Of a stretch of DNA of 64,000 nt, positions 1 to 64,000 are shown one piece after another. The notes under the pieces were generated by a model, which was not told the DNA's origin, searched no databases, and was given only the letters and a program-made list of their open reading frames with translations. The position numbers and the translations under genes are program-made. Within the stretch, counting starts at the first letter, position 1, and every line of letters starts with the position of its first letter. The stretch comes from a virus, in the IMG/VR virus record IMGVR_UViG_3300038406_000196, positions 1-64,000 of that record. The stretch is one strand, 5' to 3'.

Positions 1-146
1 CACCCGTTGACGTAGGTGGTGATGCGCTCGGCACCGTTCGGGGAGCCGCTGGCGAGCGTGGCCACCTGGACCACGTTCTGACCGTTGCCCCAGGCGACGC
101 GCACGTCGAACGGGGAGTCTGGTTGGCTGATCGTCTCACTTGGCAT
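1..146 (-). CDS. hypothetical protein, truncated at window edge
   Basis: ATG at 146 with upstream GGGAAAG; open frame MPSETISQPDSPFDVRVAWG... to position 1. Confidence 0.5.
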   Translation of the reverse strand, partial: MPSETISQPDSPFDVRVAWGNGQNVVQVATLASGSPNGAERITTYVNG

Positions 147-192
147 TGTTGATCTTTCCCATCTCGGGTAAGCCCATCGTCGGGCAGCAGAA

Positions 193-217
193 AGCCCCGA
201 CCGCAGTGGTCGGGGCT
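193..217 (-). terminator. probable intrinsic terminator
   Basis: AGCCCCGACC/GGTCGGGGCT 10-bp stem followed by TTCTG on the minus strand, downstream of 303..1217. Confidence 0.55.
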
Positions 218-302
218 CTCACCCGGCATCGCGCCGGGGAGTAGGTGGGCGAGGGCTCGCGCAATCAAGCCCGCGAGCCCCTCGGTAGTCGCTACAGCTG
301 CA

Positions 303-1217
303 CTACGGCGCCGCCGAGATCTCCGAGTACAGGTAGTCAACCTGCTCCGGGCCGAGGGTGGCGCTGCGGAACATCCGCTTGCGGTGGTTGGGCAGCAGCA
401 GCGACGGGCCGATGCGTCCGCCCGCCACCCGCATCTCGACCAGTGTGAACGGCAGCCGGTGCCGGGTCAGGAAGTGGCGGCCGAGCGCCTGGAAGCCGGC
501 CCGGAACAGCGGCGGGTCGGACACGTACTGGACCGACGCGAACATGGTTCGGCCCTTGCGTGCCTCCGGCCGCCACTGCACGTAGCAGGCGTCGCCGCGG
601 TGGAGGAGGACAAGGTGGCGTGCCCAGCGGCATCCGGTGTGGTCCCGGTAGTAGGTGCGGGCCGGTTCGGGGAGCGTCGCGTCGATGACCGCACGATCGG
701 CGCTGATCTTCACCCGGCCGGGGGTTGTCGGCCACGGCAGGTTGACGACCAGCGCGGTGTCGGTGTCCAGGTACTCGAAGCCCAAGCGCAGGTTGAGCTT
801 CTGCACCACGTCGATCGGTGTGAGGTCGGTGAAGTGGTAGCCGGGCTGGGCCAGCAGCGCCTTCACCATGCGGATCGAGCCGGTGCGATGCTGCGGGTCG
901 ACGTACCAGACGGCCAGGTTGCAGAACCGTTCCGTACGCCCGTTGATCTGGCGGGTGGAGTAGATCGCCGGGTAGGCGCCCACGATCGAGTCGCCGGAGC
1001 GGAGCAGCATGCCGTGGTTGGGTGCCTGCGAGCCTGGCAGGTTGCATGACCGGCGCCAGGCTTGCGCCCAATGTTCGGGGGAGGTGTCCGGCGGGAAGTT
1101 GTGGCCGAGGAACTGTCCCACTTCGTCCAGGTCGGTGTCGGTGATCGGCTCAACCTTGACCGTGGCCGGGTTGGTGGTCTCTGCCCGTTGTGTCCGCTGC
1201 TCTACCACGGTGCGCAT
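303..1217 (-). CDS. GNAT-fold acyltransferase-like protein
   Basis: 304 aa; FCNLAVWYVDPQHRTGS resembles the GNAT acetyl-CoA-binding motif A. Confidence 0.55.
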   Translation of the reverse strand: MRTVVEQRTQRAETTNPATVKVEPITDTDLDEVGQFLGHNFPPDTSPEHWAQAWRRSCNLPGSQAPNHGMLLRSGDSIVGAYPAIYSTRQINGRTERFCNLAVWYVDPQHRTGSIRMVKALLAQPGYHFTDLTPIDVVQKLNLRLGFEYLDTDTALVVNLPWPTTPGRVKISADRAVIDATLPEPARTYYRDHTGCRWARHLVLLHRGDACYVQWRPEARKGRTMFASVQYVSDPPLFRAGFQALGRHFLTRHRLPFTLVEMRVAGGRIGPSLLLPNHRKRMFRSATLGPEQVDYLYSEISAAP

Positions 1218-1589
1218 GTTGTCACCGTATGTAGATCAACAGGTGGGAGTGTCGGAGATGCGACAGGGGCCGGCCGGTGTCACCCTGCGCTTGCAGCCCA
1301 GCCGGCCCCGGTCGAACAGGCTAGAGGCAGCACAGTGCGAGCACTACCCGCACGCACACGTCGATCAGCAGCATTCCGGAGCCACCCCCTCCCCAAGATC
1401 CGTTCCCCAGGTATTCGTGGCTGGTGGCGGCCCACGGCGACCGGGGGCTGTGAGGTCGCGGGGCCGCCGGCATAGCGGGGGCGGAGGGTTACGCTGCGCA
1501 CACACCCGATAGCTGAGCGTCTATCGCATATCTGCCGCTGGCGCTGGTCGTTAGGCTCCGAAACAGACCCGCAAGGAGGAAGACGACCC

Positions 1590-1991
1590 ATGGCAACCGT
1601 GCAAGAGGTGGTCTACACCGACGACCTCACCGGCAAGCAGCTCAACGCTGGCGCATTCTGGACCATCCGGCTGGTAATCGACGATGTGGCCTACGAGCTG
1701 CACCTGTCCGGGAAGTCCAAGACTGCGTGGGAGAAGGCGCTGCAGCCGTTCATCGAGAACACGGTCGGCGAGAAGGTGAAGCTGCCAGCGCACGGCAGCC
1801 GGATCAGCCTGTTCAGCCAGCGGCGGCCGGCGACGGTGGACCGGGAACAGAACCGGGCGATCCGAAACTGGCTGGCCGACAACTGGCAGAACGCCGGGCT
1901 CGACCCGCCCTCATGGAAGGGGCGTATCCCGGTTGCGGCAGTGGAGGCGTTCCAGCGGTACGGCGGGAAGAAGGTTCCGCCGGCTGCGTAG
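1590..1991 (+). CDS. lsr2: Lsr2 family nucleoid-associated protein
   Basis: N-terminal MATVQEVVYTDDLTG..YELHLS dimerisation motif; C-terminal AIRNW...KGRIP AT-hook-like motif; RBS AAGGAGG. Confidence 0.85.
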   Translation: MATVQEVVYTDDLTGKQLNAGAFWTIRLVIDDVAYELHLSGKSKTAWEKALQPFIENTVGEKVKLPAHGSRISLFSQRRPATVDREQNRAIRNWLADNWQNAGLDPPSWKGRIPVAAVEAFQRYGGKKVPPAA

Positions 1992-2018
1992 CGGCGACCA
2001 GATTTCAGCTGTCTACGG

Positions 2019-2546
2019 TCAGGCTGGCTCGTAGCGCGCCCAAGTCACGCGGCCGTCCATGAAGATGAGGCGCAGCCCCGATCCGGCCATGACCTGTTCC
2101 TTCACATCGTCGCTGATCGCCGGATCGGCGAGGTGGACGGTGTAGAACTTGCCGAAGTGCTGGGGCCGGGTGCCGAACCGGACCGCGTGGCCGGGCTCGA
2201 TCGACCAGCGCTCGCGTTCGCAGATGGACCGCTGCTCGTCGGTCAGCTCACCCACCGGCACATAGCCGCGTGGCCGGTCCACTGCCTCATCGAACCGGCT
2301 TCTGCCCGACACAACGCACAGGCGATCCGGGTCGCGGTTCGGGATGTGGATGTAGAACTTGTGGGGGAAGCCGTACTTCATGTCCGCCCACTCGGGCGCC
2401 CACAACGGTTCGGCCACTAGGTCGTCGGGGTGAATGCTGCCGCAGAAGGAGCAGCGGCGAAAGTGCTCGCCGCCGCGGGGTTCGGACCACGACCAGCCGC
2501 CGTACTGCTCGGCCTCCCAGCCATGCACAGGCTCACGGTCGGGCAC
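2019..2546 (-). CDS. hypothetical phage protein (CSFCGSIHP motif)
   Basis: 175-aa ORF with GGAGG RBS, last gene of leftward operon. Confidence 0.65.
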   Translation of the reverse strand: MPDREPVHGWEAEQYGGWSWSEPRGGEHFRRCSFCGSIHPDDLVAEPLWAPEWADMKYGFPHKFYIHIPNRDPDRLCVVSGRSRFDEAVDRPRGYVPVGELTDEQRSICERERWSIEPGHAVRFGTRPQHFGKFYTVHLADPAISDDVKEQVMAGSGLRLIFMDGRVTWARYEPA

Positions 2547-2790
2547 GGCTCACCTCCCCGCCTTTGCAAGGTTGGTGGCGCCCCTCGGCGGCCGGGGGCT
2601 GGTTGGTCGCGGGGCCGCCGGACTGCGGGGGGCGGGAATGGAGGAAGCCCCGCCGTTCGCTTCTGGTGGCGATCAGGCGGGGCTTCCCAGACTTCGACTG
2701 CGACTTGGACTCGCTGGGCCAGCGTAGCAGAGCAACGCCCGGTGCTCGCCGGGCGGTGGACACACTGGTATCCGGTCGGAAGCGTATCTG

Positions 2791-3162
2791 TCACGCTCGG
2801 CCTTGGTCAACTTGCCTCCGGCGGCGGCGTGTCGACTGCTGCAGGGCTTTCAACTCGGCCAGCTTGTACCGCCACCCGGAGCGGGTCTTCTCGCCGTGGA
2901 GCCGGCCCGCCAGGCGCAGCCGGCGGACGTTGGCCGTCGACGTGCACAGCCAGTCCGCAGTCTGGGCCGGGGTGAGGAGCATGTGGTCGTCCACGGTCAC
3001 CACCTGCGGCACGGCCCACGTCTCGCCGAACTGGACGGCGGTGGCGTCCGCCTCGTCGCACAGGTCCACCGACAGCGACCGCAGATGCGCCCGGTACATC
3101 TGCGCCACCTTCCGGGCTCGGGCCAGCGCATGGTCGCCGGGGAACGGCCAACGGCCGGTCAT
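2791..3162 (-). CDS. HTH (excisionase-like) DNA-binding protein
   Basis: C-terminal LLTPAQTADWLCTSTANVRRLRLAGRLHGEKTRSGWRY; ATGA overlap with upstream gene. Confidence 0.7.
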   Translation of the reverse strand: MTGRWPFPGDHALARARKVAQMYRAHLRSLSVDLCDEADATAVQFGETWAVPQVVTVDDHMLLTPAQTADWLCTSTANVRRLRLAGRLHGEKTRSGWRYKLAELKALQQSTRRRRRQVDQGRA

Positions 3163-3983
3163 GCCGCGCCCTGCCAGACGAGCAGCCGCATCATCCTTTC
3201 GTACTCGTCGTACGGTCGCCACGCTCCGCAGTCGTGACACCACACGGGCGGGTCGTCCTTGAACTGGCGGGGGTGGCGTTGGCGGAGGTCTTCACCGTCG
3301 CATTCGTGGCAGGTGCCCGGCAGCCTCCGGACCCGTTCCGTCAGGCCGGTCATCGCGTTGGCCAACGAGTGGAGCCGGGTGAGGTGGAGGATGCCGTCGG
3401 CGCCGGTGGGGGCGGTGTGGTCGATGGCATGGTGGCGTTGGGCGGCCGTCTGCTGGTCGGGGTGTTGCCGGTCCGGCCCCCACACCACCGCCGACTCCAT
3501 CGAGTCGTCCAGGGCTGGATAGTCGGCCATGTCGCACGGGCCGAGCCGGGCGAGCCGGTCCAGCCGGGGGGCGATCACGTCAACCGCCCGTCGGACCGCC
3601 CAACCTTCCCGCACCCCGATGCGGACCTCGGCCGACAGCCGGTCCATGTCCCGCACCACCGGCTCCCACGAGGTGGCCACCCACCAGATGTGCCGCTGCA
3701 GGACGAGGACGTACTCGCGCAGGGGGAGGGGTAGTTCACCGCGGCCCCGTTTCGGCTGCCCGTCGGACCACTCACCGAGGCTCGGGGGGATCAGCTGCTC
3801 CAGGGCCACGTAGTCGGCTGGCAGGTTCCGCACGTCCCGTTCAGCCACTCGGAGGCAGTCGGGGCACAGCGGCGGCGAGTTGAGATCGAGCAGCGCGGCG
3901 CGTTTCCGGGGGTGGTCGAAGTTGCGGCACCGTACGCCGGCCTGGCAGAGCCGTTCGGCTGAAACGCTGGTGGCAGGTGTCAT
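3159..3983 (-). CDS. hypothetical phage protein with Cys pairs
   Basis: 274 aa, several CxxC pairs, RBS GAGGAG. Confidence 0.7.
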   Translation of the reverse strand: MTPATSVSAERLCQAGVRCRNFDHPRKRAALLDLNSPPLCPDCLRVAERDVRNLPADYVALEQLIPPSLGEWSDGQPKRGRGELPLPLREYVLVLQRHIWWVATSWEPVVRDMDRLSAEVRIGVREGWAVRRAVDVIAPRLDRLARLGPCDMADYPALDDSMESAVVWGPDRQHPDQQTAAQRHHAIDHTAPTGADGILHLTRLHSLANAMTGLTERVRRLPGTCHECDGEDLRQRHPRQFKDDPPVWCHDCGAWRPYDEYERMMRLLVWQGAA

Positions 3984-4131
3984 GGTGTCGATCTCCTCGG
4001 ACTACTCGCAGGTAGGTTGTCGGGAGATCACGCCTTCGCGGGGGAGCGCGGCGATCTGCGGTGGCCCTGGACCTGCTGGCGTGTGGTCCAGGGCCACCCG
4101 TTACACCTCAGCCCGGATGCACGGGCGGCAC

Positions 4132-4180
4132 TAAGTCTAGGCGCTTGCCTTGACGCCATCCACCGGCTAGACTTATCCTT
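4132..4180 (+). promoter_or_regulatory. hicAB promoter/operator (leaderless)
   Basis: TTGCCT-17-TAGACT 7 nt before the GTG; 9-bp inverted repeat TAAGTCTAG/CTAGACTTA. Confidence 0.6.
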
Positions 4181-4399
4181 GTGAAGCCGATGCCGACCAA
4201 GGACCTCCGCAAGCTCCTGCGCAAACGCGGCTGCCAGAAGGGCGACACCAAGGGCTCACACGAGAAGTGGACCGCGCCCGGTGGCCACAGCGCCACCCTC
4301 AAGGCAGCCGCGAAGGAGCAGGCGCCAGGAACGCTACGGAACATCCAGGCGGCATTGGCGCCCGAGCTTGGAGACCGATGGATCGAGGAGGCGCAGTGA
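4181..4399 (+). CDS. hicA: HicA family toxin
   Basis: 72 aa; KGSHEKW and GTLRNI motifs. Confidence 0.85.
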   Translation: MKPMPTKDLRKLLRKRGCQKGDTKGSHEKWTAPGGHSATLKAAAKEQAPGTLRNIQAALAPELGDRWIEEAQ

Positions 4400-4821
4400 A
4401 GACCTACACCGTGAAGGCCGAGTGGGACGCCACCGGATGGTGGGTTGTCACCGTTCCCGAAGTCCCCGGAGCGATCACCCAGAGCAAGCGGCTTGACCAG
4501 GTGGAAGCCGACGTGGCCGAGGTGATTGCGCTCATGACCGGCGAGGAGCCCGACGCCTACGAGGTCAACCTTGACTGGTCGGCGCCGGTTGAGGCCGGTC
4601 AGCACGCCAACGAGGCCCGCCAGCTTCGAGCCAGGGCTGAGGCCGCTGCGGACGAAGCCGCCAGGGCCACGGCTAGGGCGGTACGGGAGCTTGCCGCCGC
4701 TGGGTTCACCCTGCGGGACATCGGCACCATGACCGGGGTCTCGTATCAGCGTGCCCAGCAGATCGCCCCCCGCAAGGCGCGCACGAAGCGCGCGGCGCAA
4801 CGAAGGCGCGTTCCCGCATAG
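4396..4821 (+). CDS. hicB: HicB family antitoxin with C-terminal HTH
   Basis: WWVVTVPEVPGAITQ motif; GTGA overlap with hicA; TLRDIGTMTGVSYQRAQQI HTH. Confidence 0.85.
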   Translation: MKTYTVKAEWDATGWWVVTVPEVPGAITQSKRLDQVEADVAEVIALMTGEEPDAYEVNLDWSAPVEAGQHANEARQLRARAEAAADEAARATARAVRELAAAGFTLRDIGTMTGVSYQRAQQIAPRKARTKRAAQRRRVPA

Positions 4822-4987
4822 GCTCATGCTGGCCTCCAGCCACCAAACAGCAGCACCAGAGCCAACAGGGTGAGCCACCCGTTGTCGAGACGCGCACCCA
4901 ACACGCCTGCGGTGACCACCGCCGCGAACCAGGCCACGAACGCCACCGCCGTCCAGGCGGTGGCCCGCACCTCGGACCGGCGGGCGG

Positions 4988-5191
4988 TCACGCCAGGCTC
5001 CAGTCGGGCTCGATCAGGTCCACGAACCCCTCCCACCGCCAGCCACCATCCACCGGGATCATGATGTTCAAGTTCCCGACCGGGTTGCGGGTCAGCCGCG
5101 CGTCGGGGAACCGTTCGGCGACCTGCCGCAGCACCTCAGCCAACTCTGCCGGGGGCACGCTCGGGTCCAGCCGGTCAACGACGAAGCTCAC
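4988..5191 (-). CDS. small hypothetical protein
   Basis: GTGA coupling with 5188..5529, GGAGG RBS. Confidence 0.5.
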   Translation of the reverse strand: MSFVVDRLDPSVPPAELAEVLRQVAERFPDARLTRNPVGNLNIMIPVDGGWRWEGFVDLIEPDWSLA

Positions 5192-5529
5192 TGCGGCCTC
5201 CAAGCCTCGTCGTAGCCCTTCCGGCCAGACCACGCCGTAGCCAGCGCCTGAACACACCGCCGGTAGGCACCGAGGCGGACCTTCGCCGCACCGGCCAGCA
5301 CCGTGTCCTCAGCGGCCTCTACCGCCGCACGCATCGCCTCGTACTGGGCCAGGATGTCCTCCCCGGCGAAGACCAGGTCTTGCAGGCCGGCAGCCGTTAC
5401 CCGGTGCCACTCAGCTTCCGGGGCGTTGCTCCAATGGCCGGGCGGTGGCGTCCGGACCGCATCGCACCGTGCGTGCTCCACCTGGAGCTGGGTGCGGACG
5501 AACTCGGCGAGCGGGTCAGGCTGGGCCAT
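5188..5529 (-). CDS. DUF6221-like hypothetical protein (last array unit)
   Basis: DPLAEFVRTQL...ALATAWSGRKGYDEAWRP pattern; starts at junction ATGGCCCAGCCTGA. Confidence 0.6.
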   Translation of the reverse strand: MAQPDPLAEFVRTQLQVEHARCDAVRTPPPGHWSNAPEAEWHRVTAAGLQDLVFAGEDILAQYEAMRAAVEAAEDTVLAGAAKVRLGAYRRCVQALATAWSGRKGYDEAWRPQ

Positions 5530-5686
5530 CGGTAGCCTCCGTGGTCGCACCGCATGCACAGCTGTGCACGGCGTGGTCGCCATCGCCCTTCCGGCACGGA
5601 TGGCACCAGTGCCTCAGAGTGTGCACCGGACAGCCGCCGCCCCAGCGGTAGTCACGGAACGTCTCACGCACCCGGTCAGGCTGCAT
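5516..5686 (-). CDS. small Cys/His-rich protein (array unit)
   Basis: starts at ATGCAGCCTGA junction with GGAGG RBS; 56 aa. Confidence 0.55.
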   Translation of the reverse strand: MQPDRVRETFRDYRWGGGCPVHTLRHWCHPCRKGDGDHAVHSCACGATTEATDGPA

Positions 5687-5945
5687 TATGTGACACCTCC
5701 CGAGCGGGCCATCGAACGCGACACCCCGGCCGACCGCAGCGCAGTCCCGGCGGCACCTCATGCGCAGCCCATACCGACGCTTCATCCAACGGCATGCCGT
5801 TGCAGGCCGCGTACATGAACCTGGACCCGCTGTCCGCGATCTCGACGTGTGCCATGTGCAGCAGCTTCAGCGAGCGTACGTTCGGGCGGTCGTACCAGGA
5901 TGCGTCTCGTAGCGCAGCGAATGCCTGCGGGTCAGGCTGCACCAC
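5676..5945 (-). CDS. small hypothetical protein (array unit)
   Basis: starts GTGGTGCAGCCTGA after GGAGGAG; ends HNAA*. Confidence 0.6.
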   Translation of the reverse strand: MVQPDPQAFAALRDASWYDRPNVRSLKLLHMAHVEIADSGSRFMYAACNGMPLDEASVWAAHEVPPGLRCGRPGCRVRWPAREVSHNAA

Positions 5946-6210
5946 GGCGGTCTCCTCCCAGCCGGTCCCTGGCCAACGTCGGCCACCGGCGGATCATCAT
6001 CGGGATCACCGGCACCGACAGATGCCCGGCGACCAGCAGCAGCAGCCTCAAGGAGACGATCACTGCGGCCAGCCCCGCCCACCACGGCATCCCGAGGCCG
6101 GCGAGCCACCAGACAAGCGGAACCATCACGGCGAAGATCAGGGCACTCGCAGCGACGACGTACACGGCGATGGCCCGCTTCGGCGGCATCCCGTTCCACT
6201 CAGGCTCCAT
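5932..6210 (-). CDS. small 2-TM membrane protein (array unit)
   Basis: starts ATGGAGCCTGA; two hydrophobic stretches. Confidence 0.6.
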   Translation of the reverse strand: MEPEWNGMPPKRAIAVYVVAASALIFAVMVPLVWWLAGLGMPWWAGLAAVIVSLRLLLLVAGHLSVPVIPMMIRRWPTLARDRLGGDRRGAA

Positions 6211-6451
6211 GACGGCCACCTCCCCGCAGCGGCTTCGTGATCCACAACAGCAGCGGATCGGCCGCCTCCCCACCGGCCACCAGCAAGGCGACGGCGACAC
6301 CAGCCTGGATTCCTAGGGCCAGCCCACCACCCAGCCCGGCCAGCAGATGCCCCACCAGCAGCACGGTGCCGACCATGAACACACCGGCGAACAGGCAGTA
6401 GACGGCCAAGGCGGGCAGGGGCGGGTCGGGGGTTGTCTGGTCAGGCTCCAT
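6200..6451 (-). CDS. small 2-TM membrane protein (array unit)
   Basis: starts ATGGAGCCTGA; hydrophobic; ends RHGA*. Confidence 0.6.
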   Translation of the reverse strand: MEPDQTTPDPPLPALAVYCLFAGVFMVGTVLLVGHLLAGLGGGLALGIQAGVAVALLVAGGEAADPLLLWITKPLRGGGRHGA

Positions 6452-6680
6452 GACGGCCTCGCTCCCGCCGGATCAGCCACAGACCGAGCAGCACCCCGAA
6501 GGCCACCGCAGCCGTCACAGCCGCACCAGCCTGGGTGAGCCCATTCCACGGCGAGCCGACCCGGCCGTCCAGCCACACCCTGCCACCGAGCACCACTGCG
6601 GCCACGATCACGCAGGCCGAGACCACCCCAGCGGCGGTCAGGGCTCGGACGGGGAGGGGACGGTGAGAGTCGGATCGCAT
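6441..6680 (-). CDS. small 2-TM membrane protein
   Basis: TGATG coupling; two hydrophobic stretches; ends RHGA*. Confidence 0.55.
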   Translation of the reverse strand: MRSDSHRPLPVRALTAAGVVSACVIVAAVVLGGRVWLDGRVGSPWNGLTQAGAAVTAAVAFGVLLGLWLIRRERGRHGA

Positions 6681-6934
6681 CAGTCACTCACTCCACAGCT
6701 ACACGGCTCGTCAGGGCTTGCACACCAGTAGGCATGCGGGTCTGGCGGCTCCGGCGTTGGTTCGGACGGGCAGTAGCCGCCGGGCGCGTGTCCGCCACGG
6801 GCGAGGAACACCGCCCGCCCGACGCCGGTCAGTCCGTCCCGGTCGGCGTGGGCTTCCAGCTGCTCGCCGAGATGCTGGAGCAGCGGCGCGAACGCCTCCG
6901 GGCTACAGCAGGTGCGGGTCTGGTCAGGCTGCAT
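6680..6934 (-). CDS. small Cys-rich hypothetical protein (array unit)
   Basis: starts ATGCAGCCTGA. Confidence 0.5.
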   Translation of the reverse strand: MQPDQTRTCCSPEAFAPLLQHLGEQLEAHADRDGLTGVGRAVFLARGGHAPGGYCPSEPTPEPPDPHAYWCASPDEPCSCGVSD

Positions 6935-7181
6935 GGCGTCCCCCAACAGAACGGGTCGGATCAGGCCAGCGCCGGAGCATCCAACGCACCGACACCATGG
7001 AGCCGACCTTGCCCGCAAGGCTCGCGGCGACCATCATTGCCACCACCACCGCCAGCAGCGGAAGCCCCAGCCAGGTCAACGCCCAGTAGACCGCGCCAAC
7101 GGCGGCGAGGATCGCGACGGCCACTACGACGATGCAGGCGAGTACCGCCAGCTTAGGTGGGCCAGACCGGTCAGGCTGCAT
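6924..7181 (-). CDS. small 2-TM membrane protein (array unit)
   Basis: starts ATGCAGCCTGA after GGAGG; hydrophobic; ends RHAA*. Confidence 0.6.
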   Translation of the reverse strand: MQPDRSGPPKLAVLACIVVVAVAILAAVGAVYWALTWLGLPLLAVVVAMMVAASLAGKVGSMVSVRWMLRRWPDPTRSVGGRHAA

Positions 7182-7548
7182 GCGACGCCTCCGAGTCCTC
7201 GGCTGGCCGCAGGTCGGCCAGCGGGCATCCGAACTGCCCCCACGCCCGCAGGTCCACCATCGCCCACCCGTCCTCGATCGACACGATCGGACCAGGCTCG
7301 GCGTAGATCTGGACCCCCAGCCCGTGACCGGGGTGGCCGGGCTTGATCCGGTTCGGCACATACACCCGCGTGCCGACAGTCAGCGTCTCCACGGCCCATC
7401 GGGCGATGCCGTCGGCAGCACCAAGCTCGGTCTCGTCGGCGCGTCCCTGGCGGCGGAGCTTGGCCGGGTCGGCGGTGCCATACCGGTCGATCAGGGTGTC
7501 GCGGGCCACCTCGAAGGCGTCCTTCTTGCGCGGCTGGTCAGGCTGCAT
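7171..7548 (-). CDS. hypothetical protein with possible SH3-like C-terminus (array unit)
   Basis: starts ATGCAGCCTGA; ends SHAA*. Confidence 0.6.
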   Translation of the reverse strand: MQPDQPRKKDAFEVARDTLIDRYGTADPAKLRRQGRADETELGAADGIARWAVETLTVGTRVYVPNRIKPGHPGHGLGVQIYAEPGPIVSIEDGWAMVDLRAWGQFGCPLADLRPAEDSEASHAA

Positions 7549-7852
7549 GGTTGCCACCCTCGAGTCGGCGGATGTAGCCGACCGACTCGAGCTCGAGCAG
7601 CGCGTCGCGGACTTCCTCGAGCGACTCGGCGGCTGGCGACTGCGCCACAAGCGCCACGAGAGCTTCTGCGTTTACCGCTCTCGGCTCGGTGAGCAGGTCC
7701 TGCATGATGCCCAGCGCGGTAAACGTCAGACGTGGATCTCGAGCCACCTCAAGAAACGGCGGCGGGTCCGGCACCAACTCAAAGGTCTGGTCATCGGCCG
7801 CGTACCTGGCGCCGTCCTCCGAGTCCCGCGGTGATCTTGGCTCAGGCTGCAT
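7538..7852 (-). CDS. winged-helix-like protein coupled to recombinase
   Basis: DPRLTFTALGI...VRDALLELESVGYIRR resembles a wHTH; starts within the recombinase stop junction. Confidence 0.6.
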   Translation of the reverse strand: MQPEPRSPRDSEDGARYAADDQTFELVPDPPPFLEVARDPRLTFTALGIMQDLLTEPRAVNAEALVALVAQSPAAESLEEVRDALLELESVGYIRRLEGGNHAA

Positions 7853-8924
7853 GGTTCCCATCCTCCCGTACCTCCTCGAGCAGAGATGCGATCCGGTGCG
7901 CCGGATGGCGAGCCGGGTTGTCGCTGCGGCGGTCGTAGCCTCGAGTCGTCACCGGCATGGCGTGACCCATCGCATCCTGGACGTCCGACAGCGGCACACC
8001 GGCCTCGAGGGACTGCGACGCGAAGGTGCGGCGGAGATCGTGTGGCATCACCCCGTCGGGGATGCCCGCTCGAGCGGTGATGCGCCGGATCAGCCGGTAG
8101 ACGTAGTGCCGGTCCAGCCGGCCGCCGTTGCGGGTGACGAACAGGGGGCGGCGGGGTCTCGAGCCTGGCGAGGTTGCGGGTAGCCGCTCGAGCGGCGGCC
8201 GGGCGGCCCGGTAGCCGGCGACCCTCGAGGCCACCTTCGGGGGGAACGGAACCCACCGGTGCTTGCCGCCCTTGCCCTCGAGGTTGGCACCCGGACCGTG
8301 CATGCCGGCGGTCAGGTCCTCGAGGTCCAGCCCGACGATCTCCGACTCCCGCAGCCCGCAGATGAGGGCGATGGCGATCAGCGCGCTCGAGCGGGGACCG
8401 TCCCGGTCGGCGACGGCAAGGGCGGCGGTGGCCTGCTCGAGCGCGAGGGCGGTGCCGAACGTGCCCGGCTTGCGGCGCTTGGGTTTCTTGCGGGGGTCCA
8501 TCCGGGTGATCGGGTTGTCGTCGGCGGCTAGGGCACGCTGGCGGACCAGCCAGGCGTACCAGCTCGAGACCACGGCCAGGCGGCGTGCTCGAGTGCCTTC
8601 GGCTTGGGTGTCGGCGAGTGCGGCGAGCCACAGTTCCACGTCGGCGGCTTCGCAGGCGAGCGGGTTGACTCGAGACCGGTAGCACCACCACAGGTAGGCA
8701 TCAAGGTTGTGGATCTTTTCGGGTTTGGGGTGGATGCATTGGCCGATGGGGTAGCCGCAGCCGTACAGGTCGACCCGGTAGGCCGCTCGAGTGTTGGCCC
8801 GCGGGTAGGTGGTGGCGAAGGCATCGGCCAGCTCGAGCAGCCGGCCGAAGTGGTGGTTGCTGGAGGCCAGGTCAGGCAGATTCACGGATACACCATAACG
8901 GTTGTTATGGGCGGTAGTGGTCAC
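7842..8924 (-). CDS. tyrosine recombinase (XerC/D-like)
   Basis: catalytic set GLRESE (R), GKGGK (K), PHDLRRT (HxxR), MGHA (H), TTRGY (Y); SAM-like N-terminus NTRAAYRVDL; exact start uncertain. Confidence 0.92.
   Translation of the reverse strand: MTTTAHNNRYGVSVNLPDLASSNHHFGRLLELADAFATTYPRANTRAAYRVDLYGCGYPIGQCIHPKPEKIHNLDAYLWWCYRSRVNPLACEAADVELWLAALADTQAEGTRARRLAVVSSWYAWLVRQRALAADDNPITRMDPRKKPKRRKPGTFGTALALEQATAALAVADRDGPRSSALIAIALICGLRESEIVGLDLEDLTAGMHGPGANLEGKGGKHRWVPFPPKVASRVAGYRAARPPLERLPATSPGSRPRRPLFVTRNGGRLDRHYVYRLIRRITARAGIPDGVMPHDLRRTFASQSLEAGVPLSDVQDAMGHAMPVTTRGYDRRSDNPARHPAHRIASLLEEVREDGNHAA
8888..8915. other. dif-like recombinase core site
   Basis: CCATAA-CGGTTG-TTATGG, same CATAA-N6-TTATG architecture as dif. 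Confidence 0.5.
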
Positions 8925-8987
8925 GACGCACCTCGAGGTGATGAGAACTGCGATTCTCGCGTATTACACATGGTCGATGGATGGGCG

Positions 8988-9010
8988 GCCGATAATGTAG
9001 CGCTATCGGC
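8988..9010. other. second dif-like/operator inverted repeat
   Basis: GCCGATAA-TGTAGCG-CTATCGGC. Confidence 0.5.
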
Positions 9011-9019
9011 TGTGTCACG

Positions 9020-10072
9020 CTAGATCTCACGACGGTTGCCCTCGCTGCGTAGACGCTGTTCCCAGAGCAGGTCTGCGGCGATCGGACTGATGCTCGTCCC
9101 GCCGCCCGCCAGGTCACCACCGAGGCATGCCCGGTCAGTCTGGCGGTACCCGCAGTCGATTGTCGGGCGAGCGTACGCACCCTCGTTGCCGGCGAGATCC
9201 ACCCGGTGCCAGCACGGCGCCACCTGCCGGTACCCAGCGGGGCCGTGGATGCCGGTACAGAACGGTCCGGCGGTGCAGTCGGTACGCTGCTCGGCGGGCA
9301 TGCCCCGCTGTTCGTGGATGAACCGGATTCCTGGGCAGGACGCCAGGCGTACAACGTCCGGGTTGTCGGCCAGCCGGCCCTTCCGCTCGTACTCCTCCGC
9401 GGCTCCCCAGCAAGCCGCCCGGCCAGCATGGAAGGTTGGGCCTGGGGCGCCGGGCACGAACCGGGACGGCTCCGGGAAGGTCACCGACCGCTGCCGGGTG
9501 GTGATCGGCTCCAGGCAGTGGGCGCACACTCCGGGCTGCGTGGTGGCTATGAGCCGGTCCATCCTCCGCGACTGGTGTGCCGCGAGGGTGCTGCGGTCCA
9601 TCTCCTGGCAAGGCCAGATGTGGCCATGGCAGGAGCACACCTTGTACGGCTCGCTGAGCACGACGAAGGGTGTGCCGACCAGCGGCCGGCTGCGGAAGTG
9701 CACCGTTCTGCTGCCATCATGCAGCCGCTGCGACGGCTCGCCTTCCTTGAGGATCATCGGGCCGCTCTCATGGCGAAGAACCGTGGTTCTCGGCCGGCCG
9801 ACCATCCACGCCCGCGGTCGGGCTGCCTCCCTGAGCCCTGACATGTACTCGTCCAGTCGGGCCCGTTCCTCATCACTGAGATCGATCTCCGGGACGGGCT
9901 TCGCTTCGGCCACCCTCCAGGCGCCGTAACGCCAGGCGACCAAGTCGCCCTCCTCCACGAGGGTTCCCCGCAGCCCGTCACGCAGGTTGTCGTATGTGGG
10001 CCGCCAGCGGTCAGGGTCCAACGCCCCGTTGTGGTACAGGCTCGGCAATGGCTCTCCCCTGTCAGTACCCAC
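9020..10072 (-). CDS. hypothetical Cys-rich phage protein
   Basis: 350-aa ORF with GGAGG RBS and overlap with upstream gene. Confidence 0.7.
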   Translation of the reverse strand: MGTDRGEPLPSLYHNGALDPDRWRPTYDNLRDGLRGTLVEEGDLVAWRYGAWRVAEAKPVPEIDLSDEERARLDEYMSGLREAARPRAWMVGRPRTTVLRHESGPMILKEGEPSQRLHDGSRTVHFRSRPLVGTPFVVLSEPYKVCSCHGHIWPCQEMDRSTLAAHQSRRMDRLIATTQPGVCAHCLEPITTRQRSVTFPEPSRFVPGAPGPTFHAGRAACWGAAEEYERKGRLADNPDVVRLASCPGIRFIHEQRGMPAEQRTDCTAGPFCTGIHGPAGYRQVAPCWHRVDLAGNEGAYARPTIDCGYRQTDRACLGGDLAGGGTSISPIAADLLWEQRLRSEGNRREI

Positions 10073-10247
10073 CGCAGTCCCCTCCGTTCCGCTGCGCCTT
10101 CAACGCCTCCGCCAGCCGTGCAGCCGACCGAAGATCCAACCAGCAGCCGCACGGGTAGACCGCTCCGAGGTGTGGACGACGGCACGGAGAGCCCCGGAGG
10201 CTGTCCGCTGGAGCCCGGCAGGACGGGCAAGCGATGGCGACGGTCAT
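10062..10247 (-). CDS. small zinc-ribbon-like protein
   Basis: CPSC...PCGC; ATGA coupling. Confidence 0.5.
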   Translation of the reverse strand: MTVAIACPSCRAPADSLRGSPCRRPHLGAVYPCGCWLDLRSAARLAEALKAQRNGGDCGGY

Positions 10248-10415
10248 GACTCGGCGCTCCTCGGCCGGCGCTGATCGCTGCCAGCGGCCGGCGCTACGTT
10301 GATACGGAGTATCGCGCTGACCCTCCGCCACTTCTCGTCGGACCACGGCGAGGCGGCTTCGGCCTGACGCCGGCCCCACTCCTGCGCCGACTCCGCGCTG
10401 TGCTCTCCCACTCCC

Positions 10416-10880
10416 CTACCCCCTTTCCGTTGATCTTGCGGACTCGGTCTCGGTTGGTGTCGGCACCGGCGCGGACGGCTCCACGGTCGGCTCGGCGCTG
10501 GGTGGTGGCGGGTCGGGAGGATTGGGAGGCTCGGAGGTCGGCACCGGTGCGGGCGGCGGCGGATCGGGAGTCGGCACGGCGACATCCGGTTCCGGCGCCG
10601 GGGCGGCAGGCGGCCGGGGAACGCCATCGGGCCGGCCGGCGGTCACCGGAGGCGGAACCCACCGGGGCAGAACCGGCACCGGCACGTCGGCGGCGCTCGA
10701 CACCTCCGGGCGGGGCGCCTCCGTCGTCGTCTGCGGCGGGACCGGGGTTGGCAGGTCGCGTGGCAGCAGCAGCGACGCCCACACCACCAGCGCCACCGGC
10801 CACAGGACGTTTGCGAGCGCGGCCCGTTTGGCCCACCGGTGCCACCACGGCCGGCGGGGTAGCGGGCGGACGGTAATCAC
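10416..10880 (-). CDS. membrane protein with Pro-rich tail
   Basis: N-terminal TM helix then Pro/Thr-rich; GTGA coupling to Fic. Confidence 0.55.
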   Translation of the reverse strand: MITVRPLPRRPWWHRWAKRAALANVLWPVALVVWASLLLPRDLPTPVPPQTTTEAPRPEVSSAADVPVPVLPRWVPPPVTAGRPDGVPRPPAAPAPEPDVAVPTPDPPPPAPVPTSEPPNPPDPPPPSAEPTVEPSAPVPTPTETESARSTERG

Positions 10881-11419
10881 CCCTCCCCTCCCCCATCCTG
10901 GTCGATCTTGCGCAGCAGGTACCGGGCGTACTCGTCAAACTCGCCCGGCTCACGGAACCACTCGTAGTAGTCCCACCGCTCCGACGCGCGCAACAGGATC
11001 GGAGCCTGGCCGAGCCGGATCTGATGCCACCAGAGCAGGAGTCGCCCCGTCCTCCCGTTGCCGTCGATGAAGGGGTGAATATGCTCGAACTTGACGTGCA
11101 TCGCCTGCGGGTCCAGCTCCTTCCACCGCTGCATGTCGCGGAGCCAGTCGGCGAGCAGACCCGACACCTGTTCCTGTGGCGGGCAGATCCGGCCGCCCAC
11201 CATCACCCGCACCTGCCGGAGCCGGCCGGCGTGGTCGCCCAACTGGGCGGCGGTGATGAGCTGGTGGGTGTAGAGCACCGTCTCCAGCGTCAGCCGGTCC
11301 CGGCGGGCCAGCCGGAGCCACGCCTCTTCCATCGCCGCATCCGCTGCCGGATCGTCGATGTTCTCGATCAGGTTGCTCTCGCGTAGGTGCTGGGCGGTCA
11401 GCCCGGCAACGTCAGCCAC
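10877..11419 (-). CDS. fic: Fic/DOC family AMP-transferase (copy 2)
   Basis: HPFIDGNGRTGR motif; N-terminal SNLIEN inhibitory-helix motif. Confidence 0.92.
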   Translation of the reverse strand: MADVAGLTAQHLRESNLIENIDDPAADAAMEEAWLRLARRDRLTLETVLYTHQLITAAQLGDHAGRLRQVRVMVGGRICPPQEQVSGLLADWLRDMQRWKELDPQAMHVKFEHIHPFIDGNGRTGRLLLWWHQIRLGQAPILLRASERWDYYEWFREPGEFDEYARYLLRKIDQDGGGEG

Positions 11420-11894
11420 TCCGCTCCCCTCCCCCATCCCTGTCGATCTTGCAGGTCCCCAACTCGTCCGCCAGCACCTCGTCAGGTGCGTACGCGAGCA
11501 GGTCGCCGAGCGCCTGCGCCCGCCGTAGCGCCTCCGGTGTGCCACGCACGTCAACCACCGGACCCACCCGGCGCTGCTCCACCGCGCTCAGCCGGCGGCG
11601 GAGGTGGAACGCCCTCCCCGACCACTCCCGCCACTCGCCCAGCGTCGGGTCGCCGACACCGTGGAGCTGCCGGACGGCTTCGGCCTCCAGCCGCGACTGG
11701 ATCGGGATGCCCCGGCTTGATATCGATGAGTGCCACACTGGCCCCCCAAGATCCAAAGCCAGTCATTCGTGCCCCGAGTTGACGGTCAGCACGACGGACA
11801 GGCCACCGGGGAGCAGCCGGCCGAAGCGTGGATGCATCGTCTCGACCGCCAGGCGGCAGTGCCAGTCGAGCGCCGTCCGCTGATGACGGTTCAC
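11412..11894 (-). pseudogene. hypothetical gene interrupted by one in-frame TGA (11763-11765)
   Basis: GTG start coupled to the Fic stop; VLTVNSGHE*LALDLGGPVWH continues in the same frame to 11412. Confidence 0.6.
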
Positions 11895-12439
11895 TCCCCT
11901 CCCCCATCCTGGTCGATCTTGCGCAGCAGGTACCGTGCGTACTCGTCCAACTCGCCCGGCTCCCGGAACCACTCGTAGTAGCGATGCCGCTCGGACGCGC
12001 GCAGCAGGATCGGAGCGTGGCCGAGCTTGAGTTGGTGCCACCACAGCAGGAGTCGCCCCGTCCTTCCGTTGCCGTCAATGAACGGGTGGATGTGCTCGAA
12101 CTTGACGTGCATCGCCTTCGGCTCCAGCGTTCGCCAGTCCATCCGCATCGTGCGCAGCCAGTCGTGCAGCCGGGCCCGCACCTCACGCCAGGGCGGACAC
12201 ACGCGACCGCCCACCTGGACGTTGACCCGCCGCAGCTTGCCCGCCTCCGAGCCGAGCTGGTCGGCGGTGATCATCTGGTGTACGGCCAGTACGCCCTCCA
12301 GGGTCAGGCTCGTGACCGGCGCCAGCCAGCGCCACGCCTCCTCCATCGCCGCATCCGCTGCCGGATCGTCGATGTTCTCGATCAGGTTGCTCTCGCGTAG
12401 ATGCTCGGCAGTCACGCCACCGAGCCCAGTGTTAGCCAC
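11891..12439 (-). CDS. fic: Fic/DOC family AMP-transferase (copy 1)
   Basis: HPFIDGNGRTGR motif; SNLIEN motif. Confidence 0.92.
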   Translation of the reverse strand: MANTGLGGVTAEHLRESNLIENIDDPAADAAMEEAWRWLAPVTSLTLEGVLAVHQMITADQLGSEAGKLRRVNVQVGGRVCPPWREVRARLHDWLRTMRMDWRTLEPKAMHVKFEHIHPFIDGNGRTGRLLLWWHQLKLGHAPILLRASERHRYYEWFREPGELDEYARYLLRKIDQDGGGE

Positions 12440-12899
12440 GAGGTTCGCCTCCTCGCATCACGCGGCCAGCCGCGGCGGCGATCTCCGGGTCGGCCATCAT
12501 CCGCCGGATGGTGTGCACCGGCACGTTGGGCACCGTCTGGGACCGGCCGCCGATCTGCTGCGACCGGGCGATCAGCTCCAGCGCGGTGGCGTCGTCCAGC
12601 CACCCACCCTCCGGCGCACAGCCCCACGGGCAGGCCATCGCCTCCACCACTCCCCAAAGCCGGCATATCACCGGACGCACCTCGAACACACCACAGGTGC
12701 CCATGAACGTGAGCGCCGGGCAGGGCGACGACAGCGGCGGAATCTCCACCCCACGCTCCCGGATGCGCTGCCGCTCCGCCAGGGACATGTCAATCGGCCC
12801 GCACGACTCCTGACATTTGCCCCGGCACTCCAGCCGGGGAAGCTCGGCGTACAGGGCGTCAAGCTGGGCATAGCGGTCAGCCGCCGTTGCCTCACGCAT
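12432..12899 (-). CDS. YkgJ/CxxCxxCC cysteine-cluster protein
   Basis: CRGKCQESCG...CPAL...CGVFEVRPVICRLW. Confidence 0.8.
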   Translation of the reverse strand: MREATAADRYAQLDALYAELPRLECRGKCQESCGPIDMSLAERQRIRERGVEIPPLSSPCPALTFMGTCGVFEVRPVICRLWGVVEAMACPWGCAPEGGWLDDATALELIARSQQIGGRSQTVPNVPVHTIRRMMADPEIAAAAGRVMRGGEPRG

Positions 12900-13566
12900 C
12901 CTCGGCCACCTCCTCGCGCTCGCGCCGCCGGTCGACAGCGATTAGGTACTCGTTGACCGCATCGCGGACCAGCGCCGCCAGCCACACCGTGTCCATACTG
13001 CCCACCGGAACCCCGGCAGGGTCGTCGCCGTCGTGGGCGTACAGGTTCGTCGGCACCTTCCCCCCGGTGTGCAGTCGCCAGCCGGATCGACCGGGCAACG
13101 CCAACAGGGCGCGAAACCGTGCCCGGTCGTCAGCGACGGGCCGGCCCAGCGGCTGGGGTGCCTCCGGTGGCGGCCGGGGTACGGGTGCGTCGGGAAGATC
13201 AGCACATGGGTCGGCCGGCGGTTCGACGGCCCCAGCGGCCGGGACTGACTCGCCGACTGCGGCACCCAACAGCCGGTACCGGCCAGGGTAGGCGCGTGCG
13301 GCAGCCTGCCCCCTGACTGCGTGCTGGATGTGATGGACCGCCGTGGTGAACTCGGCAAGGTCGGCGTCGTAGTTGTCACCGTGGGCGACCACGCGCTCTT
13401 TCAGGAGGGTCCACGCCTCGCCTACGAGCCGCACCACCTCGTGCTCGGCCTCGGTCAGCAACGCCTCGCGGTCGTCGCCCTGGTGGCCGGCCGGCGGGTC
13501 TGCCGACGTCGGCATAGGTCGGGACCGCCGTCCCGACCACACTGCTGGCACCCCATCAGGAGTCAC
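12892..13566 (-). CDS. hypothetical phage protein
   Basis: coupled ORF in operon. Confidence 0.55.
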   Translation of the reverse strand: MTPDGVPAVWSGRRSRPMPTSADPPAGHQGDDREALLTEAEHEVVRLVGEAWTLLKERVVAHGDNYDADLAEFTTAVHHIQHAVRGQAAARAYPGRYRLLGAAVGESVPAAGAVEPPADPCADLPDAPVPRPPPEAPQPLGRPVADDRARFRALLALPGRSGWRLHTGGKVPTNLYAHDGDDPAGVPVGSMDTVWLAALVRDAVNEYLIAVDRRREREEVAEDA

Positions 13567-13760
13567 CCTCGCTCGCCTCCTCCTCGGTGGTGGTCAGATG
13601 ATCGGCGTAGTGGATACGCGGCAGGCTGGCCACGTACACCTCGGCCGTCGGCAGGGTTGCCATAGCCAGCCCGGCCCGGAACTCGTGCAGGACCTCGGCA
13701 ACCCTGTCGAACTGCACGAGGAGCCGGTCGGCACTGGCGGACAGGTCCAGCATCGGCGGC

Positions 13761-14153
13761 TCATCCATCGGCATGGTTCTCCTCCTCGGTGACCTGGGTG
13801 GTGACCTGGCGGGCGATCTGGGCGGCCCAACTGCCGTACGCACTCCCAGGCAGCCGCGCACCTCGAATAGGGAGCAGATCCGGCGGTAGCGCCGTCCCTC
13901 CGATGATTGTGCTCTCGATGGCCTCCGCGATGTCCTCGCCGGCCTGTGCCCGGATGCGGGCGACCAGCGGTGAGCCGGGAGCGGTCAGCGCCTCCAGCAC
14001 CGCGCGGAAGCCGTCCCAGTCCAGGTGGTCGGCGTAGACGCACTCGGGAACGCCAGGGCAGTCCCTGGGGTCGGAGCACGCTCGGCAGGCGGTCCGGTGG
14101 TAGGCGTTGGCCGCCAGCTCTACGTCGGCGTCGGTGAAGCGGTCACTCGGCAT
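13761..14153 (-). CDS. hypothetical phage protein
   Basis: AGGAGG RBS, coupled ORF. Confidence 0.6.
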   Translation of the reverse strand: MPSDRFTDADVELAANAYHRTACRACSDPRDCPGVPECVYADHLDWDGFRAVLEALTAPGSPLVARIRAQAGEDIAEAIESTIIGGTALPPDLLPIRGARLPGSAYGSWAAQIARQVTTQVTEEENHADG

Positions 14154-14472
14154 CTGCGTCGACCTCCTTGCGCAGCGCGGCGACCTCGGCCGCAAGCCGT
14201 TCACGCTTGGCGCGGAGCTTCTCGGTGCCGGTGTGCGCCAGCATGAGGCAGATCGGCAGGGCGACCGGCCACGCGACGGCGCAGGCGATCCCGGCCCAGA
14301 CGGCGCGGATGAAGGCGCCAGTCCACCCGTAGCCCTCTTTGAGCCTGTTGTACTCGTCCCGCTTCTGGAACCACTCTCGCCTCGGCTGGTCGCCGAGAAT
14401 GCGCACGAACATGACGCGGCCGATGGCGCAGCCGACCAGCAGCCAGCCCCAGATGGTGAGCAGCACGATCAT
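14143..14472 (-). CDS. small membrane protein
   Basis: two hydrophobic segments; ATGA coupling. Confidence 0.6.
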   Translation of the reverse strand: MIVLLTIWGWLLVGCAIGRVMFVRILGDQPRREWFQKRDEYNRLKEGYGWTGAFIRAVWAGIACAVAWPVALPICLMLAHTGTEKLRAKRERLAAEVAALRKEVDADAE

Positions 14473-15101
14473 GACGGCTCCTCTCCGCTGGCCGGACGCT
14501 CGAACGAGGCCCGCAGGGCAGCCATCAGGTCCGGCACCGGAGCGGCCTCCTGCTCCGGCTGGCCAGGGCTGACCGGCTCCTCTCCGTTGGCATGCTCCGG
14601 CTTGACGCTGCGGGTGCCGTCGCGGACCTCGGCGGCCCATGTGCGGAGGCTCGATCGCTCCTCGGCCGTTCCGTGTGCGTCGGTGTCGATGGCGGCGCAG
14701 ACCGACTGGTCGGCGGCCCACTCCAGCGCGTCGGCGGCGGCGTCCCGGCGGATCCGGTCCGCATCGCCCACCTCCTCCTCCAGTCGGGCCACCTCGGCCT
14801 GCGCGCCAATCAGTTCCGGCTGTAGCCCGGCCAGCGTCACCCGTGCCTGCTGGTTCCACTCGCGATATTGGTCCCGGTCGGTGGTCACCTCGGCCAGCTC
14901 GGCGCGGGTCGCCGCCAACTGTCCCCGGGTTGCACGGTGACCGGCGAGTGCCACTTCGAGCATCCGGCGTTCTCCCGCGAACAGCGCGGCGTGCCGGTCC
15001 TGGTCGGCGAGCAGGGCGCCCACCTGGTTTGCCAGCCCCGGCGGGAGCATGTGCTGAGCCTGCTCGATGCCGGGTCGGTCCCACCCAGTCAGCTCTTCCA
15101 C
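14469..15101 (-). CDS. coiled-coil hypothetical protein
   Basis: heptad-rich; Ku-like tail PDLMAALRASF. Confidence 0.6.
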   Translation of the reverse strand: MEELTGWDRPGIEQAQHMLPPGLANQVGALLADQDRHAALFAGERRMLEVALAGHRATRGQLAATRAELAEVTTDRDQYREWNQQARVTLAGLQPELIGAQAEVARLEEEVGDADRIRRDAAADALEWAADQSVCAAIDTDAHGTAEERSSLRTWAAEVRDGTRSVKPEHANGEEPVSPGQPEQEAAPVPDLMAALRASFERPASGEEPS

Positions 15102-15616
15102 TCTGTCACCTCCCGAGGTAGCGCCAGCCGCTCACCAACGCGGGGGAAGTTCAGCGCGGCGAACTCACCGAAGTGGTGCCGAGCCGCTGCATCGTACGCG
15201 CGGGCCGCCTCAACCTCAGATGAGAACGTGCCGAGATAGATCCTGCGTCGGTTCACCTTGATGGCCGCTTCCCAGTTCCGCTCCCGGCGCCGGAGGTATA
15301 CGCCCTTGAATTGCGAGGTGCCACGCGTCTTACGCTGATTGGCGCGGTTCTGCTGGCTCGTCACAGGGCGCAGATTGCAGCGCCGGTTGTCCAGCCCGTT
15401 CCCGTTGATGTGGTCGGTCTGCGGCCAGCCAGTGAGTAGCTTGTGCATCAACTGCCCGGGACGGCGCCCATCGCCGGAATACAGTCTGCGCTTCGCGTAA
15501 TGGGTATGGAAGTCCTGAACCGCACACCAGCTAGGCCCCGCGAGTACTCGCTCGGCATCAGCATCGTCCACAAGGGCTACTAGCCCATGCCCAACTGGGA
15601 TCTCGATGTAACTCAC
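15089..15616 (-). CDS. HNH endonuclease with AP2 domain
   Basis: TDHINGNGLDNRRCNLR plus SQFKGV...WEAAI...YLGTFSSEVEAARAYD. Confidence 0.92.
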   Translation of the reverse strand: MSYIEIPVGHGLVALVDDADAERVLAGPSWCAVQDFHTHYAKRRLYSGDGRRPGQLMHKLLTGWPQTDHINGNGLDNRRCNLRPVTSQQNRANQRKTRGTSQFKGVYLRRRERNWEAAIKVNRRRIYLGTFSSEVEAARAYDAAARHHFGEFAALNFPRVGERLALPREVTEWKS

Positions 15617-16608
15617 AACACACCTCCTGGCCCGGTGCCGCTGTCCGGCTCCGGGGCGGGCTCGGCGCCGCCTGTGCCCTTGCAGTCCTCGCAGATCGCC
15701 ACCGGCACCAGCGGGTGATCGGCGCGGCCGGTGCCGTTGCAGTTCGGGCACGGAGCGGGCTCGTGCGGCTGGCCGGTGAGCCCGTCGTGGTCCGGGCCGC
15801 CGGTGGTCGCCGTGCGCTCGGGCTCCAGCGTCACCCCGGACGCCTCGACATGGACGCCCGGCCGTCCGGTGCGTCCGTGCGGGCCGGCGGCGAACGCCTT
15901 GGCGATCGGCCCGACGGGCTCGTCCTCCTCGTAGAAGTCGGCCGGATGGTCGCCGAGCGCGTTGAGCGCGAGCGCGATGTCGGCCTCCTCGGCGGTCTCC
16001 GTCATCGAGATGGACGCAAACCACCGCTGGACCGCCGCGAGCACGTCGCCGACGGCCGGGTCGACCAGCAGCACCTCGCGGACCGGGCCGGTGTGTTGCT
16101 CGGCCTCCTCGCGCGTGAGCCAGCGCCACAGGTCGCCGCTGGGATCTAGCCATGCCCATCCCAGGACGCCTGGGACGGGCTGGGCGCCTCCGCTGGGGTC
16201 CGTGGCCGCGTCCGGGCCTACGGGGGCGGTGGCGGGCTGTGGGGCGGGTGGCGTGGCCGGTTCCGGGGCGTCGGCCCACGGGCTGCGGTCGCCGGCCTCG
16301 ATCTGGTCGGCCGCCTCGTCGGCCATGGCCGCCAGGGTCTCCGGGTTGGCCACGGTGCCCACCCACTTGCGGATCTCCGCGGCGCCGTACCGCAGCGCGG
16401 CGGCCCACTCGCGGCGGCGGGACCGGTCCACCTCGTCATGCGCCAGCTTGACGATCGCCGGGTGCTCACCTTCGTAGCCGAGCACCGTGGACGGCTCCGG
16501 GCTACCCGGCGCCGGCTGGTTGCCGGCGCACCAGCCGCGCCCCCATGGGCCACGGTCCACGGTGTGCGGGGTGTGCGGGGTGGTGGTGCCGCAGCCGTCG
16601 ATGCTCAT
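15613..16608 (-). CDS. mosaic hypothetical protein with DnaJ-type CxxCxGxG repeats
   Basis: CPNCNGTG and CEDCKGTG near the C-terminus. Confidence 0.6.
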   Translation of the reverse strand: MSIDGCGTTTPHTPHTVDRGPWGRGWCAGNQPAPGSPEPSTVLGYEGEHPAIVKLAHDEVDRSRRREWAAALRYGAAEIRKWVGTVANPETLAAMADEAADQIEAGDRSPWADAPEPATPPAPQPATAPVGPDAATDPSGGAQPVPGVLGWAWLDPSGDLWRWLTREEAEQHTGPVREVLLVDPAVGDVLAAVQRWFASISMTETAEEADIALALNALGDHPADFYEEDEPVGPIAKAFAAGPHGRTGRPGVHVEASGVTLEPERTATTGGPDHDGLTGQPHEPAPCPNCNGTGRADHPLVPVAICEDCKGTGGAEPAPEPDSGTGPGGVL

Positions 16609-16907
16609 GAGGTGGCTCCCCCGGTGGTGATGAACTCGGTCTCGGCGACCGCCCACGCGACCGACTCCTGCCGGTAGTCGTGCGCGATCTCGGCCAGCCG
16701 CAGCTTGAGCAGCTCAGCCGAGTCCTTGTTGATCTCGACGCACCAGCAGGCGTTCTGCCACGCGCTGGCGGGCTCGGACACCCACTGGCCGTGCAGGGTG
16801 GTCGCTGCGCGCTGGATCGCCACGGCGGTGTTGCTGTAGTAGGCCGCCCAGTCCGACTGGGTCAGCTTGTCGTCGCTGTTGCCGATGCTGATGTAGACGG
16901 TGGTCAC
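16605..16907 (-). CDS. conserved actinophage hypothetical protein
   Basis: VYISIGNSDDKLTQSDW...WQNACWC; coupled. Confidence 0.7.
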   Translation of the reverse strand: MTTVYISIGNSDDKLTQSDWAAYYSNTAVAIQRAATTLHGQWVSEPASAWQNACWCVEINKDSAELLKLRLAEIAHDYRQESVAWAVAETEFITTGGATS

Positions 16908-17524
16908 GTGGTAGCTCCTTCGGTGGTGGGCGGGGTGGTGAGCAGCGCCGCGTTGGCCGCACCCAGCAACTCCCGCCAGGTCAGGCCGGCACTCCAGCCC
17001 TGCCCGTCACGGGTCCAGGTGTGCGTGGTGTAGCCCGGTGGCGGCGGCATGCGGTCCAGCCGGGAGCCGTCCGGGTACCACAGCGGCCCGGCTGGTTCAG
17101 CCGGCAGCTCGTACCGGCGGGGTGCGGCGTCGCCGTACAGATGCTGCGGGTTGCCGCCGGCATGCGCGTGCTCAAGGTGCTCCACATGCTCAGCCAGGCC
17201 GCCGTGGCCGATTTGGCGCAACGCTTCGGCGGCCTTGCCGGCTAGGTAGCCGCACCAGTCCGGGTCGACACCGTGCTGATGCTCGGGTGGCAGCGCGGGT
17301 GTGGCCGGCTGGCGGGGTGCGGCGTCCAGCTCGGCCAGCGCGGCATTCAAGCCCTCCATCGCGCGCTTCATCTGCGTCCACGGCGACTGGTCGGGTGCGT
17401 TGGTGAACGGCTTGTCGAGCAGGTGCGCGCTGGCGATGATGTGCGCGAACAGGCGCCGCTTGGCGTCGGCGACCCGCTTCCGTGGCTCGGCGGGTGTGGC
17501 CGGCTGGTGCTCGGTGGCGGTCAT
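16904..17524 (-). CDS. hypothetical phage protein
   Basis: ATGA and GTGA coupling on both sides. Confidence 0.55.
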   Translation of the reverse strand: MTATEHQPATPAEPRKRVADAKRRLFAHIIASAHLLDKPFTNAPDQSPWTQMKRAMEGLNAALAELDAAPRQPATPALPPEHQHGVDPDWCGYLAGKAAEALRQIGHGGLAEHVEHLEHAHAGGNPQHLYGDAAPRRYELPAEPAGPLWYPDGSRLDRMPPPPGYTTHTWTRDGQGWSAGLTWRELLGAANAALLTTPPTTEGATT

Positions 17525-17832
17525 CGCAACGTCACCCCCGGATTGCCGAAGTGCTCCCGTGCCCACTGCTCGTACAGCGCCTTCTCGCGTTCCATGGCGT
17601 CCGCCACCGCGGCGACGTACTCCTGCTCGGTGATGACGCCCTTGGCGATCAGCAGGGTGGCCATGGCGGACGTGTCGACCATCGCCGAGTTGACGCCGAC
17701 CCGGAGATGCTTCGGCGTGGTCTCAGCCGGGTCGACGTTCATCTTGGCCGCTACCCCGGACTGCATGCCGTGGGCAGCGGCGTGGTAGCGCTGGCGGGCC
17801 TGTTCGATGGATTCGGGCTGCGGTGTGGTCAT
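17521..17832 (-). CDS. hypothetical phage protein
   Basis: AAGGAG RBS; PKHLRVGVNSAM. Confidence 0.65.
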   Translation of the reverse strand: MTTPQPESIEQARQRYHAAAHGMQSGVAAKMNVDPAETTPKHLRVGVNSAMVDTSAMATLLIAKGVITEQEYVAAVADAMEREKALYEQWAREHFGNPGVTLR

Positions 17833-17995
17833 CGGGACTCCTTCGTGGTGGTGGCTCCGCACCGGCAGCGGCACGGGACGGTGGTCGCGTGGTTGGCGCG
17901 CTCGGCGCAGCGATGGTGTGTGCCAACCACCAACCCCGGCGCCGGTACGCACCACCGGTCCGCAGCCCACCGGTAGCGGCACCGCTTGGCCGCGG

Positions 17996-18415
17996 TCATC
18001 GGGTGTCCGCCTCGCCGGGCCGGGAGCCGTCGCGGATCAGCGCGATGAACACCCCGGTCAGGTTGACCAGCGCGTCACGGCCTCGCCCGAAGTCCTCCGG
18101 GCTGAACGGCCCGGCCACTGCTGCCGCGATGGCCGGACCCAGCGCGGTGGCGGCGGTCAGTGCGGCTCGTGCCCGGATCTCCTGCTCCGGGTCGAGGCCG
18201 AAGCTGGCGGTCAGCTCGGTGGTGGCCTCGACCGGCTCAGCGGCGAGGCGCTCGACGTGCTCGGCGAGCCGTTCCAGCCGCTCGCGGACCAGGACCTTGG
18301 GCACGTTGCCGTGCTCGGCGTCGTGGTAGTCGTCCAGGATGCCGCGCAGCTCGGCGGCGAGGTCGGTCGACTCGGTGCGGAGCGGGGCGTTCGGGTTGGT
18401 CCAGTCGGTGGTCAT
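17996..18415 (-). CDS. hypothetical phage protein
   Basis: ATGA coupling. Confidence 0.55.
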   Translation of the reverse strand: MTTDWTNPNAPLRTESTDLAAELRGILDDYHDAEHGNVPKVLVRERLERLAEHVERLAAEPVEATTELTASFGLDPEQEIRARAALTAATALGPAIAAAVAGPFSPEDFGRGRDALVNLTGVFIALIRDGSRPGEADTR

Positions 18416-18903
18416 GGCGTGTACACCTCGTCCTTCTGCTCCGCCAGCGCCTCGGCGTGCTCCTCGGCGGTTCCGTCCCACGGCACCACCACGGCGTGAA
18501 GCTGTGGCAGGTTGGGCGACGCGTCGAACCGGCTGTGGACCTGCTCCGCCACCTCGTTGATCTCGGACGCCCTGCGGTCCGCATCGGTGCGGTCGGCAGC
18601 GGCCAGGATGTCGTCCGGGCCTTGCACGTGCACCGCCCAGCGGGCCGGCTCGTACGTCGCCTCGAACACGTCCGGCTTGCACGGATAGAACGTCCCCGGC
18701 TTCGAGTCCGGGATGATCCAGTCGCCGACGCGGGCCGGTGCTGGGTCGCCGTGCGTGGTCGTCAGGATCAGGTGCTCCGGGTTCTTCTCGGTCGGCCCGT
18801 AGATACCGTCGGTGCCGAACGCCTCCCAGATCTCCTCGACGTTGGCGCCGTTGAACTGAATCGCCTGAACCTCGATCGGCTTCTTCCGGTAGATAGTGGT
18901 CAT
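18412..18903 (-). CDS. common phage protein (YRKKP...GDWII...FYPCKPDVFEATYE family)
   Basis: recognisable widespread phage motif. Confidence 0.8.
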   Translation of the reverse strand: MTTIYRKKPIEVQAIQFNGANVEEIWEAFGTDGIYGPTEKNPEHLILTTTHGDPAPARVGDWIIPDSKPGTFYPCKPDVFEATYEPARWAVHVQGPDDILAAADRTDADRRASEINEVAEQVHSRFDASPNLPQLHAVVVPWDGTAEEHAEALAEQKDEVYTP

Positions 18904-19134
18904 AGTTCCTCGCTCTCCTCGTTGATCTCTTCGTCTTCTAGTCCGGCGAGCACCGGCTGGTGCTCCCCCTCGGTACGTCTCGGTGTCCTGACCACCCGCC
19001 TCCGCTCCCGTCGCAGCCCGTACCGCGCCCCGCATTTCGGCCCGTAGGGGTTGCCGAACATCCACAGCGGCTCGGACTTCACCACAGGCCGGTGACAGTC
19101 GGTGCACTCGATGGGCTCGGCGGCGGTCATCGGC

Positions 19135-19623
19135 TCAGCCGCTCGCAGCCTCGTCGGTTGAACCCCGCGCTTCCCGGTCGGCCCGGTCCTGGCGCAGCTT
19201 GTCCACCAGCTCCAAGCCCTCCCGGAAATGCCGCTCGGCCTCGTCGATGGACAGGTACACGCACGCTGTGGTGCTGTCGGCGTTGTCGCAGGCGACCAGC
19301 CGCACCGGCCACTCGTCCGGGTCATCCGAAGGGTCGTAGTAGTGGATGCCAACCGAGTCGTAGGTGCCGACCGTCGACCACTCGTCGCCGACGTAGCCCG
19401 GCTGGGTCGACTCGATCAGCTCGACCGCGGCCCGTAGTCCAGCGGCCCGCCGGCCAAACCCGGTGACAGCCGGCCGAGCGCTGCTGGCCGCTGCCTGCTC
19501 CGCGTGGTGCGCGGCCTGGCGCAGCACGTCCAGAATCCGTGTCTGCTCGTCCCCGCGCGCCTCCGACCGGACCGCACGGATCACGGCGCGCTCCGTCACG
19601 TTCGGTGCTTCCTGCTCGCTCAC
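19135..19623 (-). CDS. hypothetical phage protein
   Basis: GTGA coupling to the exonuclease. Confidence 0.55.
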   Translation of the reverse strand: MSEQEAPNVTERAVIRAVRSEARGDEQTRILDVLRQAAHHAEQAAASSARPAVTGFGRRAAGLRAAVELIESTQPGYVGDEWSTVGTYDSVGIHYYDPSDDPDEWPVRLVACDNADSTTACVYLSIDEAERHFREGLELVDKLRQDRADREARGSTDEAASG

Positions 19624-20138
19624 GGCTTCATCACCCGGCCGAAGTGACCAGCGGTCAGCGACTCGACGCACCGCAGCCGGTGATGCCACGCCGGCACCAG
19701 CTCGTGGCGACGTAGCAGGCCGGCCAGCGTCTCCGCGTCGAACGACGGGACCGCACCAACCAGGTAGGCGCCGTGGGTCATCCGGGCCACCTCCGGCGCC
19801 GCGAGCCGTGGCGGCAGGTACCCGCCCACCTGAGTGTCGCTATACGCCGGTGGCAGCCTGCGACGGTTGGACAGGTACTGGCCGTACGGATGCCGTTCGT
19901 AGAACCGGCCCACCTCCAACGCCTTCGGCTCGGCGGCACTCAGGTCCACGTCCACGAAGAACGACACCTCGGTCTCCTCGCCGCCCTCCTCGCGCCGAAT
20001 CATGGCGACCTCGTGCGCCAGCCGGCCGGGGCTCAAGCCAGTCGTTTCTGTGTCAATGAAGCACAAGAGCATCGATGGCCCTTTCTTTACGGTTTCGGGT
20101 GGGGGGCAGGGTGGTCCCTGCCCGTAGACCTCGGTCAT
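19620..20138 (-). CDS. DEDD 3'-5' exonuclease-like protein
   Basis: FIDTETTGL ExoI motif, GAVPSFD ExoII; short, ExoIII not evident. Confidence 0.75.
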   Translation of the reverse strand: MTEVYGQGPPCPPPETVKKGPSMLLCFIDTETTGLSPGRLAHEVAMIRREEGGEETEVSFFVDVDLSAAEPKALEVGRFYERHPYGQYLSNRRRLPPAYSDTQVGGYLPPRLAAPEVARMTHGAYLVGAVPSFDAETLAGLLRRHELVPAWHHRLRCVESLTAGHFGRVMKP

Positions 20139-20355
20139 GCCGCCCTCGCAACCTGATGTGGGTGACGGCCGCCCGCACGCCATCCACGGCAGGCAGAGCA
20201 CCACCGTGCGCTGGCCAACCATTGGAGGTGACCGAGTGGGACGTTTCCGGGGCGAGCCACCGGTGGCCAGCCGTCAACCTCGTCACCCATTGCGGTACGG
20301 CAGGCGATGCAGTCAACGACCGAGCAGCTACCAGGCTGGGAAGCGACCACGTCAG

Positions 20356-21684
20356 TCACCCACCCAGCGCCATCGAAGCGAACCGGCCGAGGTGCAGCTG
20401 GCTGGCGGCCACAACGGTCACCTGGCGGCCACCCCGGTTCTTCGCGATGATGAGGTCCGCCTCCCCCCTCCGGGAGGAGTCCTTGTCGTAGTAGTCCTCT
20501 CGGTGGATCAGCACGATGATGTTGGCGCTGTTCTCGATGTCGCCCGACTCGCGCAGGTCCGCCATGCTGGGCCGCTTGTCCACTCGGTGCTCCGGGCCGC
20601 GGTTCAGCTGCGACAAGGCCACCACCGGGCAGCGCAGCTCAGCGGCCAGCTTCTTCAGCCCGCGCGCCAACTCGCCAACGCCCACCTGGCGGGTCTCCCG
20701 GCCCGACGGCAGGTCAACCAGCTGCATGTAGTCAACGACCACCAGCCCGAGCCCTTGGCGCCGCTTGAGCTGGCGGCAGGCCAGCCGGATTCCGGCAAGG
20801 CTGATGCTGCCGTTGTCGGAAACGTACAGCGGTACGTCGGCGGTATTGCCGATGAACCTGGCGACGCGGGTCCATTCCTCGTCGCTGAGCTTGCCCTCAT
20901 TCATGGCGGTGATGTTGATACCCAGCTCGGCGGCGACAACGGCGTTGAAGATCTCCTGCTCGCTCATTTCCAGCGAGAACAGGGCAGTTGTCAGTTTCTG
21001 GCCGAACGCGGCTGCTCGGGCGAAGTTGCGGGCCAGCACAGACTTTCCCATCGACGTACGCCCAGCGACGACGACCAGCTGGCCGGGACGGAGGCCACCG
21101 CTCAGCTCAAGGTCCAGGTCCAGTAGGCCGGTTGAGACTGGGGCAAGCTCTCCCTCGGCCTTCTCGGCTGCCTCGACACCGAGTAGCCCGTGGGTGGCGA
21201 CCTCGCTCCACGGCACCAGCTCGTCGTCGCTATGCGTTCCGGCGTCGAGCGCGTCCAGGTCGTTGCGGATCCGCTCGACTGCCTCGGCCGGGTCTTCGAG
21301 TGCAAGGCTGTAGGCGTAGGTTTGCGCTCGGCTGCCGGCCTCCTGCAACCCGCGGGCAACCGCGAATGTGCGGAGCTTGCTGGCGTGCCAGACGGCCTGC
21401 GCGGCTACCGGCACCTGCTGCACGACCTCCAGCAGGTATCCGATCCCGCCAGCCTTGACGATGTCGCCGGAGGCTGTGAGCCGGACGTTGATAGCCTCCG
21501 GGCTGACCGGGTCGCCTGCCTCGTGCGCTCCCACGATCGCGGAGAAGATCATCCGATTTCGCGCCTCGTAGAACGCACCCGGTGCGACAAGGCGCATCAC
21601 GTCATCGATGGTGCCGGGGTCGGTCATCATCGCCCCGAGGACAACCCGCTCAAGGTCTACGTCGTGAGGCTGCGGCTGGCTCAT
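20356..21684 (-). CDS. dnaB: replicative DNA helicase
   Basis: AGRTSMGKS Walker A, SLEM, VVVDYMQL, LSQLNR, DLRESGDIE, IAKNRGG. Confidence 0.97.
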   Translation of the reverse strand: MSQPQPHDVDLERVVLGAMMTDPGTIDDVMRLVAPGAFYEARNRMIFSAIVGAHEAGDPVSPEAINVRLTASGDIVKAGGIGYLLEVVQQVPVAAQAVWHASKLRTFAVARGLQEAGSRAQTYAYSLALEDPAEAVERIRNDLDALDAGTHSDDELVPWSEVATHGLLGVEAAEKAEGELAPVSTGLLDLDLELSGGLRPGQLVVVAGRTSMGKSVLARNFARAAAFGQKLTTALFSLEMSEQEIFNAVVAAELGINITAMNEGKLSDEEWTRVARFIGNTADVPLYVSDNGSISLAGIRLACRQLKRRQGLGLVVVDYMQLVDLPSGRETRQVGVGELARGLKKLAAELRCPVVALSQLNRGPEHRVDKRPSMADLRESGDIENSANIIVLIHREDYYDKDSSRRGEADLIIAKNRGGRQVTVVAASQLHLGRFASMALGG

Positions 21685-22346
21685 CGGCCACCTCCCGTGA
21701 TGCGGCGGCGGTCGGCACCGCGGAGATGGACTCGCATACCGTCAAAGATCCGGGACACCACCCGTGGGCTGACCGCCTCAGCAAGGTCCTCCGGGCTCAG
21801 GTTTGTGGTGTAGATCGACGGCAGCGGCGTGGACCATCGGTGGTCGACCAGCCGGTACAGTCCGTCGGCTGTCCAGTCGGTCTGCCGGCCGGCGCCGATG
21901 TCGTCTAGCAGCAGCAAGTCCACAGTCTCGTACCGCTCCAATACGTGCTCGTGCGTGGTGTCGGCCTTGGGTCGGAGCTGGTGGTTCAGATGCGGGTGCG
22001 TGACTACTCGGAACCGCACTGGCTGCCGGCGCTGCGCGGCGTCCAGGGCGACAGCACGGAGTGCCGCGAAGGCCAGGTGCGTCTTGCCGGTCCCCGGCTC
22101 GCCAGCGAGCAGAAGGGACGGGGCTGCACGCCAGTCGGCGACGAACCGGGCCACCCACTCCGCGACAACCTGATGATCCACGATCGCGTTGGCGAACCTG
22201 CCGGGAACCGTGTCCCGCAGCGCGGCCTCTGTCTGCTCCAGCAGCCAGGCGTCCGGGTCGAACGGCTCCGGGTCTGACGCTGGCGCGTCTGGGTCGATTC
22301 CCCGACGGCGCAGGGTCTCAATGGCGATCTCATGCAGCTGCCGCAT
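21681..22346 (-). CDS. DnaC/IstB-like helicase loader ATPase
   Basis: GEPGTGKTHLA, LLLDDIG, TTNL, SRI, GADRR. Confidence 0.9.
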   Translation of the reverse strand: MRQLHEIAIETLRRRGIDPDAPASDPEPFDPDAWLLEQTEAALRDTVPGRFANAIVDHQVVAEWVARFVADWRAAPSLLLAGEPGTGKTHLAFAALRAVALDAAQRRQPVRFRVVTHPHLNHQLRPKADTTHEHVLERYETVDLLLLDDIGAGRQTDWTADGLYRLVDHRWSTPLPSIYTTNLSPEDLAEAVSPRVVSRIFDGMRVHLRGADRRRITGGGR

Positions 22347-23310
22347 GGCCATCCTCCCAGCCGGATAGGCTCTCGGCGCTGGACACTCTGCGCCCACCGT
22401 TTGCTGGCTTGTCGGGCCTGCGCTTCACCGGCTCGTCACCCCACCGCTCCTGGTTCAGCCACGTTGTCGGATGCGGGATGTACTCGGCTTCCATCCCGCG
22501 GCAGGCGTCGGCGAAGACGCGGGCACCGGCAAGGATCTTGTCGACGGTGACGCCCTTCCTCGCCAGCGCCCTGGCGTAGGCGGCCTTGGCTGCGCCTCGG
22601 GCCTCCTTTCGTGGGTAGGTGGACCAGAACTCATCCCACGAAGGAGGGTCGTCGCCGGAGGCGGCGGAGCGCGTACGCGCGTTCCCTCTCCTTCTCCTAT
22701 TCCCCTCCTTCTCCCTCTCCCCCTCAGGAGTGAGGGGCTCATGAGGGCCTCCGGAGTCATTCGTGAGGTCGTCATGAATCGCTGTGGCCTGGACGGATGA
22801 CCCGTTCTCCGTAGTGTCCACAGTCCCTTGCCCCCCCGCCGTCCCGGGATTTTCACGAGCGGCTCGTGAAGCCTTCACGACATCCTCATGAGGGCTCACG
22901 CCGTTCCGCGGAGAAGCCTCATGAGCGTCGCCGTAGGGCTCCCCCAGGTCATGCCACGGACACGGAGGGATCTCCGACTCGCGCGGGTGCTGTGGCTTCT
23001 GGTGATCCTTCCAGTCCGGGGCGTGCAGATACCGGCGCCCGCCACTCCGGTATCTGCACACCGGCCCGGTCAACTCGTCAGAGTCGGTCGGCTGCATCAT
23101 CATCGTTAGCCACTCGTCGACCGTTGATCGGGTGATGTCGTCGTCCAGCGGGAAACAGTCCGCATTGATGAGCCGGCTGTCGTCCACGCCGCGGCCCTCG
23201 TCGTCGAGGTATCCCCACAGCAGCACCCAGAAGTAGCGGACCTCGCGAGGCCACTCAGCGACCGTCAGCGACGTACGCAGTTGCGGCTTCACGGACCTGA
23301 TCCGGGCCAT
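22330..23310 (-). CDS. phage replication initiator
   Basis: MARIRSVKP N-terminus; FWSTYPRK...YIPHPTTWLNQERW; upstream of loader and helicase. Confidence 0.85.
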   Translation of the reverse strand: MARIRSVKPQLRTSLTVAEWPREVRYFWVLLWGYLDDEGRGVDDSRLINADCFPLDDDITRSTVDEWLTMMMQPTDSDELTGPVCRYRSGGRRYLHAPDWKDHQKPQHPRESEIPPCPWHDLGEPYGDAHEASPRNGVSPHEDVVKASRAARENPGTAGGQGTVDTTENGSSVQATAIHDDLTNDSGGPHEPLTPEGEREKEGNRRRRGNARTRSAASGDDPPSWDEFWSTYPRKEARGAAKAAYARALARKGVTVDKILAGARVFADACRGMEAEYIPHPTTWLNQERWGDEPVKRRPDKPANGGRRVSSAESLSGWEDGHAAAA

Positions 23311-24943
23311 TCAGTCCCCCATTTCCGTTCGTAGTTGCCGTGGCCGCCTTGGCAAGCCTGGCCATAGTTCGCCCTGCATACGCTGCCGAGAGCGCGTCGG
23401 ATGCCTCACCGCGCGTCGGGGGTATCGGCAGCCGCAGCTTCTTGAGTCGGGTCACCTGCTCGTCGGTCACCTCGCGCGTACGCCACTTCGCGTCCGCTCG
23501 GGCGATCACACCGCCGTGCGCGCGGGCGTACTCCTCGCCGATGCCCTGCGCCCACTCCAGCGGCTGACTCTCGGAGATCGTGCGGGTCTCCCCACCGCGG
23601 AGGCTTTCCACCACCTGGTACCGGTCATCACCTGCCGGCACCAACAGGAGGCTGCGCTGACCGCACGGCAGCGTGAATCCGCTGCCCGCCGGCACCCACC
23701 GCAGGCCGCTGCGGGCGAAGAGGTTGAGCTGCTTGACGGTCAGATTGGTTGCGACACGGTGGCGTCCGAACGCCTCCGTTTCGGCCTCCTCGCGGATCAG
23801 CGCCTGTACCAGCGTCTCGCCGGGCTTGACCTTCGGCGCCTGCTCCGGGTCCAACCCGGCCAGGTCGGCGATGGTCGCCAGCCCGGCGTCGGGCGGCGCG
23901 AACAGGTCGAGGATCAGCGCGTCATCCTTGCCAGGGTGCAGGCGCAGCGCCCGCCCGGCCATCTGCACGAACAACGGCCGAGACTTTGTGGGCCGGGCAA
24001 TCAGGATGCAGGACACGGCCGGCTCGTCGAAGCCTTCCGTGAGCACCATGGCATTGGTTACCACCTGCGTCTCCCCGCTGTGGAGGCGACGCAGGATCGC
24101 CCTACGTTCGTCGGTCGGGGTCTCGCCTGATACCGCCTCGGCGGGGATGCTGTGACTGTTCAGGTGATCGGCGAGGTCGTGGGCAGTGGCGATGGTGGGT
24201 GTGAACGCGATCCCGCGCCGGTCGCTTGCGTACTTCCGGTAGGCGAACGCCGCTGCCTCGATTGCCCCTGAGTTTGCGATCTCCTGCCCGAGGCTGGCGT
24301 TGGTGAAGTCGCCGTGCGAGGTGGCCACTCGCTGAAGGTCTAGGTCGGTCATGACCTCCAACGCCTTGACGTCTACCAGGAAGCCTTCGGCGATCATGTG
24401 GATGATGCCACGCTGGTAGACGATCTCCTGCCAAACCGCGTCGAGTCCGACCCCGTCGCCGCGCCCGGCCGTGGCGGTTACGCCAACGGTCAGCGGGCCG
24501 TCGTCGGTGAAGCAGCCGAGCCTGTTGAGCACCTCCCGGTACGTCTTGGCCGCAGCGTGGTGCGCCTCGTCCACGATCACGGTTGACACGGTCCCGACCA
24601 GTGGCGCCAGCCGCTTGGGCCGGGCGAGGGTCTGGATCGAACCGATCACCACGTCGTTCTCGTAGCCGTGCTCGTTCCGCTGCGCCTTCACGACGCCCGC
24701 CCGGAGTTCGGGAGCGATCATGTAGAGCTTCTCGGCGGCCTGGCGGAGTAGTTCCTCAGTGTGGGCGATCACCAACGCCCTGCCGGACTGCGCACGGCGA
24801 CGGATTAGGTGGGAGAAGACCACCGTTTTGCCGGCGCCCGTCGGGAGAACTAACAGTTGGCAGCGGACGCCACGGTCACACCACGCCTCGCGGATCGCCT
24901 GCACAGCCTCTCGCTGGTACGGGCGCAGGGTCAGCGCGGTCAT
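23255..24943 (-). CDS. SF2 DEAH-box helicase
   Basis: LRPYQ, PTGAGKT, DEAHH, TAT, TEGFD, QMAGRALR. Confidence 0.95.
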   Translation of the reverse strand: MTALTLRPYQREAVQAIREAWCDRGVRCQLLVLPTGAGKTVVFSHLIRRRAQSGRALVIAHTEELLRQAAEKLYMIAPELRAGVVKAQRNEHGYENDVVIGSIQTLARPKRLAPLVGTVSTVIVDEAHHAAAKTYREVLNRLGCFTDDGPLTVGVTATAGRGDGVGLDAVWQEIVYQRGIIHMIAEGFLVDVKALEVMTDLDLQRVATSHGDFTNASLGQEIANSGAIEAAAFAYRKYASDRRGIAFTPTIATAHDLADHLNSHSIPAEAVSGETPTDERRAILRRLHSGETQVVTNAMVLTEGFDEPAVSCILIARPTKSRPLFVQMAGRALRLHPGKDDALILDLFAPPDAGLATIADLAGLDPEQAPKVKPGETLVQALIREEAETEAFGRHRVATNLTVKQLNLFARSGLRWVPAGSGFTLPCGQRSLLLVPAGDDRYQVVESLRGGETRTISESQPLEWAQGIGEEYARAHGGVIARADAKWRTREVTDEQVTRLKKLRLPIPPTRGEASDALSAAYAGRTMARLAKAATATTNGNGGLNGPDQVREAATAYVADGR

Positions 24944-25104
24944 ACGACGGACCTCAATCCTTGTAACAAGTAGCTATCACGGCGTACACTAGTTGAGACG
25001 ATAGCGTGCACCGTCAAGTGTACACAAGAGCGGAGATCGAGATGACAGCCCCCGCGCTCACCCGTACGAACGTTCGCGAGACCCTCCGGTCGTACACTGC
25101 CGAC

Positions 25105-25323
25105 ATGGCCAGACGGCGGATCGTCAGCATTCGGGAGGCGCGCGCGAGCCTTAGGGACCGCATCGACGGCGCCCAGGACCGCGGCGAGCACACCATCCTG
25201 GTGCGGCGCAGCAAGGTGGCGGCCGTCGTGGTGCCGCCAAGCTGGTATCGCGACGCGTGCCGGCTCATGGGCGACCCGTGGGAGGACTGGGAGCCACCGG
25301 CCGACGCTGACGACGAGTCCTGA
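25105..25323 (+). CDS. Phd/YefM family antitoxin-like protein
   Basis: VSIREARASLRDRID...HTILVRRSKVAAVVVP; TACACT -10 shortly upstream of the ATG. Confidence 0.75.
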   Translation: MARRRIVSIREARASLRDRIDGAQDRGEHTILVRRSKVAAVVVPPSWYRDACRLMGDPWEDWEPPADADDES

Positions 25324-25331
25324 CCGGCCCA

Positions 25332-25772
25332 TCACGCCACCGCCCCGGCTGCGGCCTGCCGCATCCTGACCTTGCGGCCCTTGACCGTGGACACCGGCAA
25401 CCCGGTCACATCCGAGATCAACTGGTTGGATGCGTCCCGCTCCATCAGTCGCCGGATGGTGGCGTTGACCTGCTCCGTGTCCACCTGCCGGTCCGGCGCC
25501 GGTTCGTCGTCGAGCGGGATCAGCGCCGCCTGCGCCAACACGTCACGGTGTCGGGTCCAGCCCCACCACACCTCGGGTGATGCCGTCGGGTCGACCGCGG
25601 CGGCGAGCAGGCACACCAGCGCCCACAGCTGCCAGCCGTCGAGCCGGCCCAGCAGCTCGGAGCACAGCCGCCGCGGGTCGTCGGTGCGGATACGCCGCAC
25701 CAGCTCGTCGGCGATCGGCGCCAGGTCCTCGGCCCGGTCGTCGGGGTCGGGCCACACGTAGTCAGGACGCAT
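25332..25772 (-). CDS. hypothetical protein with C-terminal HTH
   Basis: SNQLISDVTGLPVSTVKGR; GGAGG RBS. Confidence 0.6.
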   Translation of the reverse strand: MRPDYVWPDPDDRAEDLAPIADELVRRIRTDDPRRLCSELLGRLDGWQLWALVCLLAAAVDPTASPEVWWGWTRHRDVLAQAALIPLDDEPAPDRQVDTEQVNATIRRLMERDASNQLISDVTGLPVSTVKGRKVRMRQAAAGAVA

Positions 25773-25924
25773 GGTGTCTCACCTCCGCCTCATCTCGCTG
25801 CGCCTGGTCCACTCCGGTTGTCCACGGGGAGGTGCGGCAGGTGTCGCACTCCTGGCCTCGTGCAAGGTGGCGACGCCTCGCCGCGTCCGTGCCGCAGGGC
25901 TGGCGGTCGTTCGGGCCGGGGCGC

Positions 25925-26398
25925 TCATCCATGGCGCATCACCACCTCGATCGGGTGCTCCTGCGGGTCGTAGCCGGCCCGACGTGCGCGGCGGATCAGG
26001 TCACCGGTTCCGGACTTGTCACCGCGCTGATCGGGAAACGTCACGATGTAGTCCGCCCGCGGCGTGAGGTCGGCGAGCCGCTGGTTGCGCCGCCAGCCGG
26101 CACGGGGGCAGTAGTCGGACCCGTCCCGCCGCGGCTTGCGGTGAACCCAGTCGGGGCAGCCGCCCAGGTCCTCGGGGACGGTCAGGTCGCACTCGGTCCA
26201 CCGTGCGGGTACCGGCTTCACCTGCCAGCCCCAAACCGCAGCCGCCTCGGCGACGATCGAGTCCACACCTGGTGCCGCGCCGTGGGCCAGCACCCCGAGG
26301 TCGCGGCGGACGATCGGGAGCAGCTTGGAGCCGATGAACTCCACGTGGCTGCCGCCGGCGAAGCGGCTCCCGGAGCAGATGATCCGAAGCATGCACAC
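25925..26398 (-). CDS. SLOG (DUF2493/YspA-like) protein
   Basis: IICSGSR, HGAAPGVD, AGWRRNQ, SGTGDLIRRA. Confidence 0.8.
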   Translation of the reverse strand: MCMLRIICSGSRFAGGSHVEFIGSKLLPIVRRDLGVLAHGAAPGVDSIVAEAAAVWGWQVKPVPARWTECDLTVPEDLGGCPDWVHRKPRRDGSDYCPRAGWRRNQRLADLTPRADYIVTFPDQRGDKSGTGDLIRRARRAGYDPQEHPIEVVMRHG

Positions 26399-26480
26399 CC
26401 TCCTTCCGTTTGCGCGAGTGCGGTTCGTGCCCCGCCACGGGCCACCCTGAACCGTGGCGGAGAACCAGCCCCACTAGCGC

Positions 26481-27098
26481 CTACTCGCCTTCGATCTCCG
26501 CGTCCTGCTGGTTGACTGCCTCCGGGTCGACCCGCTCCACCTGCACCGTGGCCTCCGAGCCAGCCGGGATCGTGCAGGCGCGGGACTCCGGGTCACAGTC
26601 CACGTCGAACAGGAACGTCGTCAGCATCGGCTCCGAGTAGAAGACTCCGATCTCACCGTTGGGCAGCACACAGTTCGCGTAGGTGGCTGCCACATCCGGG
26701 GGAACGTAGGCACCCCACGGTTCCATCTGCGGAACCGTCACATAGCCGCCCTCACGGTTGCCGGCGAGCTTGTCGGGGTTGGTCAAGTTGGTGCCGAACG
26801 GGATCGGGAAGCCGACGCTCGGGCACTGGAACGTGATCCCCACACCCTCCACCTGCTGTACCGTCCACGAGTCCGCCCCGTAGGCCATGGCGGCGTGGGC
26901 GGCGATCAGGTTCGCCCGCGCCTGGGAGGCGTCGTAGGCGTGCGGCGGCTGGGCCTGGTTGTACTGGCGCTGCACCCGCTCCGTGTACTCCGACTCTGCC
27001 TTGTCGCCCGCGTTCTGGCTCTGGCACGAGCCGGCGGTCAGCAGCACCACGCCGGCCAGTACAGCCGGGACGGCAAGCCACCTCTTCGATATCTTCAC
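26481..27098 (-). CDS. putative lipoprotein
   Basis: signal peptide with LTAGSC lipobox-like motif. Confidence 0.65.
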   Translation of the reverse strand: MKISKRWLAVPAVLAGVVLLTAGSCQSQNAGDKAESEYTERVQRQYNQAQPPHAYDASQARANLIAAHAAMAYGADSWTVQQVEGVGITFQCPSVGFPIPFGTNLTNPDKLAGNREGGYVTVPQMEPWGAYVPPDVAATYANCVLPNGEIGVFYSEPMLTTFLFDVDCDPESRACTIPAGSEATVQVERVDPEAVNQQDAEIEGE

Positions 27099-27493
27099 TC
27101 CGTACCTTCTCTCTCTGCCTCGACCTCTGCGAGGTAGTCCTTGACCGTCTGAGGGACCTCACCGTCATCAATGAGTGCGGCCCGCTCCCGGATCTCCCGT
27201 GTGAACGCCTTGATCTGCGACTCCTTGGCCGCGATCAGCTCCTCGTTGGGCTGCTCGGCGGCCTCCAGCTCGGCGATCTCCGCCTGCAACTCCTCGATGG
27301 CGCTGAGCTTCTGGAGCATGAACGTCTGCTGGGACTCGACATACTGGCGCGACTCCTGCGCTACGTCCCGCTCGATCTGCTGGCGCCACGGCAGGAACGT
27401 GGCATCCCAGACCATGACCAGGGCGCCGCAGCCGAACAGCAGAGCGACCCCCAAGGCGCCGGCCAGGATGGCGCGCCAGGCGATGTGTCTCAT
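27095..27493 (-). CDS. membrane-anchored coiled-coil protein
   Basis: N-terminal TM; coupled to the lipoprotein gene. Confidence 0.65.
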   Translation of the reverse strand: MRHIAWRAILAGALGVALLFGCGALVMVWDATFLPWRQQIERDVAQESRQYVESQQTFMLQKLSAIEELQAEIAELEAAEQPNEELIAAKESQIKAFTREIRERAALIDDGEVPQTVKDYLAEVEAEREGTE

Positions 27494-27936
27494 CCGTTCT
27501 CCTCTCGTTCGTTGGTCTCGGTGAGTTGGGCGGCGACCTGTTCGGCCACCTCCGGTGGCAGAGCCCAAAGCTTCTGGAATCCCCGGCACGGCACCGGTTC
27601 CGGCAGGGCACGCACGTCCTCCAGCCGCCAGTGGCATTCGCCGTCGACAGCCCACGGTCCGCAGTCGCACGGGTGACCGAAGTAGCCGGCGGTGCACACC
27701 CACGCCAGCCGGGCCGCGGCGAGCACGACGCTGGTCGGGTACACAGCGGGGTCGCCCAACGCTGGCAGGGTTGCCTGCGGGTACGTGTCGCCGGGTGGCA
27801 TCCACTTCTTGCCGGCGTGGATTGCCAGCGTCTCGCCGGTCGTCTTCGCGGGCGGGCGCCAGCCCCGGTTTTCGACCCGTTTGCCGTAGCGGGCGATGGC
27901 GGTTGCGAACGGTTGTAGCACCGTGATCGCTAGCAT
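27490..27936 (-). CDS. ASCH domain protein
   Basis: ITVLQPFA...GKRVENRGW...LAIHAG...PCRGFQKLW. Confidence 0.85.
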   Translation of the reverse strand: MLAITVLQPFATAIARYGKRVENRGWRPPAKTTGETLAIHAGKKWMPPGDTYPQATLPALGDPAVYPTSVVLAAARLAWVCTAGYFGHPCDCGPWAVDGECHWRLEDVRALPEPVPCRGFQKLWALPPEVAEQVAAQLTETNEREENG

Positions 27937-28340
27937 CAAGCCTCCCGGTTCGCGACGTCGAGTAGCACGTCGGCGTGGCACGACGGGTAGTCAGAGGGCC
28001 GGGTGGCAAGCGGGCACCAGCACGCCAGGTCACGCCCCGCCAGCTCCGCCTGAATCTCCTCCACCGACGGGTAGACGTCGCCGTACCTGCCGTTGAGTAG
28101 GTCCCACTCGAAGAAGCGCGCGGCGAAGTGGCGGGCGGTCTCCAGGACGCAGTACGACGGGCCGCCGTTCAGGTCCATGGGGCTGCCGTGCACCCGGTAC
28201 ATCACCGTCCATGGCCACCGGTCCAGCCGCTCCCGCGTAATCCGGATCGGGTTCCCCCACCTCGTGGGCCGGGATACCACCACGGCACCCTCGGGCTTGC
28301 GCCAGCCTTTGACGCGGCGGAGCTGGATGCGCTCAGGCAT
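27936..28340 (-). CDS. DUF4326 domain protein
   Basis: RPTRWGNP...LAGRDLACWC...CHADVL. Confidence 0.88.
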   Translation of the reverse strand: MPERIQLRRVKGWRKPEGAVVVSRPTRWGNPIRITRERLDRWPWTVMYRVHGSPMDLNGGPSYCVLETARHFAARFFEWDLLNGRYGDVYPSVEEIQAELAGRDLACWCPLATRPSDYPSCHADVLLDVANREA

Positions 28341-28923
28341 CGCCGACTCCGTGATCCGGGTCACGATCGTGGCGGGTAACAGCGGTCTCTGCACCTACAA
28401 GGCCGGCAGCGGCTACAACCGGGTTGGCGTCCTCGTCGCAGTAGATCCGTGCGTAGGCGTCGTTGACCCCCTCAAGCACCAACTCGGCCAGGGTGCGTCC
28501 GGCAACCCATTCCTCACCGCGCTGGTGCGCCTCAACGGCCTTCCGCAGCTCCTGCGCCAACTCGTCGAGGTACTCGGCCCGCTTCACGTCGGCGAGCGTG
28601 GCCACCTTCACCTCGATGTGCTCGCACGGCTCTCCCAGCGGGCGGATCTGGTTGCCGTCGCCGTCGAAGAACCAGTCGCACTCGCCCTCCATGCACTCCT
28701 CGCGACCCAGCCAATACTCGGCAGGGGCCAGCCGTTCCACCGCGTCCAGCAGACGCGGCACGTCCCGCGCGGAGTCGATCGCTGCTGGCAGTACCGCATC
28801 GGCCGCCGCTTTCCGGTCCGCGGCGAACATGCCGCCCTCGGCAGCGATCAGCATCAGTTCCACGGCCTTGCCGTATGCCGTCGACCGGTCCCGTATCTCC
28901 TGTAGCTCGCGGCTGTCGATCAC
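28333..28923 (-). CDS. hypothetical phage protein
   Basis: coupled ORF; ARDVPRLLD motif. Confidence 0.6.
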   Translation of the reverse strand: MIDSRELQEIRDRSTAYGKAVELMLIAAEGGMFAADRKAAADAVLPAAIDSARDVPRLLDAVERLAPAEYWLGREECMEGECDWFFDGDGNQIRPLGEPCEHIEVKVATLADVKRAEYLDELAQELRKAVEAHQRGEEWVAGRTLAELVLEGVNDAYARIYCDEDANPVVAAAGLVGAETAVTRHDRDPDHGVGDA

Positions 28924-29570
28924 CGGTCTGCACCTCCTTGGTCGAGCAGTGCTCGGGCCGCGGTCAGCCGGCGGAACTGCTCAGGATCGCCGCCGTAGTC
29001 CGGGTGCAGGGTTCGGGCGGCAGCGCGGAACGCCTTCGCACGCTGCTCCGGCGAGGCGAGCAGATCCGCGCCGACGAAGCCGTTGCCGGCGTGCGCGGCC
29101 AGATACTCTGCGGCCTGCTCCACCGTCATCCCGGTGTGGGCTTCGGCGCCGATCGCCTGCCACCCTCGGTACTGTTCGCCCCGCTTGGTCACCCCGTAGC
29201 GGTCAACGGCCCTCAGAGCCTGCAATCCAAGTGCGATCGCCCGCACGTTGGCCTGCCACGATGGTGGGTCGCTGTAGTACCGCTGCTCGTAGGTGTCGCA
29301 GGCGAAGCGCAGCGGCCCGTGCTTGGAGTCCAGCGAGACCACGGCCCCCGGATGTCGCACCACGGCGCGGGTGCGCAGCATCCCGTCCTGCCGAAGATCC
29401 GCCTCGTCGACGACCACTTGCACCACGAACAGGTCCGCGTCGAGCTGTTCGACCTCGTACTGGAGCAGCTTCAGGGTGGCGTCCCACTTTGCGCGGAACA
29501 CGGCACCCGAGCGGCGCGATGGCGTCTTTGCGTCGGTCCAGGCCGGTAGTGGGCGGAAGGCGTACCTCAA
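28920..29570 (-). CDS. J-domain-containing phage protein
   Basis: C-terminal AFRAAARTLHPDYGG...FRRL; NVRAIALGLQALRAVDRYG. Confidence 0.8.
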   Translation of the reverse strand: MRYAFRPLPAWTDAKTPSRRSGAVFRAKWDATLKLLQYEVEQLDADLFVVQVVVDEADLRQDGMLRTRAVVRHPGAVVSLDSKHGPLRFACDTYEQRYYSDPPSWQANVRAIALGLQALRAVDRYGVTKRGEQYRGWQAIGAEAHTGMTVEQAAEYLAAHAGNGFVGADLLASPEQRAKAFRAAARTLHPDYGGDPEQFRRLTAARALLDQGGADR

Positions 29571-30547
29571 CGGGACACCTCCTCGGGGTACTCCGACCAC
29601 TCACGGCCGTCCAGTTCCCGGCCGCCGGACTTCGCGGTGAAGCCACCCCACTGCTTGAAGTGGAACGCCACGCCCGCCCGCCGGCATTGGTCACGCAGTG
29701 AGCGGAACCAGTCCGGGTCCGGTGGTCGCACCTGTGGGCCGCTCTCACCCCCGGCGATCACCCAAGAGATCCCCCACCCAGGGCCGGGCTCCGTGCCGCA
29801 ACCTGGTTCGTGGACGTAGTACGGCGGCCCGTAGGCGCACGTGCAGCCCTCAATCTCGGTCAGTAGGCGAAGGTCGACCGGTCCGAGCAACGGCTCAGCC
29901 GAGACGAAGCGAACTACCGCCGGGCACTGCGCCAGGATCGGAATCCGCATGTCGGCCGTCTTCTGGTCCTCGGCGGACACCCCAAGCCAGACGCCGGGTA
30001 GGGCCGCCGGCCAGTACCGTGGCCCGTCCATCCAGTCGTACATGGTCGGCCCGCCAAGGAACTCCGCCGCAGCTTCGATCAGCTCAGCTCGGCCGCACCG
30101 GCTGGCCGCTGGGTCCATCGGCGGGATCGCCGGGTCGCCCACGTCGACCCACCTCCGGAGCCACGCGCGCATCCTGGCAGGCCGCTTGGTGAGGATCTGG
30201 AACGTGTGCCCCCGATACCGCTCTGGGATCAGCCCGGCCGACTGGCCCATGACGAACCACAGCGCGGCGATCAGCCCGTCCGGCACCTCTTCGTGGAACA
30301 GGTCTGACAAGCTGTTCACGAAGATCCGCTTGGGCGTTCGCCACCGCAGCGGCAGGGCCAACCGCTCGGGGTGGAGCCGTACGTCTGTCTTCCCGCCGAT
30401 GTCCGGGCTGTCGAACCGGCGCCCCTCCATGCGGAACGGGGGAGTCCGCTCGATGTAGCAGGATAGACACCCGTCGCTGACCTTCGTGCAGCCGGTGACG
30501 ACATTCAGCGTGGCCTCGGTCCACTCGATGGTGCTGTGGTCAGCCAC
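29567..30547 (-). CDS. phage Gp37/Gp68 (DUF5131) protein
   Basis: IEWT..GCTKVSDGCLSCY, FVNSLSDLFH, ILTKRP, SAEPLLG, GGESG, FKQWG. Confidence 0.92.
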   Translation of the reverse strand: MADHSTIEWTEATLNVVTGCTKVSDGCLSCYIERTPPFRMEGRRFDSPDIGGKTDVRLHPERLALPLRWRTPKRIFVNSLSDLFHEEVPDGLIAALWFVMGQSAGLIPERYRGHTFQILTKRPARMRAWLRRWVDVGDPAIPPMDPAASRCGRAELIEAAAEFLGGPTMYDWMDGPRYWPAALPGVWLGVSAEDQKTADMRIPILAQCPAVVRFVSAEPLLGPVDLRLLTEIEGCTCAYGPPYYVHEPGCGTEPGPGWGISWVIAGGESGPQVRPPDPDWFRSLRDQCRRAGVAFHFKQWGGFTAKSGGRELDGREWSEYPEEVSR

Positions 30548-30780
30548 GGTCCACCTCCGTCTGCTCGTCGGCGGCTGGCGGCTGGCGGAGCACCAGCGCC
30601 CGCCCGTACGGGGTCAGTTCCTCCCGCAGTGGAACGTCGGCCGCTGGGTCGGTGGCCATCACCAGCGGTTCGCCGCGGGTCTCCGTCCACCAGTCGCGGG
30701 CCGCGAGCAGAACAGCGGCGCCCAGACCGACGTCGACAGGCAGCGGCACGATCAGCAGCGGCGGGCGGGGTTCGGTCTGG

Positions 30781-31419
30781 TCAGGCATCCGGGTCGTCCT
30801 GCGCGTCCGCGATCAGCCGGGACGCCTCCGTGCCCGTGGCGCCGCGCGAGTACGAGCGGGTGGCGTGCGACAGGCTGTCGTAGGTGGCCTTGGTGCCGGC
30901 TGAGGTCGCACCCACCACCACCGTCTGCCCGGCGGCGAACCCGAGCCCACCGGCCTGCGTCCACGCGTTCGGGCCGGCTCCGAGGAACACGCACGACCAC
31001 CGGCCACCCTGCTCCCGGTCGGTGATGAGCTTGCGGACCTGCTCGGTGGTGTACTCGGTGGAGCTGTTCTCGAACCCGTCGGTCTGCACCACCAGCAGCA
31101 CCCGGTCCCCGTCGGCCAGGTCGGGTACGCGGGTCTCGAAGTCGGCGATGGTGCGGCCGATGGCGTCGACCAGGGCGGTGGTGCCGCCGGGCCGGTAGTT
31201 CCGGCCGTCGAGCTTGGGAACGTCGCCGAGCTTGGCGGCCACGCACTGCGACTCGTAGAGGTGGTTGAACAGCGCGACCGTGAGCCGGTACTTGCCGTCG
31301 GTGTCCTTGCGGAGGTCGTCCACGTACTGGTTGAACCCGCCGCGCACATCGTCGGCGAGCCCGGCCATCGAACCGGAACGATCGGTGATCATCAAAACGT
31401 GGGTGGTCGGCTTGGCCAT
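30781..31419 (-). CDS. von Willebrand factor A domain protein
   Basis: DRSGSM MIDAS, GTTALVDAIG, TDGFENSS. Confidence 0.9.
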   Translation of the reverse strand: MAKPTTHVLMITDRSGSMAGLADDVRGGFNQYVDDLRKDTDGKYRLTVALFNHLYESQCVAAKLGDVPKLDGRNYRPGGTTALVDAIGRTIADFETRVPDLADGDRVLLVVQTDGFENSSTEYTTEQVRKLITDREQGGRWSCVFLGAGPNAWTQAGGLGFAAGQTVVVGATSAGTKATYDSLSHATRSYSRGATGTEASRLIADAQDDPDA

Positions 31420-31424
31420 GGGTG

Positions 31425-32045
31425 CTACTCCTTCGTGTCGGTGTTGCAGTTCAGGCATTCGTCGGTCACATCCGGCAGCGGCAGGCCAGCCATTGCCGCC
31501 TCGATCTCCTCGTCGGTCACATCGCCGAGCAGGTCGCCGCAGCCGTTGCATGCCCGCTTCGTCGTCCCCCGTTGGCTGGTGGGGCTGGTGCGGATCGTCG
31601 GCGTCCACGTCCGCCCCGCCGGTACGTTGGCCAGGTCGACGATGTAGACGGTGACGTACCCGCGGGGTGGCCTCGGGTCGAGCAGGTGCAGGTGCTCGCC
31701 GTCGAGATGCTTCCGGTTGTCGTTGGAGATCAGCCCGTAGCCGGGTGCTGCGGCGCCCTTCGACTTCCCGGACGGCTTCCGGAAGAACGGGGGGCCGAGA
31801 CCATCGACAATCGTCTTTAGCGTGAGCGAGAAGGCGCTCCGGTCGTGCTTCTTGTGCGGCGGGGCAATCACGATGTCGATGCGAACCCGGCGCAGCCCCT
31901 TCGGGAGCTTGTGCCGCTGCGCCAGGGTCGCCGACGTGGCCCGCCACACCGGCCGGTTCGGGTCCCAACGGTGCTGGGTGCGGTCGTTGGGTGTCACCCA
32001 GTCGGCAGGCGGCTCAAAGTCGAAGCTCCACTCGCGGGCGGTCAC
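31425..32045 (-). CDS. RusA-like Holliday junction resolvase (divergent)
   Basis: RVRIDIV...HDRSAFSLTLKTIVDGL...ISNDN. Confidence 0.55.
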   Translation of the reverse strand: MTAREWSFDFEPPADWVTPNDRTQHRWDPNRPVWRATSATLAQRHKLPKGLRRVRIDIVIAPPHKKHDRSAFSLTLKTIVDGLGPPFFRKPSGKSKGAAAPGYGLISNDNRKHLDGEHLHLLDPRPPRGYVTVYIVDLANVPAGRTWTPTIRTSPTSQRGTTKRACNGCGDLLGDVTDEEIEAAMAGLPLPDVTDECLNCNTDTKE

Positions 32046-32314
32046 CGGGAACCCCCCGCAACCGGCTCGGCGTCCAGCTTCCGGAGCAGCTTCCGCCGCT
32101 GCCGCTCACTCAGACCACCCCAGATACCGGCCGGCTGCCGCGTCTCCAGTGCGAACGCTCTGCATTCCGGCTTCACCTCACAGCGGGAGCAGATCAGCTT
32201 CGCGTAGTAGGTGGAGCCACCCTTCTCCGGGAAGAACGCCTCCCCGTCGCTGCCCTGACACCCGGCTCGTTCCATCCACTCCGGCTGGTCGGCGATCGAT
32301 AGAACCCAGCTCAC
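32042..32314 (-). CDS. whiB: WhiB family Fe-S transcription factor
   Basis: four Cys (C..CSRC..C), FFPEKGGST, GIWGGLSERQRR. Confidence 0.95.
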   Translation of the reverse strand: MSWVLSIADQPEWMERAGCQGSDGEAFFPEKGGSTYYAKLICSRCEVKPECRAFALETRQPAGIWGGLSERQRRKLLRKLDAEPVAGGSR

Positions 32315-32748
32315 CGGGACTCACCTGCCAGCAGCCGGGTAACGGTGGCATCCCAGTCCAGCTGTTCGGTCTCCCGGCCTTGTGGCACCACCACATAGGT
32401 GCGGCGCAGGAACCGCACCAGCACGCTGCGCGGCACCTCGAACAGGGCGTTGCCGTCGGGGGACGAGAGCGCGAGCGCGACGGACTCCCCCCGTGGGGTG
32501 GCCCACGGCCACACCCGGACATCGCCGATCCCGGCCGGCTCGTCAAGCCCGGTCACGAGCAGCTCCCGCGCGAACGACCAGCCGGACGCCTCACCCCCGG
32601 CGGACTCGGCGTGGAACAGCACGTGAACCGCGTACGGGTCAGCTGGGTCGTAGCGGAGGCTGGCCCGCACCGGCAAAGCGGTGGCGTCGGGCTCGATCAG
32701 TCGTAGCGACGTCTCCACCTCGACGGTCGTCGGCCGACGCTCACCCAT
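32311..32748 (-). CDS. ssgB: SsgA-like protein, SsgB type
   Basis: LRYDPADPYAV, WSFARELL, GIGDVRVWP, LSSPDG, FLRRTY..VP.GRE. Confidence 0.93.
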   Translation of the reverse strand: MGERRPTTVEVETSLRLIEPDATALPVRASLRYDPADPYAVHVLFHAESAGGEASGWSFARELLVTGLDEPAGIGDVRVWPWATPRGESVALALSSPDGNALFEVPRSVLVRFLRRTYVVVPQGRETEQLDWDATVTRLLAGESR

Positions 32749-33055
32749 CGGTGCCACCGCCAGCGACGGGCACACCCAACGCTCCGGCGATCAACGCCAG
32801 CTCCCGGCACGGGTACGCCACCGTCGTCCCGCTGTTGTCCTCGTCCAGCTGTGAACAGCCGGCACACCGGTACACCGGGTGGTCGTTGCCGAGGTCCACG
32901 CAGATCGTGTGGTAGGCGGCGGGCATCGTGTCGCCCTGGTGCCACGGCTCGGGCTGGTGCAGGTCCAGCACCGCCCGCACTGCGGCCACCGCATCGTGGG
33001 CCGGGTCGGACTCGTCCAGCAGGGCCACAATCCGGGTACGTAGGTCAGTCGCCAT
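32741..33055 (-). CDS. hypothetical phage protein
   Basis: AVLDLHQP...CAGC...YPC motif common in actinophages. Confidence 0.65.
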   Translation of the reverse strand: MATDLRTRIVALLDESDPAHDAVAAVRAVLDLHQPEPWHQGDTMPAAYHTICVDLGNDHPVYRCAGCSQLDEDNSGTTVAYPCRELALIAGALGVPVAGGGTDG

Positions 33056-34502
33056 GGCCATCCTCCTCCGCTAGCCGGTCTTCCGCCCGTGCGATTTCCT
33101 CCGGGGAGTGCTGGACTCCGCGGGTACGGCAGTAGCCGCCCGGCTCAATCAGGTGCTCCCGTTCGATGAAACGTGACGTTTTGTGCCGCTCATCGAGCCA
33201 CCGCCTCGCGGTGATGGCGTTGACCGCTTGCGCGGCCTTCCCGTGGCGGTGCGACTGCCGGACGTACGAGCACGCCGGTCTAACATCGCTTCCATCAGGC
33301 AGCTCCCGGCGCAACTCGCCGGTGTCGGCCGCCAGGGCGGCCAGGTTTCGTGCGGCGTTCTCATCCCTGTCAAGGACGAGGCCACAGGACATGCACACGT
33401 ACATCCGCTCGGCCAGGGACAGCTTGGCTTTCGCTGTGCCGCATCCCGAGCAGGTCTTCGAGCTGGCGAACCAGCGGTCCGCCACGACCAGGCGCGCTCC
33501 GGCGCGCTCAGTCTTGTAGGTGAGCTGACGGCGGATCTCCGCCCAGTTCGCACCGGCGATGTGCCGGGCCAGGCGCCGGTTTCGCAGCATCCCGGCAACG
33601 TGCAGGTCTTCGATCACGATCGTGTCGAAGTCCCGGACGAGGCGCGCCGTCAGTTGGTGGGTGTCGTTGCGGCGCAAGTTCGCCACCCGCGTGTGGATGG
33701 CGGCGGCACGTCTGCGAGCCTTGCGCCAGCGGTTCGACGGCTCAACACGGGTGCGCCGGTCCGGGCCGCGGCGGCGGGCGCACGTGCGCTGGATGCGGCG
33801 CAGGTTGCACAGCTCACGGTCCAGGCGCCGCGTGTTGGGCACGTGCTCGCCGGTGGACAGGGTGGCGAGTTCTTTGATGCCCAGGTCGACGCCGACGACC
33901 CGGCCGCCATCCCGGGGTGTCGGGGCCGGCTCGTTGACCTCGACGGAGAACGCCACGTGCCACCGGCCGCGCTGGTGGGACAGGGTGGCCGAGCGGATGC
34001 GGGCAGCCCCCGACTCGACGCGGCGGGCCAGCTTCCGCGTGGACTCGTGCGTGCGGATGGTCCCGATGACGGGCAGCTTCACGTGGCGGCGGTCAGCGCC
34101 GAGCCCGAACGCGCCAGTGGTGAACCGGCAGGTCGGACGGGCTCGATGCTTCGACTTGAACCGGGGCATCCGGGCACGGCCGGCTTTACGGTTGCGCAGC
34201 GCGGTGGCGAGGTTCGCGCACCCGGTGGCGTATGCCTCTTTGCTGTTCTCCGCCCACCACGGCGCGGCCTCGGTCTTGGCGGCGTTCCACGCCTTCCGCA
34301 GGCTGTAGGCGGAGGTGTTGATCCACGGGGTGAGCTGGTCGCCGGTCAGGCCGTAGGTCTGCTCGGCGACGCGCTGCGCCCAGTTCGCCTTCACCTGGGC
34401 GAGGCACCAGTTGTAGGCGACCCGCGCCGCGCCGCAATGCGACCGCATCACCTCTGCCTGCGGTCCGGTCGGGTCGAGAGCGAACAGGTAGGCGCGGATC
34501 AC
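33045..34502 (-). CDS. tnpB: IS607-type TnpB RNA-guided endonuclease (no TnpA nearby)
   Basis: N-terminal HTH RAYLFALDPT, RuvC VGVDLG / IEDL / DRDENAARNL, zinc finger CSGC..CMSC. Confidence 0.93.
   Translation of the reverse strand: MIRAYLFALDPTGPQAEVMRSHCGAARVAYNWCLAQVKANWAQRVAEQTYGLTGDQLTPWINTSAYSLRKAWNAAKTEAAPWWAENSKEAYATGCANLATALRNRKAGRARMPRFKSKHRARPTCRFTTGAFGLGADRRHVKLPVIGTIRTHESTRKLARRVESGAARIRSATLSHQRGRWHVAFSVEVNEPAPTPRDGGRVVGVDLGIKELATLSTGEHVPNTRRLDRELCNLRRIQRTCARRRGPDRRTRVEPSNRWRKARRRAAAIHTRVANLRRNDTHQLTARLVRDFDTIVIEDLHVAGMLRNRRLARHIAGANWAEIRRQLTYKTERAGARLVVADRWFASSKTCSGCGTAKAKLSLAERMYVCMSCGLVLDRDENAARNLAALAADTGELRRELPDGSDVRPACSYVRQSHRHGKAAQAVNAITARRWLDERHKTSRFIEREHLIEPGGYCRTRGVQHSPEEIARAEDRLAEEDGHGD
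33140..33330 (-). ncRNA. putative omegaRNA scaffold plus guide overlapping the tnpB 3' end
   Basis: expected position for TnpB; IS607-like right end CACGTTTCATCGAACGG ending near 33159; boundaries approximate. Confidence 0.45.
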
Positions 34503-34810
34503 GACTCCCCCACCGGGGTCAGCCCGGCGTCGGCCTTCGCCTGCGCGACCGCCTCGTCCACCTCGGCCTGCGTGTGCAGCCGGATCGCTTCCGACATGGG
34601 GCACTGGTTCGCCTCGGCGATCTCGCACGACACCGCCCACGTGGCCGAGGCGCCGAGCGTGTTGGGTGTGTGCCACCGCTTCTCCGGATCACCCAGCCAT
34701 GCGGCGAGCTGGTCGTCCCGCAGGATCACTACCGGAAGCTCGCTGTCGTCTCGGGCCGGCCACAGCAGGACGGAATTATCCGGAGGTTCGGGCATCAGGT
34801 GCTCACCCAC
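34499..34810 (-). CDS. hypothetical protein directly upstream of tnpB
   Basis: GTGA coupling with tnpB; no transposase motifs. Confidence 0.6.
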   Translation of the reverse strand: MGEHLMPEPPDNSVLLWPARDDSELPVVILRDDQLAAWLGDPEKRWHTPNTLGASATWAVSCEIAEANQCPMSEAIRLHTQAEVDEAVAQAKADAGLTPVGES

Positions 34811-35114
34811 GGCGGTTCACCCCCTTCACGCACTCGCAGCCTGCCTTCATCTGCCGCCAAAACTCGTCGTCGAGGGCGGCGTGTACGGCCAGCCGGACGG
34901 TCACCCCCGTCCGCTGCCGTGCCTGCCGATCGCGGGCACGCGGATACTTCGCCTGCCACGCCTGCTCCTCGGTGGCGACCGGTGGCCGCGATGCGAACCC
35001 AGAGAGGTCAGCCAGTAGCACGGCGAACGGATGCCCGCAGACGTGGGAGAACACCCAGTCGCAGGCCGACAGGGGCACCATCTGGCCGTCCACGCTCACG
35101 TACAAGTCAGCCAC
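34803..35114 (-). CDS. hypothetical phage protein
   Basis: GTGGCTGA coupling. Confidence 0.55.
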   Translation of the reverse strand: MADLYVSVDGQMVPLSACDWVFSHVCGHPFAVLLADLSGFASRPPVATEEQAWQAKYPRARDRQARQRTGVTVRLAVHAALDDEFWRQMKAGCECVKGVNRRG

Positions 35115-35354
35115 GGCGCACCTTCCGCTCCCGGTACCAGATGCACCAGCGCCACACCCAGCCCACCAGGTAGATGAGCGGCACCGACAGGGCAACACCG
35201 ATCAGTTCCCCGACCACCGACTCTCCGGTCAGCAGCCCGTAGCCAGCGACCAGGACTACACCGAGCGCGGCGCCAGTCAGCCTGCCCGCCAGCACCATCC
35301 GCCAGCCCAGCCGATCCGACTGGTACACGACGACATCCCGTAGCCAGCCGATCA

Positions 35355-35924
35355 TCAGCGGTTCACCGCCTTGGTCGCCTGTGATGCCTCAAGCGCCTCG
35401 CGTGCGGCGTAGAACTCCGACAGGTGCCGGGGGGTCCATGTGCAACCGGGCTCGTCCGAGCCGTCGAACCGGTCACCCGGCTTGCCCTCATAGCAGGCCC
35501 ACAGGGTGCCCTCGTGCTCGAACAGGACTGGCGAGATGAGCCGGTGCGTGAACGTCTGGCCCTTGGCGGGGACCGCTGCGTGGCGTGGCAGCCCGTGTTG
35601 CGTCAGTACGTGCCGGACGTCGGGCGGGCGGTGATCCGCCAGCCACTGCCGGGCCGGATCGCCCGGCTTGCCGCGACGTGGCTCCAGCCGGCCGCGGACC
35701 ATCCGCCACCCGTCCGGGATCGCTCCGGAGCCGTCAGGTTCCAGCCCTACGATCTCGTCCGGGCGCCCCCACACGCCATGGTGCACCAGCGGACCCTTGC
35801 TGCCGCCCAGTGCAGCGCAGGCGTCCTGGACACGCTCGCCGTACGCCCGCAGGTCGGCGCGGGCTTGCCGGAACGCCGCCACCGCGGCCGCATCGTTGGT
35901 TGAGTAGGCGTACTGGTCAGCCAT
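35355..35924 (-). CDS. hypothetical phage protein
   Basis: AAGGAG RBS, coupled. Confidence 0.6.
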   Translation of the reverse strand: MADQYAYSTNDAAAVAAFRQARADLRAYGERVQDACAALGGSKGPLVHHGVWGRPDEIVGLEPDGSGAIPDGWRMVRGRLEPRRGKPGDPARQWLADHRPPDVRHVLTQHGLPRHAAVPAKGQTFTHRLISPVLFEHEGTLWACYEGKPGDRFDGSDEPGCTWTPRHLSEFYAAREALEASQATKAVNR

Positions 35925-36158
35925 TGGTCCGCTCCTTGACCTCGAACCGGATGACGATCTCGTCGTCGCCGGGGAAGAACCGCAGCGCGTCATCACTCAG
36001 CGCGGCACCCTCCGGCAACCGGTGGACCTGCCGGTACTCGCGCGCAGCCGACACCATCGCCTTGTCCACCTCGACCCAGCAGGCACCCCACAGGCCATCG
36101 CTGGGCACCGTGTACTCGATGTGGCGGGTGGTGTATTCCCTCCGGCTGTAGGTCGCCA

Positions 36159-36590
36159 TCAGCTTCGGCCATCCTGGATCTCGCCGTCGGGCCAGACGAT
36201 GCGGGGCGCGTCCTTGACCACCTCGTACTCCCGACCATTCGCGGCGCTGCGGACGTAGAGGCGCCACAGATCACCGGACTCCTCGCCCTCACCCTCAAGG
36301 CGGCCATGGCACTCCCGGCCACCCGGCGAGCAGTACCGGGATACGACTTCCTGCACCTCGGCCTCGATGTCGTACGCCTTGAACCGGTCCTCCGAGATCG
36401 GCACGATCCCGACGACGGATCGCTTCGTCAGAGTGCCCTCGTCGGTTTCGACTGTCGCCTCCTCGACGTGCAGCCGGATGCACTTGCTGCTCTCGGACCA
36501 GTCCTTGAGGTACTCGTCGTCCTTGACGGCACCCCACGGGATCGGCGGCTCGAACCGGATCTCGCCGGTAACGCGCGTGTAGTAGCCCAT
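36159..36590 (-). CDS. hypothetical phage protein (DUF6205-like)
   Basis: MGYYTRVTGEIRFEPP...GEGEESGDLWR. Confidence 0.65.
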   Translation of the reverse strand: MGYYTRVTGEIRFEPPIPWGAVKDDEYLKDWSESSKCIRLHVEEATVETDEGTLTKRSVVGIVPISEDRFKAYDIEAEVQEVVSRYCSPGGRECHGRLEGEGEESGDLWRLYVRSAANGREYEVVKDAPRIVWPDGEIQDGRS

Positions 36591-37117
36591 CAGGCAGCTC
36601 CTTCCTCGTATCGGTGCCAGCGGCCGGAGTTGTCCAGCCAGACCGGCTCGGCGTCGTGACGTGTCTGCACCGGCACCTGGGTGGCGTCCTGGTGTTCCCG
36701 GAGCAGCCAGCCCATCCGCTCGGCGATCTTTCGGCGGCGCGGGAGCGCCATGTGGTGGGTGTGGCAGACGCTCAGCAGCCACGCCGGGCCGTTCACCCGC
36801 TCGTGCGCCTCACCGTGCCGACCGCCGCTCTTGCGGTTCAGCCGGTGGTGCCGCTCGGTTGCTGGCTGATGGCAGCCGGGCCACTCGCACCGCTTGCCGG
36901 ACCGCTTGTCGATCAGCTCGATGACGGACTTCTTCGGCCCGGTGTAGCGGGAGCGCGTGCGCGGCGCGGGCGTACGGCTGAGAGCTTTACGGCAGGCCAG
37001 CTCGGCGTCCTTGCTCGGCTTGCGCCGGAACGTCGAAGTCGGGTACATGTCGCCCTCAGCGGCACGCGCGGCGCGCTGCTTGGGCGAGATCGGGTTCAGG
37101 CGGGCGGTGCGGTTCAT
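36590..37117 (-). CDS. HNH-like endonuclease
   Basis: RCEWPGC...ERHHRLNRKSGG...LLSVCHTHH. Confidence 0.7.
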   Translation of the reverse strand: MNRTARLNPISPKQRAARAAEGDMYPTSTFRRKPSKDAELACRKALSRTPAPRTRSRYTGPKKSVIELIDKRSGKRCEWPGCHQPATERHHRLNRKSGGRHGEAHERVNGPAWLLSVCHTHHMALPRRRKIAERMGWLLREHQDATQVPVQTRHDAEPVWLDNSGRWHRYEEGAA

Positions 37118-37509
37118 CCGTGCGCCCCGCTCGTCGCATACGCTTGTCCTACCGACTTTGCCAGCGTCGCCGCGAGCGTGCCTTGCTGGTACAAGGTCCG
37201 CAGGTGCTCCTCGGCTGCCTTGCGCTTCACCTCGGCCAGCTCGTACGCCTCACGCTCCTCCGAGCACCGGTCCGCCACCCAGGCGTCCCGTTCTGCCGTG
37301 GTGTAGCCGCCGCGGGTCACCTTCGGGCAGTCGCTGGCGAGGATGGTCTGCCGGTATGCCCGCTCGTAGGCGTGCTTGGCCCCAACCTCCTCGTCCCGCG
37401 CCTCGCGCAGGTCGGCCTGAGCCCGAGTCATCTGGTTCTGGACCCAGCGGATCTGCCGCTCCACCTCCACCGGGGTCAGCGGCTCAAACCGGGGCGTCGG
37501 CGCGGTCAT
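37114..37509 (-). CDS. conserved coiled-coil actinophage protein
   Basis: LTPVEVERQI...; ATGA coupling. Confidence 0.65.
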   Translation of the reverse strand: MTAPTPRFEPLTPVEVERQIRWVQNQMTRAQADLREARDEEVGAKHAYERAYRQTILASDCPKVTRGGYTTAERDAWVADRCSEEREAYELAEVKRKAAEEHLRTLYQQGTLAATLAKSVGQAYATSGAHG

Positions 37510-38615
37510 GCGGTCTCGCCCGCCTTGGCCTGCTCGATCGCGGCGAGGAACTTCCGCATGTCGTCGGCGCCGGCCTCATCCGACGACCGGCCGACGATCT
37601 CGCAGAAGTTCCGCTCCAGCTCGTCCGCGTCATCCCACGGCGAGGCTTCGAGGATCTGGTGCCACAGCTCCTCCAGGCCGTCACCGGCGGGCTCGGGCTC
37701 GACCGGCTCGCTGACCACCGTGGCGTCCACCACCTCCGGCTGAGGCTGCGCCGCCCGGATCGCTGCCGCCTTGCGCTCGAACGCGCCGGTCAGCTCCGGG
37801 GTGAGTACGTCCTTTGCCTTCCGGTGCAGCTCGTACAGCGCCTCAACCGTCTTCGCCGCCTCGATCAGCGACGGGTAGTCCAGCGGCGCGGCCTCGATCT
37901 CCGCCCGCATCTGCCCCTCGACCGCGGCGGCGCGGCGGGCGGTAATCAGCTCCTGCACCTTGCCGGAGGCGAGCTGTCCGGGGGTGAACTCGGCGATGTC
38001 CAGCACCGGCACGGCGAAGTTCATCGTCTTCGGCTTGCCGTCGACCAGCCGGGTGACGGTGCGCTGGTCGAGGATCAGGCGGCCGGGGATGATGCCCTGC
38101 GCCTGCGACAGGACCATCGCGATGCCGGGCAGCTCCACGGCGGCGTAGTACGAGCCGGTGTCGACCCGCCACACTCCCAGCCCTGGAACGTCTTCGAGCA
38201 TCACCCGCAGCCGGGTGTGCATCGAGCAGTCGCGCTTGCTGGGTTCCGGGTCGCACAGACACGCACCCTTGGAGATCGTCTCTTTCTGCCCGTCGCAGCG
38301 CCGCTGGCATCCGCCGGCCGACCACAGCTCGAACCACTGGGACTGTGACGGGTCCTGCGGCGGCACCATCACCGGGACTTCGGTGGCGTCCGTGATGACC
38401 TGCCACTGCTGGTTGCCCTTCGGTGGCTGCCACGGCTCGACCTTGCCGCCATACAAGTCGGCGATCTTCTCGATCAGCTCACGGCGTGGGGAGGTGAACC
38501 GCAGCCGGTCCAGCTTGACCGGGCGCCCCTTCTTGCCGTTCGCTGGCGGGATGTACACGCCGAGCCGGATGCGACCTGTTTCGGTCTGGGACTGCTGGAT
38601 TCCGATAATCGCCAT
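37506..38615 (-). CDS. recombination protein, Gp3-like RDF family
   Basis: GRIRLG...PVKLDRLRFTS...RRCDG...GLGVWRVDTGSYYAAVEL. Confidence 0.8.
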   Translation of the reverse strand: MAIIGIQQSQTETGRIRLGVYIPPANGKKGRPVKLDRLRFTSPRRELIEKIADLYGGKVEPWQPPKGNQQWQVITDATEVPVMVPPQDPSQSQWFELWSAGGCQRRCDGQKETISKGACLCDPEPSKRDCSMHTRLRVMLEDVPGLGVWRVDTGSYYAAVELPGIAMVLSQAQGIIPGRLILDQRTVTRLVDGKPKTMNFAVPVLDIAEFTPGQLASGKVQELITARRAAAVEGQMRAEIEAAPLDYPSLIEAAKTVEALYELHRKAKDVLTPELTGAFERKAAAIRAAQPQPEVVDATVVSEPVEPEPAGDGLEELWHQILEASPWDDADELERNFCEIVGRSSDEAGADDMRKFLAAIEQAKAGETA

Positions 38616-39496
38616 CAGGCCATCGCCTCCTTCGGCAGGTTCGTCGGTCGGGACAGGACAGTGCCCAGCCCGGCGGTGAGCCCTTCCACCACTCGCACCT
38701 CGTGGATGAAGGCGGCATGGTTGGCGTCGCTCAGGTGCACCTCACGCATCTGGATCTTGTCCGGGCGGATGTGCAGGATCAGCCCACCCTCGATCGCGGG
38801 CATGGGCTCCTCCGAGCCGTCGGGCAGCAGCACCACGTCCGCGTGGGCGTAGGCGTTGACCTGCCACCCCTCGGGAATGCCGATGTGCTTGCCGGTCTTC
38901 GTGTCCATCAAGATCGGCAGGCCGGCGAGGTGCTTGAGTTGCTTCGGCAGCGGCGAGTCCTCCGGGAACCGGAGAATCCCGTCGAGGGTGCCGGCGTACC
39001 CCCACTTGCGGGAGATCACCGTCATCTCGGTGGCCTCGAACTCGGGCCGGTAGTAGGCGCGCCACCGCCGGTACCAGTCGACCAGCGGCGCAACATCCTC
39101 GTCCACGGTGGCGCCCTCGCCGAACAGCTCCAGCTCCTCGGCCGCCTCGTGCACACGCGAGCCCCGGTTGCCGGCCTCGTCCCGCACCTCGTTGTGCCGG
39201 TTGGCCAACCAGAACGTCGCGCACTCCCGGCACTGCCCACACGCGTGCTCGGTCGTGGTGGAGTTGCAGGGTGCCACCCGCGAGCAGCGGACCAGCCACG
39301 GCAGCCGGTCCACCGCCGCCTCCGCCGCCAGCCGGGCAGACCAATCCGTCAGCCCGAACTTCGAGATGTAGCCCAACACCGTCGTCACGGAGATGAACCG
39401 CTCCCCGGAGATGGGATGCGGATACCAGCGGCGGCCGGTCGCCTTGTCCGTCTCGGCGTGGACAGGCTCGCGCTTGGCCTTGGTCGGCGCAGTCAC
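38615..39496 (-). CDS. Cas4-like PD-(D/E)xK exonuclease
   Basis: SVTTVL, GSRVHE, YAGTLD, DTKTG, QVNAY. Confidence 0.85.
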   Translation of the reverse strand: MTAPTKAKREPVHAETDKATGRRWYPHPISGERFISVTTVLGYISKFGLTDWSARLAAEAAVDRLPWLVRCSRVAPCNSTTTEHACGQCRECATFWLANRHNEVRDEAGNRGSRVHEAAEELELFGEGATVDEDVAPLVDWYRRWRAYYRPEFEATEMTVISRKWGYAGTLDGILRFPEDSPLPKQLKHLAGLPILMDTKTGKHIGIPEGWQVNAYAHADVVLLPDGSEEPMPAIEGGLILHIRPDKIQMREVHLSDANHAAFIHEVRVVEGLTAGLGTVLSRPTNLPKEAMA

Positions 39497-40325
39497 TTCG
39501 ACTCCTCACCCATTGCGATCCGGACCGCCACCGCCAGCGAGTGCCCGCCACCGTGGTTCGGGTGCCGCCAGTCGTTGTCGTTGCGTCCCTTGCTCCAGCC
39601 GTTGTCAAGCAGGTACAGGCGGCGCATGGTCGGGTTCATGCCACGAGCGCGAGTCTCCACAGCGTTCACCGGTCATCCCTCCGCTTCTGCGCGGCCTCCA
39701 GCTCGACATCGGCCTGGGTGCAGTCCGGGCAGTCCGGCGAGCCGTCGGAGTACAGCGGGTGGCTGCGGTCCCACCGGTGCTCCGGCAGGTCGCAGCGGAC
39801 ACACCAGCGGAGCAACGTCGGAGTCCTCACTGCTGCCTCCCCAGGTCCATCCGGGCCAGCACAGTCCGGCCGTCATCTGTCGGCGACCAGAGCGAGTACC
39901 GCTCGTTGGGCAGACGCTGACCGCGCTCGATCAGGCCGCGCTTGGCCAGCGCCTCCACTGTGGTGGTGCACGCCTCGCCCCGCACGACCCAGCTGCGGCG
40001 GCGCGGGGACAACTCGTCACGCCGCACCTCGCCACGTGCGACCGCCTTGAGTACCAGACGCATCGTGTCGGACAACTTCTGCTCGCTCACCGGTCACCAC
40101 CACCCTCGGTGCTGGCGAGGATCAGGATCTGCGGCAGGGTCCTCGCCCAATGGAGCAGCGTCCGGCGGGCGTGCTCGGAGCGGTCCACCGTGAAACCGTG
40201 GGCGGCGGCGGAGTTGGCCAGCAGCTCCACCAGCGCCTCGGGGTCGATGAACACCTCACGAGGTAGGGTCGGCGACTCGTCCTCGGCGGCGGCGAGACTG
40301 GCGGCCAGAACGCGTGACGACATCC

Positions 40326-40652
40326 TCATCGGGCACCGCCTGCCCGCCGAGCGGCGACCAGCTCACGCCACGCCTGGGTCAGTTCGCGTCCGTTGGTTCG
40401 GCAGTCAGCCCAGTCCAGCCCGAACCCAAGCGGGATCGCGCGCGCCAGGATTTCACCCCACTTGCCAGCGATGTCGGCGAACAACGGTGCATCCTCGTAG
40501 GCGCCGTGGAGCTGCCCCAAGACGCACCGGCAGTTGTCGTTGACGTCCAGCCGGTCGACGATCCGCTCGGCCCAGCCGGGCTCGTGCTCGTCCAGCCAGG
40601 CAGCACCAGCGGCTACCCGGTCGGCGACGGTGGAAACGGTCGTAGTGATCAT
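40326..40652 (-). CDS. hypothetical phage protein
   Basis: RVAAGAAWLD...CVLGQL motif; GGAGG RBS. Confidence 0.6.
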   Translation of the reverse strand: MITTTVSTVADRVAAGAAWLDEHEPGWAERIVDRLDVNDNCRCVLGQLHGAYEDAPLFADIAGKWGEILARAIPLGFGLDWADCRTNGRELTQAWRELVAARRAGGAR

Positions 40653-41072
40653 CGGAAAGCCTCCTTGGCTTGCTTGTACGGTGCGGCGCCCAAGGCGACA
40701 GCCAGCAGTCCCAGGAAGATGCCGAAGGCGAGGTTGTACCACTGGCCGCTTGAGTCGATGTAGGCCGTGAGGTTGAAGGCCGACGCGCCAGCCCACACCC
40801 CGACCGTTACTGCCCGGCCGAAGGTCATGCGGACACCTCCGCCCGGCTCGCCAGGTGGCGGTACGCCGACTCGTAGTGCTCGGCCTGCACGTCGGTGCGC
40901 TCAGCGAGGGCGCGTACGTCGGTGAGTACCGCAAACCAGTCGTTCTCACCGATCTCGGGGTAGCTGTCCCAGTCCAGCTCGCCGGACGCGATTGCCATGT
41001 CGACGGCCGCAGCAAGCACGCGGCGCGCAACCGTGCGGATAGCCTTCCGCGTGGCCAGGTCGGTGGTAGTGG

Positions 41073-41408
41073 TCATCGGCCAGCCGCCTCGCGGTCGTTG
41101 GCTTCGAGCACGGGCGAGTAGCCGCCGGAGACCAGGCCGGTGGACGGGTCCACCCAGCCACCGTGCAGCTCGTCGGCCGTGTCGGTGAACGGCTCAGCCG
41201 GAGCGTCTAGGTCCTCGTACTGGGTGGCCTCGGCGACGAGCTGGACCATGCTGTCGCCGAACCGGTTCCACGAGATCACGGCGTGGTCGCTAAGGCCGGC
41301 CTTGTCGCACTCGGCTAGGAACGCTCGCACCGTGCCGAGGTGCATCTCCTCGAAGCACGCCTCGGAACGGACGGTCAGGGTGGTGCGGCGGGTGTGGGTA
41401 GTGGTCAT
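41073..41408 (-). CDS. hypothetical phage protein
   Basis: GAGGAGGAG RBS. Confidence 0.6.
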   Translation of the reverse strand: MTTTHTRRTTLTVRSEACFEEMHLGTVRAFLAECDKAGLSDHAVISWNRFGDSMVQLVAEATQYEDLDAPAEPFTDTADELHGGWVDPSTGLVSGGYSPVLEANDREAAGR

Positions 41409-41435
41409 GGGCTCCTCCTCGGGGGTCTTGGGGGG

Positions 41436-41867
41436 TCAGAACTTCAGGGCCGGCTCTGCTGGCCGGTCGATCACGTCGAAGGGGTCGGCGATCCGGTAGG
41501 TCACGCTGTTCGGCTGCTGCCGCTCGGCGACGATCTGTGCGTGCCGGTCCCGCATCTCGGCCTCGAACCCGGCGCGTTCGGCCCGGTCGGCGTCGGTCAT
41601 CAGCGCCTCACGTGCCACCTCCAGCCGGTTGATCCGTGCCTGCGAGAAGGCGTTGCGCTGCGCGGCGGTCTCCTGCATCAGCAACTCGGAGACGAGGAGG
41701 CGCAGGGCTGCCCGGTTCTTGCGGGAGGGTGCGTGCTGGCCGCTCTCCCAGCGGGCGACGGTGCGGGGGTGGCAGCCGATCTCGGCGGCGAGGGTGGCGC
41801 GCGGGTGGCCGAGGATCGCGAGGATCTCGACTGCCTTGGCGGCAACTACGCCGGTCGCGTTTCCCAT
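41436..41867 (-). CDS. XRE-family HTH protein
   Basis: RATLAAEIGCHPRTVARWESGQHAP. Confidence 0.75.
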   Translation of the reverse strand: MGNATGVVAAKAVEILAILGHPRATLAAEIGCHPRTVARWESGQHAPSRKNRAALRLLVSELLMQETAAQRNAFSQARINRLEVAREALMTDADRAERAGFEAEMRDRHAQIVAERQQPNSVTYRIADPFDVIDRPAEPALKF

Positions 41868-41896
41868 GAGCCCGCTCCCTTCACCGTATCTCTGTA

Positions 41897-41930
41897 GGTA
41901 CAGCATACCGACCGTGCCGGTACAGCGCAA
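41897..41930 (-). promoter_or_regulatory. sigma70-type promoter with GCTGTACC direct repeats
   Basis: TTGCGC-17-TATGCT on the minus strand; GGTACAGC at 41897 and 41919. Confidence 0.65.
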
Positions 41931-41973
41931 CCGAGGTGCTAGGATCAGCGCACCTACAGAAGGGCAGACCGCG

Positions 41974-42204
41974 ATGGCCGAACGGACGAGGCGCCGACCC
42001 CCCTCGTCGCCGCTCCAGAACTTCCGCCTTGAGCGGTCGATCTGGCGCCGGTTCGGCCGTGCCGCAGCCAAGAACGGCACGAACCGCACCTCGGCACTGC
42101 GCCAGTTCGTGCTCTGGTACATCGGCGAAGAGGGCACCGCACCGCCTGGCCGGCCCGAGACGCCGACGCCCGAGCTACCGGAAGACCGCGACGAGCCCGA
42201 GTAG
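41974..42204 (+). CDS. ribbon-helix-helix DNA-binding protein
   Basis: QNFRLERSIWRRFGRAAAKNGTNRTSALRQFVLWY. Confidence 0.7.
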   Translation: MAERTRRRPPSSPLQNFRLERSIWRRFGRAAAKNGTNRTSALRQFVLWYIGEEGTAPPGRPETPTPELPEDRDEPE

Positions 42205-42501
42205 CTACGCATCCTGGCTCGCCGCCTTCGCCTCCACGGGCGCGATGTAGGGAGCCAGGTCGGTCTCGCCCAGCCAATGCAGCAGCCGCACCAGCTGATC
42301 GGTCGACGGCCGTACGCCCCGACCGAGGCGGGTCACCGCCGACGGCGTGTGCTCGCCGACCTGCCGGCACACCTCGCGCTTGCTGACCCCCAGCTCCCGG
42401 CGGCGGCGATCCACCGCGCGGTACAGGGCCTCCACGTCGAGCTGGACAGTCCGCGGTGCGGGTGCCCTCTCCTCGGCAACGAACTCCACTCGGGTGGCCA
42501 C
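42205..42501 (-). CDS. XRE-like HTH protein
   Basis: RRRELGVSKREVCRQVG..PSAVTRLGRG. Confidence 0.65.
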   Translation of the reverse strand: MATRVEFVAEERAPAPRTVQLDVEALYRAVDRRRRELGVSKREVCRQVGEHTPSAVTRLGRGVRPSTDQLVRLLHWLGETDLAPYIAPVEAKAASQDA

Positions 42502-42949
42502 GGCTACGCCACCCCTGCCGCAACCGGGCGGCGCCGCGTCTTCGCCGGCCGCGTGGCCAAACACGGCTCGCACTGGCAGCCGCAGTCCCGCGCCGACCGG
42601 GTGCCGTGGTTGAGCCGTCCCGACGCCAGCCGCTCAGCCCGGTTGCGCGCCACCCGCTCCCGCTGGTACGCCACACACCGGTAGCAGCGGCAGCGGGCCT
42701 CGGCGTACGCCTTGTAGGTGCCGTGACGGATCGAGCCGGCCATTCAGCTCACTCCTGCCGTGACCACTCGGGCCGGCCTGCACTCCGGGCAGCACCCCAC
42801 CAGCTCCTCCGGCGTGTGATCCGGCCAGTCCCTCGGAGCCACCGACCAGCCCACGTCCCTGGCAGCCGTGATAAGCCCGCCGCCGGCGTATCCGGCAGGT
42901 GCGTACCGCCGGCCGCAGCCGGGTGTCTGGCACACCACCGCAGGCCGGG

Positions 42950-43396
42950 TCACGACAGCACCACCACGAGCAAGGCCGAGACCCACAGCGCGGCGTAGTG
43001 GAGGCTCTGGTCTGCCAGGTACATGCCGTTCAGCCCGACCTGCACCTGGTCTGGCTGGCCGAGGCGGGCGAACGGCGCCGAGCCGGTGTGCTCCAGCAGC
43101 CACCGCACCGGCCAGCGGCGGTCCAGGAAGGCGTGTGTCACTGCGCTGAACCCCAACCCGGCCAACACCCCTAGCACCGACACCGGAAGCTGCAACACCG
43201 GGGCCACGACCACGAGCATCCCCAGCAGCACCAGGTGGTACTGGGCAACGTGGGCCAGGTTCGCCGACCAGCCGACCCAACCCGGCTGCATCTTGTGCTT
43301 CGCCTGCCGGTCGGTCTGCCCCAGCACGTGATCGGCGAGCTGGTGCCCGGCGTACAGGGTCACAGCAACAGCGGCGAAGGTGGCAGCGTCAGGCAT
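42950..43396 (-). CDS. DUF3307 membrane protein
   Basis: HQLADHVLGQT...THAFLDRRW...DQSLH. Confidence 0.8.
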   Translation of the reverse strand: MPDAATFAAVAVTLYAGHQLADHVLGQTDRQAKHKMQPGWVGWSANLAHVAQYHLVLLGMLVVVAPVLQLPVSVLGVLAGLGFSAVTHAFLDRRWPVRWLLEHTGSAPFARLGQPDQVQVGLNGMYLADQSLHYAALWVSALLVVVLS

Positions 43397-43734
43397 CGGT
43401 GCTCACCACCTCGGGTGCGTCGACCAGCCGCAGCGGCACCATGTGCGCCCCGATGCAGGGCCGTCCCCGGCGCGGGTCGTCGTGGTCGCCCAGCGCCCCG
43501 GAGTCGTTCAGCCGGATCGCCCCGGTGCAGGAACCGCATTGCCCGTACCGCACCGGTTCCGGCTCAGGTGCCAGCCGGTAGCCGGCACCGAGCAGAACCC
43601 GAGCCAGCGTCCAGTGGCCGTACCGGATGCCCCGCTCCCAGGCGTCGGTGAGGAGAGCTGCGAGAGCGTCCACCTCGGCCTCGGTGGGCTCGGGAAGGTC
43701 GGCGCGGACGGGCAGCGGTAGCAGGGTTGCCGAC

Positions 43735-45414
43735 TCAGGCACGGGCCACCTCCTCTCCAGTGATTGCCTCGACCACCGCGGCGATCAGGTCCCGGGCGGC
43801 CGGCGGCGTGACGGCGTTGCCGAGCTGCCTCACCCGCTCGCGCTTGTTGCCGAGCACCACGTACGCCGGCTGAAACGCCATGGCGGCCTGGATCTCGTGA
43901 GGCTCCAGCATCCGGAAGGTGCAGTCGTCCACCCTCACCTCCGGGCCGACCAGCGCCTGCCGGTCGACGGTGGTCACCGTCCCGACCGGCTCATCCACGC
44001 GCCGCGCGGTGCTGGTGCCGTAGTAGGGCACCAGTAGGTTGTCCCAGCGGATCAGCGACTGCACCTGCTGGGCCAGGATCGTCCGCAGTGGCTCGGTGAC
44101 CGGGGTGGACATCTGGCCCTGGTCGCCGCGGGCGGTCATGTTGCGCATCACGAGCGCGTGGTGGTTGCCGGCTGCCGCTACGGTCGGAGCTGGCGCCTCC
44201 TCGGCCAGCCGAGCTACGCCGTTGTTGCGCAGGGGCACCACGAGCGCATCCTGTAGCCGGGCGGTCTGGGTACGGGCCGGCTCGGCGGCCGGGCGAGCAG
44301 CGATGCCCTCGCGGCCCTCCACCGGCACAACGAGGGCGTCAGTGTCGCGGGTGAGCCTGGCCGTCATAGGCTCGCTGACCAGCCGGGCGGACGCCTCGTG
44401 GTTGGGCCCGCCGACGGCGAGCATCATCGGCGGGCAGGCGACCGCCTTGCTCGGGGTGGTGTGCAGCGTCTTGAACGGCTGTTCGTCCGCCGGCCACGCC
44501 CGCACGTAGTCCGATCCGGGACGCTCGTACGTGTTGCCGGCGGCCTCCAGGTGGATCGGCCGGGCGTACCGCTTCAGCCCGGCTTCGATCCGGGCGACGG
44601 TCTTCGGCGCCAACGGCCTCGGGCGGTCACCGATCCGCTCGCCCGGCAGGTCCCAGTCGATCGCCACCGCGGCCGGTAGGACGCCGGGGAACACCTCGAC
44701 GTGCTGGCAAGCCTGGTTCGGGCACCGGTAGAGGTATTGCTGCCGGTAGCGGCCCCGTGGCCGGTCGGGACGCTTCCACGCCTGCACCGCCCGCACCTGC
44801 TCGTCGCACTCCGGGCACCATGCCGCTGGCCGGGTCCACCGGTCCAGGTCCGGCCGACGACCGCCCCGGCGCCACGCCACGACGTACAGCCGGTCACGGG
44901 ACTGCGGTGCGGGTGCGCCGACCTGCTGCGCGAACATGCTGTTCAGGTACACCACCGCGTGGTCGTAGCCGAGGTTGTCGAGCCCCATCACCCACGCCGG
45001 CCACAGCACCCAGTCCCGCACGTCGACCACGTTCTCGACGACGACCGCCCGGTACCGGTGCACCTCGGCGAACCGGAGGACATCGAACATGGTCGCCCGG
45101 GACCGCTCCGCAGCCTCGTCGGGCAGGGTCTCGCCGAACAGGTCGGGCTGGGCGCCCTCCTTGCGTCGGCCACGGGCCTGGCTGTGGTTTGTGCACTCCG
45201 GGCTGGCCCAGAGGATGTCGGTGCGCGGGTACCGCCGGGGGTCGACCTGGGAAATGTCGGCCGTGTCGTGGTCGGCGTGCGGGAGGTTCCGGTTGTGGGT
45301 CTCGACCGCCAGCTTCCAGTGGTTCGCGGCCATCCGAATGCGCACCCCGGGCACAAGCTCGGCACCCGAGCTCGAACCCCCGGCCCCACAAAACAGGTCA
45401 GTTACCGTCAGCAT
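43735..45414 (-). CDS. DNA (cytosine-5) methyltransferase
   Basis: DLFCGAGG, SPECTNHS, VENV, QSRDRLY, RQLGNAV. Confidence 0.95.
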   Translation of the reverse strand: MLTVTDLFCGAGGSSSGAELVPGVRIRMAANHWKLAVETHNRNLPHADHDTADISQVDPRRYPRTDILWASPECTNHSQARGRRKEGAQPDLFGETLPDEAAERSRATMFDVLRFAEVHRYRAVVVENVVDVRDWVLWPAWVMGLDNLGYDHAVVYLNSMFAQQVGAPAPQSRDRLYVVAWRRGGRRPDLDRWTRPAAWCPECDEQVRAVQAWKRPDRPRGRYRQQYLYRCPNQACQHVEVFPGVLPAAVAIDWDLPGERIGDRPRPLAPKTVARIEAGLKRYARPIHLEAAGNTYERPGSDYVRAWPADEQPFKTLHTTPSKAVACPPMMLAVGGPNHEASARLVSEPMTARLTRDTDALVVPVEGREGIAARPAAEPARTQTARLQDALVVPLRNNGVARLAEEAPAPTVAAAGNHHALVMRNMTARGDQGQMSTPVTEPLRTILAQQVQSLIRWDNLLVPYYGTSTARRVDEPVGTVTTVDRQALVGPEVRVDDCTFRMLEPHEIQAAMAFQPAYVVLGNKRERVRQLGNAVTPPAARDLIAAVVEAITGEEVARA

Positions 45415-45687
45415 TGGAGCCGCCCTCCAGCGCCCGCAGGGCACGCTCGTTTGCGACCGCCGGCAGCAGTGTCAGGTCGGCGAGGATTGCCCGTACCGCG
45501 TCCAGCCGGGCGTCGGCGGTGGCGTGTGCAGCCGTAGCCTTCAACGCGGCGCCCCGGGCCTTGCGTAGCTCCCGCTCCAGCCGTTCGATCTCGGCGGTGA
45601 GTCCGCCGCCGCGCTCAGCGGCGGCGTCCAAGTCGGCGCGCAGGTGCAACACCACCGCCTCATGGCCGCAGGGCTGCCACGGCCACC

Positions 45688-46668
45688 TCATGGCGACACC
45701 CGCTGCCCGTCGCTGCCAGCGGCCACACCGACCCGATGCCGGCCACGCCGCTTCCCGCCGGCCCGGTAGTCCACCACGGCAGCCACCGGCTTGTGTCGTG
45801 ACGGGGGGATGGGCAGCGACTGGGGCAGCCGGGGCATCCCCACCGGGTCCGGGTTCTGCCCGGCCTGCCACTGCTCCCACCACCGGTCCATTCCGGTGCG
45901 GAAGTCGGCCAGGCCGGTCCGAAGCCCGGTCACCGTCTCCAATGCGGCAACATGCCGGGCCAGCCGCTGTACTGCGATCGGCGCCTGGAGGTACACCGCA
46001 GCTCCGCGCGCACGGGCGTGCCGGGATGCGCGCAGCATCCACCCGGCCGGCAGGACACCCGGCATCGGCGCACCGGTCAGTGGCGGAGGGGACCCTGGCT
46101 CCCAACTCCACCGGTACGACGGTTTGGGTGGGTCCGTCACCGCCACCACCTCCGCGACAGTCGACGGACCGTCAGGACCGTCCTCGTCGTCGCGCTCCCA
46201 ATCGGGCTCGGGTGCGGCCGGGTCGTCACCCGGAGGTGCTGGCAGGTGGGGACGCTGCGGCGGGTCGTCCACCGTCGGGTACACGTCATGCACGCCAGCC
46301 CAGTCCAGCCCCGGCGGGACCGCCGCCAGGCTGGTCGCGGCCGGCGGCGGATGGTCGGCGGCGAGCAGGGTGGCGTCCATCGCGACCAGCGGCGGCACCA
46401 ACAGCGTCGGCTCGGTGATCCCGGCATCCCGTGGTGGCAGGTCCGAGCCGGCCGCGCCAGCGACCAGCGTCCGGGTCAGGGCGTCGACGGTTGCCGTCTG
46501 CACCCCGGCCCGGCCGGCCGCGAATGCTCCCTCGTGGGCGTCCGCCTCGGCGGCCATCCGCTGGGTCCGCTCGTCGCGCAGCCGGCCCCGGCCAACCCAC
46601 CAGCCCAGCGACAGGCCGAGCAGCAGCCCCACCGCCAGCGTCCAGTACGCAGTCGGGATCATCAGCAC
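45688..46668 (-). CDS. membrane-anchored Pro-rich protein
   Basis: N-terminal TM helix; coupled. Confidence 0.55.
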   Translation of the reverse strand: MLMIPTAYWTLAVGLLLGLSLGWWVGRGRLRDERTQRMAAEADAHEGAFAAGRAGVQTATVDALTRTLVAGAAGSDLPPRDAGITEPTLLVPPLVAMDATLLAADHPPPAATSLAAVPPGLDWAGVHDVYPTVDDPPQRPHLPAPPGDDPAAPEPDWERDDEDGPDGPSTVAEVVAVTDPPKPSYRWSWEPGSPPPLTGAPMPGVLPAGWMLRASRHARARGAAVYLQAPIAVQRLARHVAALETVTGLRTGLADFRTGMDRWWEQWQAGQNPDPVGMPRLPQSLPIPPSRHKPVAAVVDYRAGGKRRGRHRVGVAAGSDGQRVSP

Positions 46669-46941
46669 TCCTCACGCTGTGGGATCGGGTAGAGGGCATA
46701 CAGCCTCGGGTCGGGCCAGCGCAGCGAATATGGCTGCGCCTCGACCATCCGGGCAAACTCGTCCCGGACGTACTGCGGATCAACCACCACCCGCCCCAGT
46801 CGCGGACGGCGTTTCACTGTGTCCATGTGTCCTCCTTCTGACCCGGCTCCGAGCCCCACCCGCAGGCCCACGAGGCTTTCGGCCCGAGAGGCTTGCGAGA
46901 TGGTCGCTGCCCCTCACCTGCGGATGAGGCTCACAGCCGGG

Positions 46942-47388
46942 TCAGGCGGTGAAGCTGATGTGCCGCAGCCGACGTCGCTGCGAGCCGAACCACGCCAGCA
47001 GCCCACCGGCCGCCATCAGCCCCACCGCGGCGGCGGCGATCAGCAGCGGATTCGTGCCGGTGACCGGCAGGCTGGCGTCGTCGTCTTCGCGGTTGCCGCC
47101 GGTGTCGGTCGGGTCGGTGGTCGGCTCGGCGGTCGGGGTCGGGTCCGCCGTGGGTTCGACCGTGGGGGTCGGCGTCGGCTCGGCGCTGGGTGTCGGCGTG
47201 GGTTCCGGCGTGGGCTCAACTGTCGGGGTCGGGGTCGGCTCGATTGTCGGGGTCGGGGCGGCGCAGCCGTAGCCGTAGCCCGGCTTACACGGCAGCTCGG
47301 CTGCTGCCGGGGACCCGAACGCGAGCACCGGGCCGATGCTCAGGGCCAGCACGCCGAACGCGCCGGCCAGTCTACTGTAGATAGTCAT
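46942..47388 (-). CDS. sortase-anchored (LPVTG) surface protein with PT repeats
   Basis: signal peptide, (P/E)PT repeats, LPVTG, TM helix, RRRLR tail. Confidence 0.85.
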   Translation of the reverse strand: MTIYSRLAGAFGVLALSIGPVLAFGSPAAAELPCKPGYGYGCAAPTPTIEPTPTPTVEPTPEPTPTPSAEPTPTPTVEPTADPTPTAEPTTDPTDTGGNREDDDASLPVTGTNPLLIAAAAVGLMAAGGLLAWFGSQRRRLRHISFTA

Positions 47389-47621
47389 ACCTCTATCCCT
47401 TCACCGGCCGGGACCGGCCGGAGTCTCAGTTGGTGGCTGTGCGCCGAGCGCCTGCATCAGCACAGCGAGCAGGTCCCACGCATCCACGGCGGTGCAGGTG
47501 ATGTGCTCCTCGCCGACCGCCACCTGGACCTCGGCGAACGGGTGGCCGGGTACGTACGACGCCGCGGCTTCGCCCGAGGCGCGGAAGATCGGAAGCGGAC
47601 CGGTGGGCATCGGCAGCGGGT

Positions 47622-49745
47622 TCACTGGGTCATCTCCAGCGGCAGGACGCCCTGGATTGGCTTGGACAGCCGGGCTCGGATCAGGGGGAGGTAGTCGGAC
47701 TCCCGCTCGATCGCAACGCACCGGAACCCCTCGGCGAGACACGCCTCGGCGGTAGTGCCGGATCCGGCGAATGGGTCCAGCACCAGGCCGCCCGCTGGCG
47801 TGACCAGCCGCACGAGCCAGCGCATCAGCGCCAACGGTTTGACCGTCGGGTGGGCCTTCCCGTTGACGCGTGGGCGCTCACTGGCGTCAGCCTTGGCCTC
47901 GTAGCGGAAGGCTGGGAAGAACCGGGATGCACCGCCAGCGTCGGCGTACTCGGTGCCGGTCGCAGTCATACGCCAGCCGTTGCCGCTGCCAGCTCCGCGT
48001 GGTTTCCCGGCGCGGGAGACCGTTGCCCCGCTCTGCTCATCTAGTTCGGCAACCGGGCAGCCGGGCACACACCCGTCGGCACAGGCGTCGCCCACCGGCC
48101 GGCCTGCCTCGTCAAGCAGCGGCGGGTGGGACAGCACCATATTGGTCGGCCACCGGCCGGCGTCGCTGCCGCTGGTCCAGGGATCCGGCGCGTACTGCTG
48201 GCCATTGGCGTAGCCGTCGCCAGTGAAGCGCGGGGCGGTGTTGTGTCGACGGGTGCTCTCGCTCGTCGCTACGCGGCAGCCGTCGATGTTCAGCGCCCCG
48301 GTGCCGTGCGCGAGCACATTGCCGGCGACTGTGCCGGCTAGGGGCTTACGCGCCACGACGATCGGCTCCCAGCCCGGTTTCAGCGCCGTACCCCAGCCCT
48401 GCCAGCGGTGGGCGTCGTCGGTGGCGGGGGCGGTGACGGTGGGCACGAACTCGCGGCCGTTGTCTTTGATCCACGAGCCGGTGCGGTTCTGGTCGGCGCC
48501 GGGGATCATCCGCTTCGCCGCCGGGCCTTCGGCGAGCACCTGCCGCTGCGCGCCGGCGGCCTTGTCGATCGCCTTGGACACGTTCAGCGACTTGGGGAAC
48601 CCGCTGCTGTACAGCCAACTGATCGTGTCGCGGATCTCGAACCCGGCGTCCTCGATCGCGCACACCAGCCGGTGCCAGGTGCGGGTACCACCGAAGGCGA
48701 CCAGATGCCCGCCTGGCTTCAACACCCGCAGACACTCCGCCGCCCAGGCGCCGCACCATCGCTGGAACGACGCAGGAGACTCCCAGCCGTCCCACGTCTT
48801 ACCCATGAACCCCCGAGAGCGTTTAGTACAATTGATCGTGTGCCAAGGAAGGTGGAGCGAGAGTGTCCCGCGTGTGGGCTGATCTATCACGCGGACGAGA
48901 CCCGGCTCCGAAACGGTCGCCAGACCACCTGCTCCCGCCGCTGTTCCTATCGGCTTAGGGGCGAGAACCAACAGCGGCGGGTTCGTATCCGGTGTGCCAC
49001 CTGCGGCGTAGAGATCACCCGTTCGCCGCGCCAGGTCAAGGCGAAGCATGGCGCCTCGTACTGCTCCCGGCGGTGCCACTACACCGGCCGCACCCTCGGC
49101 CTGACCGGGCGCGTCGTCACCAACCCGTACGTCCGCGTCGCCCCGCTGAATCCCGAGGCTCACGCCCGGACCGTCGCCACCCGCAAGGCTCGGGACAACT
49201 ACCGGCACAGCGATGACACCCGGCTCCGGCTCCGTGAAGCAACTGCACGTGCCATCGCAGAAGGTCGGGTCGCCAGTGTCAGCCGGTGCGAGGACGTAGT
49301 CGCCGAAGTGCTGGACCGCCTTGGCGTCGGCTACCGTCGCCAGGTGGCTATCCGGGGTGAGCGCGGACGCTACGTGGCCGCTGTCGACTTCCTGCTCGGC
49401 GACGGCCGAGCCGTCGAGGTGAACGGCACGTTCTGGCACGCCGACCCGCGCGTCTACCCGAACGGACCAGCCTTCCCCGCCCAGCGGCGGACGGCCGCAT
49501 GCTGGGACCGCAAGGTGAACGCTCTCGCTACGCTCGGGATCCCCGTCGTGATCATCTGGGAGATCGACCTCGCGGAGGATCCGACGCAAGCAGTCAGCGT
49601 CGCGCTTGCCGCTGTCTGACAGGTTGTACGGCGGGTCGGTCACTACCGCGTCGACGCTGCCCGCTCCAAGCTGGGGGAGCACCTGCAATGCGTCACCGTG
49701 GTGGAGGTCGACCTGGTCGTCTTGGTAGTACGGCTGGAGGCTCAC
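47622..49745 (-). CDS. DNA amino-methyltransferase (N6A/N4C, beta class) with 269-codon in-frame insertion
   Basis: TDPPY, GFMGKTWD, RVLKPGG, HPTVKP, LDPFAGSGTT; insertion 48813..49619. Confidence 0.9.
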   Translation of the reverse strand: MSLQPYYQDDQVDLHHGDALQVLPQLGAGSVDAVVTDPPYNLSDSGKRDADCLRRILREVDLPDDHDGDPERSESVHLAVPACGRPPLGGEGWSVRVDARVGVPERAVHLDGSAVAEQEVDSGHVASALTPDSHLATVADAKAVQHFGDYVLAPADTGDPTFCDGTCSCFTEPEPGVIAVPVVVPSLAGGDGPGVSLGIQRGDADVRVGDDAPGQAEGAAGVVAPPGAVRGAMLRLDLARRTGDLYAAGGTPDTNPPLLVLAPKPIGTAAGAGGLATVSEPGLVRVIDQPTRGTLSLHLPWHTINCTKRSRGFMGKTWDGWESPASFQRWCGAWAAECLRVLKPGGHLVAFGGTRTWHRLVCAIEDAGFEIRDTISWLYSSGFPKSLNVSKAIDKAAGAQRQVLAEGPAAKRMIPGADQNRTGSWIKDNGREFVPTVTAPATDDAHRWQGWGTALKPGWEPIVVARKPLAGTVAGNVLAHGTGALNIDGCRVATSESTRRHNTAPRFTGDGYANGQQYAPDPWTSGSDAGRWPTNMVLSHPPLLDEAGRPVGDACADGCVPGCPVAELDEQSGATVSRAGKPRGAGSGNGWRMTATGTEYADAGGASRFFPAFRYEAKADASERPRVNGKAHPTVKPLALMRWLVRLVTPAGGLVLDPFAGSGTTAEACLAEGFRCVAIERESDYLPLIRARLSKPIQGVLPLEMTQ
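48813..49619 (+). mobile_element. 807-bp insertion element in the methyltransferase
   Basis: removal restores DPPYNL-GFMGKTWD; carries a promoter and an endonuclease ORF on the opposite strand. Confidence 0.8.
48840..49619 (+). CDS. homing-endonuclease-like protein (Cys zinc fingers, NUMOD3-like, Vsr/DUF559-like nuclease)
   Basis: CPAC..CSRRC, CATC..CSRRC, HSDDTRLRL, VDFLL..AVEVNGTFWH..DRKV..VIIWE; TACAAT 7 nt before the GTG. Confidence 0.85.
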   Translation: MPRKVERECPACGLIYHADETRLRNGRQTTCSRRCSYRLRGENQQRRVRIRCATCGVEITRSPRQVKAKHGASYCSRRCHYTGRTLGLTGRVVTNPYVRVAPLNPEAHARTVATRKARDNYRHSDDTRLRLREATARAIAEGRVASVSRCEDVVAEVLDRLGVGYRRQVAIRGERGRYVAAVDFLLGDGRAVEVNGTFWHADPRVYPNGPAFPAQRRTAACWDRKVNALATLGIPVVIIWEIDLAEDPTQAVSVALAAV

Positions 49746-49930
49746 CGCGTCCGCCCTCCCCTCGGCGCAGCCAACGCCGCCCGACGGGCAGCCGACGATG
49801 CGGCCAGGGCACGCCCACGCCACCGACGGCGAGCGTGGGCCATCTCGCACGCGGCCACGGCAGCGTCGTGGCGCATCAGCCGCACGGTCGGGGACAGGTC
49901 ACGGGCGGTCATGCCGGCCACCGCCCGGAC

Positions 49931-49976
49931 TTGACGGGTGTAATTACACCCGCTACTGTTGAGGTGTAACTACACC
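49931..49976 (+). promoter_or_regulatory. promoter with palindromic operators
   Basis: TTGACG-17-TACTGT; perfect 18-bp palindrome CGGGTGTAATTACACCCG (49935-49952) and GGTGTAACTACACC (49963-49976). Confidence 0.8.
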
Positions 49977-49989
49977 CCCGGAGGACACG

Positions 49990-50217
49990 ATGTACTACCG
50001 CAAGCTCATCGCCGGCCAGATCGGCACCAGCGACACCGCCACTGTCGGCCTCGTCGAAGAACTGATGCGCGCCGAACACGGCACCCTCGACCACCTCACC
50101 CCCGCCGAGTTCACCGACGCCATCACCGCCGCGCTCGTCGAAGCCCGCGACCTTGCAGCCACAGGCCAGCTGGGCGCCTGGTGCACTGCACTCGACATCC
50201 CGGTACCGGTCCGCTGA
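49990..50217 (+). CDS. small hypothetical protein
   Basis: GGAGG RBS downstream of the promoter. Confidence 0.7.
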   Translation: MYYRKLIAGQIGTSDTATVGLVEELMRAEHGTLDHLTPAEFTDAITAALVEARDLAATGQLGAWCTALDIPVPVR

Positions 50218-50218
50218 C

Positions 50219-50407
50219 ATGCCCGGCCAACGCGCCGCAGGCATCCGGCTCCGGGGAATCCCGATCGACGGCTCGCTGTGGAAGGCAGCCCAGGCCGCCG
50301 CTGCCATCCGCGGCGAGAGCGTGTCCGAGGTGATCCGGCGGGGGCTGCGGCAGTACGTGGACGAGGTCATGCCTGGCAGCTCGCCGAAGGAGCGCCAGAG
50401 CGCGTGA
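50219..50407 (+). CDS. ribbon-helix-helix (CopG-like) protein
   Basis: RGIPIDGSLWKAAQAAAAIRGESVSEVIRRGLRQYV. Confidence 0.75.
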   Translation: MPGQRAAGIRLRGIPIDGSLWKAAQAAAAIRGESVSEVIRRGLRQYVDEVMPGSSPKERQSA

Positions 50408-50761
50408 GCGTCGACCTGCCACCGCGGCCGGGCAATCACCGGAACCGCCTCGGCCCCATCGCAGCCGACCCGACCGCGAAATCGTGCTCGCACCGTTCCG
50501 AGCGACCGCCCACCACGCACCCGCACGGGCGGACGTACACCTGCCGTCCCAGCGTCTCCGGGGTGCAGCACTCCGGGCTACCAGCGGCGGCCATGCACCG
50601 GGGGCAGGCCGGCCGGCGGCACGGCCCGCAGGTGGCGCTGTAGGTGTACTCGCCGCACTTGCACACCCGCAGCTGCCGGGGCTGGTGCTCGCAGGCGTGG
50701 GGCCGGGAGGCGACCTCCCCGCACCGACACAGGCCGGGCAGGGTCGCAAGGTTCACGGCGC

Positions 50762-50998
50762 TCATTCCGGCCGCCTTCCCGGCTGCTGCCCGTTGAGCAT
50801 CGCCCGCACTGCCGACTCGGGATAGCGGCGGTGACCACCCGCCGTGTACACGCACTCGATCCACCCGGCCGCCGCCCAGCGCGCCAGAGTCTTGACGTCG
50901 ACCCTCACCCGCTCGGCGACCTCTGCCGGCATGAGCAATCTCTCCTGGCCGTTGAGCACCGCCGATACCAGCGCCTGGTGTTCCATCCGCTTGCTCAC
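50762..50998 (-). CDS. BldC-like MerR-family HTH protein
   Basis: RLLMPAEVAERVRVDVKTLARWAAAG...TAGGHRRYPESAVRAML. Confidence 0.85.
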   Translation of the reverse strand: MSKRMEHQALVSAVLNGQERLLMPAEVAERVRVDVKTLARWAAAGWIECVYTAGGHRRYPESAVRAMLNGQQPGRRPE

Positions 50999-51921
50999 CG
51001 CTGGCTCCTCTCGGTGGCCGGCACAGTCCGGGCCAACGTGTCCAGGTCCCGCCGCACCCTGGCCCGGTGGCCGACCGCCGCCGGAACACCGGCGCGGGCG
51101 TACCAGCCCGGCGCCCACTCGGCGTCCGGCTCCACCTCGTCCATCACGTCCATCAGCCGCCGGGTGCAGCCGGGGCAGGCATCCTGCGGGATCTTGTATC
51201 CGGCCATCCAAGACGCCAGGCAGGTGTGGCCCAAGGTCCGCTTGGTGCAGGTGGTGTCCCAGGTGCTCATCGGGCACCGCCCCGCTGGAACCGGCGCAGC
51301 GCCTGCTTCGCCAGCTGCTCCGTGGGGAAGACCTCCGCCACCACCGCCACCGAGCCGGGCACCCGGCCGGGAAGGTGGATCTGCCACCCGCCGTCCACCG
51401 GCACCACCTGCGGTTCCGGCTCGGCGAGTGTTGGCCGCCGGGCGCTCACCCGGACCTCCCCGCCAGCACCACGATGGTGGCCAAGACGGCGACCCCGAAC
51501 GCCACCGCCACGGCGAGTGCGACCCACTCCCAGGCCCGGCCCCGCGACCGACCGCTGTCCTCCTCGGCGTTGCACGGGGGCAGGTACGGCAGGTCCCCGC
51601 TGAGGCTGCGCCTAGTGCCGTGGTGGTCCGGGTCGTACCAGTGGCCACTCATGCCGGCCCGCCAAACTCCAGCCGCAGCATGACGTAGCAGCCAGCGGAA
51701 GCCAGCATCACGGCGATAGCGCCGATCACGACAGCCACCAGGCGAGCAGCGGCGGGTGGACCAGCACGGCGACCAGGGCCCCGCCGACGGCCATCAGCAC
51801 GGCGGTGCCGATGGCGGACAGCAGGTGCAGGTTCAGGCGCCGGTTCAAGTGCCGGTCATGGGAGCGGGACCGGTAAACGGTGCCCGTCCGGGTACCCTTC
51901 GTCATTGAGATCGCCTCGCCT

Positions 51922-52626
51922 TCAGTGGTTGATCTCTCCTTGCGGCCCGCCGTTCACAGCGGCGGGCCGCGCCCATGTCTGTAGGTCCCGCCCTGGCGCA
52001 CGCCCGGACACTGAGTTGCGAGCCGCAGATGCCGCATGCGTGGCCAGGGCGGGAGTTGGGGGCCGGGCGGCAGGCTCCCGACCGCCGCCCGGCGGGGCAA
52101 CCGGCTCCGACCCCCTGCCAGAGCCGGTCGCCTTCCGTCGACGCGCACCCCGAGTGACGCGGCGACGGAGTTTGCCGGGCCGGCCAGTGTCCGGGGGGAC
52201 GACCCGGCCGGCCCGGTTGCTGCCCGCGGTCACCGGGGTCGCAGGCAGCGAGAGGAGAGCAGTGTCTTCGGAACCCACCGCCGGGATGACGGCAGTGGTG
52301 GAGGTGGTGGAGGTGGTGGCGGCCCCGGCACCCCCGTTGGTGCCTCTTGACGGGACCGCCACCTCACCGCGGGTGCCGTCACGCCCGGCACCACGCGGAG
52401 TCCTGCTCTGCCGGCGATGCCGGCCACCGCGCCGCGCGAAGCCGACGACCAGCCCGACCCCGAGGGCCACCACCGCGGCGCCACCAATCAAGAGGTCGCG
52501 GGTGAAGGGCGTCGAAACCGGTAGGTGAACCTTCGGCGGGCCGAGCACCGCGACCAGCCCGGTGGCGGCGGCAACCAGCAGCAGCGCGCCGACTACGACT
52601 GCGGCCACGGCCCAGCGGGGGGTCAT
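51922..52626 (-). CDS. membrane protein, low-complexity tail
   Basis: two N-terminal TM segments. Confidence 0.5.
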   Translation of the reverse strand: MTPRWAVAAVVVGALLLVAAATGLVAVLGPPKVHLPVSTPFTRDLLIGGAAVVALGVGLVVGFARRGGRHRRQSRTPRGAGRDGTRGEVAVPSRGTNGGAGAATTSTTSTTAVIPAVGSEDTALLSLPATPVTAGSNRAGRVVPPDTGRPGKLRRRVTRGARRRKATGSGRGSEPVAPPGGGREPAARPPTPALATHAASAARNSVSGRAPGRDLQTWARPAAVNGGPQGEINH

Positions 52627-52947
52627 CGGAGATCACCCGCCTGTACGGTCGGGCACGGCTCCGGCTTCTCGTCGGCGGACGTGAGCCCGGCCACCCAGTA
52701 GACGCCGCCGGCCAGCAGCACAACCGCGGCGAGGGCGACAACCAGGCGTAGGAAGCTCACGTCGACCGCCTCCCGGCCCCGCTCAGCGCCGAGCCGACCA
52801 ACGCCGTCGCGCCCAGGGCCGGCGCTAGCAGGTCGTCGCCTTCGGCAGCTACCAGGCTGGCAATGAAGAGGATCACCGCGGCCACCACGAGGGAGACGAT
52901 GGCGGTTGCGGTGGCAGGGTGGGCGACTGCGACGGCAACGTGACGGA

Positions 52948-53715
52948 TCATGCCGGCACCACCGAATCGGCCGGAGCCATCTCCACCAGCGTCGCCAGGT
53001 TCAGTGCACCGCTGGCGGTCAGAGTCTCGATCGCCTGCGCGTGGCGGGCCGCGTTCACGGCGTTCGCCATCGCGTTCCTGGCGAGCATGTCGTGGCGGAG
53101 CTGGTGCTGCTCGACCGTCGCCAGACCCCACGTTGTCCGGGAGCCGTCGGGCATGGCGATCTCGGCGGAAAGCAGCTCCTCGGTCCACTCGACGAACAGC
53201 TCCTTCCGGAGGTTCGCCTCGTACTTGTCGTAGATCTCCTGGAGTCGCTGGTGGTGCGCCGCCTCCAGCTCTACCTCTTCGGCCCAGGTCTCCCGGCAGC
53301 GCTTGCAGTCGCCGCAGGGGTTGTCCTGGCTCCAGGAACCCGGCTGCTTTGGCCCGATGTGCCCGCGGGTCTCGTCCTCGTTGGAGAGTCTGATCTCGCG
53401 CCAGTGGGCGGCCTCTTTGCGGGCAGCCTCGCGCTGGGGCTCCGTCATGTACTCCCAGCGGTCAACGTAGCGGTCCGGGAGATCAGGTATCTCGGCCAGG
53501 AGTCGGGTTCGTGTTGCCTCGCGCTCCGCTACGGCGACCTTGGCGCGCGCAAGTTCCCGCGCCTCCTCGATGACAAACTGAACGGCGATCGTCCGGAGGT
53601 CCCGGCCGTTGAAGGCTGTGTCGATCGCGGCCTCGGCACGCCCCCGCACCCCCCGGCCGAGGTCCTTAGCAAGGTCGCGGGCGATGTCGTACAGGGTGAT
53701 CGTGAAGCCGTTCAT
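52948..53715 (-). CDS. hypothetical phage protein
   Basis: 255 aa, GGAGG RBS, ATGA coupling. Confidence 0.7.
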   Translation of the reverse strand: MNGFTITLYDIARDLAKDLGRGVRGRAEAAIDTAFNGRDLRTIAVQFVIEEARELARAKVAVAEREATRTRLLAEIPDLPDRYVDRWEYMTEPQREAARKEAAHWREIRLSNEDETRGHIGPKQPGSWSQDNPCGDCKRCRETWAEEVELEAAHHQRLQEIYDKYEANLRKELFVEWTEELLSAEIAMPDGSRTTWGLATVEQHQLRHDMLARNAMANAVNAARHAQAIETLTASGALNLATLVEMAPADSVVPA

Positions 53716-53914
53716 GCAGCCCTCCGTGGGGAGGTGCTGGTCGACCGGGCTTCCGCTGGCTGAAGATCCGCGAGCGTCAGCCCTTGCCGGTGGAGTGCAG
53801 CTCGGACGATCCGAGCTGCACGCGCTAGCCGGACAGGGTCCGTGAAGGGGTCACGGTCGGCGGCATGCCCGTTGGGCATCGGCGGTTGCTGCTGGAGTTC
53901 GGTCTGTGGGGCCG

Positions 53915-54169
53915 TCATGCCGCCTCGCCGCCTCGGGTGGAGTCCGCGTCGCGGAGCAGCACGGTGCGGTCGGAGAGGCGTAACGCCTTGCAGATGCGGG
54001 CGTACAGGCCCGGCGAGCAGGCCCGATCGGGGTCCGTCTCAAGCTGGCTGAGGTACTGGAATGAGCAGCCGATCTTCCCTGCGAGGGCGGTGATGCTGTA
54101 GCCCGACAGCTTCCGCAGCTCGCGGAGTGCTGCGCCGTCGATCTCGACATTCGCGTTGGCTGTCTTCAC
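53915..54169 (-). CDS. Cro-like XRE regulator
   Basis: LRELRKLSGYSITALAGKIGCSFQYLSQLE; first gene of the leftward operon, divergent from the repressor. Confidence 0.85.
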   Translation of the reverse strand: MKTANANVEIDGAALRELRKLSGYSITALAGKIGCSFQYLSQLETDPDRACSPGLYARICKALRLSDRTVLLRDADSTRGGEAA

Positions 54170-54321
54170 ATGCGTAGTTAAGCAGACTTCCGCTATGTTC
54201 GGCTACCTCTAGGGCTCACCTGTTCGGATGAAAGCCGTCATCAACCGAACATCGTGACAATCAGCCGACCATCGCTCAGCTAAGCTGGACTCCGCAGAGG
54301 TTGGCTGCCATGATTGGCGCC
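54170..54321. promoter_or_regulatory. immunity region divergent promoters/operators
   Basis: lower-GC intergenic; TGTTCGG twice and its inverse CCGAACA. Confidence 0.55.
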
Positions 54322-54765
54322 ATGGCGGAGGATGCGTCGCGCCCCCACGCGCGCCTAGGTGCGGTGGTTCGCCGCCGTCGCGAGAAGTTGGGCATGAGCG
54401 TCCCAGTCGCCGCCCAGGCGGCCAAGATCGACCGCGAGACCTGGCGGAACCTCGAAGCCGGCAAGCGCATGCCGCGTGGCTACAACCGCACGCGCATCGA
54501 GCGCACGCTCGGCTGGGCCCACGGCGGAATCGAAGCGATCCTGGACGGTGGAGAGCCTGCCCTCCTCCCGCAGGAGGCCGAGACCGAGGCCGGACCTGAT
54601 GACGGGTACCTAGACCCGGTGACCGGCGAGTTATACGCCGAAGACTGGGAGCGGGAACTGTGGGACTTGAACCACATAGCCATGGACGAGCGGCGCAAGC
54701 TGATCTACTTCACCCGCGCCGACCGTGCCCGGACGCAGGCCGAGCAACGCCGAGCCGCTGGGTGA
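54322..54765 (+). CDS. CI-like immunity repressor (XRE HTH)
   Basis: RRRREKLGMSVPVAAQAAKIDRETWRNLEAG; divergent from the cro-like gene. Confidence 0.85.
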   Translation: MAEDASRPHARLGAVVRRRREKLGMSVPVAAQAAKIDRETWRNLEAGKRMPRGYNRTRIERTLGWAHGGIEAILDGGEPALLPQEAETEAGPDDGYLDPVTGELYAEDWERELWDLNHIAMDERRKLIYFTRADRARTQAEQRRAAG

Positions 54766-54864
54766 ACTGCTGTCGGATCACGGACACCACGCCCTCACGC
54801 CACCGTGGGCTGCCTCATACTTCTCCGAGTCGCACGGGGGTCGCGATCACGGTGGAGTGCGCCC

Positions 54865-55395
54865 ATGTCCTACCCCGGCCAGCCTGACCCGTACCAGCAG
54901 CCGCAGCCGCCGACCCACTACCGGCCGGCGTACGGGCCGCCCGCACCTCCGCCACGCCGGCAGCCCAGCAGAGGCGTGCCGGTGCTCGCCACCGTCGCCA
55001 TTGCCGCCGGCGCGCTGCTCTTCGGCGTGATCGTCGGGCTCGGGCTGGCCGGGCTGGACCCGCAGGACGACACCGATCCCCTGGCTGCCGAGACCAGCGC
55101 ACCAACCGCCCCGGCAACCGAGACCGAGCGGGAGCGGTCAGCGGCCGAGGAGCCCACAGACGCGCCGGAGCCCGAGACGCTGGAGATCCCCGACGACTTG
55201 ACCGGCATGAATGCGGCGGTTGCTGAGGATCAGTTGCGCGAGTTGGGGTTCACGCGTATCGAGTTCGGCTCGGTCGACGCCGCCGACACGGTGGTAATCG
55301 TGCCGAGTAACTGGACGGTGGTGTCGGTGGAGCCCGAGCCCGGCAGCGAGATCAGCGCAGACTCACTCGTGGTGCTGACCTGCACAAAGCAGTAG
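54865..55395 (+). CDS. membrane protein with PASTA domain
   Basis: TM helix; IPDDLTGMNAAVAEDQLRELGF...WTVVSVEPEPGS; typical lysogeny-cassette position. Confidence 0.75.
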   Translation: MSYPGQPDPYQQPQPPTHYRPAYGPPAPPPRRQPSRGVPVLATVAIAAGALLFGVIVGLGLAGLDPQDDTDPLAAETSAPTAPATETERERSAAEEPTDAPEPETLEIPDDLTGMNAAVAEDQLRELGFTRIEFGSVDAADTVVIVPSNWTVVSVEPEPGSEISADSLVVLTCTKQ

Positions 55396-55401
55396 GCGGC
55401 G

Positions 55402-56847
55402 TTACCGCCCGCGCCACTCGATGGCGATCCGGTTGTCCACGGTGCCGTCGTAGGGTGGCTTGGCCCGGTGGACCACCACCTGCTTGACGAACATCCCCAC
55501 GAACTCCCGCCGCTCGCCGAGGTCCATCGCCGAGACCACCCGCGCGTCTGTGAGCACAGCCGGGTCGACATCCCCGACCGGCTGCGGTACCTCCGCCAGC
55601 TCACCCCGGAGCCGGGCGTCGTCGGCGGCCAGGCTGTCGCGGGCGGTACGCCACTCGTCGTCGGTCAGGTCCCGGCGCCCCCACGCACCGGCCAGGGCTG
55701 TCCGGCGCCGCTCGATCTCCGCCAGGTCGACGTTGATCTGGTCGCGCTGCTCCGCGTGGTCGTCGGAGGTGAACTGGGCCAGGAACTGCGGGTTCGCCAG
55801 CGCGGCCATCAGCACGGCGAGGACGTGCCGTTCCGCCGGGCCGGCCATGATGCCGACGCAGCCGCGACCGCCGTACTTCACCCCGCAGACGTAGTACGGC
55901 ACCTTCGACCCGTCGCGGGCGGTCGGCCGCAGCGTGCCGACCATCCGGGCGCCACACACCCCGCATACCGAGAGCCCGCCGGTGAGGAGGTGCCGGCGGG
56001 CACTGCGCCGGCCGGGCGCCGGCACCGGGTAGGCGCCGGCGAGACCGTTGACCACCCGGGCAGCGCCGAGCTTGGCGCAGACCGCCTTCCACGTCGCCTC
56101 GTCCAAGATCCCGGACCAGTTGCCGGCTCCGACCACTGCGCCCTGATGCAGCCGCAGCCCGGCCACCGCCGGAGTGGTGACCATGTCCTTGATCGAGGTG
56201 CTGGTGAGTGCGCCGCCCCGGCTGCCGGTGACGCCGCGGCGGGCCAGGTCCCGCGCAACGTTGGTCAGCGACCAGCCGGCGAGCACGCGGTCGGCGACCT
56301 CGCAGACCACGGCGGCCTGCTCAGGGTCGTGCGCGTAGGTCTTGACGCCGTCGACCACCACTCGGCGGAACCCGTACGGGCAGGTGGGCGGCGGGATGCC
56401 GGCGGCGGCGTTGCCGTCGAGCTTGTCGTGGACGCGCCTTTTCAGCTTCCGCACCTCCGCGGCCGCGATCACGGCCTTGATTCCGGCTACCTCGTCGACG
56501 ACCCGCACGATCCCGTCACGGTTGGTGTGGACCTCCTCGATGCCAGCGGCGTCCAGCTCGGCGGCGAGCGCGAACCAGCCGACCTCGGTACGCTCCAAGC
56601 GGGTCTGCTCAACGGTCCACAGCTGGGCGACGTGGCCGGCCCGGATCTGCTCGCGCAGCGCGTCGAACTGCGGCCGGGGTCCTCCGTTGGCGGCGGACAG
56701 TCCGGGGTCGGCGAACACGCGCACGGGCAGCCCTGGCCACCTGGCGGCGGCGTACTCGCGCCCCCATCGCTGCTGGCTGTCGACGCCCTCGTAGTTGCCG
56801 TCGGGCCGTGGGGACAGCCGGCAGTAGAGTGCTACGCACCTGGTCAT
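55402..56847 (-). CDS. large serine recombinase (integrase)
   Basis: YCRLS catalytic Ser, DPGLSA..RPQF, TRLER, PYGF, CGVCG..YYVC zinc ribbon, coiled coil. Confidence 0.95.
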   Translation of the reverse strand: MTRCVALYCRLSPRPDGNYEGVDSQQRWGREYAAARWPGLPVRVFADPGLSAANGGPRPQFDALREQIRAGHVAQLWTVEQTRLERTEVGWFALAAELDAAGIEEVHTNRDGIVRVVDEVAGIKAVIAAAEVRKLKRRVHDKLDGNAAAGIPPPTCPYGFRRVVVDGVKTYAHDPEQAAVVCEVADRVLAGWSLTNVARDLARRGVTGSRGGALTSTSIKDMVTTPAVAGLRLHQGAVVGAGNWSGILDEATWKAVCAKLGAARVVNGLAGAYPVPAPGRRSARRHLLTGGLSVCGVCGARMVGTLRPTARDGSKVPYYVCGVKYGGRGCVGIMAGPAERHVLAVLMAALANPQFLAQFTSDDHAEQRDQINVDLAEIERRRTALAGAWGRRDLTDDEWRTARDSLAADDARLRGELAEVPQPVGDVDPAVLTDARVVSAMDLGERREFVGMFVKQVVVHRAKPPYDGTVDNRIAIEWRGR

Positions 56848-56864
56848 CCGGGCAGCGTATCGGG

Positions 56865-56920
56865 CCGCTTATCACTTTACAAGGAGCGTCGGTCCATGCG
56901 CCGTGCCAAGTGACAAGCGG
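56865..56920. other. candidate attP
   Basis: 56-bp site with 12/13 inverted arms CCGCTTATCACTT / AAGTGACAAGCGG just upstream of the integrase start. Confidence 0.55.
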
Positions 56921-56931
56921 TCGGACTATCT

Positions 56932-57369
56932 CTACCGCGGCCGGAGCTGGTGGACCTGCCCGCCGCGATGCCCGGTCGCTCGGGCCACGATCGCCTCGGC
57001 AGTAGCCGTCTGGTCCACCTTCTCCTGCAGGTCGTCAACTCGCTGCTCCATGCGGTCGAGCCGGTCGACCGCCACCTGCCCCACCAGGCCGGTCCGGGCT
57101 GACAGCTGCTCCAACAGCACGCCAACGCGACCGATCTCCTGCCGGAGGGTGGCATGTTCCTCCCGTATCGCGGCGACGACTTCAGCGGTGGCGAGCCGCA
57201 GCCGGCGGCCGGATGCCCGGTACCGCCAGGCGAACAGCCCAGTGACCGCGGCGGTGGCCAGCGAGGCGCTGGACGAACCGATCAGCAGCCCCCGGTCCCC
57301 GCCGGTCAACAGGTAGCCGCCAGCGAGCACCACGGCGGCGACAGCGAGGGCGACGGCGGTGGCGGTCAT
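56932..57369 (-). CDS. membrane protein with coiled coil
   Basis: two TM segments then heptads; start uncertain. Confidence 0.55.
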   Translation of the reverse strand: MTATAVALAVAAVVLAGGYLLTGGDRGLLIGSSSASLATAAVTGLFAWRYRASGRRLRLATAEVVAAIREEHATLRQEIGRVGVLLEQLSARTGLVGQVAVDRLDRMEQRVDDLQEKVDQTATAEAIVARATGHRGGQVHQLRPR

Positions 57370-58035
57370 GACTCCGGCGCTGACCCGCCGGGGGCTGGGC
57401 GGCGGGTCGGGTTGCCGGGGCTTGTCGGGGGGGTGCTGCGGTGGGACGTGGATGGTCCGGAGCTGGATGGTCGGCCAGTCGTGGCTCCACACGGACGCTC
57501 GGCCGACAGCTGGCCGTGTGGCGGTGGTGCGGTAGTGATGCATGGCGAAGCAGGCCCCCCACTGCTCGTGGTGATCTGGTCGCCGCCTCATGCTCATCCG
57601 CATCCGGGTTTCTCCCCCGAGACCCGGGTTGCTCGTGATTGCCCCATGCAGGGCGGTATCGCCGCATGCTACCCAGAGTTAGCTACATCACGCAATAGGA
57701 GCGATTGTCACCCGATCGGGTCATATCCGGACAGCCTGTGGTGGCCGTTGTACAGGCAGTAGCCGTATTGGCCGTTCGGTCGATGCCGGGCCACCGAACC
57801 AGCGGCCAAGAGTAGGGCCCACCCCCGGCAAAGCCCCAGACCCAGGGGGCAAACCAGAGCCGGGGTGGCCCGGGGGTGGGCCGCCTGTGCTCCGGCGCCG
57901 GAACCGGAGTCATCACGATCAACGACCCGCCGCCGCATCGGGCTATGGGTCTCCCGTCACACAACGGCTCGCCCGTGAAGATCAGCTTTGGGTGCGCCCG
58001 ATTGCGATCTTGACGGTCGCTCGTACCGTCCATAC

Positions 58036-58440
58036 GTGATCGACTCCGGCGACGACCCCGCCTACGTGCGGGTTGCTCGCATGCTGGAGTCGTGGATACG
58101 CGCCCGAGAACCCGGCTACGGACCCGGCTGGGTGCTGCCCACCGAAGACCGGCTCGCCCGGGAGCTTGGCCTCGGCCGCCGCACCGTAGGCGCCGCGTAC
58201 CGGCTGCTGGCCAACATGGGCGTCCTGACGATCCGCTCCGGCTACGGTGCCACAGTGCGAGCGGAGCCCCAGCGGGAGATCATCACCGTGCCACCTGGCA
58301 CTGTGGTCCACGCGCGGATGCCCACATTCGCCGAGTTGGACGAGTGGCAGCTTGATCCGGGCACTCCGGTGCTGGTCGTCGGCGAGGCGGTGTACCCGGC
58401 GGACAGGTTCGAGATCCGGTCGGACGACCCCGAGGGTTGA
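58036..58440 (+). CDS. GntR-family HTH regulator
   Basis: PAYVRVA...LPTEDRLARELGLGRRTVGAAYRLL...GYGATV. Confidence 0.88.
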   Translation: MIDSGDDPAYVRVARMLESWIRAREPGYGPGWVLPTEDRLARELGLGRRTVGAAYRLLANMGVLTIRSGYGATVRAEPQREIITVPPGTVVHARMPTFAELDEWQLDPGTPVLVVGEAVYPADRFEIRSDDPEG

Positions 58441-58499
58441 CAGCTCCGTAACTCTGTCCCATGATGCGGGAGGTATCCGCGCAGCGTCCAACGGAAAGG

Positions 58500-58715
58500 A
58501 TGGACGTGGCGACACACCTCATGTGGCAACCAGGCCAGTTCAACGGACCCGCACCCCACACGCGGGGCCGGCTGGACCTCCAGGTGACGGCAGTCGGCGA
58601 CCCGGTCAACGGCTGGGCGCCGGTGGAGGGCTGGTGGCATCCCGCAGACGAACCCGAGCCGATCCGGGCCACCGGGGTCTGGGTACGGGCCGAACTGCTG
58701 GACGAGGCGGGCTGA
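58500..58715 (+). CDS. small hypothetical protein
   Basis: short ORF with coding-like composition after the GntR gene. Confidence 0.45.
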   Translation: MDVATHLMWQPGQFNGPAPHTRGRLDLQVTAVGDPVNGWAPVEGWWHPADEPEPIRATGVWVRAELLDEAG

Positions 58716-59076
58716 TCCGGGGAGTCAGCTCACGGGGCCGGGCTCGGCTGCGTGAGCTGGCACTCGATCTCCCGGCGCACCTGCCGTGCCTCGACGCGCC
58801 TGGCCTGCCGGCGGTTGCGGCCCTTGTCCGGGCAGTCCGGCCCCGGAGGGAGCTTGCACACCGGGCAGTGGGGCAGCCGAGCATGCGGGCCATGAGCCGG
58901 ACGCTACCCGGCGGGTACGACAGAGGCCGGGCGTACCTACACGCCGGACAGGCAGCGTGCAACGTCGGCTGATCGGACAATACCGGCGACGTGACCCGTG
59001 AGCGTACTGTCCGGAGGTTCCTGCACGCCAGGGGCGTCACGGGGGATCAAGGTCAACTCAATCAAGGAGCGAGTTA

Positions 59077-59535
59077 GTGATCACCCGGAAATGGGGAGCC
59101 GCTGTCGTCCTGGGCCTCGCCGTTGGCGCGCTGGCGCTGGTGGCACCGGCCAACGCTGACCACAACCCGGCCGTCGGTGGCCAGTTCTGCGGCAACAGCC
59201 ACGAAGGCGACGTCCACCAGTCCGAAGACGGCGACTGGTACGTGTGCGAGGAGCAGGGCGACGACACCCAGCCACGCTGGTACCCGACCTCCGAACCGGA
59301 GCCTGAGCCCACCGTCACCGCCGAACCCACGGAGGACCCGACCGAAGCACCGACGGAGGATCCCACCACGGCACCACCGGCCGACGACGAGGACCCGGCG
59401 GACGGCGACGCAGCCGGCCTGCCCGAAACCGGGGCGTCCACCGGTCTGATCGTCGGCGGCGCCGTGGCCCTGCTCGCGCTCGGTGGCGGCCTGTTCCTGG
59501 TGGCCCGCAAGCGGAGGCTCCGCTTCACCGCATAG
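59077..59535 (+). CDS. sortase-anchored (LPETG) surface protein
   Basis: signal peptide, Cys pair, PT/E-rich linker, LPETG, TM helix, RKRRLR tail; AAGGAG RBS. Confidence 0.88.
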   Translation: MITRKWGAAVVLGLAVGALALVAPANADHNPAVGGQFCGNSHEGDVHQSEDGDWYVCEEQGDDTQPRWYPTSEPEPEPTVTAEPTEDPTEAPTEDPTTAPPADDEDPADGDAAGLPETGASTGLIVGGAVALLALGGGLFLVARKRRLRFTA

Positions 59536-59548
59536 CCCCGATACGACG

Positions 59549-59588
59549 ACAGCGGCCCCGGACTCGCTATGGAGTCCGGGGCCGCTGT
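59549..59588. terminator. bidirectional hairpin terminator
   Basis: 17-bp perfect stem ACAGCGGCCCCGGACTC/GAGTCCGGGGCCGCTGT between convergent genes. Confidence 0.8.
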
Positions 59589-59812
59589 GTTGTTGCTGCG
59601 GTCAGGCGACGGGCGTGGCGATGTCCACCCGCTGCCGCAGCTCGGCGTTGACTTGCTCCAGCAGGATCGTCATCAGCCACCCGGACGCCGCCGGCGGGGT
59701 ATGTGCCCCGTCGGCGATGACGTGGAGGGTGCCAGCGGCGGCGTGCGGGGCGAGCTGGTCGAGCCCGTGGAGCAGGTTGCCGCGGATCGCGAGCAGGTCC
59801 TCCCGGTCGGCG

Positions 59813-60517
59813 TCAGCGAACCCCATCCAGCACCACCTCGCGCGGCAGGTGGGCGCGACGTACGGCCAGCAGCCACCGCTCCACGGCCGCCTCGTCCGGC
59901 CGGTCCGGCAGGACGCCCGGCTCGCGGTCGAACGCATCCTCGGCGTCCGCGAGCAGTGACCGAGCCACCTCAACGTCTCCACCGGCGACCCGCTGCCCGA
60001 AGTCGTGGTACCACCGCGGATCGTTGAGACACACTGTGAGTCGGCCGGTGCGGTGCAGCTCCAGCCCTTGATGGATCAACCTGGCAAGGTGTCTCGCGTG
60101 TTTTGCCGTCCGCTTCCGGGTGTCCGCGCTGAACGACCCGTCGCCGCGAGCCTCTAGCTTCCGGAACTGCTGTGTTGCGTACCCGAGGTGCGCGTCCTTC
60201 GTGCGGCCGGCCGAGTAGAACGCGGTACGGATCCTGATCAGCTCCTCGCCCCACTCGGTGCGCACCTCGTAGAGGGCTTCGGGAAGCCATAGGACCTCCG
60301 TGACCGTTGGGTTTCCGCCGAGCATGAGTGTGCACGCCTTGCGAGCCTCGTGGTAGGTCACATCGGGTTTGGTCGTCACGTGCGACTCGGCCGGGAAGTT
60401 CAGCCCGTGGAACGCCTCAGTGGGCGCGGCGAAGATTCCTAGCCTGTCCACGTCCGAGTCCGGGCCGGCCAGCCCGTAAGCGGTCGACCCGACGACACCC
60501 GACAGCAGCACGTGCAC
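59813..60517 (-). CDS. Pol-beta-superfamily nucleotidyltransferase (YcgL/RlaP-like)
   Basis: GSTAYGLAGPDSDVD, GNPTVTEVLW, KHARHLARL. Confidence 0.88.
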   Translation of the reverse strand: MHVLLSGVVGSTAYGLAGPDSDVDRLGIFAAPTEAFHGLNFPAESHVTTKPDVTYHEARKACTLMLGGNPTVTEVLWLPEALYEVRTEWGEELIRIRTAFYSAGRTKDAHLGYATQQFRKLEARGDGSFSADTRKRTAKHARHLARLIHQGLELHRTGRLTVCLNDPRWYHDFGQRVAGGDVEVARSLLADAEDAFDREPGVLPDRPDEAAVERWLLAVRRAHLPREVVLDGVR

Positions 60518-60964
60518 CTAGAAAGCCCCCTCCGCGACTTGCAAGACGGTCAGGCCAAGCTCCCGCCTCCACATCGACACGACCTGATCCCGGTCGTCCA
60601 AGATCCATGCGACGGCGTACCGGCCAGCGACGTGAGCCTCGTACAGCTCCCGCTTCACGATCGAGTCCTTCCGGTTGTCCCGCTCCGCCCGCATCCACAG
60701 CTCGTCGTACGGAACCTTGTGCTCGGCCAGCCACGCCTCCGTCTCCGGGCGGCACACCCCGTCGCGGCCGGACATGAGCACGATCCGGTGCCGGCCGGCG
60801 TCGGCGACCAGCCGCACCAGCTCCACCACCGGCGGGTTCGGGGCGTCCTCCCCTACCCGTTGCCAGTCGTAGAACCGGCGCACACCCGGTCCGTCACCTC
60901 GGAGGGCCAGAGTGCCGTCGATGTCTACAAGGATGGCGCGGGGTAGGTCGGTCACGTCGTCCAT
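60518..60964 (-). CDS. HAD-family polynucleotide 3'-phosphatase (PseT C-terminal-like)
   Basis: DIDGTLA, SGR, MRAERDNRKDSIVK, DDRDQVV. Confidence 0.9.
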   Translation of the reverse strand: MDDVTDLPRAILVDIDGTLALRGDGPGVRRFYDWQRVGEDAPNPPVVELVRLVADAGRHRIVLMSGRDGVCRPETEAWLAEHKVPYDELWMRAERDNRKDSIVKRELYEAHVAGRYAVAWILDDRDQVVSMWRRELGLTVLQVAEGAF

Positions 60965-61018
60965 GATGCGCTGGCGGTGCGACAGCCGGGTTGGTGATCC
61001 CCCCGCCCAGCCCCGCGC

Positions 61019-61219
61019 TCACTCCTCACCCCCGTTGGCTAGCCACTTGTCCAGGGTCGAACGCTTCCACACCGGCAGGGCGTGACCGCTGGCGAACTCC
61101 CGGCGGTCTGGCTCGGGTGCGCTGCCTCGGTAGGCGCGGGACCGCCACGTGTTGGGGTTCATGCCTACGTAGGCGGCGGCGGCATCGTTGCCCACGATCT
61201 CCTCGTCGTCGTCTGTCAC
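61019..61219 (-). CDS. small HTH DNA-binding protein
   Basis: AAAAYVGMNPNTWRS...PEPD...PVWKRSTLDKW; TATGCT -10 just upstream (leaderless). Confidence 0.7.
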   Translation of the reverse strand: MTDDDEEIVGNDAAAAYVGMNPNTWRSRAYRGSAPEPDRREFASGHALPVWKRSTLDKWLANGGEE

Positions 61220-61229
61220 GCCGACAGCA

Positions 61230-61321
61230 TAGCAACACGTGTCGCACCCATGCAACGCGCGTTGTGGCGTCGGTCACATTCCCAATTCCAGCTTGCGCGA
61301 TGCAACGCGCGTTGCTATCGT
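61230..61321 (+). promoter_or_regulatory. divergent promoters with palindromic operators
   Basis: GCAACGCGCGTTG at 61252 and 61302, degenerate copy near 61232; TTGCGC-17-TATCGT rightward promoter. Confidence 0.75.
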
Positions 61322-61668
61322 TGGTCTCACAAGCAGCACCGTACCTTGAGAACTCCAAAGAGGGATCCAGGGGAGCCAGAGATCAGCCCCGGCCACCCCC
61401 CAGATCCAGCACCACCAACCCCGCCTCAACGGCGGGACAGAGATCCTGCAACCACGAAGTTGGCCGGACGGCCAGGCACTGGAGAAACGCGGCAGAGATG
61501 CCGCCGCACACGCCACCCATTGCGGTGGCCACCTGACGAGGGTAGTGCCGAGTAACCCGTCCGTCACGAGACCAGTACCCACCCGGGCCGCCGGGCAGGG
61601 CCTGCTCGGGAAGCGAGCGCCTCGCCGGCCAGCTACGTGGATGCAGGATCAACGACAGGGAGCACGAC

Positions 61669-61890
61669 ATGAACGAGATCATCCCGACAGCCAACGTGCA
61701 CGGCCTGGTCAGCCTGATGCGTGACGCAGGCGACGACGGCTCGCACACCCACCAGCCGGACCCGGCGGTCGCCAAGTGGAACCCGGACGCCCAGCCCTGC
61801 ACACACCCCGGCTGCCGGTGCCTGGTGCGGTGGCTGACTCGCGACGGCCAGGAATCCTGGCTGGCGGTAGCCACCCAGCGCAAAGCCTGA
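61669..61890 (+). CDS. small hypothetical protein
   Basis: GGGAG RBS; first ORF after the rightward promoter. Confidence 0.5.
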   Translation: MNEIIPTANVHGLVSLMRDAGDDGSHTHQPDPAVAKWNPDAQPCTHPGCRCLVRWLTRDGQESWLAVATQRKA

Positions 61891-62402
61891 CCAGCCCGGT
61901 GATGCTTCGGAACCCCCGGAGCTTTGCCGAGTCGGCCAGTAACTGACACAGATTCGCCCCGACCCTCAGCCGACCACAGACGCGGCAGGGGGTCGGGTGC
62001 ACAACCCCAGCAACGACAAGGGAACGGAGATCGAGATGGACGAGTGCATCAAGCATGACCCGGTGGAGATCGACCGGGACGAGGACTCCGTTCACTGGCG
62101 GTGCGACGAATGCGGCGCCGAGGACTGGGACGCCGTCGAGGATTGGGGCGCCTGACCGGGCAGGCTACCCCGGCCTACCCGAACCCTACCGAAGGGACAG
62201 ACATGAAACTCAAGCCGTTCGAGGACCGGACCGTGCGTATGCGGAAGCTCCGCAACCGGGTGCTCGTGATCGTGCTGGTGGCGGTCATCGTGCTGCTGGT
62301 GGTGGCCAACCGCTGACCGGACGACCACCGTCCGACCGAGTGACCGCCAGCCAGGCGGCGGTCCGGGCGGCGGCCGTCTGGCCCACGAGAGGAGATCACG
62401 AA

Positions 62403-62645
62403 ATGCTGGTCACCATCAGCACCACCCCCGACGGACGAATCACGGTCCACCGACGCGGCTGCGCGGACCTTGCACGCGAGCCGTTCGTGGCGCGGTGGGA
62501 GGCGGATGTCTCAAGCCAGAGGGAGGCCGCGCTGAGCGTCTACCCACCCGCAGGCGACGACTACGACCCTGCGGGGCAGTGGGAGCAGTACGACGACCTT
62601 GACTTCAAGCCGTGCGTGAGGAGCCTTCCCCGCCAGGAGCCCTGA
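62403..62645 (+). CDS. small hypothetical protein
   Basis: GAGGAG RBS; VHRRGCADL motif. Confidence 0.55.
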   Translation: MLVTISTTPDGRITVHRRGCADLAREPFVARWEADVSSQREAALSVYPPAGDDYDPAGQWEQYDDLDFKPCVRSLPRQEP

Positions 62646-63023
62646 CGGGGACTCGGCGGGACGGGTCTTGTACCTGTCCTGGCCGTGGCCAATCAAGGGC
62701 CAACGCAAGAAGCCGGGGAGCGGGATTGCACCCCACTCCCCGGCCTGCATACCGATCGCCGTGATCGAGAAGGAGTCTACAGATGTACGCGAGCACCAGC
62801 TACCAGCCGATGCGCACCGGCGTCCTGATCCCCCGGCAGCGGCCGGGCAAGCCCCGCGAGCTTGGGTGTGTCCACCCGCAGCGTCCCGGCCGCAGCAACG
62901 ACCGGCGCAAGGCGATCGCCGAGTCCGCGGGCACCCGCTGATCCGGGCCGCTTCCGCGAGGGCCGAGCACACACGCTCGGTCTTGGCGGTGGCCACCCGG
63001 CCAAATCGAGAACGGAGACGAGC

Positions 63024-63272
63024 ATGAGCGACACCAAGGACCGTGCCGTGCGGGCACTGATCGCCGACGCATGGCTCGGCGAGTGGGAACGGCCGGTAGA
63101 CGGCCACGACCTGAGCAACGCCGTGGCGCTGGTGCTGCGGACCATCCGCGACGACCTGGTGATGGCCGAGCAGCGCGGCGAGATCCGGCGCCTGTCCGAC
63201 GTGGAAGAGGCGCTGAACGAGCGGATCTTCAACCTGACCGGCCGGCAGACCGTCACCGGCGACACGACCTGA
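63024..63272 (+). CDS. small hypothetical protein
   Basis: GGAG RBS, coding-like composition. Confidence 0.55.
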   Translation: MSDTKDRAVRALIADAWLGEWERPVDGHDLSNAVALVLRTIRDDLVMAEQRGEIRRLSDVEEALNERIFNLTGRQTVTGDTT

Positions 63273-63736
63273 CCGGACCGCTTCCGTCGAGACCGAGCCA
63301 CCCTTGGTCGGTCCCGGCGGAAGATGCCCGGCAACCAACATCAACGATCTTGGAAGGACGGTCGTCATGACCCAGATCTTGCGCGACCAGGGTCCACGTG
63401 CGGCCCTCGCCGCCATCCAGGCCCTGATCGGCGCGTTGGTCCCACCGTGGGAGCGGCCTGCCGTGGACCCGTGGTCGGACGGCGTGACGCTGATGTTCGG
63501 GGCGGTGCCGGCATGGCTGGCCTGATCGCGGACCCGTGCCGGGACCATGTGGCCGGCACGGACCCGCTGCCCTGCGACACCCCGGGCGGGTTCCGGGTGG
63601 TGCACCTTGACGAGGCCGGCGAGGTGGAGCAGGTGGTGGAGCCGTACTGCGGCCACCACGCCAAGATGGCAGTCCAACAGGCGGAGCACGGCGGCGCGAC
63701 CGCCGTTGACTACGAGCCGATCCCAACCGAGGAGTG

Positions 63737-64000
63737 ATGACCATGGCATTCGACCTGAGCAGGTACCTGGCCGACCAGCACCACACCGGCTCCACCTGGT
63801 GGCTGTACCGGTTCCCATCCGGCCGGTCCGCCTCGGTGGAACCTGACGCACGTCCGGAGCACCCGTTCCGGTTCGAGGTGCAGGTCGACGACCAGCAGCC
63901 CATGTCGGGGCTGACCTCCGATCAGGTGGAGGCGAAGCTGGCCGAGGTGTACGCCCTACCGAAGCCGGAGTTGATCGTGGCTTGGGTGAACGTGGACGAG
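63737..64000 (+). CDS. hypothetical protein, truncated at window end
   Basis: GAGGAG RBS, TGATG coupling, open to the end. Confidence 0.5.
   Translation, partial: MTMAFDLSRYLADQHHTGSTWWLYRFPSGRSASVEPDARPEHPFRFEVQVDDQQPMSGLTSDQVEAKLAEVYALPKPELIVAWVNVDE

What the first reader, a model, noticed from the sequence alone, without database searches (positions are those of the whole stretch)
7559..8937. CTCGAG island: 22 XhoI-type palindromes in the recombinase module, none seen in the other 62.6 kb
Seen: 22 CTCGAG copies in 1,379 bp, covering the recombinase gene, the base pairs just upstream and the coupled wHTH gene, and stopping sharply at the 7538 junction. At about 70% GC, roughly 0.5 would be expected here and roughly 20 in the rest of the window. 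My by-eye scan found zero outside, although CTCGAC, CTCGAT, CTCGAA and GTCGAG are abundant. The sites fall in all three reading frames (LE; ARA/TRG/SRV; RSS/ASR/VSS), so this is a DNA-level signal, not a peptide motif. About half extend to longer palindromes, for example GCCGCTCGAGCGGC and CACCTCGAGGTG. Established: CTCGAG is the XhoI/PaeR7I restriction site, and phages commonly purge such sites. Inference: the phage avoids the site genome-wide but this module hoards it. Possible roles are (a) a binding or loading array for the recombinase or the wHTH protein, (b) a methylation or restriction sensor that switches or destroys the module depending on host R-M status, (c) a decoy for a restriction enzyme, or (d) a break-prone segment that promotes its own recombinational spread or cassette capture.
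Basis: partly seen in the sequence, partly recalled or inferred. Interest (0 to 1): 0.92.

Follow-up and report, generated by a model that had tools for sequence, protein, structure and literature searches.

The report
Restriction-site hoard in phage recombinase gene
An uncultured actinomycete phage has removed the restriction-enzyme word CTCGAG from its whole 119-kb genome except for one recombinase gene and its small neighbour, where 22 copies were written in on purpose, and no known system explains why.

Summary
All 22 CTCGAG copies lie at 7559-8937, with none elsewhere in the window or in the whole 119,206-bp virus record (about 47 expected). In the Xer-like tyrosine recombinase gene, 16 of 20 codon-compatible positions carry the site (7 of 7 Leu-Glu pairs). 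In the other called genes the figure is 0 of 426, and synonymous resampling gives 1.65. Amino acids were changed to make sites: Leu-Glu pairs number 6-7 in this protein and its 86% relatives, against 0-1 in six relatives at 43-55% identity.

The recombinase gene is native by codon usage. Candidate host genomes hold 0.05-0.64 sites per kb, against 16 per kb here. Only the bare hexamer is kept. I found no flank preference by eye (only a weak 8-bp palindrome excess), no regular spacing, no phasing and no unusual RNA folding energy.

The function is unproven. My best guess (0.3) is a module that only a CTCGAG-specific R-M system can cut or mark. Earlier notes of this scan report the same thing in at least two other actinophage genomes. 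I did not test those notes. My searches found no published account.

The parts
7559..8937 (.). Array of 22 exact CTCGAG hexamers (16 per kb), the only copies in the 119-kb genome
   Evidence: No periodicity or helical phasing. 11 of 22 extend to palindromes of 8 bp or more.
7842..8924 (-). Xer-like tyrosine recombinase gene (360 aa, GTG start) carrying 16 of the sites
   Evidence: PF00589 6.8e-23 and phrog_1 6.6e-41. R192, K218, H295, R298, H321 and Y330 are invariant in the 8-sequence alignment. 16 of 20 permitted positions are realised. Codon usage is native. The N-terminus is shared with the 86% relative P0002.
7538..7861 (-). Small translationally coupled gene (107 aa, possibly winged helix) carrying 5 sites; an optional cassette
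   Evidence: No Pfam family. No homologue but itself. Atlas structure rows with MarR/FUR-type winged helices at TM 0.56-0.66. No Foldseek PDB match at E <= 0.001. Lowest codon-usage score of all scored genes. Skipped in an X2 contig that joins 7543 to 7859.
8929..8940 (-). 12-bp palindrome CACCTCGAGGTG in the 5' leader, holding the outermost site 7 nt before the recombinase start; it overlaps a GAGGTG Shine-Dalgarno-like word
   Evidence: The Shine-Dalgarno reading is my inference from the sequence.
8988..9010 (.). Inverted repeat GCCGATA-N9-TATCGGC between the recombinase gene and the upstream gene; a candidate recombination or operator site
   Evidence: No match with up to 3 mismatches in four Micromonosporaceae-type genomes. 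Function untested.
7538..7548 (-). Stop/start junction motif (..HAA* over ATG CAG CCT GA) where the array ends; the last site is 10 nt upstream of the next gene's ATG
   Evidence: 8 copies of TCAGGCTGCAT with at most 1 mismatch at 5676-7852.
5676..7548 (-). Downstream run of small genes in the same operon style, with no CTCGAG (context)
   Evidence: no PHROG family for seven of them.

Best explanation
The array is a positively selected DNA-level feature. Exact CTCGAG hexamers were written into almost every position that the protein sequence of a native Xer-like recombinase gene allows, and amino acids were changed to allow more. This happened in a phage, probably of Micromonospora, that has otherwise erased the word, as its likely host genus largely has. 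My committed mechanism is that the array makes the head of this operon the only part of the genome that a CTCGAG-specific R-M system can act on. In a cell with the enzyme, unmethylated incoming DNA would be cut only here, and many times. That would remove the recombinase (and the small gene) and leave TCGA cohesive ends that can be rejoined. The outermost sites sit 7 nt before the recombinase start and 10 nt before the next gene's ATG, so the downstream genes would land behind the same leader. DNA methylated in a previous host of the same R-M type would keep the module. The host's R-M type would thus decide whether the recombinase module survives. Shown: the array, its saturation, the purge elsewhere, and native codon usage of the recombinase gene. 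Inferred: who reads it, the cutting, the rejoining and the benefit.
For: Exactness and exclusivity: 22 of 22 copies in 1.4 kb of a 119-kb genome. Selection: 16 of 20 permitted positions are realised, and 16 of 18 once two mutually exclusive ones are set aside. The background is 0 of 426 and resampling gives 1.65. Protein reshaping: LE pairs number 7 here and 6 in P0002, P0042 and P0043. They number 0-1 in six relatives at 43-55% identity, and at most 5 in the 37 further homologues that were scored. Turnover of single sites: two LE positions read LK and IE in P0002, and site 8786 is lost in 97-99% identical contigs. This fits 'number matters, not place'. Only the hexamer is kept: flanks show no preference by eye, with no spacing or helical phase, and neighbours one letter away are at normal frequency. 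This is typical of Type IIP R-M recognition. R-M pressure is real in the likely host clade. The XhoI endonuclease family PF04555 is found in 27 of 401 sampled Micromonosporaceae genomes (one of them, G142, is unpublished). Six Micromonospora genomes hold only 0.05-0.09 CTCGAG per kb, against 0.55-0.64 in Actinoplanes and Dactylosporangium genomes. The neighbouring gene's relatives sit in 5 of 275 Micromonospora genomes, in 20-kb stretches with no CTCGAG at all. AGGCCT (0 against 18.9 expected), TTCGAA (0 against 11.4) and GAGCTC (4 against 36.9) are purged too. Geometry: the outermost sites bracket exactly the two genes.
Against: No cleavage, methylation or rejoining has been observed. No contig in the four laid runs joins one CTCGAG to another. 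The three joints seen are at other places, and two of them have short sides. A genome cut in two is normally lost, and having no sites at all would be safer, so a benefit has to be assumed. The phage has a serine integrase elsewhere that carries no sites, so losing this recombinase would not obviously change lysogeny. The host is inferred, not known. The phage encodes two DNA methyltransferases of unknown specificity, which could make the sites a methylation target and not a cutting target. No XhoI-family endonuclease is encoded by the phage.
Confidence: 0.3

Rival explanations
1. Methylation-read switch. The sites are substrates of a CTCGAG methyltransferase, either the host's or one of the phage's two. 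Their methylation state (full, hemi or none) is then read to gate expression, recombination or DNA processing at this locus. This would resemble the Dam hexamers in the P1 pac site or the GATC clusters at oriC.
For: The phage encodes an N6/N4 methyltransferase (742-aa ORF at 47622-49850) and a C5 methyltransferase (43735-45444) of unknown specificity. Only the bare palindrome is kept. Dose-like build-up. P1 needs Dam methylation at pac for packaging (passage read in PMC12707154).
Against: If the phage methylated CTCGAG itself, the purge elsewhere would be unnecessary. There is no helical phasing or pairing of sites as in SeqA-type reading. 21 of the 22 sites lie in coding sequence and not in a promoter. 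No reader protein has been identified.
Confidence: 0.15
2. Dedicated non-R-M reader. A phage-encoded or host protein that recognises CTCGAG coats or cuts this stretch. It might silence or block the recombinase operon, or make a programmed break for recombination, replication or packaging. The absence of the word elsewhere would then partly serve specificity.
For: The word is unique to one address in the genome. The adjacent small gene may be a winged-helix protein. 11 of 22 sites are 8-bp or longer palindromes (p 0.026).
Against: Six bases without flanks is short for a regulator. There is no spacing rule. The small gene is an orphan and is absent from a variant that keeps the recombinase gene. 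Other restriction-type palindromes are purged as well, so ordinary R-M avoidance explains the absence elsewhere.
Confidence: 0.2
3. Sponge. In a host whose chromosome has only about 365-703 CTCGAG sites, 22 sites per phage copy multiplied by replication would outnumber the host's sites. They would then titrate the host's CTCGAG methyltransferase or endonuclease.
For: Six Micromonospora genomes hold 365-703 sites each. Sites build up in a dose-like, position-free way.
Against: Unmethylated sites would be cut, breaking the phage genome. There are no other phage sites to protect. The copy number is assumed. It does not explain why a recombinase gene is the carrier, here and in the earlier notes.
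Confidence: 0.08
4. RNA-level device. The self-complementary CUCGAG words fold or cross-link the mRNA to limit translation of the recombinase.
For: The 5'-leader site lies in a 12-nt palindrome that overlaps a Shine-Dalgarno-like GAGGTG.
Against: The minimum free energy of the recombinase mRNA (-487.3) is ordinary against 40 synonymous permutations (mean -483.7, sd 9.8, z -0.36). Any GC-rich palindrome would serve, so the choice of a purged restriction word is unexplained.
Confidence: 0.03
5. No function. The island is a recent import from a CTCGAG-rich donor, or a by-product of a mutational or repair bias.
For: The small gene has the most atypical codon usage of the scored genes and is a presence/absence cassette.
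Against: The recombinase gene's codon usage is at the 67th percentile of the genome once CTCGAG codons are masked. It also shares the operon's junction motif. No examined genome approaches 16 sites per kb. 240 loci of more distant relatives show no such hoard: at most 7 CTCGAG in any 1.5 kb, in CTCGAG-rich loci. A genome-wide bias cannot give 22 sites here and 0 elsewhere. Amino-acid changes created sites.
Confidence: 0.04

Closest known systems
Restriction-site (palindrome) avoidance in phage genomes (Rusinov et al. 2018, PMC6286503; abstract and 12 passages read)
   Same: Complete loss of an orthodox Type II site, and of other 6-bp palindromes, from a dsDNA phage genome.
   Different: That paper contains neither 'clustered' nor 'local', and none of the passages I read mentions local enrichment. 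Here the purged word is packed at 16 per kb into one gene pair.
Dam-site cluster of the phage P1 pac site (passage in PMC12707154). That the hexamers lie inside the pacA gene, and that lox-cre lies near pac, is recalled and not read here.
   Same: Short palindromic methylatable words clustered inside a coding region of a phage that also carries a tyrosine recombinase and its own methyltransferase. The number of sites matters.
   Different: In P1 there are a few sites in a short stretch, read by terminase, and GATC is not purged elsewhere.
GATC clusters at oriC read by SeqA (recalled, no paper read)
   Same: Local over-density of a short palindrome whose methylation state is read.
   Different: SeqA needs phased neighbouring sites. 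No phasing is seen here. This is not an origin as far as is known.
Binding-site arrays written into plasmid or phage genes, such as iterons in lambda O and TraB recognition repeats of Streptomyces plasmids (recalled, no paper read)
   Same: Many copies of a short word placed inside coding DNA.
   Different: Those words are 8-19 bp, directional and closely spaced. This one is a bare 6-bp palindrome with irregular spacing of 6-137 bp.
Earlier notes of this scan on other actinophage genomes (e1-6090211; e1-5985944 and e1-5985927)
   Same: As written there: CTCGAG is purged from a 76-kb and a 93.7-kb phage genome except for a Cre/Xer-like recombinase gene or cassette holding 15 and 13 copies.
   Different: I could not see those sequences. 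By shared words their recombinases do not resemble this one. They are leads and not independent evidence.

Membership tests
Tyrosine recombinase (Phage_integrase, PF00589), Xer-like | Profile match above the curated cut-off | tested here: met
   PF00589 81.7 bits against a cut-off of 27.1; phrog_1 integrase 6.6e-41.
Tyrosine recombinase (Phage_integrase, PF00589), Xer-like | Catalytic R-K-H-R-H/W-Y residues present | tested here: met
   R192, K218, H295, R298, H321 and Y330 are among the invariant columns of alignment A1. Assigning them as the catalytic set rests on recalled knowledge of the family.
Phage restriction-site avoidance | Site count far below the compositional expectation | tested here: met
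   0 outside the island against about 47 expected in 119 kb.
Phage restriction-site avoidance | A cognate R-M system in the host | tested here: inconclusive
   PF04555 (XhoI) is in 27 of 401 Micromonosporaceae genomes, and the genus is depleted in CTCGAG. The phage's actual host is not known.
Methylation-gated site cluster (P1 pac or oriC/SeqA type) | A methyltransferase for the clustered word | not testable with these tools
   Two phage methyltransferases exist, but their specificity cannot be read from sequence here.
Methylation-gated site cluster (P1 pac or oriC/SeqA type) | Phased or paired spacing of sites | tested here: not met
   The Rayleigh scan over periods of 2-40 bp is no better than random placement (p 0.62), and the value at 10.5 bp is 0.08.
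Operator or iteron array of a sequence-specific DNA-binding protein | Conserved bases beyond a 6-bp core and a spacing rule | tested here: not met
   Flanks at -1 and +1 are mixed C, G, A and T by eye. There is only a weak excess of 8-bp palindromes (p 0.026). Spacings of 6-137 bp show no period.
Horizontally acquired island | Composition or codon usage unlike the rest of the genome | tested here: not met
   The recombinase gene is at the 45th percentile (67th with CTCGAG codons masked) of 92 genes. The small gene alone is an outlier. GC content is 0.688 in both 1-kb bins, like the neighbouring bins.
Horizontally acquired island | A donor with comparable site density | tested here: not met
   0.05-0.64 per kb in nine genomes of candidate host genera. 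No comparable hoard in 240 loci of relatives.

The most novel reading that the evidence does not exclude
Phages of actinomycetes use the host's own restriction enzyme as a programmed tool. They purge a restriction site everywhere except in one dispensable recombinase module, where they pack it densely. The host's R-M type then decides whether that module is kept (same-type host, methylated DNA) or cleanly cut out and the genome re-closed by cohesive ends (foreign-type host). This would be a kin- or host-typing switch written in restriction sites, recurring in several unrelated actinophage lineages.
Probability: 0.2. Interest if true: 0.9.

Novelty: categorically new. Interest (0 to 1): 0.82.

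Why it matters
Restriction sites in phage genomes are understood only as liabilities to be lost. Here one is kept and multiplied, at the cost of codon choice and even of amino-acid sequence, at a single address in a genome that has otherwise erased it. Notes of this scan report the same at recombinase genes of other actinophages. If the array is read by an R-M system, it would be the first case of a phage exploiting restriction or methylation as a signal or a tool instead of evading it. Rusinov et al. (PMC6286503, passage) found it hard to imagine how R-M systems could treat temperate and lytic phages differently, and this would bear on that question. The idea is directly testable by recoding the sites or by supplying an XhoI-type system in a laboratory actinomycete.

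Tried and rejected
DNA of the close relatives. I then looked for relatives' DNA in several other ways.
- The search for related loci in viral contigs, metagenome contigs and genome contigs.
- A search of 401 Micromonosporaceae genomes.
- Two further viral scans with P0050 and P0048.
None gave a relative above 51% identity. Whether the 86% relatives hoard CTCGAG therefore rests only on their protein sequence.

Hoards in more distant relatives. None was found in 240 loci. The palindrome clusters in L022 and L180 are CRISPR arrays.

Scans for other hoarders.
- A codon-specific motif gave 43 loci and no hoard.
The dense ones lie in CTCGAG-rich genomes or LE-rich proteins, and none matches this recombinase.
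- The same triple pattern hit 27 of 275 Micromonospora genomes. Each has at most 7 sites in 3 kb, and they are tandem repeats or host genes.
- Gordonia phage Shlim410, the best cultured-phage match at 29% identity, has no hoard and no purge.

LE excess among representatives. Of 149 proteins, 7 have 6 or more LE pairs. This protein has the lowest Poisson p (9.7e-4), but P0050, P0048 and P0073 are not significant after multiple testing, and their DNA was not found.

Other negative results.
- RNA structure: no signal.
- Periodicity: none.
- The inverted repeat upstream of the gene, tested as a host dif or att site: no match in four genomes.
- Promoter scan: nothing.
- The small protein: no homologue, and no significant PDB fold match.
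- RNA evidence: no RNA holder listed.
- Joints at 8114/8296 and 8207/8399 have short sides and do not fall on sites, so I did not use them.

Literature. Four searches and passages of two papers gave no account of local enrichment of a purged site. Supplementary files were not opened and could hold per-genome site maps.

Decoy reading: rejected on logic, because there are no other sites to protect.
Full report
**Observation**

A pattern search finds 22 exact CTCGAG copies in the window, all between 7559 and 8937 and none in the remaining 62.6 kb. Dinucleotide-preserving shuffles of the window give 27.3 +/- 5.1. The window is the first 64 kb of a 119,206-bp IMG/VR virus record, rated 100% complete by CheckV. 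The whole record has only these same 22 copies, against 46.9 expected from a maximal-order Markov estimate. Among all 5- to 8-mers, CTCGAG is the most clustered word in the genome. AGGCCT (0 against 18.9 expected), TTCGAA (0 against 11.4) and GAGCTC (4 against 36.9) are also purged. Words one letter away from CTCGAG are at 0.8-1.5 of expectation. Contigs of three other runs from three other coded studies carry pieces with no differences that cover 12 of the sites, so the array does not come from one assembly alone.

**What carries it**

The minus strand encodes a 360-aa tyrosine recombinase at 7842-8924 (PF00589 6.8e-23; phrog_1). The residues I take to be the catalytic set are invariant in an alignment with seven relatives. 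Its closest cellular relatives, at about 40-46% identity, are Xer-like proteins of Micromonosporaceae.

It is translationally coupled to a 107-aa gene at 7538-7861 through the motif CATGCAGCCTGA. The same motif joins a run of small downstream genes; there are 8 copies at 5676-7852.

The small gene has no homologue but itself. It resembles winged-helix folds only weakly and has the least typical codon usage of the scored genes. It is skipped, junction to junction, in a contig of run X2 that otherwise matches the recombinase gene's 3' part with 7 differences in 253 bases. It is therefore an optional cassette.

The phage also has a large serine recombinase at 55402-56847. The Xer-like enzyme therefore need not be the integrase.

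**Evidence for selection on the DNA word**

- Sites occur in all three frames, and those in frames 1 and 2 use codons that are rare here (ACT, TCT, CGA, AGA).
- Of the 20 places in the recombinase gene where the amino-acid sequence permits CTCGAG, 16 carry it, including 7 of 7 Leu-Glu pairs. Two of the four misses overlap realised sites and so are mutually exclusive with them.
- In the 124 crudely called genes outside the island region, 0 of 426 such places carry it.
- Resampling synonymous codons at the genome's usage gives 1.65 sites (max 7 in 5000). Shuffling the gene's own codons gives 2.27.
- The protein itself was reshaped. Leu-Glu pairs number 7 here and 6 in the 86% relatives P0002, P0042 and P0043 (about 1.5 expected). 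They number 0-1 in the six relatives at 43-55% identity. None of the 37 further homologues that were scored has more than 5. Ten of the 16 site positions are not site-compatible in any of the six relatives at 43-55% identity.
- Single sites turn over. Two LE positions read LK and IE in P0002. Site 8786 is lost in contigs of X2 and X5 that are 97-99% identical.
- Apart from a weak excess of 8-bp palindromes (11 of 22, p 0.026), nothing beyond the hexamer is kept. Flanks are mixed, spacings run from 6 to 137 bp without a period or helical phase, and there is no frame preference (7, 9 and 6).

**Not a foreign island**

GC content is like that of the neighbouring bins. The recombinase gene's codon usage lies at the 45th percentile of 92 genes, or the 67th with CTCGAG codons masked. 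It shares the operon's junction motif, and P0002 also ends in ..HAA.

Densities of CTCGAG in genomes of candidate host genera, against 16 per kb in the island:

| Genome | CTCGAG per kb |
|---|---|
| G001 (holds L082, titled Actinoplanes) | 0.64 |
| G003 (holds L089, titled Dactylosporangium) | 0.55 |
| G004 (holds L081, titled Planomonospora) | 0.23 |
| Six Micromonospora genomes (G002, G405, G413, G491, G519, G529) | 0.05-0.09 |
| This island | 16 |

None of 240 loci of more distant relatives shows a hoard of any palindrome at the recombinase gene.

**Likely host and R-M pressure**

The gene just upstream (9020-10072) has relatives at 42-66% identity named by their sources as Micromonospora proteins. 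It was found in 5 of 275 Micromonospora genomes. The five 20-kb stretches around it hold no CTCGAG and no copy of this recombinase.

The genus as a whole is about ten-fold poorer in CTCGAG than Actinoplanes or Dactylosporangium. The XhoI endonuclease family occurs in 27 of 401 sampled Micromonosporaceae genomes and in 0 of 14 control genomes (one of the 27, G142, is unpublished). The phage itself has no XhoI-family gene. It does encode an N6/N4 methyltransferase and a C5 methyltransferase of unknown specificity.

**How it may work**

The facts call for a reader of the bare hexamer, a benefit that grows with the number of sites and not with their place, and confinement to the head of one operon. 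That profile fits an R-M-type enzyme better than a regulator.

I commit, at 0.3, to the reading that the array makes this module the only part of the genome that a CTCGAG-specific R-M system can address. Unmethylated DNA entering a cell with the enzyme would be cut only here. The module would be shredded, and the TCGA ends could be rejoined. The outermost sites (7 nt before the recombinase start, 10 nt before the next ATG) would then place the downstream genes behind the same leader. All of this is inferred.

Against it: no site-to-site deletion was seen in the laid contigs, a benefit must be assumed, and a serine integrase remains.

The rivals are:
- a methylation-read switch of the P1-pac kind (0.15; passage in PMC12707154);
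- a dedicated non-R-M reader that coats or cuts the stretch (0.2);
- a sponge for the host's enzyme, given only 365-703 sites per host genome (0.08);
- an RNA device (0.03; mRNA folding energy is ordinary, z -0.36);
- no function (0.04).

**Novelty**

Four literature searches and passages of PMC6286503 and PMC12707154 describe avoidance of sites and methylation at pac sites. They do not describe local hoarding of a purged site.

This scan has noted the same thing before on other DNA. One case is a 76-kb phage with 15 copies in a Cre-hyp-HNH cassette. The other is a 93.7-kb phage with 13 copies in a Xer-like recombinase gene. I could not see or test those sequences, and they are not close to this recombinase by shared words.

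**Verdict**

It is a selected DNA-level signal in a native gene, unexplained by any system I could find in print, with a testable but unproven link to R-M.

Noticed in passing
window 7543-7859: A contig of run X2 joins 7543 to 7859 with 8 other letters between, skipping the whole 107-aa gene from junction motif to junction motif. Genes in this array appear to be gained or lost at the conserved stop/start junction.
   Followed up: partly
window 5676-7852: Eight copies of the junction word TCAGGCTGCAT (at most 1 mismatch; 0.8 expected) couple the recombinase gene and a run of small genes. Each gene ends ..H(A/G)A* and starts MQPD.., and several look like membrane proteins.
   Followed up: partly
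window 55402-56847 (-): A large serine recombinase (Resolvase, Recombinase and Zn_ribbon_recom domains) with no CTCGAG. It is probably the real integrase, which leaves the Xer-like enzyme's role open.
   Followed up: partly
window 33045-34676 (-): A transposase gene (phrog_506, 1.6e-92) inside the phage genome. It is also free of CTCGAG.
   Followed up: no
window 8988-9010: Inverted repeat GCCGATA-N9-TATCGGC just upstream of the recombinase gene. It may be a recombination or operator site. It was not found in four Micromonosporaceae-type genomes.
   Followed up: partly
G000 about 71,011-72,500 (beyond the window): A second motif array: CGGATA/TATCCG occurs 12 times in 1.5 kb (38 in the genome, p 1.9e-13). 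It lies beside a plasmid-type transfer module according to those notes.
   Followed up: no
G000 about 105,200-106,200 (beyond the window): Several 5- to 8-mers (ACCCAGG, CACACCGC, CGGCCGAC and others) are strongly clustered inside a 1221-aa ORF, which suggests a repeat protein.
   Followed up: no
G002, G405, G413, G491, G519, G529 (whole genomes): All six Micromonospora genomes counted hold only 365-703 CTCGAG sites (0.05-0.09 per kb). This is about ten-fold fewer than an Actinoplanes and a Dactylosporangium genome, so depletion of this word looks genus-wide.
   Followed up: partly
window 9020-10072 (-); L427-L431: The Cys/His-rich 350-aa protein upstream of the recombinase gene (phrog_26381, function unknown) has 100 or more relatives. 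They include 5 of 275 Micromonospora genomes, in CTCGAG-free 20-kb stretches that lack the recombinase.
   Followed up: partly
window 47622-49850 (-) and 48840-49619 (+): The N6/N4 methyltransferase ORF matches its profile in two separated parts. An opposite-strand 259-aa ORF inside it has only a weak zinc-finger hit. Earlier notes read this as an antisense nuclease insert.
   Followed up: partly
L022 10646-11311; L180 12147-12803: CRISPR-like arrays (repeats every 60-73 bp) lie close to tyrosine recombinase genes in two unrelated contigs.
   Followed up: no
L421 (MZ456038.1) 19950-22861: Gordonia phage Shlim410 carries two annotated tyrosine integrase genes 0.9 kb apart. The one related to this recombinase has no palindrome hoard.
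   Followed up: partly

Follow-up and report, generated by a model that had tools for sequence, protein, structure and literature searches.

A probable non-splicing homing cassette encoded antisense and in codon register within a phage DNA methyltransferase gene

The DNA analysed here (the window) is a stretch of 64,000 nt, positions 1 to 64,000 of the virus record IMGVR_UViG_3300038406_000196. On its minus strand lies a DNA methyltransferase gene that contains an in-frame insert, and the opposite strand of this insert encodes a nuclease. The features of the locus are:

47622–49745, minus strand: methylase ORF, a beta-class N6/N4 DNA methyltransferase of 707 codons plus stop, its frame continuous across the insert
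49620–49745, minus strand: N-terminal extein, 42 codons, ending in catalytic motif IV DPPYNL (49620–49637)
48813–49619: inserted cassette, 807 nt or 269 methylase-frame codons, stop-free, between DPPYNL and GFMGKTWD
47622–48812, minus strand: C-terminal extein, from GFMGKTWD (48789–48812) through the stop, with the SAM-binding motif I DPFAGSGTT at 47751–47777
48840–49619, plus strand: homing-endonuclease-like gene, 259 codons, GTG start and TGA stop, antisense to and in codon register with the methylase
48827–48832, plus strand: TACAAT −10 box 7 nt before the nuclease GTG, a candidate leaderless promoter inside the insert
48864–49076, plus strand: two zinc-ribbon-like modules (C9, C12, C31, C35 and C52, C55, C75, C79), the presumed DNA-binding part
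49275–49616, plus strand: Vsr-like (EDxHD-like) nuclease domain with conserved D183, E193, N195, H200, D202, K225 and E241
49617–49619, both strands: shared codon, read on the plus strand as TGA, the nuclease stop, and on the minus strand as TCA, Ser, the first inserted methylase residue

The in-frame insert, the antisense ORF for a 259-aa nuclease and the codon shared by the two genes had all been proposed in an initial annotation, and their coordinates check out. Apart from a candidate promoter and the nuclease ORF with its stop, the cassette contains nothing: the ORF covers 260 of the 269 insert codons and leaves just 27 nt. The insertion point is two residues past the catalytic DPPY. In 29 of 47 relatives, the nuclease stop is instead TAA or TAG, the complement of the host Leu codon in DPPYxL. 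The count of 707 methylase codons uses the GTG start that agrees with homologue N-termini; counting from another GTG further upstream, at 49850, would make it 742. The TACAAT box, also singled out initially as a leaderless promoter, follows a TANNNT–7 nt–start layout found in 7/7 close high-GC relatives, the exact promoter octamer GGTATAAT is present in 10 of the 47 nested loci defined below, and the candidate −10 promoter thus appears to travel with the cassette. A generic scan of 47400–50100 for two-hexamer sigma-70 promoters and terminators returned nothing, and a −10-only leaderless promoter is invisible to such a scan.

By its motifs, Pfam match and predicted fold, the host gene is a beta-class N6-adenine/N4-cytosine DNA methyltransferase. 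The ORF matches N6_N4_Mtase (PF01555, E 2.8e-33) in two stretches and phrog_67 in PHROG (E 2.7e-80), and Foldseek relates the fold of the exteins to CcrM (6pbd, 6.9e-8), M.RsrI, M.MboIIA and M.PvuII. The beta-class order is present, with the DPPY motif IV N-terminal and motif I C-terminal in a Rossmann-like fold. Alignment to uninterrupted methylases, a check suggested at the outset, showed that these relatives read DPPY-x-L-x-FMG at the insertion site, and the C-terminal extein is 62–65% identical to them. AlphaFold2 modelled the exteins confidently (pLDDT 78–94 for residues 1–40) but not the insert: the methylase-frame insert peptide, which is the antisense of the nuclease and includes SDSGKRDADCLRR, has pLDDT mostly <50, and the model is too poor to judge an effect on catalysis. 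Published mycobacteriophage records annotate the junk strand as ‘hypothetical protein’. Most of the 459 phage records matched by the methylase gene of the window, at 70–78% DNA identity, are mycobacteriophage methylases, and the phage of the window carries a second methylase gene at 43735–45444.

The nuclease ORF is, on profile, alignment and model evidence, a genuine gene with a Vsr-like fold. Because Pfam alone leaves Vsr below threshold (E 0.066), the fold was assigned by comparing the nuclease profile with the PDB, where it matched Vsr (1cw0, E 3.6e-5) and marginally 3r3p (E 0.098), and by structure, with an AlphaFold2 model (pLDDT 88.5) that retrieved 1cw0 (7e-4), 1vsr (4.5e-3) and I-Bth0305I 3r3p (5.4e-3, TMt 0.65) in Foldseek. 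D183, E193 and H200 are invariant or nearly so and align to D51, F62 and H69 of Vsr; in the sequence alignment no nuclease Asp falls opposite Vsr D97, and D202 and K225 are conserved instead. The N-terminal half lacks NUMOD/HTH modules and has two CxxC...CxxxC zinc-ribbon-like modules, whose four CxxC/CxxxC pairs are made of cysteines invariant or nearly so across 41 aligned sequences; the region gave weak zinc-finger matches only (Pfam, PHROG). The initial description of a zinc-finger plus Vsr/DUF559-like nuclease stands for the zinc ribbons and the Vsr-like domain; DUF559 was not matched to the nuclease by Pfam. The nuclease has 124 homologues of ∼260 aa, and 44 cluster representatives match it at E ≤ 1e-30. 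Its family occurs almost only with this methylase family, either nested in the gene, just upstream of it or as a sense fusion (P0096).

We compared the layout across 101 loci with a long nuclease match, the window included, which form 73 clusters at 90% identity. In 64 of these loci, an antisense cassette separates DPPYxL from (G)FMG, the flanks on either side follow the codon register of the nuclease and no stop interrupts the frame; among loci with both flanks visible, the N- and C-terminal exteins thus share one stop-free frame in all (64/64). Nested loci make up 47 of the 73 non-redundant clusters and keep the same site, strand and register over a GC range of 0.37–0.72, with 13 below 50% GC. 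Frequent stops or frameshifts in homologous inserts, which the initial annotation had linked to simple gene disruption, were accordingly not seen, and a single cluster (L044/L056) combines an intact cassette with a methylase that has decayed.

In this antisense register, stops in the methylase frame are avoidable by synonymous choice alone. TTA, CTA and TCA are absent from the 47 nested nuclease genes (0 observed vs 275.7 expected from host extein codon usage), and the probability of finding none reaches 2e-12 at single loci; a joint probability is not to be taken literally, as the 47 loci are related. Nuclease identity among relatives extends down to 38%, and the genes are not near-copies of one ancestor. 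At the low end of the GC range, which reaches 37%, 5–18 stops would be expected per nested locus; the other two antisense frames hold 3–36 stops (13 loci checked), and non-nested family members contain up to 22 TTA/CTA/TCA codons. The caveat raised initially, that antisense frames are often open in high-GC DNA, applies to the window taken alone, where 1.4 such codons are expected in the nuclease gene and their absence is not significant (P 0.23–0.26), and fails for the family. As read from these counts, stops in the methylase frame along the cassette are eliminated by selection. The three codons are also missing from 8 of 16 clusters with the cassette upstream of the methylase, so avoidance is not tied solely to in-frame fusion.

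Estimates of dN/dS on both strands, likewise envisaged initially, separate the two frames. Over 31 pairs, values were 0.14–0.42 for the nuclease frame and 0.49–1.64 (about 1) for the methylase frame of the insert; most change in the insert falls at nuclease codon position 3, and GC3 is 0.81 in the nuclease frame vs 0.70 in the methylase frame. Judged by these substitution patterns, purifying selection within the insert acts on the nuclease frame only and the methylase-frame peptide is neutral. The host methylase gene itself remains under purifying selection by the same measure (extein dN/dS 0.15–0.43, computable for 8 of 12 pairs), and 43 of the 47 nested hosts retain an unaltered DPPY in motif IV, the other four having DSPY, DPSY, DPPA or DPPF.

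Nested and empty alleles, the latter sampled only among the 120 best matches to the window, interleave in the methylase tree, with seven changes of state, at least six of them forced by supported branches. Holding the seven nested alleles of the window clade together as one clade, a grouping chosen after the first tree had been seen, was rejected (AU p 0.009). The cassette is missing from 107 of 141 rows of close methylase relatives, and nuclease and host identity are nearly uncorrelated (Spearman 0.12, 496 pairs). Between loci L018 and L109, DNA identity is 76–96% within the cassette, and outside it ∼70% and then 45–60%. By these comparisons, the distribution of the cassette is patchy, its conservation exceeds that of the host gene, and the histories of the two are uncoupled. 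The insertion site lies in the most conserved coding motif, as is typical of homing sites, and one locus (L028) keeps a truncated nuclease remnant in frame, resembling what a homing–decay cycle would leave. A search of sequencing runs for the stretch returned no RNA run. In three DNA runs, all that matched was what is probably the source contig, together with short fragments; no joint skipped the 807 nt, and such joints as appeared in these contigs have sides of 21–37 nt and were taken as spurious.

Cassettes lying upstream of the methylase show a second arrangement: in 8 of 17 loci examined, the end of the antisense frame and the methylase start share an ATGA-type overlap. Direct repeats flanking upstream-lying cassettes were found only in L077 (54 nt) out of 8 loci examined, and target duplication is therefore not general. 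At the same site as the nested cassettes, related methylases carry short, stop-containing inserts of 7–20 nt between matched Gly codons, which hint at bypass.

Several known systems resemble parts of this arrangement. The ShiLan or hidden HNH inserts of actinobacteriophage methylases (Gosselin et al. 2023, PMC9957025; Arsenault, Gosselin and Gogarten 2025, PMC11855218) occupy the same methylase family and, as presented in those papers, share with this cassette a conserved site, an open host frame, the lack of an intron or intein signature, a disjunct distribution, a proposed tolerance as a loop and the invoking of a GTG or leaderless start. ShiLan had initially been described as an antisense HNH, which was mistaken: the published nuclease is an HNH read from the same strand, in the third frame, within a 202-aa insert (PMC9957025; PMC11855218), and the terms ‘antisense’, ‘reverse’ and ‘opposite strand’ have 0 occurrences in sections 1, 3 and 4 of PMC11855218. 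The accompanying statement that the folds differ is borne out. ShiLan sits at another site; here a Vsr-like nuclease follows DPPYxL, encoded by the opposite strand and exactly in codon register.

Actinophage inteins with antisense LAGLIDADG or VSR-like nucleases have been described in DNA polymerase, minor capsid, terminase and thymidylate synthase genes (bioRxiv 10.1101/2025.01.02.630785). They too place a Vsr-like nuclease antisense in an in-frame, translated insert of a phage gene, and the VSR-like domain spans residues 144–267 of the nuclease reported there and 146–259 here. In those inteins, however, flanking splicing domains excise the junk peptide, whereas here the insert consists of nothing but the cassette, lacks both a splicing domain and a C-extein nucleophile, and has a methylase as its host. 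An intein-borne relative of this nuclease was not found by tblastn against 50,697 phage records. I-Bth0305I (Taylor et al. 2011, PMC3239194) and the ‘fractured genes’ (Dassa et al. 2009, PMC2677866) likewise pair a Vsr-like catalytic domain at the C-terminus with a distinct DNA-binding part at the N-terminus, and the EDxHD members described there share with our nuclease the Asp (Vsr D51), a Glu at F62, an Asn at H64 and the His (Vsr H69), as well as mobility in phage DNA-metabolism genes. Those members differ in having NUMOD/HTH modules in place of two zinc ribbons, and in residing on the host's strand within group I introns or between split-intein halves, with the host spliced or split and not read through; stand-alone inserts without intron or intein are noted among them, with an SbcD-like case (PMC3239194; PMC2677866).

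Full-text literature searches yielded no description of an antisense, intein-less nuclease cassette in a methylase, and came closest with the ShiLan papers and the intein preprint; the supplementary tables of that preprint might list related cases. In nrdA of phage Aeh1, mobE is reportedly a free-standing homing endonuclease gene, with no intron or intein and with host function retained; that host is reportedly split into two reassembling polypeptides, whereas here there is one open reading frame. ShiLan inserts and antisense-nuclease inteins being already known, what is new is the antisense, codon-registered Vsr-like insert together with its quantified avoidance of stop codons.

Taken with the comparative data, the locus is probably a homing cassette that does not splice and that the methylase frame reads backwards into a flexible loop, as the initial annotation had suggested. 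This reading is favoured because of the selection on the frame, the lack of room for splicing, the patchy distribution and the conservation of the cassette as a block. The cassette would be self-contained, with its own −10 promoter, a leaderless start, a zinc-ribbon/Vsr-like nuclease and a stop. Given the codon register, only TTA, CTA and TCA in the nuclease would stop the host; all three have synonyms and selection purges them, so that the methylase mRNA could be read straight through the cassette. The product would be a 707-aa enzyme with a ∼269-residue disordered loop, and intron, intein and bypass would be unneeded. The nuclease would be transcribed from its own promoter, opposing the methylase, and would cleave alleles that encode DPPYxLxFMG and lack the cassette, carried by co-resident phages or prophages, after which recombinational repair would copy the cassette into the cut allele. 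Read-through translation, retained methylase activity, the cleavage site and homing are what we infer from these comparisons, and an insert two residues from DPPY could well impair catalysis.

The frame might instead be kept open for ribosome movement and not for an active fusion, preventing premature termination, polarity or mRNA decay, or feeding a downstream start, with a methylase that is perhaps crippled or inactive. Such a role would suit the upstream cassettes, which are stop-free in antisense in 8 of 16 clusters and have ATGA-type overlaps, as in translational coupling, at 8 of 17 loci, and it would sit well with an insert adjoining the catalytic motif and with the variant DPPY of 4 of 47 hosts. 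Coupling alone, however, would not demand that the exteins share a frame in 64/64 nested loci, and both exteins stay conserved, with low dN/dS and DPPY kept in 43 of 47 hosts; we regard this explanation as unlikely. Even less can be said for nuclease and methylase as functional partners rather than parasite and host, whether as a restriction–modification-like or addiction module or with the nuclease regulated by antisense methylase transcription. The near confinement of the nuclease family to this methylase family (nested, upstream or sense-fused) would fit a partnership, convergent transcription would couple the expression of the two genes, and restriction enzymes, too, include proteins of the Vsr/PD-(D/E)XK-type fold. 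Yet the insertion falls exactly in the most conserved coding motif, as in homing sites, 107 of 141 close methylase rows do without the cassette, the two histories are uncoupled with a neutral methylase-frame peptide, and the in-frame remnant in L028 recalls homing decay, all of which make a partnership quite improbable.

Removal of the insert by an unrecognised process, be it an intron with an antisense nuclease gene, a non-canonical intein or ribosomal bypass, is very improbable in our judgement. Group I introns with antisense nuclease genes reportedly exist in protist rDNA, the stop-containing mini-inserts with matched Gly codons at the same site hint at bypass, and actinophage inteins with an antisense Vsr-like or LAGLIDADG nuclease are described (bioRxiv 10.1101/2025.01.02.630785). 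Against these precedents, Rfam gave 0 matches at E ≤ 1 over 47000–50500 on both strands, with no ribozyme core; Pfam gave 0 matches on the methylase-frame peptide; Hint-domain splicing blocks are absent at the insert; and the C-terminal junction reads ...KRSR then GFMG, with no Cys, Ser or Thr at +1. The absence of intein and intron signatures noted initially is upheld, and with 27 nt outside the nuclease ORF, a ribozyme or splicing domains have no room. The methylase frame of the insert has dN/dS ∼1, and RNA splicing or bypass needs no stop-free frame of a length divisible by three, yet selection maintains one. Intein, intron, an 807-nt bypass and chance were rejected as candidates on the Rfam and Pfam nulls, the 27 spare nt and the codon avoidance across the family. 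It is scarcely credible that a free-standing nuclease gene simply disrupted a now-dead methylase and that the open frame is a high-GC by-product: the non-significant absence of TTA/CTA/TCA in the window alone (P 0.23–0.26), the second methylase gene at 43735–45444 and the decayed methylase of L044/L056 would allow it, but the in-frame, stop-free layout recurs in 47 non-redundant loci, as far down as 37% GC, where 5–18 stops per locus would be expected, and the exteins are under purifying selection.

Beyond the probable read-through of this cassette, chances are about even that antisense codon-registered cassettes offer homing endonuclease genes, in addition to introns and inteins, a third general means of occupying an essential motif while the host survives, at the cost of forgoing TTA, CTA and TCA and with a promoter of their own. 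On this view the same lineage also parks upstream of the methylase start, and a mini-insert, which may itself need ribosomal bypass or split-gene expression, would immunise the target site.

Homing endonuclease genes are thought to persist in conserved genes only by way of introns, inteins or gene splitting. This family would show a cheaper route, whose measurable signature is the total avoidance of three codons in phages from 37% to 72% GC, and with that signature further elements of this kind could be sought, and annotations corrected, by a simple rule. The nested methylases may be natural examples of long disordered loops tolerated beside an active site, and the zinc-ribbon/Vsr-like nuclease family has a directly testable predicted target, the DPPY–FMG coding sequence.

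The virus record that holds the window is 119,206 bp long and rated complete, and the GC content of the window is ~70%. An integrase, an Arc-like repressor and a second methylase point to a temperate phage with two methylases, whose host is probably a high-GC (actinobacterial) bacterium.

43735-45444, minus strand: second DNA methyltransferase (phrog_116, E 3.7e-70)
47622-49745, minus strand: methylase ORF, 707 codons
48789-48812, minus strand: GFMGKTWD
48840-49619, plus strand: nuclease ORF, 259 codons, GTG start, TGA stop
49620-49637, minus strand: DPPYNL
50153-50407, plus strand: Arc-like repressor
55402-56847, minus strand: integrase (phrog_95, E 1.2e-65)

The ends of the 707-codon ORF constitute a beta-class N6/N4 DNA methyltransferase (Pfam PF01555, E 2.8e-33, two stretches) that resembles CcrM, M.RsrI and M.PvuII in structure comparison, and the gene matches 459 phage records, the majority mycobacteriophage methylases. 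As the initial annotation described, DPPYNL and GFMGKTWD are split with the methylase frame left open: 269 additional in-frame codons lie between them, at a site that reads DPPY-x-L-x-FMG in the alignment of uninterrupted relatives.

Sequence comparison and structure prediction indicate that the plus-strand ORF within this insert is a real nuclease gene. We found 124 homologues of ~260 aa (38–71% identity); among 1.84 billion cluster representatives searched, 44 matched at E ≤ 1e-30 and 205 at E ≤ 1e-10. The GTG start agrees with homologue N-termini (MPRKVERECP), the TGA stop is complementary to the codon with which the methylase insert begins, and all but 27 nt of the insert belong to the ORF. 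The proposed zinc-finger plus Vsr-like architecture of the 259-aa product was borne out by two CxxC...CxxxC zinc-ribbon modules in the family alignment, a family-profile match to Escherichia coli Vsr (1cw0, E 3.6e-5), a marginal one to the homing endonuclease I-Bth0305I (3r3p, E 0.098), and Foldseek matches of the AF2 model (pLDDT 88.5) to 1cw0, 1vsr and 3r3p. Conserved residues of the C-terminal domain are D183, E193, N195, H200, D202, K225 and E241, the first four at the positions of Vsr D51, F62, H64 and H69. Published Vsr-like homing endonucleases (PMC2677866 and PMC3239194) likewise carry Glu at the F62 position and Asn at the H64 position.

In the window alone, the open methylase frame is no more than chance would give: extein (flanking methylase) codon usage predicts 1.4 TTA, CTA or TCA codons in the nuclease gene, with P(0) = 0.23. 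We therefore gathered nuclease relatives with their DNA (20 viral loci, 14 genome loci and the best 80 of 322 metagenome loci). A long nuclease match was present in 101 loci, the window included. Of these, 64 have the cassette (promoter, antisense nuclease ORF and stop) nested between DPPYxL and (G)FMG, with both methylase flanks in the nuclease codon register and the frame free of stops; just one flank is visible in 6 of the others, and 31 have a different layout. Clustering 98 full-length nucleases at 90% identity gave 73 clusters, 47 of them nested, with locus GC contents of 37–72% (13 below 50%). Across these 47 nuclease genes, 275.7 TTA, CTA and TCA codons were expected from each host's extein codon usage and none was observed. 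Single-locus probabilities of zero fall as low as 2e-12; as the loci are related, these values cannot be multiplied into a literal probability, yet chance stays untenable under any plausible correction. Stops number 3–36 in the two remaining antisense frames (13 loci checked), and non-nested family members have up to 22 such codons. The caution that antisense frames are often open in high-GC DNA thus holds for the window by itself and fails for the family. The in-register phase is the sole antisense phase in which, by the genetic code, each host stop matches one nuclease codon that has synonyms, which is why the nuclease is found in this register.

Selection on both strands was examined in 31 nested cassette pairs. 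The dN/dS values are 0.14–0.42 in the nuclease frame, indicating purifying selection, and 0.49–1.64 in the methylase frame, and changes concentrate at the third position of nuclease codons. GC3 values for the window are 0.81 (nuclease frame), 0.70 (insert's methylase frame) and 0.86 (exteins); the methylase-frame peptide of the insert had no Pfam match and was modelled with pLDDT mostly <50, against 74–96 for the exteins. The sequence of this peptide is therefore free, and the one constraint on it is the absence of stops. Nested hosts still have exteins under purifying selection (dN/dS 0.15–0.43, computable in 8 of 12 pairs, with dS saturated throughout), and 43 of 47 retain an intact DPPY.

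The reported absence of intron and intein signatures stood up: an Rfam search of 47000-50500 on both strands at E ≤ 1 found nothing, the insert leaves no space for ribozyme or Hint domains, and the C-terminal junction (...KRSR/GFMG) lacks the nucleophile that an intein requires. RNA splicing or bypass of the insert was rejected, as neither would need a stop-free length divisible by three, and exactly that is conserved. Comparative evidence supports the main proposal of the initial annotation, a non-splicing homing element tolerated as a translated antisense loop; under this proposal the insert would be read through, the methylase would stay active, and the nuclease would cleave and home.

Predicted promoter motifs suggest that expression signals accompany the cassette. 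The TACAAT box of the candidate leaderless promoter was confirmed inside the insert, ending 7 nt 5' of the GTG, and a TANNNT hexamer at this distance from the start occurs in 7/7 high-GC relatives (window, L005, L006, L039, L041, L042 and L043), a layout typical of leaderless actinobacterial genes. Other clades place an extended -10 directly at the FMG junction and, after it, a 25–35 nt leader containing a GGAG-like motif; 10 of 47 nested clusters contain GGTATAAT as an exact octamer. The nuclease stop is TAA or TAG, the complement of the host Leu codon in DPPYxL, in 29/47 nested clusters, and TGA, adding Ser directly after that Leu, in 12/47, the window among them.

Tree and identity comparisons speak for mobility of the cassette. 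When 141 C-terminal parts of methylases were placed in a tree (34 nested ones, and 107 empty or uninterrupted ones taken from the 120 best matches to the window), nested and empty alleles interleaved, with 7 changes. IQ-TREE on 45 rows also gave 7 changes, at least 6 forced by supported branches. Forcing monophyly on the 7 nested alleles within the clade of the window, a group named after the first tree had been seen, lowered the log-likelihood by 137.8 and was rejected (AU p 0.009). Nuclease and host identities are almost uncorrelated (Spearman 0.12, 496 pairs): L039 and L042 share 70% identity in nucleases and 46% in methylases, and L010 and L018 share 37% and 64%, respectively. The cassette is also conserved as a block: between L018 and L109, DNA identity is 76–96% in the cassette, ~70% in conserved flanks and 45–60% farther out.

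Frequent stops or frameshifts in homologous inserts, the pattern expected of simple gene disruption, were not found; beside the 64 stop-free loci, one further nested cluster has a decayed methylase. In that cluster (L044:2860-3880 and L056), the sole one with a decayed host gene, the cassette is intact and the methylase has an N-terminal extein stop and frameshifts after FMG. A Planctomycetota MAG (L028:3010-3727) holds a nuclease remnant of 215 codons matching residues 4–196, in frame and stop-free in the methylase, which looks like a decaying cassette. Both cases fit late stages of a homing cycle in which the nuclease would cut cassette-free DPPY-FMG alleles and repair would copy the cassette in.

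In 16 further clusters the cassette lies antisense just before the methylase start codon (upstream-type), with a stop-free antisense frame in 8. In 8 of 17 loci examined, this frame terminates at an ATGA-type overlap with the start of the methylase (L054:1330-1333, L061:1402-1405, L066:2983-2986, L072:2983-2986, L074:400-403, L084:2781-2784, L085:1271-1274 and L100:2983-2986); L077 would be a ninth if the true start is the ATG four codons downstream of the script-picked TTG. These overlaps suggest translational coupling. The upstream-type layout is also a caution that an open antisense frame may serve ribosome traffic in addition to a fusion protein. The adjacent methylase has a stop directly after DPPY-G/D in 16/17 upstream-type loci (L020, L054, L061, L064, L066, L070, L072, L074, L077, L079, L081, L084, L085, L094, L100 and L112) and adjoins the nuclease start on its downstream side (e.g. 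L072:2800-2900). The stop lies in a mini-insert of 7–20 nt that precedes LxFMG and is often flanked by identical Gly codons (GGA TAA ... GGA); TACCA, complementary to the cassette promoter end TGGTA, recurs in several mini-inserts. The mini-inserts could be footprints left by the cassette, serve to immunise the site, or reflect ribosomal bypass or a split gene, and their association with upstream-type cassettes supports DPPY-FMG as the putative nuclease target. In L077, alone among 8 upstream-type loci examined, the cassette is flanked by a 54-nt direct repeat (98% identical; L077:2943-2996 and 3878-3931) that includes the ribosome-binding site and start of the methylase.

Related arrangements occur in other phages and methylases. 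In Mycobacterium phage Willsammy (L003:1790-2635), a 265-aa zinc-ribbon/Vsr-like nuclease (ORF 1838-2635, locus plus strand), 30% identical to that of the window, lies antisense within the methylase region, flanked by FRYEAKAPGAERP and VKPLALMRWLV. Here the frames of the methylase are interrupted, and gp53, annotated 'hypothetical protein', is the in-register antisense reading of the nuclease. Fishburne, Donovan, Techage, Langerak, Kari, KilKor, Seagreen and juyeon are similar. A 321-aa protein (P0096) has a nuclease family member fused in sense to a methylase motif I segment (...LDPFAGSGST...), giving the family a second insertion site and orientation. In the close methylase relatives P0180, P0184, P0208 and P0213, GWGTALKPAFEP is followed by other long inserts that are in frame and rich in Ser, Thr and Ala, and P0180 has a further one after GGASRFF; these inserts resemble junk-frame readings of additional concealed genes. 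LAGLIDADG domains (PF00961) are present in several methylase relatives. In phages StevieRay (L001:1475-3065) and Spoonbill the methylase is annotated as three pieces, with a 29-aa ORF between and without the nuclease, and Spoonbill has a 'tmRNA' feature annotated in the gap.

The window methylase belongs to the same family as the methylases investigated by the Gogarten group. The ShiLan domain, given in the initial annotation as an antisense HNH, is described in PMC11855218 and PMC9957025 as a 202-aa in-frame insert concealing an HNH on the same strand in the third frame. It shows no hallmarks of an intron or intein, and the proposal there is that the protein tolerates it as a loop; the sections consulted make no mention of an antisense arrangement, whereas the window nuclease is Vsr-like, antisense and in codon register. 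A 2025 Gogarten-group preprint (bioRxiv 10.1101/2025.01.02.630785) reports inteins in polymerase, capsid, terminase and thymidylate synthase genes that have a LAGLIDADG or VSR-like nuclease encoded antisense in their nuclease region; there the nuclease sits inside an intein, unlike in the window, where the host is a methylase. Vsr-like homing endonucleases are placed in introns and split-intein 'fractured genes' by PMC2677866 and PMC3239194. A literature search found no description of an antisense, intein-less Vsr-like nuclease in a methylase. The window element is a new combination of known pieces: an antisense Vsr-like nuclease, with no surrounding intein, in a methylase.
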